Below, piece after piece: positions 1 through 64,000 of a stretch of 64,000 nucleotides of DNA. A program made the position numbers and the translations under genes. Origin of the DNA: Macrostomum hystrix (lineage: Eukaryota > Animalia > Platyhelminthes); the NCBI GenBank assembly GCA_950097015.1, contig CATNEN010000001.1, positions 12,090,001 through 12,154,000 of the forward strand, read 5' to 3'. Numbering within the stretch: position 1 is the stretch's first letter; every line of letters begins with the position of its first letter. The notes beneath the pieces were generated by a model, which saw only the letters and a list, made by a program, of their open reading frames with translations, made no database searches and had not been told where the DNA came from.

Positions 1-344
1 AGCCAACTGGGATCAGGTTAAAAATGCTGATCAGTTTATTTGCTCCTTTCTGTCTCCCAAAATATTCAACCGATCGCCATGAAAATCCGGAACTCGGGCT
101 AGAATTTTCGCTCCATCTAATAAAACAAAGCATCGACACCGTCGGTATATTCAACGATTCCCTCTGGCTTTTTGATTGCCTGTCCATATAGGCTATTATT
201 CTTAGAATTGTATTGATTATATTGTTACTTATTTTACTTTTTAATCAATATGGATTTGCCAGAGCAATGTTACTTGTTGGACGGCTTTGAAAGTTTGTTA
301 AATCCTCAACTTAGACCCGTTTAATCCAAATCCTACTCGCTAAG

Positions 345-2543
345 GTGTCAAAAGACAAGCGCTTGTTCTACTCTCTCCTACCTGAGGCCTGCCTGGCTCA
401 CGCTATCTACCTGTGGGCTAACGATGTGGACTTCCAAAACCCAAGTAGCCTCACTCAGCTAGCTAGACCGCTGGCTGGTTTGCGGTTTCTGCTGAGACCA
501 CTGCTGGCCTGCACCGCCAATATTAGCGATTGTTAGTGACAAGCGGATCTTTCATCCATTTTAATTATCATTGTTACTATCTAGAATCGAGTGAATCTGT
601 GGGTGTGACAATTTAGAATCGAGTGAATCTGTAGGTGTGACAATTTAGAATCGAGTGAATCTCAAGGTGTAACAATTTAGAATAGAGTGAATCTCAAGGT
701 GTGACAATTTAGAATCGAGTGAATCTCAAGGTGTAACAATTTAGAATCGAGTGAATCTCAAGGTGTGACAATTTAGAATCGAGTGAATCTCAAGGTGTAA
801 CAATTTAGAATCGAGTGAATCTCAAGGTGTAACAATTTAGAATCGAGTGAATCTCAAGGTGTGACAATATAGAATCGAGTGAATCTCAAGGTGTAACAAT
901 TTAGAATCGAGTGAATCTGTAGGTGTGACAATTTAGAATCGAGTGAATCTGTAGGTGTGACAATTTAGAATCGAGTGAATATGAAGGTGTGACAATTTAG
1001 AATCGAGTGAATCTGTAGTAGGTGGGACAATTTAGAATCGAGTGAATCTCTAGGTGGGACAATTTAGAATCGAGTGAATCTGTAGGTGTGACAATTTAGA
1101 ATCGAGTGAATCTGAAGGTGTGACAATTTAGAATCGAGTGAATCTCAAGGTGTAACAATTTAGAATCGAGTGAATCTGTAGGTGTGACAATTTAGAATCG
1201 AGTGAATCTGTAGGTGTGACAATTTAGAATCGAGTGAATCTCAAGGTGTGACAATTTAGAATCGAGTGAATATGAAGGTGTGACAATTTAGAATCGAGTG
1301 AATCTGTAGTAGGTGGGACAATTTAGAATCGAGTGAATCTCTAGGTGGGACAATTTAGAATCGAGTGAATCTGTAGGTGTGACAATTTAGAATCGAGTGA
1401 ATCTGAAGGTGTGACAATTTAGAATCGAGTGAATCTCAAGGTGTGACAATTTAGAATCGAGTGAATATGAAGGTGTGACAATTTAGAATCGAGTGAATCT
1501 GTAGTAGGTGGGACAATTTAGAATCGAGTGAATCTCTAGGTGGGACAATTTAGAATCGAGTGAATCTGTAGGTGTGACAATTTAGAATCGAGTGAATCTG
1601 AAGGTGTGACAATTTAGAATCGAGTGAATCTCAAGGTGTGACAATTTAGAATCGAGTGAATATGAAGGTGTGACAATTTAGAATCGAGTGAATCTGTAGT
1701 AGGTGGGACAATTTAGAATCGAGTGAATATGAAGGTGGGACAATTTAGAATCGAGTGAATCTGTAGTAGGTGGGACAATTTAGAATCGAGTGAATCTCTA
1801 GGTGGGACAATTTAGAATCGAGTGAATCTGTAGGTGTGACAATTTAGAATCGAGTGAATCTGAAGGTGTGACAATTTAGAATCGAGTGAATCTCTAGGTG
1901 GGACAATTTAGAATTGAGTGAATCTCTAGGTGTGCCAAGAATGTACAAGTGTTTGACAGCCGCTCACTCCAACCTGCCAGCTGCTCTTGCCGGCGGTCAC
2001 AATTTCACCTGGCTGCGTCGCCTATTGGAAAAGATTCGCTCGGCCAGAGACTGTCGCCATCCGGACAGCGACCTGTCAGCCGCCCGACTGCGCGCAGTCG
2101 CTGATCTGACATTCGGCCTAGTGGCCACAATGTCCAGCCGGCTCACATTTGCTCAGCTGCCATTCGAGCCGCAGTTGCCAAAGAAACTATTCGTTTTCTT
2201 GTCGTCGTCTTCTTCCGGTGGCGGCAAAGTCTGGCCGGAGTTCGCCAGCCTGCCAGCTGAGCTTCGCTTTGGCTGGCCGCATTGTAAAGAGGCGCTCACT
2301 AGCGGCGTCTTGCCGGCGTGTCGTGTGCAGCAACAGCAGCAGCAGCAGCAGCGGGCGCGCAGGATTCGCGGCGGAAAGAAAAATCCCGAAGCAAGTGACG
2401 ACGAAGAAGAAAACAATTATTGCAGCGACTCTTCAAAATCGTCGATCTCTAAAGCATCGGCGCCGGAAAATCATCGCAACGAAGATCACTGTTCTGCTCA
2501 CAATGAGGCGGTGCCTAGAAAGCGGGTTCGCCATTCGAAATGA
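345..2543 (+). CDS. PDS5: Sister chromatid cohesion protein PDS5, last two coding exons (gene starts left of the window)
   Basis: Exon 345-531 (taAG acceptor, GTTAGT donor, phase 1) and exon 1960-2543 (gacAG acceptor, phase 1, TGA). LLPEACLAHAIYLWANDVDF..LRFLLRPLL and FTWLRRLLEKIRSARD..LRAVADLTFGLV..EPQLPKKLF resemble the PDS5 C-terminal segment as I recall it ([63 protein letters not shown]). A low-complexity basic/acidic tail follows. Confidence 0.8.
581..1935. repeat. 32-bp minisatellite filling the PDS5 intron
   Basis: About 40 tandem copies of TTTAGAATCGAGTGAATCTGTAGGTGTGACAA with recurring variants. Confidence 0.97.
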
Positions 2544-2699
2544 TTGATTTTCCTTTGACGATCCGCTGCGAGAATTAAGTTTTCGTCCTGTCTCAACACT
2601 CTTAGTAATATAGTAAGCGTTTTCATCATTTTTAGTAAACATCAATTCTAATATTGTTAGTTCACAATACTTTGATCTCTTGGTTCGCATAGGCACATA

Positions 2700-3432
2700 G
2701 TCTCAAGACCAACCCTAACCCACAATGTACAATGACTCAAGGCCAACCACCCAATGTACACTGGCTCAAGATCAACCCCAACCCACAATGTACAATGACT
2801 CAAGGCCAACCACCCAATGTACACTGGCTCAAGACCAACCCCAACCCGCAATGTACACTGGCTCAAGACCAACCCCAACCCGCAATGTACACTGGCTCAA
2901 GGCCAACCCCAACCCGGAATGTACACTGGCTCAAGACCAACCCCAACCCGCAATGTACACTGGCTCAAGACCAACCCCAACCCGGAATGTACACTGGCTC
3001 AAGGCCAACCCCAACCCGGAATGTACACTGGCTCAAGACCAACCCCAACCCGCAATGTACACTGGCTCAAGACCAACCCTAACCCGCAATGTACACTGGC
3101 TCAAGGCCAACCTCAACCCGGAATGTACACTGGCTCAAGGCCAACCCCAACCCGGAATGTACACTGGCTCAAGACCAACCCCAACCCGCAATGTACACTG
3201 GCTCAAGACCAACCCTAACCCGCAATGTACAATGACTCAAGGCCAACCACCCAATGTACACTGGCTCAAGACCAACCCTAACCCACAATGTACAATGACT
3301 CAAGGCCAGCCACCCAATGTACACTGGCTCAAGACCAACCCCAACCCGCAATGTACACTGGCTCAAGAACAAACCCTAACCCACAATGTACACTGGCTCA
3401 AGACCAACCCCAACGCCAAAGTACACTGGCTC
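2700..3432. repeat. ~34-bp minisatellite
   Basis: Tandem CAATGTACACTGGCTCAAGACCAACCCCAACCCG units. These account for the repetitive ORFs at 2725-3447. Confidence 0.95.
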
Positions 3433-4237
3433 TTAGCGAATTCTTAACTCTAAAGTACAAATTTTAAGATGCGCAGAAATATTTTTGTAGCTTTCAGTTT
3501 GCCAGAATTCTTTTTGAGTTCGTTTTTTTGCCGGCATTTTTCAGCTCACCGCGGCCATAATATGCCTGGTTGAGTTGCTTACAGCATTTTGTGTCAGCCA
3601 GGTTGTTGAATTTTTCATCTAATTTCGTGGCTTTTACGTATTTTTTATTCTTTGATTTATTGGAGCTTCCTGAAATTTTGAACTTCCTGTTTTGATGATT
3701 TTGTGCGCGCCATTCACTTCGGTTAACCCGACTGCTCTGAAGCTTGTTAATAAAGCAACATTTAATACAAACTCTGTTTTTTATTATGTTTAAAGGAGAA
3801 ATTCTTACTCTTTTGTTCCTTGTATCATTCTTTGACAACTGCGAGCTGTCAATCTTCTTCAACAACCAATCAGATCTATTCGACGCCTCGATAGAGATTT
3901 TTAAATAATGGCGAATTTTGTCCAAAAGATTGATTAACACAATGCCCAGATAAATATTTAACAGCTTTATCTGCCGTATCGCTTAGCAGTGTATTTTTAA
4001 CATTTTTGGGAGTGTTTCAAATGGGATTGACTAAGCAATTTCTTTAAGCAAATATGCAATTAGTTTTATCTAAAACAATGACTTTATAAGTATTAAGTAA
4101 GGCATATAACAAGTTTCTAGTATTTGTTTATCTACTTGAAACCTAAAAGGCTTCGTTATGTTTAGTACTTAAAATGTGAAATATCATATATAATTAGGTC
4201 ATTTATAGAAATACTATTATAAACGGACGTTTTGGAT

Positions 4238-4960
4238 ACTGTCTCATACTACTTATCTCATCAACTGTCTCATACTACTTATCTCATCAGCTGTCTCATA
4301 CTACTTATCTCATCAGCTGTCTCATACTACTTATCTCATCAGCTGTCTCATACTACTTATCTCATCAGCTGTCTCATACTACTTATCTCATCAGCTGTCT
4401 CATACTACTTATCTCATTATCTGTCTCATACTACTTATCTCATCAGCTGTCTCATACTACTTATCTCATCAGCTGTCTCATACTACTTATCTCATTATCT
4501 GTCTCATACTACTTATCTCATCAGCTGTCTCATACTACTTATCTCATCAGCTGTCTCATACTACTTATCTCATTATCTGTCTCATACTACTTATCTCATC
4601 AACTGTCTCATACTACTTATCTCATCAGCTGTCTCATACTACTTATCTCATCAGCTGTCTCATACTACTTATCTCATAAGCTGTCTCATCCCCATATCTG
4701 ATCAGCTGTCTCATCCCCATATCTGATCAGCTGTCTCATCCCCATATCTGATCAGCTGTCTCATCCCCTTATCTCAATAACTGTCTCATCCCCATATCTT
4801 TTTAACTGTCTCATACTACTTATCTCACCAGCTGTCTCATCCCCTTATCTGATCACCTGTCTCATCCCCATATCTGATCAGCTGTCTCATCCCCATATCT
4901 GATCAGCTGTCTCATCCCCATATCTGATCAGCTGTCTCATCCCCTTATCTCATCAACTGT
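4238..4960. repeat. ~26-bp minisatellite
   Basis: Tandem CTGTCTCATACTACTTATCTCATCAG, grading into a CTGTCTCATCCCCATATCTGATCAG variant. Confidence 0.95.
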
Positions 4961-5063
4961 CTTTATATTCTCAACTGTTAACTCAAATCATTTGACATCC
5001 AGTGACCGGCAATGCTTCAGTTTTCACCATGCCTGTTTTGAAGTTTTTGAAATAATGTTTGTT

Positions 5064-8000
5064 CTAAATCGCTGGCAGCAGTCGCTCCATGGGTACAATG
5101 GCCAGTATGTCGCTGGAGTTTTTAGCTAACTTCTCAACCAGCACAACTACTAGGCTGTGATTGGCTGGTTCTGGCAACATGCCAGTTGACACGGCTCGCG
5201 ATGTGGCGTAGCTCAATCGTGACTGCGCCTCCAGGAGCCAGTCATCGAGGGCCGGTTCTGGTATTAGGGATGGCAGTTGGATGGCTTGAGTGACTCTAAT
5301 TGATCGTCACTCTAATTATCATTAATTTGCATTTTCGCCACTTTAATCGGCCTTCTAGTCACTCTAATTATCACTCTTGTCACTCTAATTATCACTCTAG
5401 GCACTATAATTATCACTCTAGTCACTCTAATTATCGCTCTAGTCACTCTAATTATCACTCTTGTCACTCTAATTATCACTCTAGGCACTCTAATTATCAC
5501 TCTTGTCACTCTAATTATTGCTCTAGTCACTCTAATTATCACTCTTGTCACTCTAATTAGTCACTCCTTAAACAAAAATCTTTCTTTTCACTCCTCTTGA
5601 CGCCAGTCTGTTCACTCTGGCCCTTCTCGGCGCACTCACTGTCGTAGATCAGCGGATGCAGGCCGTACCAGAGGTTCAGTCCTCGACAGACGGCCTCATT
5701 GCTGCAGACGCAAATCACAGGGCAGGGGGGACGGCACATTGCTGCCAGGCGGGGGAGGGCAGCGTGATTGGTGGCCACCAGGATGGCAACTGCACGGCAA
5801 CGCAGAGCAGCTTCGCAGGCGGCCAATGCGCTGCTCTGCAAGGGATCGGCTGGGAGTTGAATCAGAGCTTTACCGACTTTATACTCTTGCTGCTGCTGCT
5901 GCGGCATCCAGCTGAACCCATGCCGACGCAACTGTTGCCAATGCTGACCGGACTTCAGATTTGATTCAGCTTCGCGACAGATCTACAGGATTAGGTTGTT
6001 CGATTTGGGTGATCACCTGTTAGACACCACAGTTACACATGTTAGACACTGTCTGCACAGTCACACCTGTTAGACGCCACAATCACACCTGTTAGACACA
6101 CCTGTTAGACGAACCTGTTAGACACACCTGTTAGACGAAGCTGTTAGACACGCCTGTTAGACGAACCTGTTAGACACACCTATTAGGCACCATAGTCACA
6201 CTTGTTAGACACTACGGTCATACCTGCGAGAAACACACACCTGTTAGACACATCTGTTATATACCGCACAGTCATACCTGTTAGACACATCTTTTAGACA
6301 CCACAGTCACACCTGTTAGACACCGCAGTCACACCTGTTAGACACCGCACAGTCACACCTGTTAGACACCGCACAGTCATACCTGTTAGACACTAACGCA
6401 ATTCGTCACTGACCTTGGCCAGAGTTCTGACCGCCTCAACCGGATAGCGACCCACCGCGGTCTCGCCGGACAACATCAGGCAGTCGGCGCCGTCAATAAC
6501 GGCGTTAGCGACATCTGACGCCTCCGCTCTGGTTGGCCCCGACTTGGTCAGCATGCTGTCCAGCAGGTGGGTTGCGCATATGGACGCTTTGGCCGAAGTG
6601 CTGCAGATTGCTATGATCCGCTTCTGTGCCGCGAACACCTTTGAGTTTTTAATGGGCTCGGCTAATTAGACTCGAATATTGGCAACTCTTTATTTTATTC
6701 TCCTCACCTTGCACTCTCTTTCTCACTCTATCAGACTGTCCCTGCGTCCCAACCTCCTGTGTTTATCTCTGGCTCCAACTCTCTCCTTCCCTCACTACCA
6801 CCCTTTCTCTCTCCCTTTCTTTCTCCCTTTCTCTCTCCCTTTCTTTCTTTCTCTCTCCCTTTCTCTCGCCCTTTCTCTCTTTCTCTCTCTCTCTTTCTCT
6901 CTCCCTTTCTCTCTCCCTTTCTCCCTTTCTCTCTCCCTTTCTTTCTCCCTTTCTTTCTCTCTCCCTTTCTCTCTCCCTTTCTCCCTTTCTCTCTCCCTTT
7001 CTCTCTCCCTTTCTTTCTCTCTCCCTTTCTCTCTCCCTTTCTCTCTCCCTTTCTCCCTTTCTCTCTCCCTTTCTCTCTCCCTTTCTTTCTCTCTCCCTTC
7101 CTCTCTCCCTTTCTTTCTCTCTCCCTCTCTCCCTTTCTCTCTTCCTCTCTCCCTTTCTCCCTGTCTCCCTCTCTCCCTTTCTCTCTCCCTTTCTCTCTTC
7201 CTTTCTCCCTTTCTCTCTTTCTCTCTCCCTCTCGCCCTTTCTCCCTCTCTCCCTTTCTCCCTCTCTCCCTCTCGCCCTTTCTCTCTCCCCCTTTCTCCCT
7301 CTCTCCCTCTTTCCCTTTCTCTCTCCCTCTCTCCCTCTCTCCCTTTCTCTCTTTCTCTCTCTCCCTTTCTCTCTCCCTTTCTCTCTCTCCCTCTATCTCC
7401 CTTTCTGTCTGTCTCCCCATTCTGTACCCTCTAATCTCCAACCGTTACTCCCACTCACTTTTCATTGTAAATCTAGTAAGCTCGCGATATCGCCTAACCT
7501 CTCTCTACCCTTCCACCTTTTTAAAAAATGTTGATACCTTCTATTGCACCAGCGAGCTATTTCACAAAACAATCCTTTCTGAAAGACAGAAATGTTTGTG
7601 CAACCTAGCAGTTGATCATTAGCGTGATTTTCTAAAATGATCTACAGCTAACCTACTGCTGGAAAATGCAATCAATTAGTCGATCCAAAAAATACAACAA
7701 TGCTGATCTTACAGCATGGGCCTAATGAATTTTTTGCTAGATCCGTGTTTAAAATAGTCAATTGGAAAAAAACTCAAACCTATGTTGCATTATTCTGTTT
7801 TGCGAAAAATGATTCCTAGAAAACATTTCTTCTAGTTAAATGCTTGTTTTTTTTAATGCATGCCGTATTATTTGTACCGTACAACCTAAACACTTAGTCA
7901 ATCTAACTATGCGAGTATGCTTCCTGTACTTGCAGCTAATCCAAAAAAAATATTGTCCAAAATCAATGTCTAACATTGTCTAACATCTTGTCTAACATCT

Positions 8001-10274
8001 AGCATCTCGTACGATAACAGCCTGTCGAACACCTACTTGAACAGCCTGTCTAACATGTACTAGAACAGCCTGTCTAACATCTGCTAGAACAGCCTCTCTA
8101 ACATCTACTTGAACAGCCTGTCTAACATCTACTTGAACAGCCTGTCTAACATCTACTCGAACAGCCTGGTCTAACAACTACTTGAACAGCCTGTCTAACA
8201 TCTACTTGAACAGTCTATCTAACAACTACTTGAACAGCCTGTCTAAAATCTACTCGAACAGCCTGGTCTAACAACTACTTGAACAGCCTGTCTAACATCT
8301 ACTTGAACAGCCTGTCTAACATCTACTTGAACAGCCTGTCTAACATCTACTTGAACAGCCTGTCTAACATCTACTTGAACAGCCTGTCTAACATCTACTT
8401 GAACAGCCTGGTCTAACATCTACTTGAACAGCCTGTCTAACATCTACTTGAACAGCCTGTCTAACAACTACTTAAACAGCCTGTCTAACATCTACTTGAA
8501 CAGTCTGTCTAACAACTACTTGAACAGCCTGTCTAACATCTACTTAAACAGCCTGTCTAACAACTACTTGAACAGCCTGTCTAACAACTACTTGAACAGC
8601 CTGTCTAACAACTACTTGAACAGCCTGTCTAACATCTACTTGAACAGCCTGTCTAACAACTACTAGAACAGCCTGTCTAACATCTACTTGAACAGCCTGT
8701 CTAACAACTACTAGAACAGCCTGTCTAACAACTACTTGAACAGCCTGTCTAACATCTACTTGAACAGCCTGTCTAACATCTACTTGAACAGCCTGGTCTA
8801 ACATCTACTTGAACAGCCTGTCTAACATCTACTTGAACAGCCTGTCTAACATCTACTTGAACAGTCTGTCTAACATCTACTTGAACAGCCTGTCTAACAT
8901 CTACTTGAACAGCCTGTCTAAAATCTACTCGAACAGCCTGGTCTAACAACTACTTGAACAGCCTGTCTAACATCTACTTGAACAGCCTGTCTAACATCTA
9001 CTTGAACAGCCTGTCTAACATCTACTTGAACAGTCTGTCTAACATCTACTAGAACAGCCTGTCTAACATCTACTTGAACAGCCTGTCTAACATCTACTTG
9101 AACAGCCTGTCTAACATCTACTTGAACAGCCTGTCTAACAACTACTTGAACAGCCTGTCTAACAACTACTTGAACAGCCTGTCTAACGTCTACTTGAACA
9201 GCCTGTCTAACATCTACTAGAACAGCCTGTCTAACATCTACTTGAACAGCTTGTCTAACATCTCCAGTTACAAAACATTCTAGACAATCCTACTCAAACT
9301 GAGTCTCCAACCGCGTCAAACCAACAGACCTTCTCCTGCCGCAGCTCAGATCCCAGATCGCCCCTTGCCACCAGGACACCGTCAGCCTCCTGCAGGATCT
9401 CCTCCAAGGCCCGCAGTCCCCTGAGGTCCCCGATCTTCGCCACAATCAGTGGCTCCGGCCTGCCAGCCACTGTAGCCGCCGCTCTCAACCGTCGGACAGT
9501 CTCCGGGTTGCGAACAAAAGACGCCATGACAATGCCGACTCGCGCGGCGCCGTCTGTATTGTCCGAACACAACGCCTGAATGTCCTTGAGATCCTGCTGG
9601 TCAATCTCCGGCAGTCTGGTGTCCAGGCCTGGTAGGCAGACGCTCTTACCGCCGCCCAAACGTCCACCAACAATCACCAGACAGTCTACAGTCGATGTCG
9701 ACGCTTTCGAATCTTCCACTTGCAGTTCTAGCAAGCCGTCGTCAATGTAAACAACCTGACCCGGCCGCGCGAGTTTAGCAAAATCCGCGAAATTGATCCA
9801 CAAACGCTGGGGCGTTATCGGCTTGTTGACACCCGCTGGAGAACAGTCGATGGTTACACGGCTGCCGGTTTCTATAGTAACCGTTTCATTGAGCTGATCC
9901 TTGGCTGTGAGCAGTCCGGTGCGTATCTCCGAGCCTCTGGTGTCCACTGCCACAGCCACGGGTCGCGGCCAACCGCAAGACTCGCTCGTCAGCTCGCCTA
10001 CCTCGCGAAGCTGCTTCTCTGCCTCAGCGATAAGCTTCAGCGAGTGCAGATGGTCGGCCAGGGTGCCGTGCGAGAGGTTCAGACGAGCGATGCCCATTCC
10101 TGCGGCGATCATCTGGGCGATGACAGCTGGCTTCAAGCTAGCCGGGCCCAGGGTGCACATGATTCCAGTGCCGGTGGTGCGGCCGGCAGGTTTGTCAATG
10201 CTCAGTTGGCAGAGGCGCTGAAGGGCGGACATGGCCAGACCAGTGCTCGATTGTGTCACCTTTTTATTCGACAT
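5064..10274 (-). CDS. Pyruvate kinase-like protein (~568 aa, 4 exons), divergent at catalytic and allosteric sites
   Basis: Exons 10274-9330, 6638-6414, 5982-5640 and 5257-5064, all GT-AG and phase-compatible (0,0,1). PK motifs: [88 protein letters not shown]. Confidence 0.9.
5290..5566. repeat. 21-bp minisatellite in PK intron 3
   Basis: Tandem CACTCTAATTATCACTCTAGT units. Confidence 0.9.
6013..6393. repeat. Degenerate CACCTGTTAGACA-core repeat in PK intron 2
   Basis: More than 15 copies of the ACACCTGTTAGAC core with variable spacing. Confidence 0.9.
6779..7420. repeat. Polypyrimidine (CT/CTTT/CCCT) simple repeat in PK intron 1
   Basis: About 640 bp almost entirely C/T on the + strand. 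Confidence 0.95.
7968..9262. repeat. 24-bp minisatellite in PK intron 1
   Basis: About 50 copies of CTACTTGAACAGCCTGTCTAACAT. Confidence 0.97.
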
Positions 10275-10469
10275 TATCCGTTTATTGTCAGGTTTTACAA
10301 GCGAAGAATTGTGGACTCGCGAGAATCGGATTCTATATTTTTCATGACAACTCAGTTTGAGCTGTCTTCGATTTGGGCCATAGACAGGAGCAAGTTTTGA
10401 AATTTGCTCTACTTTTTAATCTTCGAGTTAGCATCATAAAGTGTCCAATAAAATTTGCAACATATATTA

Positions 10470-10883
10470 GCACTTATTCTTTCGAGTATTATGATTGAAG
10501 TCGGGACCCTTGTTGATGACGAGTTCACGGTACTTGCTGACAACGCCAGGGCACATGGAGTCGTGAATTTTGGGCGTCCTGACCAAAGGCTTCAGTTTCT
10601 TCCAACTTTCTCGCCTTTCTTGAACGCCACTGAAATGACAATTTCTTGCATGAAGGCGGCCCTGAAACGGCGCATGACCGACCCTGAAGTTGTCTTTGAA
10701 GTGCATGATCGTCAGGCGGCTGTAGCAGCAGGTGAGACACTTCAGAACCGGCGTCTTCGCATTTTGAGTCGAGAAGTGGAAGCTGCGATGGTTGCGATCA
10801 CGGAGGAGAAATGCCGACAATGGCACGAATTCACACTTCGGTACGGACCGCGGTGTCTGGCACACGGAGACATTTCGGACTGA
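10470..10883 (+). mobile_element. Tc1/mariner-IS630 transposase, C-terminal fragment
   Basis: VLADNARAH...LQFLPTFSPFLNATE..SCMKAALKR matches the second D and the LPPYSPxLNPIE motif of IS630/Tc1 DDE domains. The tail ITEEKCRQWHEFTLRYGPRCL is also typical. The N-terminal half is absent. Confidence 0.8.
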
Positions 10884-11156
10884 CTACAGTGTGTTAACCT
10901 GTTCAAGCGACTTTAAAGCGTGATTTTAAGCGTCTGTTTTCCTGTTTTGTTTGTTTAGTTGCTGTTTTACTTCACGATTGACAATATATACTGGTTGCAC
11001 TGACGAATTTCACTTACTTTGACGAATTCGAAGTCACTTTCTCGAAAGAAATTACAATAGACACCCCTTCTCGTTCCCTTGAGCGCTCTATAGTTTTATA
11101 TAGGCTGACGAATTCGAAGTCACTTTTGACGAATCCGAAGTTGAAAAGGTATATTT

Positions 11157-11337
11157 GCAGTAGGGCTGCAGGCTAAGGCATATCCTTTGGTGACACTAGA
11201 CCCGCAGCCAGCGAGGAGGCAATTCTGCCCATTTCGCTGACTCCTGAGCACACACTCACACAGATACTGTACGCAGGCACACGCTCACACAGGTGTGTAC
11301 ATCTGCCCTGACTTTCTCATCGTCAGGCAGTTTATAC
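11157..11337 (-). mobile_element. SINE family 1, 3' fragment
   Basis: Near-identical to 19337-19517 (GGGCTGCAGGC..TTTGGTGACACTAGACCCGCA..GAGGAGGCAATTCTG..GTACATCTGCCCTGACTTTCTCAT). Confidence 0.75.
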
Positions 11338-11729
11338 CTTCTAGCTTCTTTAGTCTCCGTTATCCAAACTATATGTCACATGATCACAAGTTTCTCTGAT
11401 AAAGAAAGCTATTTATCAAAGAGATTTTTATTAGCCTATATTGGTTTGTCTTGCTGCTTTTTCTCATCAGAGAAGATAAGTTAGCTTACAAAGTAAAGTC
11501 ATTCGCCTTAGACCCCTGCAACAAACTATTGATTATGGGCTTACTTATGCAGCTTCATCAATGCTATGATGATCCTTCACAGAAACCACTTGTAGAACAC
11601 CGCGTTGCACTTTATATGTACTTGTAACTGTCAGCAAGAGTACACACACTATTGGAGTCTATTATAACTTCACAGTTTCTAACGATACACTTGTAAGTGT
11701 ATAATCTAGCTCAGAGTCACTATACACAA

Positions 11730-12270
11730 GGTCAGCGTCTATGGCCGAGTCCTTCTTTAGTTCAGTGTCCATGGCACAGTCCTTCTTTAGCTCAGTGTCT
11801 TTGGCCCAGTCCTTCAATATTTCAGCGTCTATGGCCCAGTCCTTCAGTTCAGCGTCTGTGGCCCAGTCCTTCATTAGTTCAGCGTCTATGGCCCAGTCCT
11901 TCAGTAGCTCAGCGTCTATGGCCAAGCCCTTCAGTATTTTAGTGTCTCTGGCCCAGTCCTTCAGTATTTCAGTGTCGATGGCCCAGTCCTTCTTTAGTTC
12001 AGTGTCTATGGCGCAGTCCGTCTTTAGTTCAGTGTCTATGGACCAGTCCTTCAGGACTTCAGTGTCTAGTCTCCAGTCCTTCAGGACTTCAGTGTCTAGT
12101 CCCCAGTACTTCAGTACATCAGTGTCTAGTCCCAGTCATTCAGTTACCCAGCGTCTATGGCCCATTCCTTCATTAGTTCAGCGTCTATGGCCCAGCCTTC
12201 AGTAGGTCAGTGTCTATCGCCCAGTCCATCAGTATGTTAGTGTCTATTGCCCAGTCCTTCTGTAGTTCAA
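11730..12270 (+). repeat. 30-bp repeat array 1 (degenerate)
   Basis: TCAGTGTCTATGGCCCAGTCCTTCAGTAGT-type units. Confidence 0.92.
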
Positions 12271-12744
12271 TGCTAATTCCCCAGAACTCACCATGCAAAA
12301 ATACACTCGTTTTTCTATCTACAGCCCTCACATAAACATCTTTTTTATCCTAGTAGTGATTCGGTTATTTACTCATTTTACTTGTTTACTAGTTTTCCTA
12401 GCCGTGAAAATGTCGGACTCACACATTGGGAACTAGTAAGTCAATTGCTTCCCAGCCGGAGCCCATAATTGAATTGCCTGACGTGGAAGCAGAGAAAGGA
12501 TTAGGACGAGCGAGACCCCAGCCGCAAAGGAAACTCACTCAAAGGAAACTCCCTGACCCAGATAGAATTATCCGAACGAAAGAAATTCCAGGAAACCAGC
12601 TACAACAGAGTTTTGAAACCTCAACTGGCATATTTTCCTTGTTCACTAACACTATAAGCTCTACATGTAGTGAATTGTAACTTCACTGAATCTAATGGAT
12701 GAGTGTGACTTTAAGCACTTTTAAGTGTATAAGCTAGCTTAGAG

Positions 12745-13330
12745 TCACTTCAGTAGGCCTGTGTTTATTCGCCAGTCCTTCAGTAGTTCAGTGTCTATGT
12801 CCCAGTGCTTCAGTATGTCAGTGTCTATGGCACAGTCCATCTGTATGTTAGTGTCTATGGCCCAGTCCTTCAGTAGTTCAGCGTCAATGGCCCAGTGCTT
12901 CAGTAGGTCAGTGTCTATGGCCCAGTCCTTCAGTAGGTCAGTGTCTATGGCCCAGTCCTTCAGTATTTCAGTGTCTATGGCCCAGTGCTTCAGTAGGTCA
13001 GTGTCTATGGCCCAGTCCTTCAGTAGGTCAGTGTCTATGGCCCAGTCCTTCAGTATTTCAGTGTCTATGGCCCAGTGCTTCAGTAGGTCAGTGTCTATGG
13101 CCCAGTCCTTCAGTATTTCAGTGTCTATGGCCCAGTGCTTCAGTAGGTCAGTGTCTATGGCCCAGTCCTTCAGTAGGTCAGTGTCTAAGGCCCAGTCCTT
13201 CAGTATTTCAGTGTCTATGGCCCAGTGCTTCAGTAGGTCATTGTCTATGGCCCAGTCCTTCAGTATTTCAGTGTCTATGGCCCAGTCCTTCGGTAGTTCA
13301 GTGTCTAGGGCACAGTCCTTCAGTATGTCA
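12745..13330 (+). repeat. 30-bp repeat array 2
   Basis: Same unit as array 1. It is preceded by the same flank as array 1 (TAAGTGTATAA.CTAGCT.AGAGTCAC at ~11694 and ~12722). Confidence 0.95.
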
Positions 13331-13431
13331 GAGTCCGTGTACAATTCTCCATAGTTTATTTGCAAAATCCCATCACAGTTCAGAGTCTGTGCATGCTTTG
13401 TCCATTGCCCTGACCATGCTTTCTGGGAATC

Positions 13432-13482
13432 GAGAGAGAGAGACGAGCGAATGAGTGAGCGGCCTGCAGCCAATGGGAGAAT
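13432..13482 (+). promoter_or_regulatory. Putative GPCR promoter: GA repeat and CCAAT box
   Basis: GAGAGAGAGAGA followed by GCAGCCAATGGGAG (NF-Y-like), about 150 bp upstream of the candidate ATG at 13621. Confidence 0.3.
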
Positions 13483-13620
13483 CGGATGGTTAAGATTTGT
13501 TAATGTTGCATTTAAGCAGACGGCTAACCCTGAGATATCATTGTCCTTCGTTCCCTTTGAGAGCATCTTCGTGAAAATTTCTATTTCAAATTAATCTCGA
13601 CTTAACCAAAATTCGTGAGC

Positions 13621-16600
13621 ATGTCTGCGGAATTGCCCGAACTGACAACCTCGGTGAGAGCTTCCGCCGTTTGCACTTTTTCTGTTAGCACTTTGTGTCT
13701 CGTCAAATAAAATTTTATTCATGTTTGATTAATTTCATCTCCAAAGGGCAAATCTTTAGCATTCTCAAAATTTTTGTTGCTACTCCTAAATTAAACTTTT
13801 GGTGATTCTGCCGCTTCAGTGATTTCCCCACTTAAGTGATTCTCCCCCAGTACTTAAGTGATTCTACCCCAGTACTTAAGTGATTCTCTCCCAGTACTTA
13901 GGTGATTCTGCACCAGTGATTGTAGATAGGGGAATATTTAGACCAGGGTAATACTCGTAGACACAGACCTACTGAAAAGATCGGCCATAGCCCTGAACTA
14001 CTGAAGGACTGGGCCATAGACACTGACATACTGAAGCACTGGGCCATAGACACTGACATACTGAAGCACTGGGCCATAGACACTGACATACTGAATGACT
14101 GGGCCATAGACACTGACATACTGAAGGACTGGGCCATAGACACTGACATACTGAAGCACTGGGCCATAGACACTGACATACTGAAGCACTGGGCCATAGA
14201 CACTGACATACTGAAGCACTGGGCCATAGACACTGTCATACTGAATGACTGGGCCATAGACACTAACATACTGAAGGACTGGGCCATAGACACTGACATA
14301 CTGAAGCACTGGGCCATAGACACTGACATACTGAAGCACTGGGCCATAGACACTGACATACTGAAGCACTGGGCCATAGACACTGACATACTGAATGACT
14401 GGGCCATAGACACTGACATACTGAAGGACTGGGCCATAGACACTGACATACTGAAGCACTGGGCCATAGACACTGACATACTGAAGCACTGGGCCATAGA
14501 CACTGACATACTGAAGCACTGGGCCATAGACACTGACATACTGAAGCACTGGGCCATAGACACTGACATACTGAAGCACTGGGCCATAGACACTGACATA
14601 CTGAATGACTGGGCCATAGACACTAACATACTGAAGGACTGGGCCATAGACAGTGACATACTGAAGGACTGGGCCATAGACACTAACAACTTTTTTGATT
14701 CTTCCATGACCTCAATTTACCTTCTCTGTCCTTCACTCCCCTCAAAATCCTAGATTGAGGATTCAGTCAAAGACTGGGTCAACAGTCAAAGACTGGCAAA
14801 AACGAGGTCTCCCTAAAGTAAATTTCAAAATTAGACACTGTGAGATTAGAGTGCATTTCTTAACAGAAAAATGATTCGGTAAAGTTAGCAAAAGAGGATT
14901 ACGAAAATCTAAAATGACTTTAATGGACTCAAGATTGCTGTAGCAATTTTTTGTAGATGAAGAAATTGGCAAGGTATTTAAATTAGGTTGACTGGATAAT
15001 TGATTTGCTAGCTAGAAGCGATAATAACTCGTCGTCGTCTGCTTTCACAACGAAGATTTAATTTTTCATTTTGCTTTTTTTCGCCAGGTGGCAAATGAAA
15101 AACCGAGGCCATGAAAAATGGGAAAGAGAAATTTCTAATTAGTTGGGCATTTTCGTTTTCAGACCTTCTTTTGGCGCGTGCTTTTACAAACTAAATTAAC
15201 AAAAAATGGGGTGTTAAACTGGAGTTGAACTTTTATTATTTCCAATTTAATTGTCCACACCACTGTTAGCAAACTGCGAGTTCTGAGCAGAACAGCTGGA
15301 GTGAATTGGATTTTAAAATCTGTTTTATTCAAATCGCTTCCTTCATTGTTCTTGAATCCCCCAAACTGTCTAGCACTATTCTAGAGTTGAAAAAATTCTT
15401 GATTTTGTGAAAGAAATCGACTTCCGTAAAAAACTTTAATGCTTTCTATCAAAAGTACCTACCCCCACCCTAGCATACGAGATTCAACCTAGCATACAAG
15501 ACTCGAGACCTGTACATAAGCTCCTTCAATCAAATTTACTCGTTTTTTTTCATTTATACATCTCACTAAAATATACATTAAGCAGAGTTTCTCATCGTAG
15601 TGTGCACCACCACTATCTCTCTCCCTAACGTACATTCACCACTATCTCTCTCCCTAACGTACATTCACCACTGTCTCTCTCCCTAACGTACATTCACCAC
15701 TGTCTCTCTCCCTAAAGTACATTCACCACTGTCTCTCTCCCTAACGTACATTCACCACTATCTCTCTCCCTAACGTACATTCACCACTGTCTCTCTCCCT
15801 AACGTACATTCACCACTATCTCTCTCCCTAACGTACATTCACCACTATCTCTCTCCCTAGCGTACATTCACCACTGTCTCTCTCCCTAACGTACATTCAC
15901 CACTATCTCTCTCCCTAGCGTACATTCACCACTGTCTCTCTCCCTAACGTACATTCACCACTGTCTCTCTCCCTAACGTACATTCACCACTATCTCTCTC
16001 CCTAGCGTACATTCACCACTATCTCTCTCCCTAGCGTACATTCACCACTGTCTCTCTCCCTAATGTACATTCACCACTATCTCTCTCCCTAACGTACATT
16101 CACCACTGTCTCTCTCCTTAACGTACATTCACCACTATCTCTCTCCCTAACGTACATTCACCACTATCTCTCTCCCTAACGTACATTCACCACTGTCTCT
16201 CTCCCTAACGTACATTCACCACTATCTCTCTGTCTAACGTACATTCACCACTGTCTCTCTCCCTAATGTACATTCACCACTGTCTCTCTGTCTAACGTAC
16301 ATTCACCACTGTCTCTCTCTCTAACGTACATTCACCACTTGTCTCTCTCTCTAATATACATTCACCTCTGTCTCTCTGTCTAATGTACATTCACCACTGT
16401 CTCTCTGCCTAATGTACATTCACCACTTGTCTCTCTCCCTAATGTACATTCACCTCTGTCTCTCTGTCTAATGTACATTCACCTCTGTCTCTCTAATGTA
16501 CATTCACCACTGTCTCTCTCCCTAACGTACATTCACCACTGTCTCTCTCTCTAATGTACATTCACCTCTGTCTCTTTAATGTACATTCACCACTGTCTCT

Positions 16601-19600
16601 CTCCCTAATGTACATTCACCTCTGTCTCTCTGTCTAATGTACATTCACCACTGTCTCTCTGCCTAATGTACATTCACCACTTGTCTCTCTCCCTAATGTA
16701 CATTCACCTCTGTCTCTCTGTCTAATGTACATTCACCTCTGTCTCTCTAATGTACATTCACCACTGTCTCTCTCCCTAACGTACATTCACCACTGTCTCT
16801 CTCTCTAATGTACATTCACCTCTGTCTCTTTAATGTACATTCACCACTGTCTCTCTCCCTAATGTACATTCACCTCTGTCTCTCTGTCTAATGTACATTC
16901 ACCTCTGTCTCTCTAATGTACATTCACCACTTGTCTCTCTCTCTAATATACATTCACCTCTGTCTCTCTGTCTAATGTACATTCACCACTGTCTCTCTGC
17001 CTAATGTACATTCACCACTTGTCTCTCTCCCTAATGTACATTCACCTCTGTCTCTCTGTCTAATGTACATTCACCTCTGTCTCTCTAATGTACATTCACC
17101 ACTGTCTCTCTCCCTAACGTACATTCACCACTGTCTCTCTCTCTAATGTACATTCACCTCTGTCTCTTTAATGTACATTCACCACTGTCTCTCTCCCTAA
17201 TGTACATTCACCTCTGTCTCTCTGTCTAATGTACATTCACCTCTGTCTCTCTAATGTACATTCACCACTGTCTCTCTCTCTAATGTACATTCACCACTGT
17301 CTCTCTCCCTAACGTACATTTACCACTGTCTCTCTCTCTAATGTACATTCACCTCTGTCTCTCTAATGTACATTCACCACTGTCTCTCTCCCTAATGTAC
17401 ATTCACCTCTGTCTCTCTAATGTACATTCACCACTGTCTCTCTCCCTAACGTACATTCACCACTGTCTCTCTCCCTAACGTACATTCACCACTGTCTCTC
17501 TCCCTAATGTACATTCACCTCTGTCTCTCTCCCTAATGTACATTCACCTCTGTCTCTCTAATGTACATTCACCACTGTCTCTCTCCATCCATCCATCCAT
17601 CCATCACCTTGATGCACATTCGCTCTTGCCCATATTTACATTAACTAATTCCTCACCCTAGTATGCATTTCTCTCCTACGAGTAATCAATAGACTGCCAC
17701 TAAAAGTACATCCGCACGGTGAAACCCGCAGGCGGCAGTCAACTTAACCCTGCCGCCCTACCCGGGTCTGGGCAAGGCTAGCGTGGCCAAGCTCAGCGTC
17801 CTGCTGGCCCTGTTCACCTTCTCCCTGCTGACGAACCTGCGCACACTCCGACGCGTCATCAACAACCGGAGAAATCCGCAGTGCAGCCAGCTCATGCTGC
17901 ACCTAGTCCTAGCCGACCTGCTTGTGGTGCTCTTCTGCTTCTTCGGCACCGTTGCCTGGATTCTCACTGTGCAGTTCTATGGCGGAGACATGCTGTGCCG
18001 CATCTTCAAATTCATGCAGGGCGTGTCACTGTCCGCCAGTGCCTATGTCACCGTGGCAATAGGCATCGACCGGTCCATCGCTGTGGTGCGACCCTGGAAC
18101 TATAACAACCCGACAGTCAGGAACAGACTGCTGACCACTGCGTGGCTGTCTGCCTTTCTGGTGTCCTCTCCGCTGGTGCGACAAACTCCCTCATCCTCTG
18201 ACACCCGCCTGATACTCTACCATCCTCTGACACCCGCCTGATACTCTGCCATCCTCTGACACCCGCCTGATACTCTACCATCCTCTGACACCCGCCTGAT
18301 ACTCTACCATCCTCTGACACCCGCTTGATACTCTACCATCCTCTGACACCCGCTTGATACTCTGCCATCCTCTGACACCCGCCTGATACTCTGCCATCCT
18401 CTGACACCCGCCTGATACTCTACCATCCTCTGACACCCGCCTGATACTCTACCATCCTATGACACCCGCCTGATACTCTACCATCCTATGACACCCGCCT
18501 GATACTCTACCATCCTATGACGCCCGCCTGATACTCTACCATCCTGTGACACCCGCCTGATACTCTGCCATCCTCTGACACCCGCCTGATACTCTACTAT
18601 CCTCAGACACCCGCCTGATACTCTACTATCCTCAGACACCCGCTTTTTATAAGAAAAAACGTTTTTTAAAAATTTATTTTTATGTAAAGGGCACAGGGTC
18701 TTTGTTCAGGTGAAATTAGCTGGCTAGACAATGGGAATTTGGAATAATTAGTACCTTCTGCAGCAAAGAATGGCACCTGTGCTCCGAAAATTATAAGCTT
18801 TTTCTTATCGTTGCAGTATTATTTCTTCCTAAAAGCCGAATTTATGTTCACCTCGCACAACAGTCCAGTTAAACAAAAGAAAATCTCCTACACAATTTCC
18901 CCAGTTGTTCTTCTTTGGCTTGGCTCGCGGACCCTGGGAAAAGGACTTCTACCAGTGCGTCTCTCTCGATATGCAACCAGACACTGCCTACCGACTAGCC
19001 CAACACATGGACAAGATCGTCATGAGCTTCATGGCGTTCAACCTGACCAGTCTATTTCTGGCACCCGTGTGCTGCCTGAGCATTGCCTACGGACTCATTG
19101 TGAGCCGCATTGCGGCCAAATCAAAGGAATTGGGTGAGCGACAGTTTGTGACACAGTACAGTCGTCCCTTTGTCACATTTTACACTTTTTAACCATGTAG
19201 AAAATTATAATGATAAGTACAAATATGCACGAACATTGCACTTAACTTTGTTGCAGTAAAAAGCTTTTTTTTCATGCAACGAACTCATCTACTAATTAAT
19301 AATAATAACAATATAATAATAATCATAATAATAATTGCAGGAGGGCTGCAGGCAATGGCACATCATTTGGTGATACTAGACCCGCAACCAGCGAGGAGGC
19401 AATTCTGTTCATTTCGCTGACTCCTGAGCACACACGCACTCAGATATCGTACGCAGGCACACACGCACACAGGCGTGTACATCTGCCCTGACTTTCTCAT
19501 TGTCGGGCAGTGTACACTTCACTGTGCCTTGGAGGGCGTAAATTGCACGACAAGCCCCCAAGCCTTCTCTCCGCGGCTGCGCCCCAAACGAATGTGACCT

Positions 19601-22600
19601 CGCCGCGGAATCGAGCTCAGGGACCTTGGTGCGAGAGGCAAACGCGTAAGACCGCTGTGCCACTCACCCACTCAAGTCAGCCATCCTTAATCGGTATAAA
19701 ATGCAAACTGTCGCCCAACAGCCTGCTCACAATGCACCAGTGGTTAGAGCTTCGGGCTTCCAACTGAGGCGTCGGGGGTTCGAATCGCTGTCGAATTCAT
19801 TGTTACTTCAATTCACCCAGCTGTCAACTGAGTACTAGCATCGGCTCTGTCTTGGGTGTGGTCTGACTGGGGTAGTCCACAGACTGAACTGCCGTGTAAA
19901 CAGCTTAAGTAGGTCAACCAGACGAAACTTAATAACTCTGTCTAGAGCAATTTTCATCCTTACGAGCGATTAGCTGCCGCACCGCAGTCAAGAACTGCTA
20001 AATTCTTTAAACTAAGGCTGAAATCAACTTAACTCTTGTTTAAGATTAAAGTAATAGTAAGTAATGTTTAATTGATAGTAATTGATTTCACCTGCCCCAA
20101 TTGAGTCAGAGGTCCAGCCGACAGCACAGCCGCAACTATTTCGGCTTGCCATGTGTCTTGCTAAAGTACACAAATTGTTCCAGTGTAGTCGGGAATCGAA
20201 CCTCCGACCTTCAAGTCGTGTTTTCGACACTCTAGCCACTAGGCTACAACCCCCACTCTAAAAGATTTCCAGGAAAGCCGTGTTTCAAACTGGTGCTTAA
20301 ACTGGTGCTGCAGTTGCGGTTAGTTGTCACTCTTCTTGGTTAACTATTCAACTGAAGCAATAAAAAAATTCGTTTTTAAGGAAACAATCTATTTTCACAA
20401 GCTGGCCTAGAATTCGAACTCCCGACCTCGTTCATAGCTGAACCTCGAAACAATATACTCGCAGATTTTGGTCTCCATTTATCATCATAGAAAGAAACCG
20501 TTTGTCAGATTTTTTCATAGTTAAGCGTTTGTCTCTTTGTGAGATGAATACGAAAGATAGGAGGGCCTATTCAAGGCTAGCTTTGGCTTTCCGCTTATCG
20601 ATTCAGGGTCGGTTTTTCGCTAGTTCAGTGGAGCCTGACTTATCATTGTCCCTGATGATGGCATCCTGCACTTTTAGAGGCTTGTTGGGTGCAACTGTGA
20701 GCTGCCAGTAGGAGGGCATTGTTCTAAAATATGAAACAGAGAAACGGAACCCGATTTCGGAAATAGGGAGAGGAGCGGAGGAGGAAGGAGAGGGATGGAA
20801 AGGAGCAGGGAAAGGCGGAAAGGGACAGGAAGGGGCGGAAAGGGACAGGAAGGGGCGGAAAGGGAAAGGAAGGGCGGAAAGGGACAGGAAGGGGCGGAAA
20901 GGGACAGGAAGGGGCGGAAAGGGAAAGGAAGGGCGGAAAGGGACAGGAAGGGGCGGAAAGGGACAGGAAGGGGCGGAAAGGGAAAGGAAGGGCGGAAAGG
21001 GACAGGAAGGGGCGGAAAGGGACAGGAAGGGGCGGAAAGGGACAAGGAAGGGGCGGAAAGGGACAGGAAGGGGCGGAAAGGGAAAGGAAGGGCGGAAAGG
21101 GACAGGAAGGGGCGGAAAGGGACAGGAAGGGGCGGAAAGGGAAAGGAAGGGCGGAAAGGGACAGGAAGGGGCGGAAAGGGACAGGAAGGGGCGGAAAGGG
21201 AAAGGAAGGGCGGAAAGGGACAGGAAGGGGCGGAAAGGGAAAGGAAGGGCGGAAAGGGACAGGAAGGGGCGGAAAGGGACAGGAAGGGGCGGAAAGGGAA
21301 AGGAAGGGCGGAAAGGGACAGGAAGGGGCGGAAAGGGACAGGAAGGGGCGGAAAGGGACAGGAAGGGGCGGAAAGGGACAGGAAGGGGCGGAAAGGGAAA
21401 GGAAGGGCGGAAAGGGACAGGAAGGGGCGGAAAGGGACAGGAAGGGGCGGAAAGTGACAGGAAGGGGCGGAAAGGGAAAGGAAGGGGCGGAAAGGGAAAG
21501 GAAGGGCGGAAAGGGACAGGAAGGGGCGGAAAGGGACAGGAAGGGGCGGAAAGGGACAGGAAGGGGCGGAAAGGGACAGGAAGGGGCGGAAAGGGAAAGG
21601 AAGGGCGGAAAGGGACAGGAAGGGGCGGAAAGGGACAGGAAGGGGCGGAAAGGGACAGGAAGGGGCGGAAAGGGACAGGAAGGGGCGGAAAGGGAAAGGA
21701 AGGGCGGAAAGGGACAGGAAGGGGCGGAAAGGGACAGGAAGGGGCGGAAAGGGACAGGAAGGGGCGGAAAGGGAAAGGAAGGGGCGGAAAGGGAAAGGAA
21801 GGGCGGAAAGGGACAGGAAGGGGCGGAAAGGGAAAGGAAGGGCGGAAAGCAAACAGAAGCCTAAAAGAAAATAAATATTTATTGATTTATATATATATTC
21901 GTGGATTCAAGTAAATCTAGCTATTTCACTGTGGGGTGCGCCTAATCTACTCCGATAATCCTTTTATTGGGAGCACTCTCGGCGCTAATCCAATCAGACG
22001 GCAAACCTAATCCTCCTGTTAGATCACGGCTTTGCTCCTCAGTTTTTTAATTAGTTTTGCTACTCAGATGAGCACTCTGGAAATACGCTCGTAGTAATTC
22101 GGATTAAATGCGGACCTTCAGACTGAGATTTATGGCATTTTGCCGTTTGTTATGCAAATAGTGTAGAAAAACTTGTACTTCTACTGTTTAGATTAGATAA
22201 TTGGTACGGGCTCTAAATCCGATTTTTCATGTTCAATTGATTTCTGAACTCGACTTTCAAATATTGACGATTTTCGTAATTCGACGATTTTCCCCAATCT
22301 GTCAATTTTCCCCATTCCACAATTCTCCCAATCCGACGATTCTCCCAATTTGACTATTTTCCCAATCCGACGATTTTCCCCAATCTGACAATTTTCCCAA
22401 TTCCACGATTCTCCCAATCTGATAATTTTCCCAATCTGGAAATTCTCCCAATCTGACAATTTTCCCAATTCCACGATTCTCCCAATCTGACGATTTTCCC
22501 CAATCTGACAATTTTCCCCATTCCACAATTCTCCCAATCCGACGATTCTCCAAATCCGACGATTCTCCCAATTCGACTATTTAACCGATTCGACGATTCT

Positions 22601-25149
22601 CCCAATTTGACTATTTTCCCAATCCGACGATTTTCCCCAATCTGACAATTTTCCCAATTCCACGATTCTCCCGATTCCACGATTCTCCCAATCTGATAAT
22701 TTTCCCAATCTGACAATTTTTCTAATCTGACAATTTTCGCAATCTGGAAATTTTCACGATCTGACAATTTTCCCAATTCCCCGATTCTCCCAATTCGATA
22801 GTTTTCCAAATCCGACGATTCTCCCAATCCGACGATTCTCCCAATCCGACGATTCTCCCAATCCGACGATTCTCTCAATCCGACGATTCTCCAAATTGGA
22901 AGATTTTCTCAATTCTCCGAGTTACCCAGTTGTGCTTTAGTAGCAAATGATATAGTTAAACAGGACAGTAATTTCACCGGCAATCAGAACAAATGACGTT
23001 GGGTCAAGGCTACAGTGAATTGCTCTGAAATTGCTCAAATTTCAAACTGTGACTATCAGGGAATGTCATCAGGCTGCATTCACAGCAACATAAAAGACTT
23101 TGTTGCGCCGAAAATCTGAAATTTACCTTTTCAATTCTCGCATAAGTGTTCATAGACCTGAAGTCCTTCTTGTTTTTAATTAGTCCGTGACTAGAAAGCC
23201 TTGAGGCATTCGACCATTGTGGCATCTAGAAATTCGTCTATAACGCTAAAAATAGATATTTTTTATCAAGCGCCTAGATGTACTCTTTGCAGGCTCACAA
23301 ATACGTGTCGCATTGGTTTGTGCACGATTTAGATTTTTTAAATACCCACTGCCTACTACTGTATAAACGTCTATGGCGAATATTGGTTCAATATTATAAT
23401 AACTAACACTATACTCAATACAGTATAACCAAAAACTAATAGCCAACATGGTTACATGATGAAATTTTGTGAGCAGAAAAGTAAGCTGGTGGATGTTAGT
23501 GAGTATTTACGATTCTCCCAATTCGACGATTCTCCCAATTCGACGATTCTACCAATTCGACGATTCTCCCAATTTGACAATTTTCCCAATCTGACGATTT
23601 TCCCGATTCGACGATTCTCTCAATTCGACGATTCTCCCAATTCGACGATTCTCCCAATTCGACGATTCTCCCAATTTGACAATTCTCCCAATTCGACGAT
23701 TCATTCAGTTTGACTATTTAACCGATTGGACGATTCTCCCAATCCGACGATTCTCCCAATCCGACGATTCTCCCAGTTCGACTTTTCTCCCAATTCGACG
23801 ATTCTCCCAATTCGACGATTCTCCCAATTCCACTATTCTCCCAATCCGACGATTCTCCCAATTCGACGATTCTACCAATTCGACGATTCTCCCAATTTGA
23901 TAATTTTCCCAATCTGACGATTTTCCCGATTCGACGATTCTCTCAATTCGACGATTCTCCCAATCCGACGATTTTGCCAATTCGAATATTTTCCCAATTC
24001 GACGATTCTCCCAATCCGACGATTCTCCCAATTCGACGATTCTACCAATTCGACGATTCTCCCAATTCGACGATTCTCCCAATTCGACGATTCTCCCAAT
24101 TCGACGATTCATTCAGTTTGACTATTTAACCGATTGGACGATTCTCCCAATCCGACGATTCTCCCAATCCGACGATTCTCCCAGTTCGACTTTTCTCCCA
24201 ATTCGACGATTCTCCCAATTCCACTATTCTCCCAATCCGACGATTCTCCCAATTCCACTATTCTCCCAATCTGACGATTCTCCCAATCCGACGATTCTCC
24301 CGATTCGAATATTCTCCCAAATCTAAAGATTCTCCCAACTCAAATATAAGCAAAACTAATAGCCAACATGGTTACATGATGAATTTTTGTGAGCAGAAAA
24401 GTATGCTGGTAGATGTTGGTGAGTATTTGAAATACCAATGGTCTTTGTACTGTTAAAGCTTTGTACTTTCCATTAGCCATCTAAGAGTACCGATTTATTC
24501 TCTTGAGCTAGACTTTGATGGCTGTCGCAGACTCCACGGACTGAACAGTTATACACAGCCCTTAGGAAGAATTTAGTGGTTGAAGTCGACGACTAAGAAC
24601 AAACTTATGCGCTCATGAAAATTCTACTTTTATCCTTCAGCCGCGGAAGCTGAGAGCCAGAACAGCGATCAACAGCAGCAGGAGCAGCAGCACTCGCCAG
24701 AGTTTCAGCGAGGCTATGAGATGCAGCTGAACCAGGCGAGCTCCTTCATCACCAGCTACCGGCAGGCGTTCCTATTGCGCGCCAAACTGCGTAGCTTCCG
24801 CATGTTCTCAGTCATCATCCTGACTTTCGTTCTCCTGTGGCTGCCCTACTGGGCGCTGTACATCTTCGCCTGCGTCAACCGCCTGAGTGGAGGTCGCTAC
24901 AGCGACGCCGTTGAAGTCGTCTCAAACTGCGTCTTCTTCTTCGGAATGTCAACAAGCGCCGCCAATCCGATGATCTACGGAGCCTACGAGAACGGTAGCT
25001 GCTCGCGCTGCCAGTTCTGCTGCCGCTGCTGCTGCGGTGTCGACAATGAACCGTCAGAGGCCGGGAGCCGTAACTGTGGCTACAGACTGCAGCCAGTCAA
25101 TCTGGTGATGAAACTGCCAAGCACGCGCAGCACTGGAGGTCCGGATTAA
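13621..25149 (+). CDS. Class A GPCR of the GnRH/corazonin/AKH receptor superfamily (corazonin-receptor-like), ~404 aa
   Basis: Well-supported exons: 17732-18175, 18905-19133 and 24641-25149 (GT-AG, phases 0,1). Tentative first exon 13621-13653 (MSAELPELTTS|GTGAGA, phase 0). Motifs: HLVLADLLV, TVQFYGGDMLCRIFKF, IDRS, RGPWEKDFYQCV, RAKLRSFRM, LWLPYW, FFFGMSTSAANPMIYG. The ECL2 and TM7 motifs are typical of corazonin/GnRH-type receptors. Confidence 0.85.
13965..14686 (-). repeat. 30-bp repeat array 3, inverted relative to arrays 1 and 2
   Basis: CTGAAGCACTGGGCCATAGACACTGACATA is the reverse complement of the array 1/2 unit. Very homogeneous. Confidence 0.96.
15605..17585. repeat. ~29-bp minisatellite (about 2 kb) in a GPCR intron
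   Basis: Tandem GTACATTCACCACTGTCTCTCTCCCTAAC with length variants and repeated blocks. Confidence 0.97.
18192..18643. repeat. 29-bp minisatellite starting 16 nt after the GPCR splice donor
   Basis: Tandem CATCCTCTGACACCCGCCTGATACTCTAC. Confidence 0.96.
19295..19675 (-). mobile_element. tRNA-derived SINE family 1, near full length with (TTA)n tail
   Basis: On the minus strand: A-box-like TGGCACAGCGG, B-box-like GCTCGATTCC, a body shared with 11157, 32150, 33108, 55560 and 56605, and a (TTA)n end. Confidence 0.75.
19733..19935 (+). mobile_element. tRNA-derived SINE family 3
   Basis: CAGTGGTTAGAGC (A box)...GGTTCGAATC (B box), then TTCACCCAGCTGTCAACTGAGTAC, a SINE central-domain-like sequence. 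No proper acceptor stem. Confidence 0.55.
20075..20257 (-). mobile_element. tRNA-derived SINE family 2, internally deleted copy
   Basis: Minus strand GGGTTGTAGCCTAGTGGCTAGAG...GGTTCGATTCCCGAC...TTTAGCAAGACAC...GCGGCTGTGCTGTCGGCTG...TTGGGGCAGGTG. Homologous to 41515 and 52708. Confidence 0.75.
20810..21849. repeat. 19/20-bp purine-rich minisatellite
   Basis: About 50 copies of GGAAAGGGACAGGAAGGGGC and GGAAAGGGAAAGGAAGGGC. Confidence 0.97.
22265..22920. repeat. 17-bp minisatellite, block 1
   Basis: Degenerate TTCTCCCAATCCGACGA units. Confidence 0.93.
23509..24340. repeat. 17-bp minisatellite, block 2
   Basis: TTCTCCCAATTCGACGA units with an internal ~410-bp block duplication. Confidence 0.93.
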
Positions 25150-25299
25150 TCCTGTCTATATTTTTTGATGAAAATAGTACGAAAAAGATTAGTTATCTGT
25201 GTGTTTTTACTCGTATTCTTAAAACGAAGCAAAAAAGGCAAAAACTAAAATTTTATTTTCTCGAAATATGGAGATTTGATAAACAATTGTGGTAAGAAT

Positions 25300-25563
25300 A
25301 CAGTATTTCCAAATTCCAAATCCGGCCCGTTGCCCCTTTCAACACCTATAGTATCCTGTCTCATCTCTCTCTCATCTGGAGATGGAGAGTCTCATCTCTC
25401 CACTTTCTCATCTCTCCTGTGTCTCCCACCTCATATCTTCTCTACCTTATCTATCCCGTGTCTCATCTCACCCCTTTCTCATATTCCTACAGTTAATGCG
25501 GCCCGCTGTCGTCTTTTAGATTATCTCTGTGGCCGGCACACTAGTAAGTTTGCCGACCACTTG
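25300..25563 (-). mobile_element. Degenerate copy of the hAT MITE found at 62524-63289
   Basis: Shares CCAAATC.GGCCC, CCTGTCTCATCTCTC repeats, GCGGCCCGC.GTCGTCTTT.AGATT.TCTCT and a TIR-like TTTGCCGACCAC.TG end. Confidence 0.6.
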
Positions 25564-26584
25564 TGTATGAAAATCGACAGCTTAATAAAGGAAGTTTGCC
25601 AAATGCGCTAACTGATGGGATGGTTTGCCAGCTTTGGAGGAATAGGCCTACTTTTAAGGGGGTATTATTTGGTAGATTGCCAAAAAGTTGTGATTTGCTT
25701 ATTCAGGCTTATTACTTCTGGGTTGTTGCTAAAGAATTTAAAAGCAACGTTTGTGCACCCGATAGGGTCAAAGCTTGCTATTTGTTGCTATTTTTGACCC
25801 AGTAAAGTGGTATTCTGATGTTGGTTCGAGTTTTAGGAGCAAATTAGTTGTTAAACCCTAGGGTCAGGACGAGTACTCTCGTTTACAAACGAAGAACTCT
25901 AGTAATTTGCCATCAAACTCCAGACACTAGCTCAGGACTAAGACCCCAAGATCAAGGAAGTGAATTTCATCCAACAGTTGGGCATACTTTTGTACTTTTT
26001 TATTTCCGCGCTAATCCTAGTCGATGATTGAGAAATCACGGCTTGAATCGGCTTGAATAAATGATCAGTCAGATGTTCTAGACAGACACTAGAATTTTTG
26101 TCGTACAGTGTGATTGTCTTGCTGTTCCGCTTCAAAATTAAGCGGATTAAAGCGTCATTTTCAATTCTTTTGATGGACGTTTTTTTACTTTTGAGTCTGT
26201 GTTAGGTATTTTGTGTCTTTAAAACATTCTCGCATCCGTCTCGTGTATGGATACTTTTGTGTGGCTTAGAAAATAATAATAATGAACTTTGGTAAGGATT
26301 TTATAATGCTTCGATGCTATTTTAGAAACTCCAAGTTTGCACTTTTGTTCGAATACCAAGTGAGGAAAGACTTGCAGAATCAAGGGAGTGAGTTTGACCT
26401 TTTATGGTTGGTTATTCGTAAGTGAGACTTTAGAATAATAGTCCGATAATAGTGGATACTTACGAATAACCGCATTGTCGAATTTCAGTGGGGCCATAGA
26501 CAAAAAGGGCATCGAAAGGAGAGAGGGGTTACCGAGGAGAGAGAGAGACAAAAATACTGACGTGGTTTACTGGAGTTTGGGCCA

Positions 26585-27699
26585 TAGACAACGAAGTTGC
26601 AAACAGGCCGGGCGGTCCATACTCTCCTGCAAGTCTTGTGTGCATCCGCGCCGGGATACAGCGCTTTCTGACTATGGTGGCTGGTTTAACGATCAACATT
26701 ATCGATTGTGAGGAATTCGTCCTAGCGAATAGAATGCTCCGAATGAAAGTCAGGGAATGGCACAACTCCGGCGGTCAGGTTCGATCATATCCGCCAATCG
26801 AGGAGGGTGATATGGCTACGAAGCTACGGACGTATTTCGACAGATCAGTGCAGAGACCACTCAGGATGAGTTTCTACTCGTATTTCGCGTTATGTACGGC
26901 CTAGGAGTACGAGGAAGGGAACATCTGGAGTCGATTGAATCCAAGAAGTGGTTGGTGAAGCGCGAAGACTCGGATGGAAGACCGTACTACGCATTGCCTG
27001 TACTGAATTCCAAAAACAAGTCTGCCGATCCCAATCGAGCCAAGCGTGACATCGACGTAAAGCAGGCGAGAATCTACGATGTTGGAATTGTGGACGACTA
27101 CATGGCTATATTACCAACGGAGAAGAAGAACGACTCACTGTTTCCCAGGCCACTGAAGAATGCAGGAGGCACCAGACGATTTTGCTCGAAGCAGAAACGA
27201 GGAATAAATTACCTGAGGACTTTCATGAAAGCGCTGAGCAAAAAAAGCGAAGCTGTCTAAGGAATACACCAATCACAGCATTCGGTGAGTCAGTTGGTCG
27301 GGGAAGTGCGTATGATGTTTTCAACTTGTCTCTGATTGACTCTAGTTTACAGTTCAATTGCTCAATTGTTCTAGAGTTACCAGAGTGTGTGACCTGGAAT
27401 CGGCTGGGCATTCGATGAGCGATATCATGGCTATCACGGGTCAAAAGTCCGAGAGCACGGTCCGGCGCTACCTGGCAGTTAAACGGGACAAGTCCCTGCA
27501 ACAATGCAGCGATGCAGTGTCGCGTGCGTTGAACATGGGACAAAGCGCCGCGATCCACGGTCAAGTAACAATGCCTGCTGCCATCAGCATCCAGAGCTCC
27601 ATCGTGCAAGAAGCAGTGAGCGTGTCTGATGGTCGTCAGATGAACGGTCGGAGTATCTTTATTATGAACAACTGCACTTTTAACAATTGCAATCTGTAA
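26585..27699 (+). mobile_element. Crypton-type (DUF3504-like) tyrosine recombinase, frameshifted, with one intron
   Basis: Reassembled across frames: EVANRPGGPYSPASLVCIRAGIQRFL, MYGLGVRGREHL (Arg I), SLFPRP, RGINYLRTFMKALSK, KEYTNHSIR | intron 27285-27374 | VTRVCDLESAGHSMSDIMAITGQKSESTVRRY, and a C-terminal NNCTFNNCNL. Frameshifts near 26855 and 27245. Confidence 0.8.
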
Positions 27700-28749
27700 T
27701 GGTCTTCGGCACTACATTGACAATTGCGCCATATTGATACTGCACTATTAACTTTCCATAGCGCTCTTTTGTTGTTGGTGTTTGCTTCTTTGTTCCAAAA
27801 ATAGGCATCCATTATCCGAGGAGCGCAGCGTTTCTGACGTGCAAATCGATCGTCAAACGTGAGTATAGGCGTGTTCGAAATCATTATCCTGAAGTTTAAG
27901 TGAAGAAATAAATGGAATGTGCTCATGGTTTAACCATAGACGATTACATTATCCTAAAGACGGATTTTTGACAATGTCTAGGGTGGCAACACAGTCGCAC
28001 TGGGTGGTGGCGCTACCGTAGATCCTTTAAGTGTATGCATAAACGTTTCTGTGTAAATGCGTAACTGCAAAACGCTACTAATAACTTGCAAAGCTTGCGC
28101 ATGTGGTAATTATAATGTCAATGTGAATGCACAGCGCCTACACAGTTGACTATGTTGCCATGGCGATCCCCACATTACACTTTGTTAGTGACGCCTGCTA
28201 ATGCAATCTGAAATTAAAGAAAAATAATTTTTTACTAAAGTCAATGAAAGTACGAATAGAACAATACTTTATCTACCCTGCCATGGGCTATAAACGATTT
28301 CTTTATTATTTTATTAGACTCGCAGATAATCAGAAAATATAAAATATAAAATTAGGGTCGGTAGGACTATTTCAAAGATGCGTTTAAAACAAGTTAATAA
28401 GTTCATATTTCTTGTTATAAAAAGTGAACAACCGCATTAATGCTTCCAGAAGCAAGGAAAACTATAAGAAATATAGGCATAGTTATCATCCACTTTGAAA
28501 TCTTTGTCGAGGTCACAAAGTTACACAAAATTAGCATGATTTCGTTTCAATTCTTGTCGGTTGCTTATATGCACATGTACATGAGAATAATGAAATTCGT
28601 CCTTCGTGTGGTTCTGCTATGTACTCTTATTATTTGGCCAACTACGAGTACCTACACGGTACTAACACTAAAAATCAAAGGCAAGCTGTAGCGACAGAAG
28701 CTCTCCTAGGCTATAGAATTCCGGAATCTGATGTCTGATCGACCGAGTT

Positions 28750-30852
<2,103 letters not shown>

Positions 30853-30983
30853 TTATGCAGGGAATACTCTTTCGGCAGACTTCTGATAGGGCCTTCTTTC
30901 TGGCTCTCTTTCTTCGTCTCTGCGGTCCTAACCTTCTCTGTACTGTGCTGCAGCAGAGAGAATCATTAGCAGCTGGTGTTGCG

Positions 30984-31758
30984 TTCTCACGGCTGCACGG
31001 CACTGTGTCTCCACCTAGCTCTCCTCTTCGGTTGCGGAGAGGACAGGCAAGGCTGGGACTGCAGCGACAGACCCCTAGATAAAGTCAGTGTCTTTAGAAA
31101 CAGGCGTTGGCGTCAGCTTTACAAAGTGGCTCGCCGTGAACGGAGGTTGAATTCGAACTGTTTCTAAGAAATATTATATTTCGTTTCGGCTCTATATAGT
31201 AGAGGAGAGAAAAATAATGGAATTTCCTCAACTGGCTGTGCAGCTTTGACAGGGTTGAGCGAGAGAAACACGGAACGAATGGAGGGAGAGGGCACTCTGG
31301 GTGCCTCACCCAATGGACTAGCGGTGATAGATAGGGGAATAATAAAGAAACTCCGCTTTTCTCGGGTGGGGGTTTGAAGGCAGGTCGGGTAGTGAGGCGG
31401 AATTCTTAGCCACCAGCCGTGGGAATTCTGTCAGCTGTTGTTGGGGAGCAGCGGGTTTTTAGCTCGAGCGAAGGAGAAGCAGACTGGATATTTAGCCGAT
31501 GTGGCAGAATTCCTTCTTAGCAGCCTGAACCCTTGTCTGCATTATTTTCCCGTCCCTTTTTTCAAAATGTCTTCTTTTTATGATTTTATTTCTGTCAGCT
31601 TTTTCTTGTTTACGAACAAAACCATGGAGACTTGGCCCAGGATTCGCGGAGTTGGGGTTGCTTGGAGACTCCGGACAGGACTGAGGGCCTTCGGGAGCGG
31701 CTGGGTGGGTAAGTGAACAAACAGACTCCCGATGGGAGCACGTGTTGGAGTTCCCACG
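30984..31758. promoter_or_regulatory. Three consensus CSL binding sites (CGTGRGAA) upstream of the Su(H) main exon
   Basis: TTCTCACG at 30984-30991, CGTGGGAA at 31418-31425 and TTCCCACG at 31751-31758. Confidence 0.6.
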
Positions 31759-32149
31759 ACTCTCACATCCCCTCCTATTCCGCTTCTACTCTTTATTCCT
31801 TGCAGTTGGCAAAAGAGAGGCTGGGCCATGCTTGTGAGGATTTTGTTAAGACCCCCTCTTTCTTCTTCCAAACAGAAAATTGCTTGCCCAACCAGGCACT
31901 GCCTAGGGAATACTAAAGGCCAATATGATGGTGATTCGTCAATGCATCGCGGCTCAGATGCACGAGGATTTTCTGTTGGAGAGATAGCTGACATGTAAAT
32001 CCGAAATAATTTACACCATTCGGTGGGCGTTTGAGGTGACAGGAAGACAAGAGCATTGTCAAGTGCAGGGAAGAAGAACAATAAGCTTACGAACCAGATT
32101 TTGAAGTTTCTGGTCAACTTTGGTACGCCATTAAGGGCCAACCTCTAAG

Positions 32150-32337
32150 TCACAGTGATGGTGTACACTGCCTGACAATGAGAAAATCAGTGCAGTTGTA
32201 CGCGTGTGTATCTGCATTTGAGTGCGTGTGCTCAGGAGTCAGCGGAATGGTCAGAATTGCCTCCTCACTGGCTGCTGGGCCGCTGTCACCAAATGATATT
32301 CCATTGCCCACAGCCCTGCTGTATTATTATTATTATA
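32150..32337 (+). mobile_element. SINE family 1, 3' part with (TTA)n tail
   Basis: CACAGTGATGGTGTACACTGCCTGACAATGAGAAA...CTCAGGAGTCAGCG...CAGCCCTGCTGTATTATTATTATTA. Confidence 0.7.
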
Positions 32338-32579
32338 CTAGTATTTTCTATTTGGTCTGCTGTTTCATAAAAAATGGGTCCTTCATTGCACGGTGTAGGG
32401 TCGCCAATTATTTTTTCCTCATGCAGTTTGAAAACATTATTTCTTTTCATAGAATAACAATATTTATTAGTTTTTTTGGTAACAGTTTAAAATTTTCTGA
32501 TGCAGGAAAAAGAGACCAAAAACCAGACGGGGCGAATTGTGACTTTTGAATCAATTCAGAGCTTATCGTCTATTGCCAA

Positions 32580-34826
32580 TCAAAACGTGCACAGAGCCTT
32601 GAGAGTTCTGCAGCAGCCGCTCAGCGATTGAGCACAGTAGGTCTTGCAATTGGCTATGTCGTTGCTGTCGCGCAGGTACTTAATGTAGTCCCTCCAGCCG
32701 GCGCAGGTATCGCCCCAGGAGTCGCCCCAGAAGCAGGCCTCTTCGGCGGCCGGGGCCGCATCGTCGGCCGCGCACTCTCCGTTCCAGTTGCAGCTCTTCT
32801 TGTTGCCGCAAGGCGAGCCGATCGGTGCGCGAAGACCACCGCCCGTGACACCGCTGGAGGATCCAGCTGTCGGTGTGCAGAAGATCTTGGCGCAGATTGT
32901 TGCCGGATTCTTTGAGGCATCATCAGTGAGGAAAAACTTGCCAGGGCTGCTCGGATAAGCCAGTCGGCACACCTGGTCGAGAGTCATGCGACTGCCCTCT
33001 CGACCCGCCGCAGTCATGGAGGTGACCGATACGCCCTGACGGCTCCTCAGACAGTTGGCATTTCCTGGAAAGTTCCATATATAACGCTGCATTAACTACT
33101 TTAAGGAATGAGTGGCAGAGCTGTTGACAAGTTTGCCAATCGCTCCTAGATCCCTGAGATTAAATGCGCGGCGAAGCCACATATATTTGGGGCGCGGCCG
33201 TGGAGAGAAGGCTTGGGGGCTTGTCTTGTAGTTTACGACGCCCTTGGGGGGGCAAACCATCAAGGGTTAGTGAAAGAGTACACTATACATGACGATGAAA
33301 AAGTCTGGGTAGATGTACAGTATCTCTGTGACGATATCGCTGGTGTTCATTAGTAAGAGAAATGAGCAGTATTTTTTTGCTTTCTGCGGGTTTAATGTCA
33401 CTAAATAATTTTCCAGGGTCCAAAACCATCCTGAAAATGTTATTATCTTAAAGGGTGCAAAAAAGATCTGATATAAATTTACAAGTTCATTAATATTTTA
33501 TTACCACTGTTAATGTAGTTCTGAATGTACTTCACGGTGCAGTGTGAGAACCGATAGGAGTTCATTACATCGCTGAGACTATAAGAGCCAGCTGAGGGTG
33601 ACATGAGATACTTCGAATCCTTTTTGCACTGATCTTCGTCGTTGTCATGATCGGAGCCCAAATTGTGGGCCAGCTCGTGCGAAGCGGTGCCCCAGCTGTG
33701 GAGGCCCTGGTCCTCGTTGATGCTCTGGCGCGACTCCTGGCAGGCGCCGCCAACGTAGGCCATGCCGCAGACGGCGAAGTTGCCGCCACTCTGGATGTCG
33801 GTGCGCGTGAATGCCATCACGTGATCGGCTCCCTTGTCCTTTGAATAGGTCTTGATGTAGCCCAGGATAGCGCCGGCATCGTTGGCTGAAATGCGGAAGA
33901 GAAATTTGAATCTAACCATGCTCTCACTCACCAATTAACAATGAGAAACATTTTTTCCTTTATACCGAATGTAAATACAAGCTTGATTTTAAGTATCATT
34001 TAACACTCACCATCAGCAGAACCAGCTGGAGGCATCCAGGGTGCGTCTGCCTGGGTCTTGGCCACAGTGAAGCCGATGCACTTGATACTCATCGACGGCG
34101 AGCCGATGTTTCTGAAGGTGGTGTCCAGGCCGTTCAAAATGTGCGTGTAGTAGTAGTGAATCTCCGTCATGGCTGTGTCATCGGAGCCATAGATGGTCTT
34201 GAAAGCGTTCCACACAGTGTGATCAGCAAGCAGCCTTATCTCAACCTCGTACTCCGTGGTTCCTTGGTTTGACTGTCGCTTCTTGCGGCTCACAGCTCGC
34301 AAGATTTTATTCGTGTCAATCTGCGATTCAATGCCATCCGGCTTGGCGATGTTCTTTGTGACTCTGTGCTCTGATTTGCCCGTAGGCTCCAGGAAGTACG
34401 AGACTCCTTCGTGCATCACGTGACCGCTGATGCGCTTCTGACCGTTCACGTGTCGGACGCTGATCACTGACTTGGTGTCGATGTCCCTGTAGTGAGCGTG
34501 GTTGGCGTGATGAAGCTGACGGGCCGAAAACGTCCTCTCGATGCCATTCTCGGCAACTGTCATTGGCACATTCTCGAACGCCTCGGTCTTAGTCAGTGGA
34601 ATGCGGACTTTCTTGTTGGTGTACGGCAGTTGAACTTCCAGCTCCATGGTGGACGGATGCGGCCCGTCCAAGCTGGAGCTGGTGATGGACACTGAGGCTT
34701 GAGCCACCGCAGCGGTCAGCACAAGCAGCACTACAAATTAAACGAAGAGGATAGAGAACAGAAAACACTTAAAGCATTAAGGTGCTGAAAATTAAGAAAA
34801 TTTCTGAGCTTACCAAGGCGCAGCAT
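32580..34826 (-). CDS. Secreted M12B/ADAMTS-like metalloprotease, type A copy 1 (~532 aa)
   Basis: Exons 34826-34814 (ATGCTGCGCCTTG), 34730-34011, 33885-33505 and 33064-32580, all introns phase 1 GT-AG. Signal peptide MLRLVLLVLTAAVAQA, RKKR furin site, HELAHNLGSDHD, Met-turn YLMSP, Cys-rich C-terminus. TATAAAA at 34918-34912. Confidence 0.9.
33108..33400 (+). mobile_element. Older SINE family 1 copy in intron 3 of protease A1 (also in A2 at ~55560-55780)
   Basis: GAGTGGCAGAGC head and TTTGGGGCGCGGCCGTGGAGAGAAGGCTTGGGGGCTTGTC body match 19530-19670. Confidence 0.65.
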
Positions 34827-35507
34827 TTTTGGGCTCGACTTTTGGGCGCGAATCGTTTGGTTTAAAGACTTGCCGGTTTTAAAGTCTGATTAATGGAACT
34901 AACGGCGAAAGTTTTATACGTGTAGCCTTAGGCTGACTAAGGTTCGACTCTTTTTATGCACCGCCGCCTGGCTTTTCTCCAGCGGATATTGTTGAGCATG
35001 CAGCGATTAATTCATGGCCACGATCTAGCCAATAGACCGGTCTCAATGTCTCAGAGTAGTCACTTTAAAGTCAACGCTTATCATCCCGGATATTAAATTC
35101 CGTCAAAGAAAACGCAGGTTTTCAAATCGGTTGATTTGTAAGATATTTACTGGCTTGATCACAGATACGATCACAGTGCGCAGTTTGCAAACCAATTTCC
35201 GCTAGCTCTATATTAGGTCACTCAGCCTTGACCTCCGGTCCGAATTTGTATGCCGAATCACGAGAAATTTTACTTTTTAATTAGACCTCTTATGAAAGGA
35301 ATATATTGAGACAAGTTGACAAACTTAGACGCATAGCTAAGAAGAAATCTTGTTGATGAGTGTACTCGCTAACGAAATAGTAAAATTTTGTAGATTGACA
35401 AAAGTTGATAGAATATCCATTTCAGATTCAGTCGAAGTGATGCTGGTGGATGCAATGTTTCAATTTATATTTAACTCTAGAGCTACAAATGAACAAAGAT
35501 AAGCATT

Positions 35508-35850
35508 ATCGAAGCAGGAACTGTAGCTGGAATCGAAGCAGGAACTGTAGCTAGAATCGAAGCAGGAACTGTAGCTGGAATCGAAGCAGGGGCTATAGCT
35601 AGAATCGAAGCAGGAACTGTAGCTGGAATCGAAGCAGGGGCTGTAGCTGGAATCGAAGCAGGAACTGTAGCTAGAATCGCAGTAGGGGCTATAGCTAGAA
35701 CCGCAGCAGGAGATGAAGCTAGAATCGCAGCAAGGGCTATATCTAGAATCGAAGCAGATGCTATATCTAGAATCGCAGCAGATGCTATATCTATAATCGC
35801 AGCAGATGCTGTATCTAAAATCGCAGCAGAGGATGTAGCTAGAACCGTAG
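35508..35850. repeat. 24-bp minisatellite
   Basis: GAAGCAGGAACTGTAGCTGGAATC units, decaying to the right. Confidence 0.9.
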
Positions 35851-36281
35851 CTTTGTCACCGATAAATAGCTGCCAATGAGTCAGAAAGCATAACCTCAGT
35901 ACATCTTGTTTGCTAGTTTTTGCAAATTTGCAAGCAGAAAAAAAGACAATTGTGCAGCACTTATAAAATAGAAAAATCGTAAGTACTCGTAAGACATAAA
36001 TATTGCATTCGATGTTTCATATACTTACCAAACTACTAATAGAGGTATGAAAAGCTTGTAATCTGTTCATCATTTAAACAGTCTGGTAGTCTGAGTAACC
36101 TTACCAGCTAAAGATATGGCACTTGTAAGATCTTTCAATAAAAAAGAAAACTCCGAACTTATTGTACAGTCATATACCCGAAATCAGTTCTCAGGTGAAC
36201 ATTTTGTCAATATATTTCAATCAGCAGTTGGTCACAGACATGTCAGTCCATTGCTGATCTACGCAGCGCGGCCGAAACTGC

Positions 36282-38143
36282 TCAGGCGCAGACGCTGGCC
36301 AGGGTCTTGCAGCAGATCGACTTCACCTGATTGCAGTAGTAGCTCCTGGTGGCTGAGTTCGGCGCAGCGGAGATGGTCTGGTAGAAGCTCTGGCACTGCT
36401 CAGCCGGAGCAGCGTCGCCAAAGAAGCAGGCCATGTTGATCACTGGCACCCGAGGGTCTGCCGTGCACTGTCCGTTCCAGTTGCAGCTCTTCTGGCTGCC
36501 GCACGGTGTTCCGACTGGAGCGCGAAGACCGCCGCCAGTGTTGCCGCTCGACGGTGTCGTCTGGCAGTAGATGGAGGCGCAGATCTCCGACGGGTTGTTG
36601 ACCACGTTGTTGCTCACCATGAACTTGCCCATGCTGTTGGGGAAGCTGAGCTTGCACACCTGGTCGAGCGAGAGGCGGGTGCCCTCGAGAACGTCCTCGG
36701 CCAGCTGCGGAACCTGACTACCGTCCGTGCTCTTCAGGCAGTTCGAGGAGCCTGAGGCAATGAAAATCGAAAGGGAAAGAAGGAGACAAGATTGCACTCA
36801 TATGACATCATTGTTGCACATTTTTTGCTTATAAATTTTGCAGATAACTAAACTCACCCAAACTGTTGATGTAGTTTTTGATACTGTTGACTGTGCAGTA
36901 CGAGAATCGGTAGGAGTTGTGCACATCCGCAAGGCTATAGATCTGGGTGGACGGCGACATAAGGTTCTTGGAGCCGGGGTTGCAGCTGTTGCCAGAGCCG
37001 TCGTGGGGCGAGCCCAGATTGTGGCCCAGCTCGTGGGCGGCGGTGCCCCAGCTGTGCAGACCCTGGTCCTCGTTGATGCTGACGCGACGAGCAGTGCAGG
37101 CTCCGCTCACGTAGGCCATGCCGCACACCGAAGAGCTTCCGTCGCCGGTGATGTCCTTCCGAGTGAAGGCCATGAAGTGGTCGCCTGTCTTGCCCGAGAT
37201 GTAGGAAGCCAGGGACGACAGGATTGCGCCTCCATCGAGGGCTGAACAAATGCGTGAGGCGTGAAGGCGTGAATTTGTTGAACACGGCAGGTTTACTTAC
37301 TTTCTGCTTTGATGAGGAATATGATGCACATGAAAACTCACAAGCAGGCATCCAACGGCTGTCGAAGGAGCTCTTTGCGATCGTGATGCCGATGCACTTC
37401 ACGCTGATGGAAGGTGAGCCCATGTTCCTGTAGGAAGTGTCGATTCCGTTCAGGATGTGGGTGTAGTAGTAGTGCAGCTCTGTGAGCGCCTTGGCGTCTC
37501 CGAAGATCGAGCGCATCTGCGACCACACGGTGTCGTCAATCAGCAGGTGGAGCTCGACAACGAACGTAGTCGGAGACCTGTTCGACTGTCGCTTCTTGCG
37601 GCTCTGAATTTCCGGCTGTCCGATGTCAATCTGCTTGGCCATGAGCTCCGGGTTGGCAGTGTTCATGGTGACGCGGTGCTCAGAGTCTCCGATCGGCTCC
37701 AGAAAGTACGAGGTGCCCTCGTGCATCACGTGACCACTGATCCGCCGCTTGCCGTCCGCCTCGCGAACGCTGATCACTGACTTGGAAGCAATGTCTCTGT
37801 AGTGAGCGTGGCTATCGTCGTGCACCTGACTCGACGAGAACGTAGTCGACAGTCCGTTGTCCAGCACCGTCATGGTAATGTTCTCAAAGTCGTCCGTCCT
37901 CGTCAGGGGAATGCGCACCGTCTTTTCATTCGGCAGCTTCACTTCGATCTCCATCGATGACGGATGACGGCCGTCATTGCTGGTTCGGCTGACCAAGACA
38001 GACGCGTTGGCCACCGCTAAGACGCTAAGCAGGAGCACTGCTGCTGTGGACAGTTTCAGGGTACTTGTTCAAGGCTGTCAATGCGATAAAATGATTCATT
38101 AGTCTTGCAAAAGTGCGACTGCTGACTTACCCAGATACTTCAT
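36282..38143 (-). CDS. Secreted M12B/ADAMTS-like metalloprotease, type B copy 1 (~520 aa)
   Basis: Exons 38143-38131 (ATGAAGTATCTGG), 38037-37342, 37241-36858 and 36751-36282, phase 1 introns. RKKR, HELGHNLGSPHD, NLMSP, C-terminal CCKTLASVCA. TATAAAA at 38223-38217. Confidence 0.9.
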
Positions 38144-39430
38144 TTTGATGAGTTGCTTCCTAAGAGCTCGAAGATTCTTCGTTGAGTGTCTGCTTTGAGC
38201 ACTAGTGCGCAGACACTTTTATATGCAAAATCTTTCCGGTGTTCGAATGCCTTTTTGTTTGCGATCATGTCTGAACTGCTTTTGAAACACGGTGGACTCC
38301 GGAAATTGATTTTGAAACTGAGAAAATTGCAGTGGTTATTTACCGTTTGGATTTTACTGCTTAGACGTTCTATTTAATTGGCAATAAAGTTTAGAGATGA
38401 ATGGTCTAATTTCGTAAATATACAGGAGGTGACACGCTTTTGAATTTTTTGTGTCATTTTGACCGGCATCGGTCGAAGTTGATAAAAATTCTTTACAAGT
38501 AACAAGTTTGGTAAATTCAGCCCCTTATCTGAATACTGTCTCCTTCAAACTCTTCTAATCCCTCCCATTCTGCTAAAACTTCAGTCAGTCTTTCCATATC
38601 TCTCCTAAAAACTCTTCTCTCTTCCTGCAGTCTCTAAATTTCTCCAGCCTCTGCCATACTGCTTGCTGATGCTAGCGGTGGCCAAAAACATCCGCCTTGG
38701 GCGTTGCGTTGGCAGTGACACTGGTAGCATTTTTGTCGCGTTTTTGCTATTTCAAATCATGGGATGCTAATTACTAAGATTTAAGCTCCCAAAATGCAGT
38801 TTTTTAGTGAGCCAACTGTAGGTGCTGGTTTTCCAACTGTCTTTGACTTGATTCAGATACAAAGTCTTGGTTATATACGCATTCACTATTCGCATCAGCA
38901 ACAAAACGAGCGACTTTCATGTTTTAGACATCGATGCTAATTGATATAACAAAAGCTTGCAGAGCTTTTCAAACAATTTCGAATTTACGTCGCAAAAATT
39001 CAACCAGATATTTTTACTAGCTTGTGTCTTCACGAACTTATTTTGTCAAGAATTTGCACTGACCAAACATTTCAAGTGCAAATTTTCATGATTTCAGCAG
39101 ACAGTTTTATTAAAAAATCGAATGAACAAAGAAATTCTAAAAAAACTTGCTCCATGCGTGCGGAAATTAGGCACCACACTGGAGCCACGCAACTTGCCCA
39201 AGGAGAGATCGTTCTTTCTTAAAGCATGTTGATAGCAAAAGTTGCAGCCAACAGGAAGACAAATTCAGCTGCGGCAGATGTTTCATTTAGACTCTTTCAC
39301 ATCCCAGATATTAATTTCCACAACTCGACCGGATGCTCAGAAGTCTATTTTACCGGCGGCGTCTGGCTTGCTCTACCCAGGTAACTGATCCTGCGATACG
39401 AATTTGCTTTCTGAGTGCAAGGCACATACA

Positions 39431-41291
39431 ATGCGTCAGATTCGTGAGTTCCTTTCTAAAACTGAAGCTTTTTACGAGCCTCGTAATTTGCACTGTCTTT
39501 CTTTACCTTAAATCACCTGGAATGTCAAACAGCATGTTCGCATTCCAATTTCAGTCCTGCTTCTGCTGACTGTGGCCGTGGCTCAGGCCTCGGTCTCGGT
39601 GACCCGAACCAGCAGCACTGAGATGCACCCGTCGGCAATGGAGCTCGAGGTCCAGCTGCCAGACTCAAACAAGAAGATCCGCATCCCGCTGACAAAGATC
39701 GACGACTTTGAGAACATTCCAGTGACTGTGGCCGAGAACGGAGTCTCGAGGACCTTCTCGTCTCACCAGATTCACCACGCGAGTCACGCTCACTACAGAG
39801 ACGTCGAGACCAAGTCCGTGATCAGCGTCCGTCACGTAAACGGCCAGAGGCGCATCAGTGGTCACGTGATGCACGAGGGAACCTCGTACTTCCTCGAGCC
39901 TCTCGGAGAGTCCGCCCACAGCGTCACCAAGAAGTTCCAGGACTTAGAAGCGATGGCCAAGAAGCTCAGCATCGACAGGGAGATCGAGACTCGGAGGAAG
40001 AGACAGACGAATGACGACTGGACAACTTATAAAATAGAACTCTACCTTCTTTTGGACAGCAGAGTGTGGGATGAATTCAAGCAGGTCTACAGCACCGACT
40101 CGGCTGCCCTGACAGAGCTGCACTTTTACTACACCCACATCCTGAACGGAATCGACACTGCCTATAGGAACATCGGCACACCGTCCATCAGCGTGCGGTG
40201 TATCGGCATGACCATCTCGAAGACCCTTGTAGACGACACATGGATGGCGGGTGAAGGTGTGATTTGTCATGCAATTAGTAATTTCGGTGTCATTATTTAC
40301 TTGGGAAAGAAAATTATCTTACTTGAGTTCGCTGATTGCATTAAATATATATTTTCAGACACTGAGGGCAGCAATATCTTGACTGCTATGACCAGGTACA
40401 TCGTTGGCAAGACTGCCGATCACTTCATGGCCTTCACTCGCATGGACATAAGTGGCAGCGGGAGCTTCTCAGTTTGCGGCATGGCCTACGTTGGCGGTGT
40501 CTGCAAGAGCACAAAAGTCAGCATCAACGAGGACCAGGGGCTGCACAGCTGGGGCACCGCCGCTCACGAGCTGGCTCACAACCTGGGCTCTCGTCACGAT
40601 GGCAGCAACAACCTATGCAGCTCGACAAGCAAGTACCTGATGTCTCCAGTTGGTGGAATCTACAGTCTGGCAGACGTGGCCAACTCCTACCGTTTCTCTT
40701 CCTGCTCCGTGTCCTACATATCTCAGAACCTGAACACTCTTGGTAAACTGCACTTTTATATCGGGGGGTTTTAAAGATGTGGAAAATAATTGAAGCCAAA
40801 TTTATAAATGACGCATTCTAGGTTCTTCAAACTGCATGACAAGCGACCAGGGTAGTCGCCTCATGGACCTGACAACCAGAATTAAAGCGGGCATCCGCAT
40901 GACGCTGGACCAGGTCTGCAAACTCGCAATGCCCAACAGCCCCGGAAAGCTATTCGTCAGCTCTGAATTTTACTCCAATCCAGCTCTGATATGTGCGAAG
41001 ATCCTCTGCACCGTTTCCGCAGGCTCAGGCACCACCTCCAGCGGACTGCGCGCTCCTGTTGGCACGCCGTGCGGCAGCCAGAAGAGCTGCGACTGGAACG
41101 GTCAGTGCACAGCTGACTCTCAGGTGCCAGTGATTGACATGTCCTGCTTCTTTGGTGACAAGGCTTCGGCAGAGCAGTGCCAGAGCTTTTACGAGACCAT
41201 TGCCGCCGCGCCAACTGCGTCCATCAGGCAGAACTACTGTGGCCAGGTTTTTTCTGCGTGTTGCAAGACCCTGGCACCGCTGTGTTCCTGA
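39431..41291 (+). CDS. Secreted M12B/ADAMTS-like metalloprotease, type D (~520 aa)
   Basis: Exons 39431-39443 (ATGCGTCAGATTC|GTGAGT), 39555-40250 (or 40256), 40359-40742 and 40822-41291. Signal peptide MRQILLLLLTVAVAQA, RRKR, HELAHNLGSRHD, YLMSP. Confidence 0.88.
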
Positions 41292-41514
41292 GCCGCATAA
41301 GCAATGGACTTAAGCTTTGGAGTAGTCTTTTGAGATCTGGTCAGATTATATAAAGCGAATAAAACTGGTGGATCTTCTTCCCGTCTTCCTGGAATTGGTT
41401 TTCATATTCAATACATATAGCGTTCGTTTTTGCTTTTTTATTTGGATCAAAGGAAACGGAGCTCACAAGCGTACTCAACTACCTCTATTAAGCCCACTTT
41501 TGTATTGGCTTTTG

Positions 41515-41765
41515 CTAGGGGGTTGTAGCCTAATGATTGAGGCATCTGACAAGGATTTGATTCCCGACTTTATTGAAAAAGTTTGTCCTTCAGCAAGACA
41601 CAACTCTAAATGGCTTCATTTTATCGAGTTATTAAATGCAGGTACTATAGCTTTAGCTTGGAGGTAAATAATTGTGGTAGTGGTGTCCCCCCAGTCCATG
41701 GACTGAACAGCTGTTTGCAGCCTTCAGATGCGCTGCGCATTAGCTGCGGCTGTGCTGTCTGCTGC
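41515..41765 (+). mobile_element. tRNA-derived SINE family 2
   Basis: GGGGGTTGTAGCCTA..TTGATTCCCGAC..CAGCAAGACAC..GTCCCCCCAGTCCATGGACTGAACAGCTG..GCAGCCTTCAGATGCG. Homologous to 52708-52985. Confidence 0.7.
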
Positions 41766-42596
41766 TCAATATCAGTGAGATCGAATTCGAAAATTTTATA
41801 AATTAATCCTCTACTAAGAAAAGTAATGGAAAATAAACTGTGTTTTACAATTGAGCCAATAAAATTAGTAAGAGAATGCATTTATTTCTTAATGGCTAAT
41901 AATTCATGTGGGTTTTATCTGAGCAATCAAAAAGTTTCCTTAACGTTAACAGCAACTATTGACAGAAGTCGAATGATTGTAGAAAAAAATATGAAAATAG
42001 ACTTAAACGGAGGGCTATCAAATGTCTAAAGTTTATTTCTGAACATCGTTTGTTGCCTTGGCTAGAAATACATTCTGCACCACATAAGGCCCAACTAGGG
42101 CAGATGTAATCAATTATTACATAAGATATTTTTTCAAAGTTTTAGCGAAATCCGTAAAGATTGCAAGCACCTGGTCAGCAATTTCTTATGAAGAATGAAG
42201 TCTTCATTCAGATAAGGGGCTGAACTTACCAATCTTGTTACTTGTAAAGAATTTTTATCAACTTCGACCGATGCCCGTCAAAATGACACAAAAAATTCAA
42301 AAGCGTGACACCTCCTGTATATTTACGAAATTAGACCATTCATCTCTAAACTTTATTGCCAATTAAATAGAACGTCTAAGCAGTAAAATCCAAACGGTAA
42401 ATAACCACTGAAATTTTCTCAGTTTCAAAATCAATTTCCGGAGTCCACCGTGTTTCAAAAGCAGTTCAGACATGATCGCAAACAAAAAGGCATTCGAACA
42501 CCGGAAAGATTTTGCATATAAAAGTGTCTGCGCACTAGTGCTCAAAGCAGACACTCAACGAAGAATCTTCGAGCTCTTAGGAAGCAACTCATCAAA

Positions 42597-44447
42597 ATGA
42601 AGTATCTGGGTAAGTCAGCAGTCGCACTTTTGCAAGACTCTAATGAATCATTTTATCGCATTGACAGCCTTGAACAAGTACCCTGAAACTGTCCACAGCA
42701 GCAGTGCTCCTGCTTAGCGTCTTAGCGGTGGCCAACGCGTCTGTCTTGGTCAGCCGAACCAGCAATGACGGCCGTCATCCGTCATCGATGGAGATCGAAG
42801 TGAAGCTGCCGAATGAAAAGACGGTGCGCATTCCCCTGACGAGGACGGACGACTTTGAGAACATTACCATGACGGTGCTGGACAACGGACTGTCGACTAC
42901 GTTCTCGTCGAGTCAGGTGCACGACGATAGCCACGCTCACTACAGAGACATTGCTTCCAAGTCAGTGATCAGCGTTCGCGAGGCGGACGGCAAGCGGCGG
43001 ATCAGTGGTCACGTGATGCACGAGGGCACCTCGTACTTTCTGGAGCCGATCGGAGACTCTGAGCACCGTGTCACCATGAACACTGCCAACCCGGAGCTCA
43101 TGGCCAAGCAGATTGACATCGGACAGCCGGAAATTCAGAGCCGCAAGAAGCGACAGTCGAACAGGTCTCCGACTACGTTCGTTGTCGAGCTCCACCTGCT
43201 GATTGACGACACCGTGTGGTCGCAGATGCGCTCGATCTTCGGAGACGCCAAGGCGCTCACAGAGTTGCACTACTACTACACCCACATCCTGAACGGAATC
43301 GACACTTCCTACAGGAACATGGGCTCACCTTCCATCAGCGTGAAGTGCATCGGCATCACGATCGCAAAGAGCTCCTTCGACAGCCGTTGGATGCCTGCTT
43401 GTGAGTTTTCATGACGTCATCATATTCCTATTCATCATATTCCTCATCAAAACAGAAAGTAAGTAAACCTGCCGTGTTCAACAAATTCACGCCTTCACGC
43501 CTCACGCATTTGTTCAGCCCTCGATGGAGGCGCTATCCTGTCGTCCCTGGCTTCCTACATCTCGGGCAAGACCGGCGACCACTTCATGGCCTTCACTCGG
43601 AAGGACATCACCGGCGACGGAAGCTCTTCGGTGTGCGGCATGGCCTACGTGAGCGGAGCCTGCACTGCTCGTCGCGTCAGCATCAACGAGGACCAGGGTC
43701 TGCACAGCTGGGGCACCGCCGCCCACGAGCTGGGCCACAATCTGGGCTCGCCCCACGACGGCTCTGGCAACAGCTGCAACCCCGGCTCCAAGAACCTTAT
43801 GTCGCCGTCCACCCAGATCTATAGCCTTGCGGATGTGCACAACTCCTACCGATTCTCGTACTGCACAGTCAACAGCATCAACAACTACATCAACAGTTTG
43901 GGTGAGTTTAGTTATATGAGTGCAATCTTGTCTCCTTATCTCCAATCTTATTTCCCTTTCGATTTTCATTGCCTCAGGCTCCTCGAACTGCCTGAAGAGC
44001 ACGGACGGTAGTCAGGTTCCGCAGCTGGCCGAGGACGTTCTCGAGGGCACCCGCCTCTCGCTCGACCAGGTGTGCAAGCTCAGCTTCCCCAACAGCATGG
44101 GCAAGTTCATGGTGAGCAACAACGTGGTCAACAACCCGTCGGAGATCTGCGCCTCCATCTACTGCCAGACGACACCGTCGAGCGGCAACACTGGCGGCGG
44201 TCTTCGCGCTCCAGTCGGAACACCGTGCGGCAGCCAGAAGAGCTGCAACTGGAACGGACAGTGCACGGCAGACCCTCGGGTGCCAGTGATCAACATGGCC
44301 TGCTTCTTTGGCGACGCTGCTCCGGCTGAGCAGTGCCAGAGCTTCTACCAGACCATCTCCGCTGCGCCGAACTCAGCCACCAGGAGCTACTACTGCAATC
44401 AGGTGAAGTCGATCTGCTGCAAGACCCTGGCCAGCGTCTGCGCCTGA
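42597..44447 (+). CDS. Secreted M12B/ADAMTS-like metalloprotease, type B copy 2
   Basis: Exons 42597-42609, 42705-43400, 43518-43901 and 43978-44447. Near-identical to copy 1 (inverted). TATAAAA at 42517-42523. Confidence 0.9.
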
Positions 44448-44753
44448 GCAGTTTCGGCCGCGCTGCGTAGATCAGCAATGGACTGACATGTCTGTGACCA
44501 ACTGCTGATTGAAATATATTGACAAAATGTTCACCTGAGAACTGATTTTCGGGTATATGACTGTACGATAAGTTCGGAGTTTTCTTTTTTATTGAAAGAT
44601 CTTGCAAGTGCCATATCTTTAGCTGGTAAGGTTACTCAGACTACCGGACTGTTTAAATGATAAACAGATACTCCCAGGCTGGAAATCGATCGGGATTGAC
44701 TATACGACTTGTACTCTTGTTGTCAATCTCTGAAATACTCAAACTAATATTTG

Positions 44754-47700
44754 TGTTGTATCGTGACTTGACTTGAAGTGCGCAGTGTGGGGCTGCACCC
44801 CAATTGTTATTGGTGCTGAGTTTAGGACTGCTTGCTCTCTCCCCGCCTGCTCTGTCTGTCAATGTACGCTTATGCCTAACCGTCTAATCCATTAGCTGAT
44901 GCTTTACTCGTATCTGCATGTACATCTATGTGCAATGCCAACTATAATAAATAACAACCTCTCGCCCATTTGCGGCTCAAGTTTGGCTAGCCAGCCACGA
45001 CACGACAATGGCATCGCAAGCAGCCAGTGAATTACCTCTCAATGACCCAGCCATGGCTGAGGCCTGGCTGCAAAGTTTTGAAGCACTGTGCAGGCACAAA
45101 AAACTGCAAGATACAAACGAAGAGAAGCAGGTGACAGACCTCTTCCTTGCTCGAGCAGGAATCAATGCAGTCCGATCCGTCTCTATCATGGCAAAGCCGA
45201 AAAACATTGAGGACATGACCTTCAAGGACATCAAGAAAATGATCATCGGGCGACTCCAGCCCAAAAAGAAACTGGTGATTGCAGAGCGCACAAGGTTCAT
45301 GTCCCAGCGGCAGCTGTCAACAGAGTCGGCCCAGCAGTTCGCGGAGCGCTTGAGAGACGCGGCAAAGCACTGTGAGTTTGACAAGCTCAACGAACAAGGC
45401 TGCAAACAGTCAGCCGAGGATGACTTGATCCAAACACTGCTAATCAGCGGCTTGTGCGACCGCAGCCAGCGGACCAAAACACTTGAGCACATTCAGAGCT
45501 CTGAGAATCCAGTGACTCTGGACACGTGTCTGCAGTACATCCAGCAGTTAGAGCTCATCCAGAGCTACAGCTCAAGCGACCGATCTGCTGAAGCCCGAGA
45601 GCCTAGCAGAAGCTCCGAGATGGCTGAGAGTTCGACACCAGTTGCCAGCATCGACAGGAACCGCAATAGCGGTGCTCAGTGCAGGTCGTGTGGTCTGCAA
45701 CACCAGCCAGGCAAATGCCCTGCATTCGGGAAGACTTGTAACAAATGCCACCGCAGGAACCACTTCGCTGCAGTCTGCAGGAGCAGCGCCAAGTCCAAGT
45801 CGGTTGCACCTGCCCATGAAATCGACACGAGCGAGTGTGAGCAGGCAGGCATCTACACCATCGTCGGCAACGAGAGCGGCAGCGGCAGCATAAAAACTGT
45901 GCTCATTGAAGGCAAGCCGTTCAAAATGCAGCTCGACTCTGGATCCGGTGCGAGCATCATTCCGATAAACTTCTGGAGGAGCCTCGGTGAGCCCAAGCTA
46001 CGAAAGTCCAAGCTGAGACTGCGACAATTTGACGGAACGGTCATCAGAACTAGAGGATGCTTCACGGCGCTCATCGAAGTCGGGAGACAAATCGCCTGTG
46101 CGGACGTGACGGTCACTGAATGCACAAAGGAGCACGGCCTCATCGGAACAGACGTGCTGGACTTCAAGCTGGACACAGCGACTGTCAATCAAGTGGAGCG
46201 CAGCAGCGAACCGCTAGGCAAGCTCAAAGGTTTCCGTGCTCGGGTCCTGCTCAGGGAGAACGCTCAGCCCAGCTTCTTCGATGCCCGGCCGCTCCCGATT
46301 CATCTCAAGCCGCTGGTGGTGGCTAAGCTGCGGACGATGATCGACGCCGGGATCCTCGAGCCTGTGCCGCCAGGCGGCAGCAGTTGGGCATCGCCCATTG
46401 TGGTGGTGCGCAAGGCCGACGGAGACCTGAGAATCTGCTCCGACTACAAGGTCGGGGTGAACCCGAAGATCTGCTCTGACGCCTACCCACTGCCCAACAT
46501 CGAGCAAGCCTTCAGTGCCCTGGCAGGTATGAAGCACTTCGCAATTGTAGACTTAACAAATGCCTACAACCAGATTGAGCTAGACGAGGCCTCCAGAGAA
46601 ATACTCACCATCAACACGCCCCTAGGCCTGCTCAGATGGACGCGCATGCCATTCGGGGTGAAGACGGCCAGTGCGCAGTTCCAGGCTGCCATGGAGGCAA
46701 CGGTCGGCGGTGCGGTCAGCAACCTGGTGATCTACCAAGACGACATGTGCGTTGGCGCCACCACAGCGGACGAATTGGACAGCAAAGTCCGGGACCTGCT
46801 GAGAGCGCTTTCTGATGCCGGCATGTCGATCAACGAAAAAAAATGCGTTTTCCGCAGCACGGAAATCAGTTTCCTTGGCTACCGCATCGCGGCTGACGGC
46901 GTGCGCCCTGATCGGAAGCTGGTGGAGAAAATCCTCGGCGTGAGCACCCCGGCGAGCAAAAAGGAACTCGAATCGTTTCTAGGAATGACGGTGTACTACT
47001 CGCGCTACATCAAGTCCTACTCGGAGAAGACCGAGCCGCTGACCGAGCTGCGGAGCAAGAAAGTCGCGTTCCATTGGGGACCTCGGCAGCAGAAAGCGTT
47101 TGACGAGCTCAAGCAGGCGCTTGCAGCTTCCCCAGTGGTCCGAATCTTCGATGCAAGAAAGCGCACAACTCTGACTACTGACGCCAGCGAGAAGGCCATA
47201 GCAGCAATCCTCTCTCAGGACGAGCACCCAGTGATGTACCTGTCAAGACGGCTGACACCGGCTGAGAGAAATTACTCGAATATCGAGCGAGAGGCCCTGG
47301 CTGTGGTGTGGGCCACTCAGAGAGCCAGACACTTTCTTCTCGGCAGCAAGTTTGTGCTCCAGTGCGATCATCAACCATTGGAGTTCATTTTTAGTCCGTC
47401 TCGGGAGCTTCCAAAGGTCACATCGGCTAGAATCATGCGCTGGGCGTTGCAGCTGTCGGCCTTCGACTACGAAATCTCGTACATCAAGGGCAGCTGCATC
47501 CCGCATGTCGACGCGCTGTCTCGAATTGAATTCAAGGAGGAAGGCGATGGAGACGACTGCCAGGAAAGTTTCGTTCACTGGACAGAGACGGAGGTGCTCA
47601 AGCTGGAGCAGATCAGAGACGCCACTGACAATGACCCGGTGCTCGCCAGCGTCAAGCGCAGGATCCGCAGCAATGCGTGGAACAACTGCTCGGCAGCGGA

Positions 47701-49118
47701 GCGACCGTATAAAGCCGTCCGCCAGCAGCTCTCAGTGGAGAATGGCGTCGTCTGCCTGAGAGACCTGGTGGTCCCGCCTAGCCGGCTGCGGCAAGACGTG
47801 CTGCGAGCGGCTCACGGCGACTCGCACGGCGGTGCCCTAGCGACAAGAAATCGACTCAAGCTGGAAGCCTGGTGGCCGGGTCACTGCGAGGACGTCGAAA
47901 ACTTCGTCAAGCAATGCCAGCGATGCGCGGAGATCCGTCCAATGCCTGCCAGAACGTGCCACACCTGGCCGGCGGAAAATGGTCCCTGGAGACGCGTGCA
48001 CATGGACCATGCTCACGTTCCCGGCTTCGGCCTGCTGCTCATTGTGGTGGACGCCTTCTCCGGCTGGCCGGAAGCGGTGCCTGTTGCCGACAAGAGCGCG
48101 ACGACGGTCATCAAGGTACTCCGCTTGATTTTTTCCCGCCTGGGTGTGCCTCATACATTGGTGGCGGACAATGCTCCGGAGTTCCGTGACCAGCAGCTGC
48201 ACGAGTGGCTCAAGAAGATCGGCTGCTCGCCGATGCACTCGCCGCCGTATCATCCGCAGTCAAATGGGTGCGCCGAGCGCATGGTCCAGACCGTCAAGAA
48301 GGGGCTGCGGGCCTTCGCCGTGCACCAGGGCAGGTTCGACGCGTACCTCGCCAAGCTGCTGCTTAACTACCGGGCCACTCCGCGGGGCGACGGGCGTGGC
48401 AGTCCGTCTGCGCTTATGGGGCGACAGCTGCGAAGTCCGCTGACCCTCCAATTCGATACCGATGCGCCGCTCGTCTACCAGTCGCGACCGGGGGTGCCGG
48501 CTGAGACCGTCCGCTTTGTGGTACAGGCCGGCCACAACACGGCCGTGGTCACCCGGGACAAGGACGACAGGCCTGTGCTGGCACACCGGGATCAGCTGCG
48601 CTTGTGTCCGAGTCCAAGCCGGGCGGAAGTTACGGACAACACTGACGACGGCGGCCGGGACCCTGACGATGCCGGCCGGAGCCATGACGACGGCGACCGG
48701 AACCCTGACGAAGGCGGCCGGAACCCGGGACCTGATAGCCAGCGGCCAGACGCAGCGGCACCACCGCAGCAGACCGCTGAAGCTACACCGGAGCCCCGAC
48801 GAAGCTGCAGGTCGACCAAGGGAGTCGCCCCAGACCGACTGTCTCCTCGTTGGTGATGAGGGGATGTTGTATCGTGACTTGACTTGAAGTGCGCAGTGTG
48901 GGGCTGCACCCCAATTGTTATTGGTGCTGAGTTTAGGACTGCTTGCTCTCTCCCCGCCTGCTCTGTCTGTCAATGTACGCTTATGCCTAACCGTCTAATC
49001 CATTAGCTGATGCTTTACTCGTATCTGCATGTACATCTATGTGCAATGCCAACTATAATAAATAACAACCTCTCGCCCATTTGCGGCTCAAGTTTGGCTA
49101 GCCAGCCACGACACGACA
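44754..49118 (+). mobile_element. Intact Ty3/Gypsy LTR retrotransposon (Mag-like)
   Basis: 254-bp LTRs at 44754-45007 and 48865-49118 (TG..CA, identical by eye). TSD ATTTG at 44749-44753 and 49119-49123. PBS starting TGGCATCGCAAGCAG at 45009. Purine tract TGAGGGGA before the 3' LTR. Confidence 0.97.
45008..48856 (+). CDS. Gag-Pol polyprotein (Gag with two zinc knuckles, PR, RT, RH, IN), 1282 aa
   Basis: CRSCGLQHQPGKC and CNKCHRRNHFAAVC knuckles, LDSGSG protease, YQDD RT, TDASE/NYSNIERE RNase H, HHCC plus MDHA/ADNAPEF/NGCAER integrase. Gypsy domain order, no env. Confidence 0.96.
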   Translation: MASQAASELPLNDPAMAEAWLQSFEALCRHKKLQDTNEEKQVTDLFLARAGINAVRSVSIMAKPKNIEDMTFKDIKKMIIGRLQPKKKLVIAERTRFMSQRQLSTESAQQFAERLRDAAKHCEFDKLNEQGCKQSAEDDLIQTLLISGLCDRSQRTKTLEHIQSSENPVTLDTCLQYIQQLELIQSYSSSDRSAEAREPSRSSEMAESSTPVASIDRNRNSGAQCRSCGLQHQPGKCPAFGKTCNKCHRRNHFAAVCRSSAKSKSVAPAHEIDTSECEQAGIYTIVGNESGSGSIKTVLIEGKPFKMQLDSGSGASIIPINFWRSLGEPKLRKSKLRLRQFDGTVIRTRGCFTALIEVGRQIACADVTVTECTKEHGLIGTDVLDFKLDTATVNQVERSSEPLGKLKGFRARVLLRENAQPSFFDARPLPIHLKPLVVAKLRTMIDAGILEPVPPGGSSWASPIVVVRKADGDLRICSDYKVGVNPKICSDAYPLPNIEQAFSALAGMKHFAIVDLTNAYNQIELDEASREILTINTPLGLLRWTRMPFGVKTASAQFQAAMEATVGGAVSNLVIYQDDMCVGATTADELDSKVRDLLRALSDAGMSINEKKCVFRSTEISFLGYRIAADGVRPDRKLVEKILGVSTPASKKELESFLGMTVYYSRYIKSYSEKTEPLTELRSKKVAFHWGPRQQKAFDELKQALAASPVVRIFDARKRTTLTTDASEKAIAAILSQDEHPVMYLSRRLTPAERNYSNIEREALAVVWATQRARHFLLGSKFVLQCDHQPLEFIFSPSRELPKVTSARIMRWALQLSAFDYEISYIKGSCIPHVDALSRIEFKEEGDGDDCQESFVHWTETEVLKLEQIRDATDNDPVLASVKRRIRSNAWNNCSAAERPYKAVRQQLSVENGVVCLRDLVVPPSRLRQDVLRAAHGDSHGGALATRNRLKLEAWWPGHCEDVENFVKQCQRCAEIRPMPARTCHTWPAENGPWRRVHMDHAHVPGFGLLLIVVDAFSGWPEAVPVADKSATTVIKVLRLIFSRLGVPHTLVADNAPEFRDQQLHEWLKKIGCSPMHSPPYHPQSNGCAERMVQTVKKGLRAFAVHQGRFDAYLAKLLLNYRATPRGDGRGSPSALMGRQLRSPLTLQFDTDAPLVYQSRPGVPAETVRFVVQAGHNTAVVTRDKDDRPVLAHRDQLRLCPSPSRAEVTDNTDDGGRDPDDAGRSHDDGDRNPDEGGRNPGPDSQRPDAAAPPQQTAEATPEPRRSCRSTKGVAPDRLSPRW

Positions 49119-49289
49119 ATTTGATTTTTAGGTCCTTAGTCTCGTCCGACAATCTCAATTTGAGGCTACAAATTACAGCAAAGATTAGTCGGTAGAATTT
49201 CAAGTACGCCTTTAAAGTCAAATGTTTAATTTGTGAATCGTTTTGAACAATTACTTTGTATTGGACGATAGGTCAATGAGGCGACTGTC

Positions 49290-50105
49290 TCAGGCCCAAG
49301 AGAGTGCGTTCGCTGGGCACCTGTGAAGAAAAACGATCTATCAACGATTGGAACAACGATTCTGGTGGCCGACAATGACCAAGGACGTGAAGTACTTCGT
49401 AGCAACGTGCGACAAGTGTCAGAAGACGGCTCGAATCCCGAGCAGCCACCGGGTGAAGCTTGTGCAAGTGCCTGGAGTGGGAGGAGGCCTTTACCAAAGT
49501 TATCATCGACCTCAGCGGGCAGTATTCAAGGATGGCGAGCGGTCACTAGTACATCCTGTCGGTTATCGATGCGGTTACTCGGTTTCCAGAAGGATTCCCA
49601 CTGCGCAAGATCGATGCGGAGTCTGTGGCCAAAGCATTGATGGACTGCTTTGTAAGGACCGGCTTCCCTTAGGAGATCCAGAGCGACAGGGACACCAACT
49701 CGGCACTGCTGCAGGCCCTGTACCGGTGCACCGGAGTTGAAGGCATCCAGTCGACACCGTACCACCCGCAAAGCCAAGTGCTGGTGAAGAGGTTTCCACG
49801 GCACACTCAAGACTATGTTGAGGCGGCTGCCAGCTCGCGAGAAAAAGAAGTGGGACCCATACCTGCCTTATTTACTTTTTGCTCCCCTTTCGAACTGTTG
49901 TATGGACGGACCGTACGAGGACCGCTAGACTTGCTGCGACAGACCTGGGACGAGCAACCCTCCAAAGTGAAGAAAGACATCATCTCCATCGTGCTGGCCC
50001 AGAGAGATCGGCTGCGTGCCGGTCAGGCAGCAGCACGGAGCAACGAAGACGTAGCTCGGAAGTGCCAAAAGCTCTGGTACGACTGGAAGTCGCGGGAACG
50101 AGAAC
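49290..50105 (+). mobile_element. Degenerate Gypsy integrase fragment (a different, older element)
   Basis: Frameshifted pieces: QRFWWPTMTKDVKYFVATCDKCQK, EIQSD, STPYHPQSQ, SPFELLYGRTVRGPLDLLRQTW, QKLWYDWKSRER. Confidence 0.8.
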
Positions 50106-50325
50106 GGGAAGTTTTGCTGGTTCCTGCGATTCAATTCTGACCTGAATTTTGGTCCGGCTTCGTTCTTGTGGTGGAGGATGTGACGTTAACTTTTCTTTGT
50201 ACTCGTACCACCCCGTGGAGTCGTTGCTATAAATAGATGTGTGTAGTGCTGAGAGGCTGTACGTGTTTGGACCTCCCTGGCTCAACTTGTAACCTGTGAA
50301 TCGTGTGTCTCTCATTTTTACTGGA

Positions 50326-50703
50326 TTAAAAGAATGCAACAGTCACCTGAGTCATTCCGTTCAGAATCGTGCTCTTGGTCTCGGAGCACATCAGTCTTAG
50401 TCTATGCTTGTTTTTCTCAGAGTCCTGATTCTGTCTGGGAAACTTATCCCTAGTGCTGGACTGTAATGTGCCAGTTCGTGTATTGAAGTCATCTACTGTT
50501 AATACGGAGCCCTCTCTTGAGAAGAGCTGGATGAGATATTTACTCTCCTCCCATATATCGTCCTTGTAGTAGGTGAAATCTATCAGCGTGTTTGAGTCTA
50601 ACTGCTCCTGTTTGGCGTGGGTCTCACAGACGAAAACTATATATCTATTCCTAATATGTTCGTGTAAACTTGGTGACTCCATTTTGCATTCTCCACCGAG
50701 CAT
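50326..50703 (-). mobile_element. Degenerate LINE AP-endonuclease fragment
   Basis: IVFVCETH, VDDFNTRTG (GDFN motif), RQNQDSEKNKH and ILNG resemble the endonuclease of non-LTR elements. Confidence 0.6.
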
Positions 50704-50994
50704 CAGTACATCTATGTTCCCAACTGGTGATGATCAACTCTGACTTATTATAAGTAACCTTTTTGCAGCTGCCATGTGCTTCAGTGACTATTCGGGAGTT
50801 AAAATTTAGCGTAGAAATTGACACAGGAAGAGGCAGCTGTAGTCCTTAGAGCCAGTAAGTTAGTTGTAGTCAGTCTGTATGGACGGAGGGGTCTGATTCT
50901 GAGCGGAGAAAAGAATGAGCTTACAAATAAAGTGGCCCGGAGCACTGGCTGTCCTCAAATTGAATTTATAAAGAAAAACGTATTTCAAGGGAAA

Positions 50995-51131
50995 GCATGA
51001 GATTTCCAGTGGATAGCATGAGATTTCCAGTGGATAGCATGAGATTTCCAGTGGATAGCATGAGATTTCCAGTGGATAGCATGAGATTTCCAGTGGATAG
51101 CATGAGATTTCCAGTGGATAGCATGAGATTT
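50995..51131. repeat. 21-bp tandem repeat; degenerate relatives (AGCATGAATTATCGAGGGGAA-type) extend over 51130-51620, 52300-52700, 53000-53300 and 53800-53860
   Basis: Six exact GCATGAGATTTCCAGTGGATA units followed by decayed units. Confidence 0.88.
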
Positions 51132-52707
51132 CTTGGGAAAATAATAAGCTTTTAAGTAAATATCATAAGATTTATAAAGACAAACATTAGATTTTCAGGA
51201 AAAAAAGCATGGAATTTACAGGAGAAAGCCTACGATTTTAAGAAGAAAGCATGCAAATTCCAGATGGCAGCATAAATGATCCAGGGGAGCATGAATTATC
51301 GATAAAAAGCGTGAATATTCAAAGGGAAGCAAAAGTTTTCGAGAACGAAGCATTATCTGTCAAGAGGGAAGCATAAATTATCGAGAGGAAGCATGCATTA
51401 TCCAGGGGAAAGCATGAGTTGTCGACGAAAAATCATGAATTATCGAGTGGAAGCCTGGGTTATCGAGAGGAAACCATAAATTATCAAGAGGGTAGCATTA
51501 ATTATCGAAAGGGTTAGAATGTATTGTCGAGAGGGTCGCGTGGTTCATCGAGGGTAGCGTGATGTATTTGTACGGTGGCATGCTCTGCCATCGCGGTAGC
51601 ATGATTTTACAAGGGATGGCATGGCTGCAGCCTATATACAATCGAATGATCTCGACTTCGATCATTGTGCCGCTTTCTTTTCATCTAGTTTCGAGGTTTA
51701 TCAGTACTTTTGTTTTGCAGAATGCAGGTCAAATTTCAGCACCACTTTAGCTAAAAAGCTTATTTTTTATTCTATCATCAACAGTTAAAAACGTGAGTAA
51801 CCGTTTTTATGTTTATTAGTATTTTAGGTACAAGTAACTGCTAGTATTTAGCGCCTTTGATTAGCTACTCTCGAAGCAAACATTTGTTAGGTAAATTATA
51901 CTCTCGCTCGGAGACAAGAATAAAATAAGTTTCGAGAGCAGCAGCAAGTTTTATTCGATACAAAACAGAGGAAAGAATTTTCGAGCATATACTCGTACGC
52001 TCGTACCTGCCAGCGTTATTAGATTCAGAAATATGAGAAAATATTTTGAGCAAAGTTATTAGCATTTTTCATTTTTCATTTGAACATTTTTCAAGCATAG
52101 CTGCATGCGTTATCAGATTCAGAAGTAAAAAATATGCGAAGCATAGCTAAAACCGTCATTCTTTTTTATATCAGACCTTGCTTCAAGCGTTACTCGATTT
52201 AAAACTAACTGAAGACTGTTTTTTTCAAGCAGGACGACTTATACTTTTTTATCTTATGAAAGAATAATTTTTGAAGAAAACATGAAATTAAAAAACATTG
52301 CGCTGGATATATGCATGCATGAGATATCAAGTATGAAGCATGGAGTTTGTGAGGAAAAGCATTAAATATATTGGGAATATCTTGAACAGATAGCATGACA
52401 TTTCCAAGAGAAAAAACATCTCCAGGGGATAACATGATACTTTAGGGTATTCTATTTTTTTCAAGAGAATAAGCTCATTGATCTGATGAGAAAGCATGAC
52501 TTATCGAGGGCTGAGCATGAATTTTCGGGGGAGCATGTATAAATAACTGATTATCGAGGGGGGGCATGGTTTAACGAGGGGCTAGAATGAATTGTTGAGG
52601 GTTGGAGGTATTGTCGGGGTGGCATGTTTTATATAGGTGTAGCACAAATTATCGAGGAGGAAACATGGATTTTCAAGAGAGGAAATATGAACTATTAAGG
52701 GGAATTT

Positions 52708-52985
52708 AATTAATTGATTACACCTGCCCCAATTGGGTCAGTTGTGCAGCCGACAGCACAGCCGCAGCTATTGCGCGGCGCATCTGAAGGCTGCGTACAG
52801 CTGTTCAGTCCATGGACTGGGGGGACGCCACTCCCACCTTCAATTATCCCAGCTGATGCTGGCACCCATTTAACATCTGGGTGGACTGAAGCAATGCAGA
52901 GTTAAGTGTCTTGCTAAAGGACACAAATTGTTCCAGTGGAGTCGGGAATCGAACCCCCGACCTTTAAGTCGTGAATCCGACGGTT
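52708..52985 (-). mobile_element. tRNA-derived SINE family 2 with a CORE-like central domain
   Basis: Minus strand GGTTCGATTCCC B box, then GTGTCCTTTAGCAAGACACTTAACTCTGCATTGCTTCAGTCCACCCAGATGTTAAATGGG. Confidence 0.75.
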
Positions 52986-54138
52986 CAGGCGGTTTGCGTG
53001 AATTATCGAGGTGTAGCATATTTTATCGAGGGGTTTGCTAAATTATCAAGTTTGGTTGCTAAAATTATCGAGGGGAAGCATGAATTATCGACGAAATAGC
53101 ATGAATTATCGACGAAATAGCATGAATTATCGACGAAATAACATGAATTATCGACGAAATAACATGAAGTATCGACGAAATAACATGAATTATCATGAGT
53201 AAAACCGGAACTGTCGAAGTGGTAGCATGACTTGTCGAGGGCGGAGCGTAAATTGTCGAGGGAGTAAAATGCATTATCAAGGGGAAAGCATAAATCATCA
53301 GAGAGCACCGAGGGCCGATTCTCTTAATTGAATTGGATTGCGTCACTACTTTTCTTACCCGCGAGTGTGTTAGCCGAACAGAGGGTCCGATACCGCCAAT
53401 CGAATAGGATTGCGTCACTGCTTTTAGCACTCGTACGTGCAAGCGAATGATAGCGGCTACATTAATACATACGTTACCATAATGTGATACTAGTACTAAC
53501 AGTGACCTAACTATTATAAATTAGAAACAATAAATATTTTCCTGAACACAATTGCTGTGATAAAAGCAGAGTTAAAAAACTGCTGATATGATGTCATTAT
53601 AAATATATTGAGCCTAGAAAGCTTTTCTGGTACACTGGGAGCTTGGAGCGAGATCCGAAGTGAAAACTGAGAAGACTAAAACTCGACTACGAGTTGTTCG
53701 TAGCGACCAAGTCTTGGTAGTCTTGGCAGACGCTATTGACTAATACTTATTGGGACAATCCAACATTGAAGAGAAGGCCCAATAATCCCCATACGAAGCA
53801 TTAGATTTTCAGGAAAAAGCATGAGCTTTCCAGGGGACAGCATGAGATTTTCTAGGGGAGAAGTAATGGCTTTTAGTGAGAAGTAAAGTTTTTTAGTGTA
53901 ACAGCAATTTTTTCGATACTAAGACCATATCCAATAGCTGCATGGCTGCATGGCTGAATCGCTGCATGCTCAACAATATCCGCTGGAGAAAAGCCAGGCG
54001 GCGGTGCATAAAAAGCGTCGAACCTTAGTCAGCCTAAGGCTACACGTATAAAACTTTCGCCGTTAGTTCCATTAATCAGACTTTAAAACCGGCAAGTCTT
54101 TAAACCAAACGATTCGCGCCCAAAAGTCGAGCCCAAAA

Positions 54139-56291
54139 ATGCTGCGCCTTGGTAAGCTCAGAAATTTTCTTAATTTTCAGCACCTTAATGCTTTAAGTGT
54201 TTTCTGTTCTCTATCCTCTTCGTTTAATTTGTAGTGCTGCTTGTGCTGACCGCTGCGGTGGCTCAAGCCTCAGTGTCCATCACCAGCTCCAGCTTGGACG
54301 GGCCGCATCCGTCCACCATGGAGCTGGAAGTTCAACTGCCGTACACCAACAAGAAAGTCCGCATTCCACTGACTAAGACCGAGGCGTTCGAGAATGTGCC
54401 AATGACAGTTGCCGAGAATGGCGTCGAGAGGACGTTTTCGGCCCGTCAGCTTCATCACGCCAACCACGCTCACTACAGGGACATCGACACCGAGTCAGTG
54501 ATCAGCGTCCGACACGTGAACGGTCAGAAGCGCATCAGCGGTCACGTGATGCACGAAGGAGTCTCGTACTTCCTGGAGCCTACGGGCAAATCAGAGCACA
54601 GAGTCACAAAGAACATCGCCAAGCCGGATGGCATTGAATCGCAGATTAACACGAATAAAACCTTGCGAGCTGTGAGCCGCAAGAAGCGACAGTCAAACCA
54701 AGGAACCACGGAGTACGAGGTTGAGATAAGGCTGCTTGCTGATCACACTGTGTGGAACGCTTTCAAGACAATCTATGGCTCCGATGACACAGCCATGACG
54801 GAGATTCACTACTACTACACGCACATTTTGAACGGCGTGGACACGGCTTTCAGAAATATCGGCTCGCCGTCGATGAGTATCAAGTGCATCGGCTTCACTG
54901 TGGCCAAGACCCAGGCAGACGCACCCTGGATGCCTCCAGCTGGTTCTGCTGATGGTGAGTGTTAATGATACTTAAAATCAAGCTTGTATTTAGATTCGGT
55001 ATAAAGGAAAAATTGTTTCTCATTGTTTATTGGTGAGTGAGAGCATGGTTAGATTCAAATTTCTCTTCCGCATTTCAGCCAACAATGGAGCCGCTATCCT
55101 GGGCTACATAATGACCTATTCGAAGGACAAGGGAGCCGATCACGTGATGGCATTCACGCGCACCGACATCCAGAATGACGACAAATCCGACATCTTCGGC
55201 ATGGCCTACGTTGGCGGCGCCTGCCAGGAGACGCGCCAGAGCATCAACGAGGACCAGGGCCTCCACAGCTGGGGCACCGCTTCGCACGAGCTGGCCCACA
55301 ATTTGGGCTCCCGTCATGACAACGACGAAGATCAGTGCAAGAAGGCTTCGAAGTATCTCATGACACCCTGGCCAAACTCTTATAGTCTCAGCGATGTAAT
55401 GAACTCCTATCGGTTCTCACCCTGCACCGTGAAGTACATTCAGAACTACATTAAGAGCGGTAATAAAATATTAATGAACTTGTATATTTATATCTGAATT
55501 AGTATTGCACGGTCGAAGAAAATAATATTTGCAGGATGGTTGTGAGCACTGGCAAATTATTTAGTGACATTTGACCCGCAGTCAGCAAGATTCAATACTG
55601 CCTATTTATCTGTCTACTGAGCGATATCATCGCAGAGACACCGTACATCTACCCTGACGTTTTCATCGTCATGTAGTGTACTCTTTCACTAACCCTTGAT
55701 GGTTTGCCCCCCCCCAAGGGCGTCGCAAATTACACGACAAGCCCCCAAGCCTTCTCTCCACGGCTGCGCCCCAAATATATGTAGCTTTCTATATGGAACT
55801 TTCCAGGAAATGCCAACTGTCTGAGGAGCCGTCAGGGCGTATCGGTCACCTCCATGACTGCCGCGGGTCGAGAGGGCAGTCGCATGACTCTCGACCAGGT
55901 GTGCCGACTGGCTTATCCGAGCAGCCTTGGCAAGTTTATCCTCACTGACGATGTCTTAAAAAATCCGGCAACAATCTGCGCCGAAATTTTCTGCTTACCG
56001 ACAGCTGAATCCTCCTACGGTGTCTCAAACTATGGTCTTCGCGCACCGATCGGCTCGCCTTGCGGCAACAAGAAGAGCTGCAACTGGAACGGAGAGTGCG
56101 CGGCCGACGATGCGGCCCCGGCCGCCGACGAGGCCTGCTTCTGGGGCGACTCCTGGGGCGATACCTGCGCCGGCTGGAGGAACAGCATCAAGTACATGCG
56201 CGACAGAAACGAGATAGCCAATTCCAAGACTTTATGTGCTCAATCGCTGAGCGGCTGCTGCAGAACTCTCAAGGCTCTGTGCACTTTTTGA
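54139..56291 (+). CDS. Secreted M12B/ADAMTS-like metalloprotease, type A copy 2 (~532 aa)
   Basis: Exons 54139-54151, 54235-54954, 55079-55459 and 55807-56291. HELAHNLGSRHD, YLMTP. TATAAAA at 54047-54053. Confidence 0.9.
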
Positions 56292-56604
56292 TTGGCAATA
56301 GACGATAAGCTCTGAATTGATTTACAATCACAATCAATTGAAGTCACAACTCGGCCCGTCTGGTTTGTGGTCTTTTCTCCCCGCATCAGTAATTTTTGAA
56401 CTGATGCGGAAAATGAAATGGTTATTTTGTGAAAAAAAATTGTTTTCAAACTACATGAGGAAAAATAATTGCCGAATAGAGACTCGTTTCCATGTTTTGA
56501 TTCGGGGTTACTGATAGAAAATGACTGAGCGCTGTGGCAATCGGAAAAATGCCAAGGACCCATTTTAATGAAAAAGCAAACCCATTAGAAAATACTAGTA
56601 TAAA

Positions 56605-56872
56605 ATGATAATAATAATTTCAATTGGGCTTTGGGCAATGGAATAACATTTGGTGACACTAGACTCTCAACCATCGAGGAGGCAATTCTGTCCATTTCGC
56701 TGGCTCCTGAGCACATACGCACACAGATACTGTTCGCAGGCACACGCTCACACAGACACAGGTGCTTGCATCTGCCCTGAATTTTGTATCATCAGGCAGT
56801 GAACATTTTCAGGCAGCGCCTTTGAGGTTGGCCCTCAAGGGCGTCAATTGCTCGACAAGCCCACAAGCCTTC
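56605..56872 (-). mobile_element. SINE family 1 copy downstream of protease A2 (same position as 32150-32337 relative to A1)
   Basis: (TAA)n then TTTGGTGACACTAGAC..GAGGAGGCAATTCTG..CATCTGCCCTGA..GACAAGCCCACAAGCCTTC. Confidence 0.7.
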
Positions 56873-57004
56873 AGAAAATTGTCCTGTGATAGATCTTTTT
56901 TGCACCTTCAAAACAAGTCCGATCAGCTCAATTAGAGCATTCTAGTCTCTAGATGAAGTAGTATGCAAAGGAGCGATTCTAAGACAAATTTATAATTACA
57001 ATTA

Positions 57005-57601
57005 CAATCCACAAACCAGTATCCTCATTCTTATTCAGGACTCGATGAGAACAAAAGGTACCCGCCCCTTCTGCAACTCTTTATTTCCAATCCACAAACC
57101 AGTATCCTCATTCTTATTCAGGACTCGATGAGAACAAAAGGTACCCGCCCCTTCTGCAACTCTTTATTTCCAATCCACAAACCAGTATCCTCATTCTTAT
57201 TCAGGACTCGATGAGAGCAAAAGGTACCCGCCCCTTCTGCAACTCTTTATTTCCAATCCACAAACCAGTATCCTCATTCTTATTCAGGACTAGATGAGAA
57301 CAAAAGGTACCCGCCCCTTCGGCAACTCTTTATTTCCAATCCACAAACCAGTATCCTCATTCTTATTCAGGACTAGATGAGAACAAAAGGTACCCACCCC
57401 TTCTGCAACTCTTTATTTCCAATCCACAAACCAGTATCCTCATTCTTATTCAGGACTAGATGAGAACAAAAGGTACCCGCCCCTTCTGCAACTCCTTATT
57501 TCCAATCCACAAACCAGTATCCTCATTCTTATTCAGGACTCGATGAGAGCAAAAGGTACCCGCCCCTTCTGCAACTCTTTATTTACAATCCACAAACCAG
57601 T
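57005..57601. repeat. 83-bp tandem repeat, ~7 copies
   Basis: AATCCACAAACCAGTATCCTCATTCTTATTCAGGACTCGATGAGAACAAAAGGTACCCGCCCCTTCTGCAACTCTTTATTTCC, with starts at 57006, 57089 and onward. Confidence 0.96.
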
Positions 57602-58259
57602 GCTTTTTCCCCCAGAAGAAAGCAATCTTCCTTCTTCGCTGATTCCAAATCCAAAAAATAACGCCCATATTCACAACCCAACAACTTTAACTCTTCTAGC
57701 TAGGGTGCTCATTCACCGAAAAACTAATATTCTCAATAAAAATGTTTTCAATCGTCTCTCCAGGATCTTATTACTAAGCGCACGAGCCCAAATACAATAG
57801 TAAGTACCAATGCAAACAAGGCTGCAGCGAGTACATGAGGAAATATTGGCCCAACGTCGATATCAACGTTCGTAATGTCAATTTAGCAGTTAAGAGTCAC
57901 TGGTTTCATAAGTATGGAGTAATTATAAAGGACTATGGCAGCTACTATAACCTTGCAGAAATTATTATGCAACTGCGTTTAAAAAAGCAAGCCGAAACTC
58001 TGCATTAAATGTCAGGACCAAAACTTCTGCCACGCTGGGCGACCAAAGCTTCGCGGAATTCGGTCGCTACTCCCAGTATTGGTCGCAACTAATGGGACAG
58101 AAATTCATTGCACAGCAGGGAAGAGAGGCTTACTACACATGCACTCCCCTCTATTGATTTTAGAGCTCAAAATTAGATTTAGGACGAATTGGGGCGAGGT
58201 TTGAACTGGGTCCATTGATAATAGCTCCGATGGACTTAAACTTTGCACCGATCACTCGC

Positions 58260-58725
58260 ATTGATGATGATCCCCAGTTGACAATGTTCCCCCAGTTGAC
58301 AATGATCCCCCAGTTGACAATGATTCCCCAGTTGACAATGATCATCCAGTTGACAATGATCCCCATTTGATGATGACTCCCCATTGATGATGATCCCCAG
58401 TTGACAATGATCCCCCAGTTGATGATTATCACCCAGTTGACAATGATCCCCCAGTTGACAATTATCCTCCAGTTGACAATGATCCCCCATTTGATGATGA
58501 CTCCCCATTGATGATGATCCCCAGTTGACAATGATCCCCCATTTGATGATGACTCCCCATTGATGATTATCACCCAGTTGACAATGATCACCCAGTTGAC
58601 AATGATCCCCTGTTGATGATGATCCCCCAGTTGATGATGATCACCCAGTTGATGATGATCACCCAGTTGACAATGATCCCCTGTTGACAATGATCACCCA
58701 GTTGACAATGATGCCCCAGTTGACA
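58260..58725. repeat. ~18-bp minisatellite
   Basis: CCCAGTTGACAATGATCC and CCCATTGATGATGATC units. Confidence 0.93.
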
Positions 58726-60126
58726 ACGTGCGTGCCAAGTGACAAAGTACATGCCAAGAGGGTACTCTTGGCATGTACTTTGTATTGCGTAATGCGCTCA
58801 TGACTGGGCTTCACGTCGGCAGCCACTATGTGGCTGCGACTATATAAGAACTCAAATACATGGCCCAAGAGGCCACGTTCCTTACTCACTCAACTGCACT
58901 ACAGTCAAGAAGTAAAGTAATAAATAATAAAATAAATAAATAAAATTAATAAAATGAATAAAAAATACATTTACTATTTTGCAGAATGCAGGTCGAATTT
59001 CAGCATCAGTTTTGTTACTGCTTTTTCTTCTTCTAATTTTCTATCATCAACAGTTAGAAACGTGAGTTCCTGTTTATTATTCTTTTTATTTACTAGGCCT
59101 TTTTGGTTCTAGAATAACAAGTAAGCGCTTTCTATTATCTACTGTGAAGGCAAACATTTGTTAGATAATTATTATTCTTCTCGCTGTGAGAAAAGAATAT
59201 AAGTTATTTTGAGTGTTACAGCAAGTGTTATTCGATTCGAAGACTAATGAAAGATTTTTTGAGCATTGCTGCAAGTTTTATCAGATTCAATAAAAAACGT
59301 TGAGCACAGCCAAAAGAGTTTTTTATTTTTACTTTAAACATATTCTCGAGCACTGATTTAATGGTGATTCTAAATTAACTAAATTAAGACTGTCGAAGAA
59401 TGCGTAGCTGTTAGTGCTTTCTTCAAAACTTAAGAAAATGTTCCGTTTCCAGCGTTGCTACAATCGTTATTAGATTCAAAACTAAATGAAGACTGTTCGG
59501 TAGCTTCCGGCTGCGCAGTGTCAGTCAAATCTAATAGGATAGTTTTATCATTCCAATTCTCTAATAAACAAATTAATAGAAAAAACTGTGGTTTGCAATT
59601 GAGCTGAAAAAGTATTAAGAAATATGAATGGCTTAGAATCCACATTGGCTTTAAATAAGCAATCAAAAAGTTTCCTTAAGGTTAACAGCCACCAATATTG
59701 ACCACACCGTCTAATGATTGAGAAAAGAGAATAAATAGATTTCAAAAACGGGCTAAAAACGTATATAGTTGATATCTGAACATCGTCTGAACCTCGGTTA
59801 GAAATAAATGCCGCTGCACATGAGGTCCAACTAGGGCAGGTGTAATCAATTATTACATTAAATGGTATTTAAAAGTTTTAGCAAAATCCGTAAAGATTGA
59901 ATGCACATGGTCAACAATATCTAATGAAGAATCAAGTCCGCGACTTCTCACGCTTTAAACTTAATTTCCGGAGTCCACCGTGTTTCAAAAGCAGTTCAAA
60001 CATGATCGCAAACAAAAAGGCATTCGAACACCGGAAAGATTTTGCATATAAAAGTGTCTGCGCACTAGTGCTCAAAGCAGACACTCAACGAAGAATCTTC
60101 GAGCTCTTAGGAAGCAACTCATCAAA

Positions 60127-61987
60127 ATGAAGTATCTGGGTAAGTCAGCAGTCGCACTTTTGCAAGACTAATGAATCATTTTATCGCATTGACAGCCTTG
60201 AACAAGTACCCTGAAACTGTCCACAGCAGCAGTGCTCCTGCTTAGCGTCTTAGCGGTGGCCAACGCGTCTGTCTTGGTCAGCCGAACCAGCAATGACGGC
60301 CGTCATCCGTCATCGATGGAGATCGAAGTGAAGCTGCCGAATGAAAAGACGGTGCGCATTCCCCTGACGAGGACGGACGACTTTGAGAACATTACCATGA
60401 CGGTGCTGGACAACGGACTGTCGACTACGTTCTCGTCGAGTCAGGTGCACGACGATAGCCACGCTCACTACAGAGACATTGCTTCCAAGTCAGTGATCAG
60501 CGTTCGCGAGGCGGACGGCAAGCGGCGGATCAGTGGTCACGTGATGCACGAGGGCACCTCGTACTTTCTGGAGCCGATCGGAGACTCTGAGCACCGCGTC
60601 ACCATGAACACTGCCAACCCGGAGCTCATGGCCAAGCAGATTGACATCGGACAGCCGGAAATTCAGAGCCGCAAGAAGCGACAGTCGAACAGGTCTCCGA
60701 CTACCTTCGTTGTCGAGCTCCACCTGCTGATTGACGACACCGTGTGGTCGCAGATGCGCTCGATCTTCGGAGACGCCAAGGCGCTCACAGAGCTGCACTA
60801 CTACTACACCCACATCCTGAACGGAATCGACACTTCCTACAGGAACATGGGCTCACCTTCCATCAGCGTGAAGTGCATCGGCATCACGATCGCAAAGAGC
60901 TCCTTCGATAGCCGTTGGATGCCTGCTTGTGAGTTTTCATGTGCATCATATTCCTCATCAAAGCAGAAAGTAAGTAAACCTGCCGTGTTCAACAAATTCA
61001 CGCCTTCACGCCTCACGCATTTGTTCAGCCCTCGATGGAGGCGCTATCCTGTCGTCCCTGGCTTCCTACATCTCGGGCAAGACCGGCGACCACTTCATGG
61101 CCTTCACTCGGAAGGACATCACCGGCGACGGAAGCTCTTCGGTGTGCGGCATGGCCTACGTGAGCGGAGCCTGCACTGCTCGTCGCGTCAGCATCAACGA
61201 GGACCAGGGTCTGCACAGCTGGGGCACCGCCGCCCACGAGCTGGGCCACAATCTGGGCTCGCCCCACGACGGCTCTGGCAACAGCTGCAACCCCGGCTCC
61301 AAGAACCTTATGTCGCCGTCCACCCAGATCTATAGCCTTGCGGATGTGCACAACTCCTACCGATTCTCGTACTGCACAGTCAACAGCATCAACAACTACA
61401 TCAACAGTTTGGGTGAGTTTAGTTATCTGCTAAATTCATTGCGACTAATGTGCAACAATGATGTCATATGAGTGCAATCTTGTCTCCTTCTTTCCCTTTC
61501 GATTTTCATTGCCTCAGGCTCCTCTAACTGCCTGAAGAGCACGGACGGTAGTCAGGTTCCGCAGCTGGCCGAGGACGTTCTCGAGGGCACCCGCCTCTCG
61601 CTCGACCAGGTGTGCAAGCTCAGCTTCCCCAACAGCATGGGCAAGTTCATGGTGAGCAACAACGTGGTCAACAACCCGTCGGAGATCTGCGCCTCCATCT
61701 ACTGCCAGACGACACCGTCGAGCGGCAACACTGGCGGCGGTCTTCGCGCTCCAGTCGGAACACCGTGCGGCAGCCAGAAGAGCTGCAACTGGAACGGACA
61801 GTGCACGGCAGACCCTCGGGTGCCAGTGATCAACATGGCATGCTTCTTTGGCGACGCTGCTCCGGCTGAGCAGTGCCAGAGCTTCTACCAGACCATCTCC
61901 GCTGCGCCGAACTCAGCCACCAGGAGCTACTACTGCAACCAGGTGAAGTCGATCTGCTGCAAGACCCTGGCCAGCGTCTGCGCCTGA
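60127..61987 (+). CDS. Secreted M12B/ADAMTS-like metalloprotease, type B copy 3
   Basis: Exons 60127-60139, 60233-60928, 61029-61412 and 61518-61987. Protein essentially identical to the other B copies. TATAAAA at 60047-60053. Confidence 0.9.
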
Positions 61988-62189
61988 GCAGTTTCGGCCG
62001 CGCTGCGTAGATCAGCAATGGACTGACATGTCTGTGACCAACTGCTGATTGAAATATATTGACAAAATTTTAACCTGAGAACTGATTTCGGGTATATGAC
62101 TGTACAATAAGTTCGGAGTTTATTTCGACACCATCCATAACCGACTAGCAAGTAATTTTGACTTAAGGTATTTTAACAAATTATAGCCA

Positions 62190-63612
62190 GAGAACTTAGG
62201 CAGCTTTTCTTGACGCCAGCCGAACACAATTTGGGTCCGCTCAGTATACGCTCGTACAGGCGTTTGTGTGATCTCAGTTGGTCTTTGTATCGCCCCAGAA
62301 GAACGTCTCGTCGACGGCCGGAGCGGCGCTGTCGTTTGTACACTCTCCGTTCCAGTTGCAACTCTTCTGGTCGCCGCACGGAGTGACGACTGGAGCGCGA
62401 AGTCCGCTCGATGTGCTACCACCACCGGAGCTGGTTTGGCAGAAAATTTTGTCGCAGATGATCGCCGGATTGCTTTTTTGTTCCCTACTGATAACAACCT
62501 TTTCGGGACCCTTGGGTCTAGCCCAGGGGTCGGCAACCTTATATACCCCGCGGGCTAAAGAGAGAATCTTAAAGACGACGGCGGGCCGCATGAAGAAAGG
62601 GGAGAGATCAGACAGGTGAGAGATAAGACAAGTGAGAGATGAGAAAGGTGAGAGATGAGACGGGGGAGATAAGACACAAGAGAGAGATGAGACGGGGGAG
62701 ATAAGACACAAGAGAGAGATGAGACGGGGGGAGATAAGACGCAAGAGAGATGAGACGGGGAGATAAGACGCAAGAGAGAGATAAGACGCATGAGACGGGG
62801 GAGATAAGACGCAAGAGAGATGAGACAGGGGGGAGACGAAAAATGGGAGAGATGAGACAGGGGAGAGACGAAAAAGGGGAGAGATGAGACAGGGGAGAGA
62901 TGAGACTGGGGAGAGATAATTCAGGGCAGAGATAAGACAGGGGAGAAATGAGACTGGGGAGAGATAAGACAGGGGAGAGGTGAGACAGGGAGAGATGAGA
63001 CTGGGGAGAGATAAGACGGGAGAGATAAGACAGGGGAGAGATAAGACAGGGGAGAGATAAGACAGGGGAGAGATAAGACAGGGGAGAGATAAGACAGGGG
63101 AGAGATAAGACAGGGGAGAGATAAGACAGGGGAGAATTGAGACTGGGGAGAGATAAGACAGGGGAGAGGTGAGACAGGGAGAGATGAGATAGGGTGTACT
63201 GTAGAGTAGGTGTTAGGAGGAGCTAAGGGCCAGATTTGGGAGCTTTGAGGGCCGCATCAGGCACGCGGGCCGGAGGTTGCCGACCCCTGGTCTAGCCAGT
63301 CGGCACACCTGTTCAGGGTCATTCGAGTGCCTTCTCGAGTGTTGGACGATAGGTCACTAAGGCGGCTGCCCTGATCGATTGTGAGACAACTTGATGAGTT
63401 TGAATTAATTGAATTGAATTGAACAAAGCCCCTTGTCCTCGTTGATGCTGACTTTTGTACTCTGGCAGACACCAGCAACGTAGGCCATCCCGCACACTGA
63501 GAAGCTCCCGCTGCCACTTATGTCCATGCGAGTGAAGGCCATGAAGTGATCGGCAGTCTTGCCAACAATGTAATTGATCATTGCCTTGAGGATGTTGCTA
63601 CCCTCAGTGTCT
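62190..63612 (-). pseudogene. Metalloprotease pseudogene (D-like), zinc motif deleted, interrupted by a hAT MITE
   Basis: TEGSNILKAMINYIVGKTADHFMAFTRMDISGSGSFSVCGMAYVAGVCQSTKVSINEDKGL stops just before the HExxH region and joins exon-4-like SSSCLTIDQGSRL..GTRMTL. It then has a frameshift, the MITE, and NPAIICDKIFCQT..FFWGDTKTN* with a premature stop. Confidence 0.85.
62524..63289. mobile_element. Non-autonomous hAT element (MITE) carrying an internal GA-rich minisatellite
   Basis: TIRs CAGGGGTCGGCAACCT / AGGTTGCCGACCCCTG. 8-bp TSD GTCTAGCC at 62516-62523 and 63290-63297. Interior made of GAGATAAGACAGGGGA repeats. Confidence 0.92.
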
Positions 63613-64000
63613 GTTATTTTGTGCATCACACCTTATGAATTCAATAGCATTATACAATTAAATTGTGTAATATATTAGCAAATAATAATTTGCATACAAA
63701 TTATTCAAATTTAAAGCCAAAATTCAGTTTATTAGAGATTATCTTGCATTCAATTGTGTTGCAAAAGCTAACAAAAGCTGTACGAGATTGCAGAATCAAA
63801 TTGTTTGAGATTACAATCTTCAATAAAACACACGAAAGCACAAGCATATTCAATTCGATAAATTTCATAAATGCGAATTAATTGGGAATAAATTAGACTT
63901 TAAAGCAGTTGAATATATATATTATTCTTGCAGCCCGTAGCCATGTTATTTCATGTTAACGATTTTTAGAAAATAATTTATTTTAATGCACTCCGGATTT

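What the first reader, a model, noticed from the sequence alone, without database searches (positions are those of the whole stretch)
55174..55197. Eight consecutive codons, each with exactly one nonsynonymous change, at the predicted substrate-binding edge of paralogs A1 and A2
Seen: A1 (33790-33767) reads agt ggc ggc aac ttc gcc gtc tgc (SGGNFAVC) and A2 reads aat gac gac aaa tcc gac atc ttc (NDDKSDIF): 8 replacement changes and no silent change. The 240-codon exon 2 differs at only about 6 residues. Other clustered changes lie just after the Met-turn (MSPSAGS vs MTPWPNS) and in a loop of the Cys-rich module (TAGSSSGVTGG vs TAESSYGVSNY). Known: in metzincins the segment before the G-x-A-Y edge strand and the segment after the Met-turn line the substrate cleft and S1' pocket. 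Inference: strong diversifying selection on specificity or inhibitor escape, as in venom and reproductive proteases. A2 gains an acidic patch and loses two cysteines.
Basis: partly seen in the sequence, partly recalled or inferred. Interest (0 to 1): 0.85.

Follow-up and report, generated by a model that had tools for sequence, protein, structure and literature searches.

The report
Flatworm protease duplicate with remodelled cleft
A duplicated zinc-protease gene of a flatworm (likely a Macrostomum species) has changed eight amino acids in a row in a loop predicted to line its active-site cleft, much faster than nearby silent sites, likely because selection favoured a new substrate range: a clear new case of a familiar process.

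Summary
A1 and A2 are intact 532-aa ADAMTS-like (M12B) proteases in a tandem cluster; their only close relatives are Macrostomum proteins. All 8 changes lie on the A2 branch (35 vs 6 polarised changes gene-wide). The patch aligns gap-free with residues 323-330 of the ADAMTS4 S2' loop; two other clusters fall after the Met-turn and in the D*-domain hypervariable segment. These loops are conserved in A1 and two orthologues (20 of 22 sites). The run exceeds neutral expectation after scan correction (P at most 6e-5 at the silent rate, 5e-3 at the intron rate, 0.09 at the highest local rate). Caveats: exons 3-4 overall have dN/dS near 1; site models do not single out the patch; the quiet exon 2 reflects gene conversion; only one cysteine is truly lost. 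One of 4 public runs holds A2's patch, apparently as RNA; two hold a third loop version. In M. lignano, independently derived paralogues with remodelled loops are expressed in prostate and pharyngeal glands. Verdict: real, likely positive selection on specificity, a known kind of process.

The parts
55174..55197 (+). A2 codons 277-284, the eight-residue patch; equivalent of ADAMTS4 323-330 (S2' loop) just before the invariant Gly of the edge strand
33767..33790 (-). A1 codons 277-284, ancestral form of the loop (identical to P0003, 7 of 8 identical to M. lignano Mlig018498)
54139..54151 (+). A2 exon 1 (start of a predicted signal peptide, read by eye)
   Evidence: joint confirmed in spliced contigs
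54235..54954 (+). A2 exon 2: prodomain, RKKR at 153-156 (likely furin site, inferred), first part of catalytic domain
55079..55459 (+). A2 exon 3: active-site half of the M12B domain; D274 (55165-55167) and E302 (55249-55251) match the ADAMTS4 calcium ligands Asp320 and Glu349
55285..55317 (+). Zinc motif HExxHxxGxxH (H314, E315, H318, H324), intact; Met-turn M339 at 55360-55362
55363..55377 (+). Second cluster, codons 340-344 after the Met-turn (4 residues changed, all A2-derived)
55807..56291 (+). A2 exon 4: ADAM_CR/D*-like module and Cys-rich tail
56007..56033 (+). Third cluster, codons 439-447, in the segment matching the D* hypervariable region
54017..54422 (+). 406-base tract identical between A1 and A2 (upstream DNA, exon 1, intron 1, start of exon 2): likely gene-conversion tract
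32580..34826 (-). A1 gene, exons 34826-34814, 34730-34011, 33885-33505, 33064-32580; 532 aa
   Evidence: a spliced 1719-base contig in run X7 has its 10, 30 and 34 differences from A2
36282..38143 (-). Paralogue B1 (522 aa)
39431..41291 (+). Paralogue C1 (522 aa)
42597..44447 (+). Paralogue B2 (522 aa)
60127..61987 (+). Paralogue B3 (522 aa)
62270..63610 (-). Broken C-like copy: lacks the zinc-motif part and is interrupted by a repeat (approximate ends)

Best explanation
A2 is a duplicate of the conserved ADAMTS-like protease gene A1, and it likely gained a new substrate specificity through positive selection on three segments predicted to contact substrate, while gene conversion with A1 likely kept the 5' part near-identical. 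Shown: intact gene, intact zinc motif and Met-turn, 8 of 8 patch changes and 35 of 41 polarisable changes on the A2 branch, the patch matching the ADAMTS S2' loop, and conservation of these loops in A1 and its orthologues. Inferred: a small, neutral, Gly-rich loop became an acidic one (1 to 4 Asp in 274-284) and the residue before the edge-strand Gly went from Cys to Phe, which with the bulky changes after the Met-turn would reshape the primed side of the cleft, perhaps favouring basic residues there; the Cys-rich loop would change an exosite. By analogy with M. lignano, where independently derived paralogues are expressed in prostate and pharyngeal glands, A2 may have been recruited to a glandular or seminal secretion; this last step is untested.
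For: Scan-corrected run probability at most 6e-5 with all sites neutral at the silent-site distance 0.075 and 5e-3 at the intron-3 distance 0.14. Patch pN 0.41-0.44 versus pS 0.07-0.08 in exons 3-4. 35 A2-derived, 6 A1-derived, 5 ambiguous of 46 differences (binomial P about 5e-6, my arithmetic); A2 branch 5 and 16 times longer than A1's in the two domain trees. 20 of 22 loop sites invariant in A1, P0003 and Mlig018498 versus 231 of 354 elsewhere in the mature protein (P 0.01), so the loops were constrained in the parent gene. Gap-free alignment to the ADAMTS1/4/5 CGxxxCDTL loop (loop defined in PMC4885070); a model of the A1-like P0003 (pLDDT 93.9) has ADAMTS1, 5 and 4 M+D* structures as its ten best matches. 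Branch-site test: 2dL 5.3 with A2 as foreground, 0.17 with A1. A third loop version in runs X1 and X8 appears to share some of A2's letters, which suggests stepwise change. B1-B3 differ at 9 silent and 1 replacement codon. M. lignano derived paralogues vary most in the same two catalytic loops (P 7e-7) and are tail/prostate/pharynx-expressed and up in groups, while the A1 orthologue is 'non-specific'.
Against: dN/dS over exons 3-4 is 0.9-1.1 and 0.6-0.8 outside the three clusters, so relaxation contributes. At the highest local non-coding distance (0.22, 5' half of intron 3) the scan-corrected bound rises to 0.09. Within the patch, 8 replacements and 0 silent changes are not significant (P 0.06-0.10). 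Codon models give no patch codon a posterior above 0.74 and their signal comes from codons with two changes, a known source of false positives (caveat recalled). The loop is hypervariable in sequence and length in 108 distant relatives. 27 of 42 mature differences fall on trio-invariant sites, against 28 expected at random. A2's patch is in only 1 of 4 runs laid. No atomic distances could be measured and A2 itself was not folded. The transcript mapped to Mlig-pro43 is classed 'Testis' in the positional data, and ISH probes may cross-react among paralogues.
Confidence: 0.7

Rival explanations
1. Relaxed constraint on a redundant duplicate: A2 drifts neutrally, and the patch is an older island that escaped gene conversion in a tolerant surface loop.
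For: dN/dS near 1 in exons 3-4; divergence is a mosaic from 0 of 83 (intron 1) to 31 of 158 (5' half of intron 3); the loop tolerates most residues and 7-21-residue lengths across the family; changes hit conserved sites at the random rate.
Against: Even with every site neutral the run has P at most 6e-5 to 5e-3 at distances 0.075-0.14; an old island should carry silent changes, and the 7 other third positions are identical; clusters sit on three substrate-facing segments; zinc ligands, Met-turn and 17 shared cysteines are kept.
Confidence: 0.17
2. The patch came in one step, by conversion from an unseen A-type donor or by a local mutational or template-switch burst.
For: An 8-base match 24 bases upstream covers 3 of the 8 derived sites; 6 of 8 changes go to A; run X1 seems to hold an A2 locus with the A1-type loop (depth 187 fits two A1-type copies, 188, better than one, 139); the whole genome could not be searched.
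Against: No donor in the window: nearest other match has 8 mismatches, and B and C copies are 14-16 away. One change per codon has P 0.009 for 8 random hits, all are replacements, and versions in X1 and X8 appear to carry subsets of the derived letters (truncated table). A close A-type donor would only move the burst to another locus.
Confidence: 0.07
3. Selection acted on regulation or loss of activity, not on specificity: A2's new D282 matches ADAMTS4 Asp328, which binds the zinc in the closed form, so A2 would be self-inhibited, a decoy or an inhibitor-resistant form.
For: Gap-free alignment puts D282 on Asp328 and the calcium ligands are kept.
Against: A2 lacks the loop disulfide of the ADAMTS motif; 12 of 108 distant relatives have Asp in that column; it does not explain the other two clusters.
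Confidence: 0.06

Closest known systems
ADAMTS1/4/5 metalloprotease plus D* (ADAM_CR) unit, MEROPS M12B
   Same: Fold (TM 0.78-0.81 by target length for the ten best matches), zinc motif, Met-turn, same-length loop between the calcium-binding Asp and the edge-strand Gly, D* domain directly after the catalytic domain.
   Different: No CGxxxCDTL disulfide, no thrombospondin repeat or spacer; ends in a short Cys-rich tail; 20-22% identity.
M. lignano Mlig018498 (orthologue) and the derived paralogues Mlig001203, Mlig012476, Mlig003244 (orthogroup OG0000142 holds Mlig018498, 001203, 008682)
   Same: Same architecture; A1 is 401 of 532 identical to Mlig018498g1; derived paralogues show remodelling of the same loops and loss of the same Cys.
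   Different: A2 is a separate, much younger duplication (groups with A1, support 99); its tissue is unknown. Published work annotates expression only, not these loops.
Peaks of divergence under gene conversion (red/green opsin exon 5; RHCE/RHD), PMC3924837
   Same: Homogenised tracts beside narrow peaks of replacement changes at functional sites.
   Different: Here the change is almost one-sided (A2), there are three peaks, and no function has been measured.
Snake venom metalloproteinase and seminal protease expansions
   Same: Tandem duplication of a secreted M12B gene with fast change at substrate-facing residues (recalled; PMC7245079 seen as a search listing only).
   Different: No evidence of venom function here; the proteins resemble ADAMTS M+D* more than the venom MDC layout.

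Membership tests
M12B (reprolysin/adamalysin) metzincin | HExxHxxGxxH zinc motif | tested here: met
   H314-E315-H318-H324 in A1 and A2
M12B (reprolysin/adamalysin) metzincin | Met-turn 12-24 residues after the motif | tested here: met
   M339, 15 residues after H324; Met in 104 of 108 relatives
M12B (reprolysin/adamalysin) metzincin | Reprolysin profile above the curated cut-off and M12B fold | tested here: met
   PF01421 35.9 bits vs cut-off 20.8; fold of P0003 model
M12B (reprolysin/adamalysin) metzincin | Proteolytic activity | not testable with these tools
   needs an assay
ADAMTS proper | D* (ADAM_CR) domain directly after the catalytic domain | tested here: met
   PF17771 E 3.9e-5, below its cut-off; structural match over both domains
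ADAMTS proper | Thrombospondin type 1 repeat and spacer | tested here: not met
   No such Pfam hit in exons 2-4; the protein ends at 532 aa. Filed as ADAMTS-like, not ADAMTS
ADAMTS1/4/5 S2' loop | CGxxxCDTL consensus with disulfide | tested here: not met
   Same position and length, flanking calcium ligands kept, but no loop cysteines
Positive selection on a duplicate under gene conversion | Local replacement rate above the neutral rate | tested here: met
   Met for distances 0.075-0.14, marginal at 0.22
Positive selection on a duplicate under gene conversion | Homogenised non-coding tract beside the peak | tested here: met
   1 of 264 upstream and intron-1 sites versus 43 of 342 in intron 3
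Positive selection on a duplicate under gene conversion | Site-model support at the patch codons | tested here: inconclusive
   Tests significant overall, patch posteriors 0.08-0.74
Seminal fluid protease | Prostate expression and transfer at mating | not testable with these tools
   Only M. lignano paralogues have published prostate expression

The most novel reading that the evidence does not exclude
Macrostomum species repeatedly recruit copies of one conserved ADAMTS-like protease into prostate and pharyngeal secretions, each time rewriting the same three specificity loops, and gene conversion then swaps these loops among A-type copies like cassettes, giving a polymorphic repertoire of seminal proteases in an arms race between mates. 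Hints: run X1 seems to pair an A1-type S2' loop with A2-type intron 3 and post-Met loop; a spliced X5 contig pairs A2's post-Met loop with an A1-like exon 4 (may be an assembly chimera); X8 shows third versions.
Probability: 0.2. Interest if true: 0.72.

Novelty: new member of a known kind. Interest (0 to 1): 0.5.

Why it matters
A1 and A2 are a natural pair, 91% identical, whose differences pile up on three predicted specificity segments, so they allow a direct test of how the S2' loop, the post-Met wall and the D* exosite set M12B specificity. The family also offers named candidate seminal proteases in a genus used for sexual-conflict work with RNAi, where these genes have so far only expression labels. 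The evolutionary process itself (duplication, conversion, selection on the cleft) is well known.

Tried and rejected
Whole-genome donor search: no genome is held for this window, so only the 64 kb were searched. No listed run is on record as RNA; RNA status of X5 and X8 is the tool's guess, backed by spliced contigs. A complete difference table for the third loop version was not obtained; one search shows 40 of 217 rows. First fold with 16 sequences was poor (pLDDT 40.8) and was discarded. The second structural aligner gave no result. Search for short fragments of relatives: 3 candidates, none significant. Exon 4 alone against PDB sequences: 0 hits. Earlier scan findings: none. Rejected: A1/A2 as an assembly error or sequencing noise (A2's patch exact in an X5 contig; A1 counts matched in X7); B or C paralogues as donor (14-16 mismatches); adenine-directed diversification of the DGR type (direction is A1 to A2 and changes go to A, not from it); the exon-2 contrast as evidence of selection; loss of a second cysteine.

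Full report
OBSERVATION. Aligning the two copies and building gene models gives two intact four-exon genes of 532 codons with GT-AG introns, A1 on the minus strand (34826-32580) and A2 on the plus strand (54139-56291). Exon 2 has 6 residue differences; exons 3-4 have 40 in 288 codons. A run of 8 has P at most 2e-5 under random placement and at most 2e-4 if only the 142 most variable sites may change. All three introns are skipped by a 1719-base contig in run X7 whose 10, 30 and 34 differences from A2 equal A1's counts per exon.

WHAT IT IS. Exon 3 scores above the cut-off for Reprolysin (M12B) and exon 4 weakly for ADAMTS_CR_2. The close relatives are Macrostomum lignano proteins and one unnamed assembly protein, P0003; beyond them identity falls to 37% or less. 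The window is therefore most likely another Macrostomum species (inference). It holds a cluster: A1, A2, three B copies, C1 and a broken C-like copy. A model of mature P0003, whose three loops are those of A1 but for one residue, is confident (pLDDT 93.9, 121 sequences) and its ten best matches are ADAMTS1, 5 and 4 catalytic-plus-D* structures. There is no thrombospondin repeat, so it is ADAMTS-like, not an ADAMTS.

WHERE THE CHANGES FALL. Exon 3 aligns without gaps to ADAMTS1, 4 and 5 from the FTR strand to the edge-strand Gly. PMC4885070 (section 3.1 read whole; passages) defines ADAMTS4 322-330, CGXXXCDTL, as the mobile S2' loop, with calcium ligands Asp320 and Glu349. With an offset of 46, D274 and E302 are those ligands and the patch is 323-330. 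A2's new D282 falls on Asp328, which binds the zinc in the closed form (PMC9620172, passages). The second cluster follows the Met-turn, in the lower subdomain that forms part of the pocket wall. The third aligns with the D* segment after the second Cys, which in ADAMTS13 carries the exosite residues R349 and L350 (my placing of those numbers on the chain is approximate).

DIRECTION AND RATE. With P0003 and Mlig018498 as outgroups, 35 of 46 differences are A2-derived, 6 A1-derived, 5 unclear; the patch is 8 of 8 A2-derived. Trees agree. C284 is a true loss; C511 is peculiar to A1. In A1 and the two outgroups 20 of 22 loop sites are invariant against 231 of 354 other mature sites: the loops were constrained until A2 changed them, although across 108 distant relatives the first loop is hypervariable. 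Patch pN is 0.41-0.44; pS in exons 3-4 is 0.07-0.08; intron 3 differs at 43 of 342 sites, its 5' half at 31 of 158. With all sites neutral, a run of 8 anywhere in exons 3-4 has P at most 6e-5, 5e-3 and 0.09 at distances 0.075, 0.14 and 0.22. Intron 3 contains a high-copy repeat (depth about 1e6 in X1; matches elsewhere in the window), so it is an imperfect clock.

RESULTS AGAINST. dN/dS is 0.9-1.1 over exons 3-4 and 0.6-0.8 outside the clusters; the lack of silent changes in the patch is not significant. My own codon models (exons 3-4; A1, A2, B1, C1) give 2dL 10.7 for the pair (P about 0.005 on 2 df, my arithmetic) and 5.3 for a branch-site test on A2 (0.17 on A1), but the flagged sites are mostly codons with two changes and no patch codon passes 0.74. 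The evidence for the patch is spatial, not per site. The quiet exon 2 is not evidence of selection: upstream DNA (1 of 181), intron 1 (0 of 83) and prodomain silent sites (0 of about 115-134) are as quiet, with a 406-base identical tract, which points to gene conversion. Peaks of divergence beside converted tracts are a described signature (PMC3924837, passages).

DONOR OR BURST. No donor lies in the window; B and C patches are 14-16 bases from A2's and 8-10 from A1's. The rest of the genome could not be searched. An 8-base repeat 24 bases upstream covers 3 derived sites, but other runs suggest steps.

PUBLIC RUNS. Of 12 runs listed I laid 4. X5 holds a 117-base contig identical to A2 across the patch, beside an A1-type one; it has spliced contigs and no depth over intron 2 and most of intron 3, so A2's patch is probably transcribed, though RNA status is a guess and that contig crosses no intron. 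X7 shows only A1. X1 and X8 hold a third version that, read from a table showing 40 of 217 rows, is S-H-G-R-F-A-I-C in X1 and similar in X8, apparently sharing the bases behind I283 and the second base of codon 278 with A2; X8 also seems intermediate after the Met-turn. X1 has A2's intron 3 exactly but no A2 patch, and the depth of its A1-type contig (187) fits two copies (188) better than one (139); contig depth is a weak measure of copy number.

PARALLEL IN M. LIGNANO. Besides the conserved orthologue, M. lignano has a separate clade of derived paralogues with many versions of all three loops, all lacking the Cys at 284; among five of them the two catalytic loops hold more states than the rest of the domain (P 7e-7; loops are expected to vary more, and this is protein-level only). 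In the supplements of PMC7336406 (rows seen; passages) all 3 Mlig001203 transcripts and Mlig012476.g1 are up in groups of eight versus isolated worms, with in situ signal in prostate and pharynx or pharyngeal glands (also testes for one probe), while 3 of 3 Mlig018498 and 3 of 3 Mlig008682 transcripts are 'non-specific' with no social label. PMC5977470 (passages; supplement rows) lists RNA815_5404.1, Mlig-pro43, among prostate-limited transcripts, annotated 'thrombospondin motifs 20-like'; its primer, read by eye, encodes a motif found in the derived clade, though the transcript it is mapped to is classed 'Testis'. PMC4490696 (passages) shows RNA815_5404.2 with a head and tail pattern. This is analogy: A2 is an independent duplicate and its tissue is unknown.

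NOVELTY. Searches for Macrostomum with metalloproteinase, ADAMTS, reprolysin, seminal fluid protease and positive selection found no paper on the evolution of these genes; the library lacks most subscription journals and bioRxiv supplements were not visible. The process is known from opsins, blood-group genes and venom proteases (the last recalled; PMC7245079 seen as a listing only). Verdict: a real and unusually clean case, likely positive selection on the cleft of a young duplicate (0.7); new member of a known kind; interest 0.5.

Noticed in passing
window 44754-49120: LTR retrotransposon between B2 and A2 with 256-base LTRs that are 100% identical, TG..CA-like ends and a 4-base target duplication (TTTG): a recent insertion, internal frames look broken.
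   Followed up: partly
window 28753-30852 (-): Suppressor of Hairless / CSL gene (LAG1, BTD, TIG_SUH domains) next to the protease cluster.
   Followed up: partly
window 24619-25146 (+): Last exon of a rhodopsin-family GPCR (7tm_1).
   Followed up: no
window 26442-27696 (+): Frameshifted frames that by eye resemble a tyrosine-recombinase (Crypton-like) remnant; no Pfam hit at E 0.01.
   Followed up: partly
window 49327-50137 (+): Integrase zinc-binding fragment of a second retroelement right after the LTR element.
   Followed up: no
window 55521-55790 and 33446-33109, also near 11151, 19316, 32125, 56600: A dispersed high-copy repeat sits in intron 3 of both A genes and in their 3' flanks; depth about 1e6 in run X1.
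   Followed up: partly
window 36282-38143, 42597-44447, 60127-61987: Three B copies are kept almost identical in protein (9 silent, 1 replacement codon among them), a contrast to A2.
   Followed up: yes
window 53958 and 35007: Homology between A1 and A2 stops about 180 bases upstream of the start codon, so A2 has new upstream DNA and could be regulated differently.
   Followed up: no
window 56180-56240: A fourth, looser cluster of A2-derived changes (codons 497-514) in the C-terminal helical Cys-rich tail.
   Followed up: no
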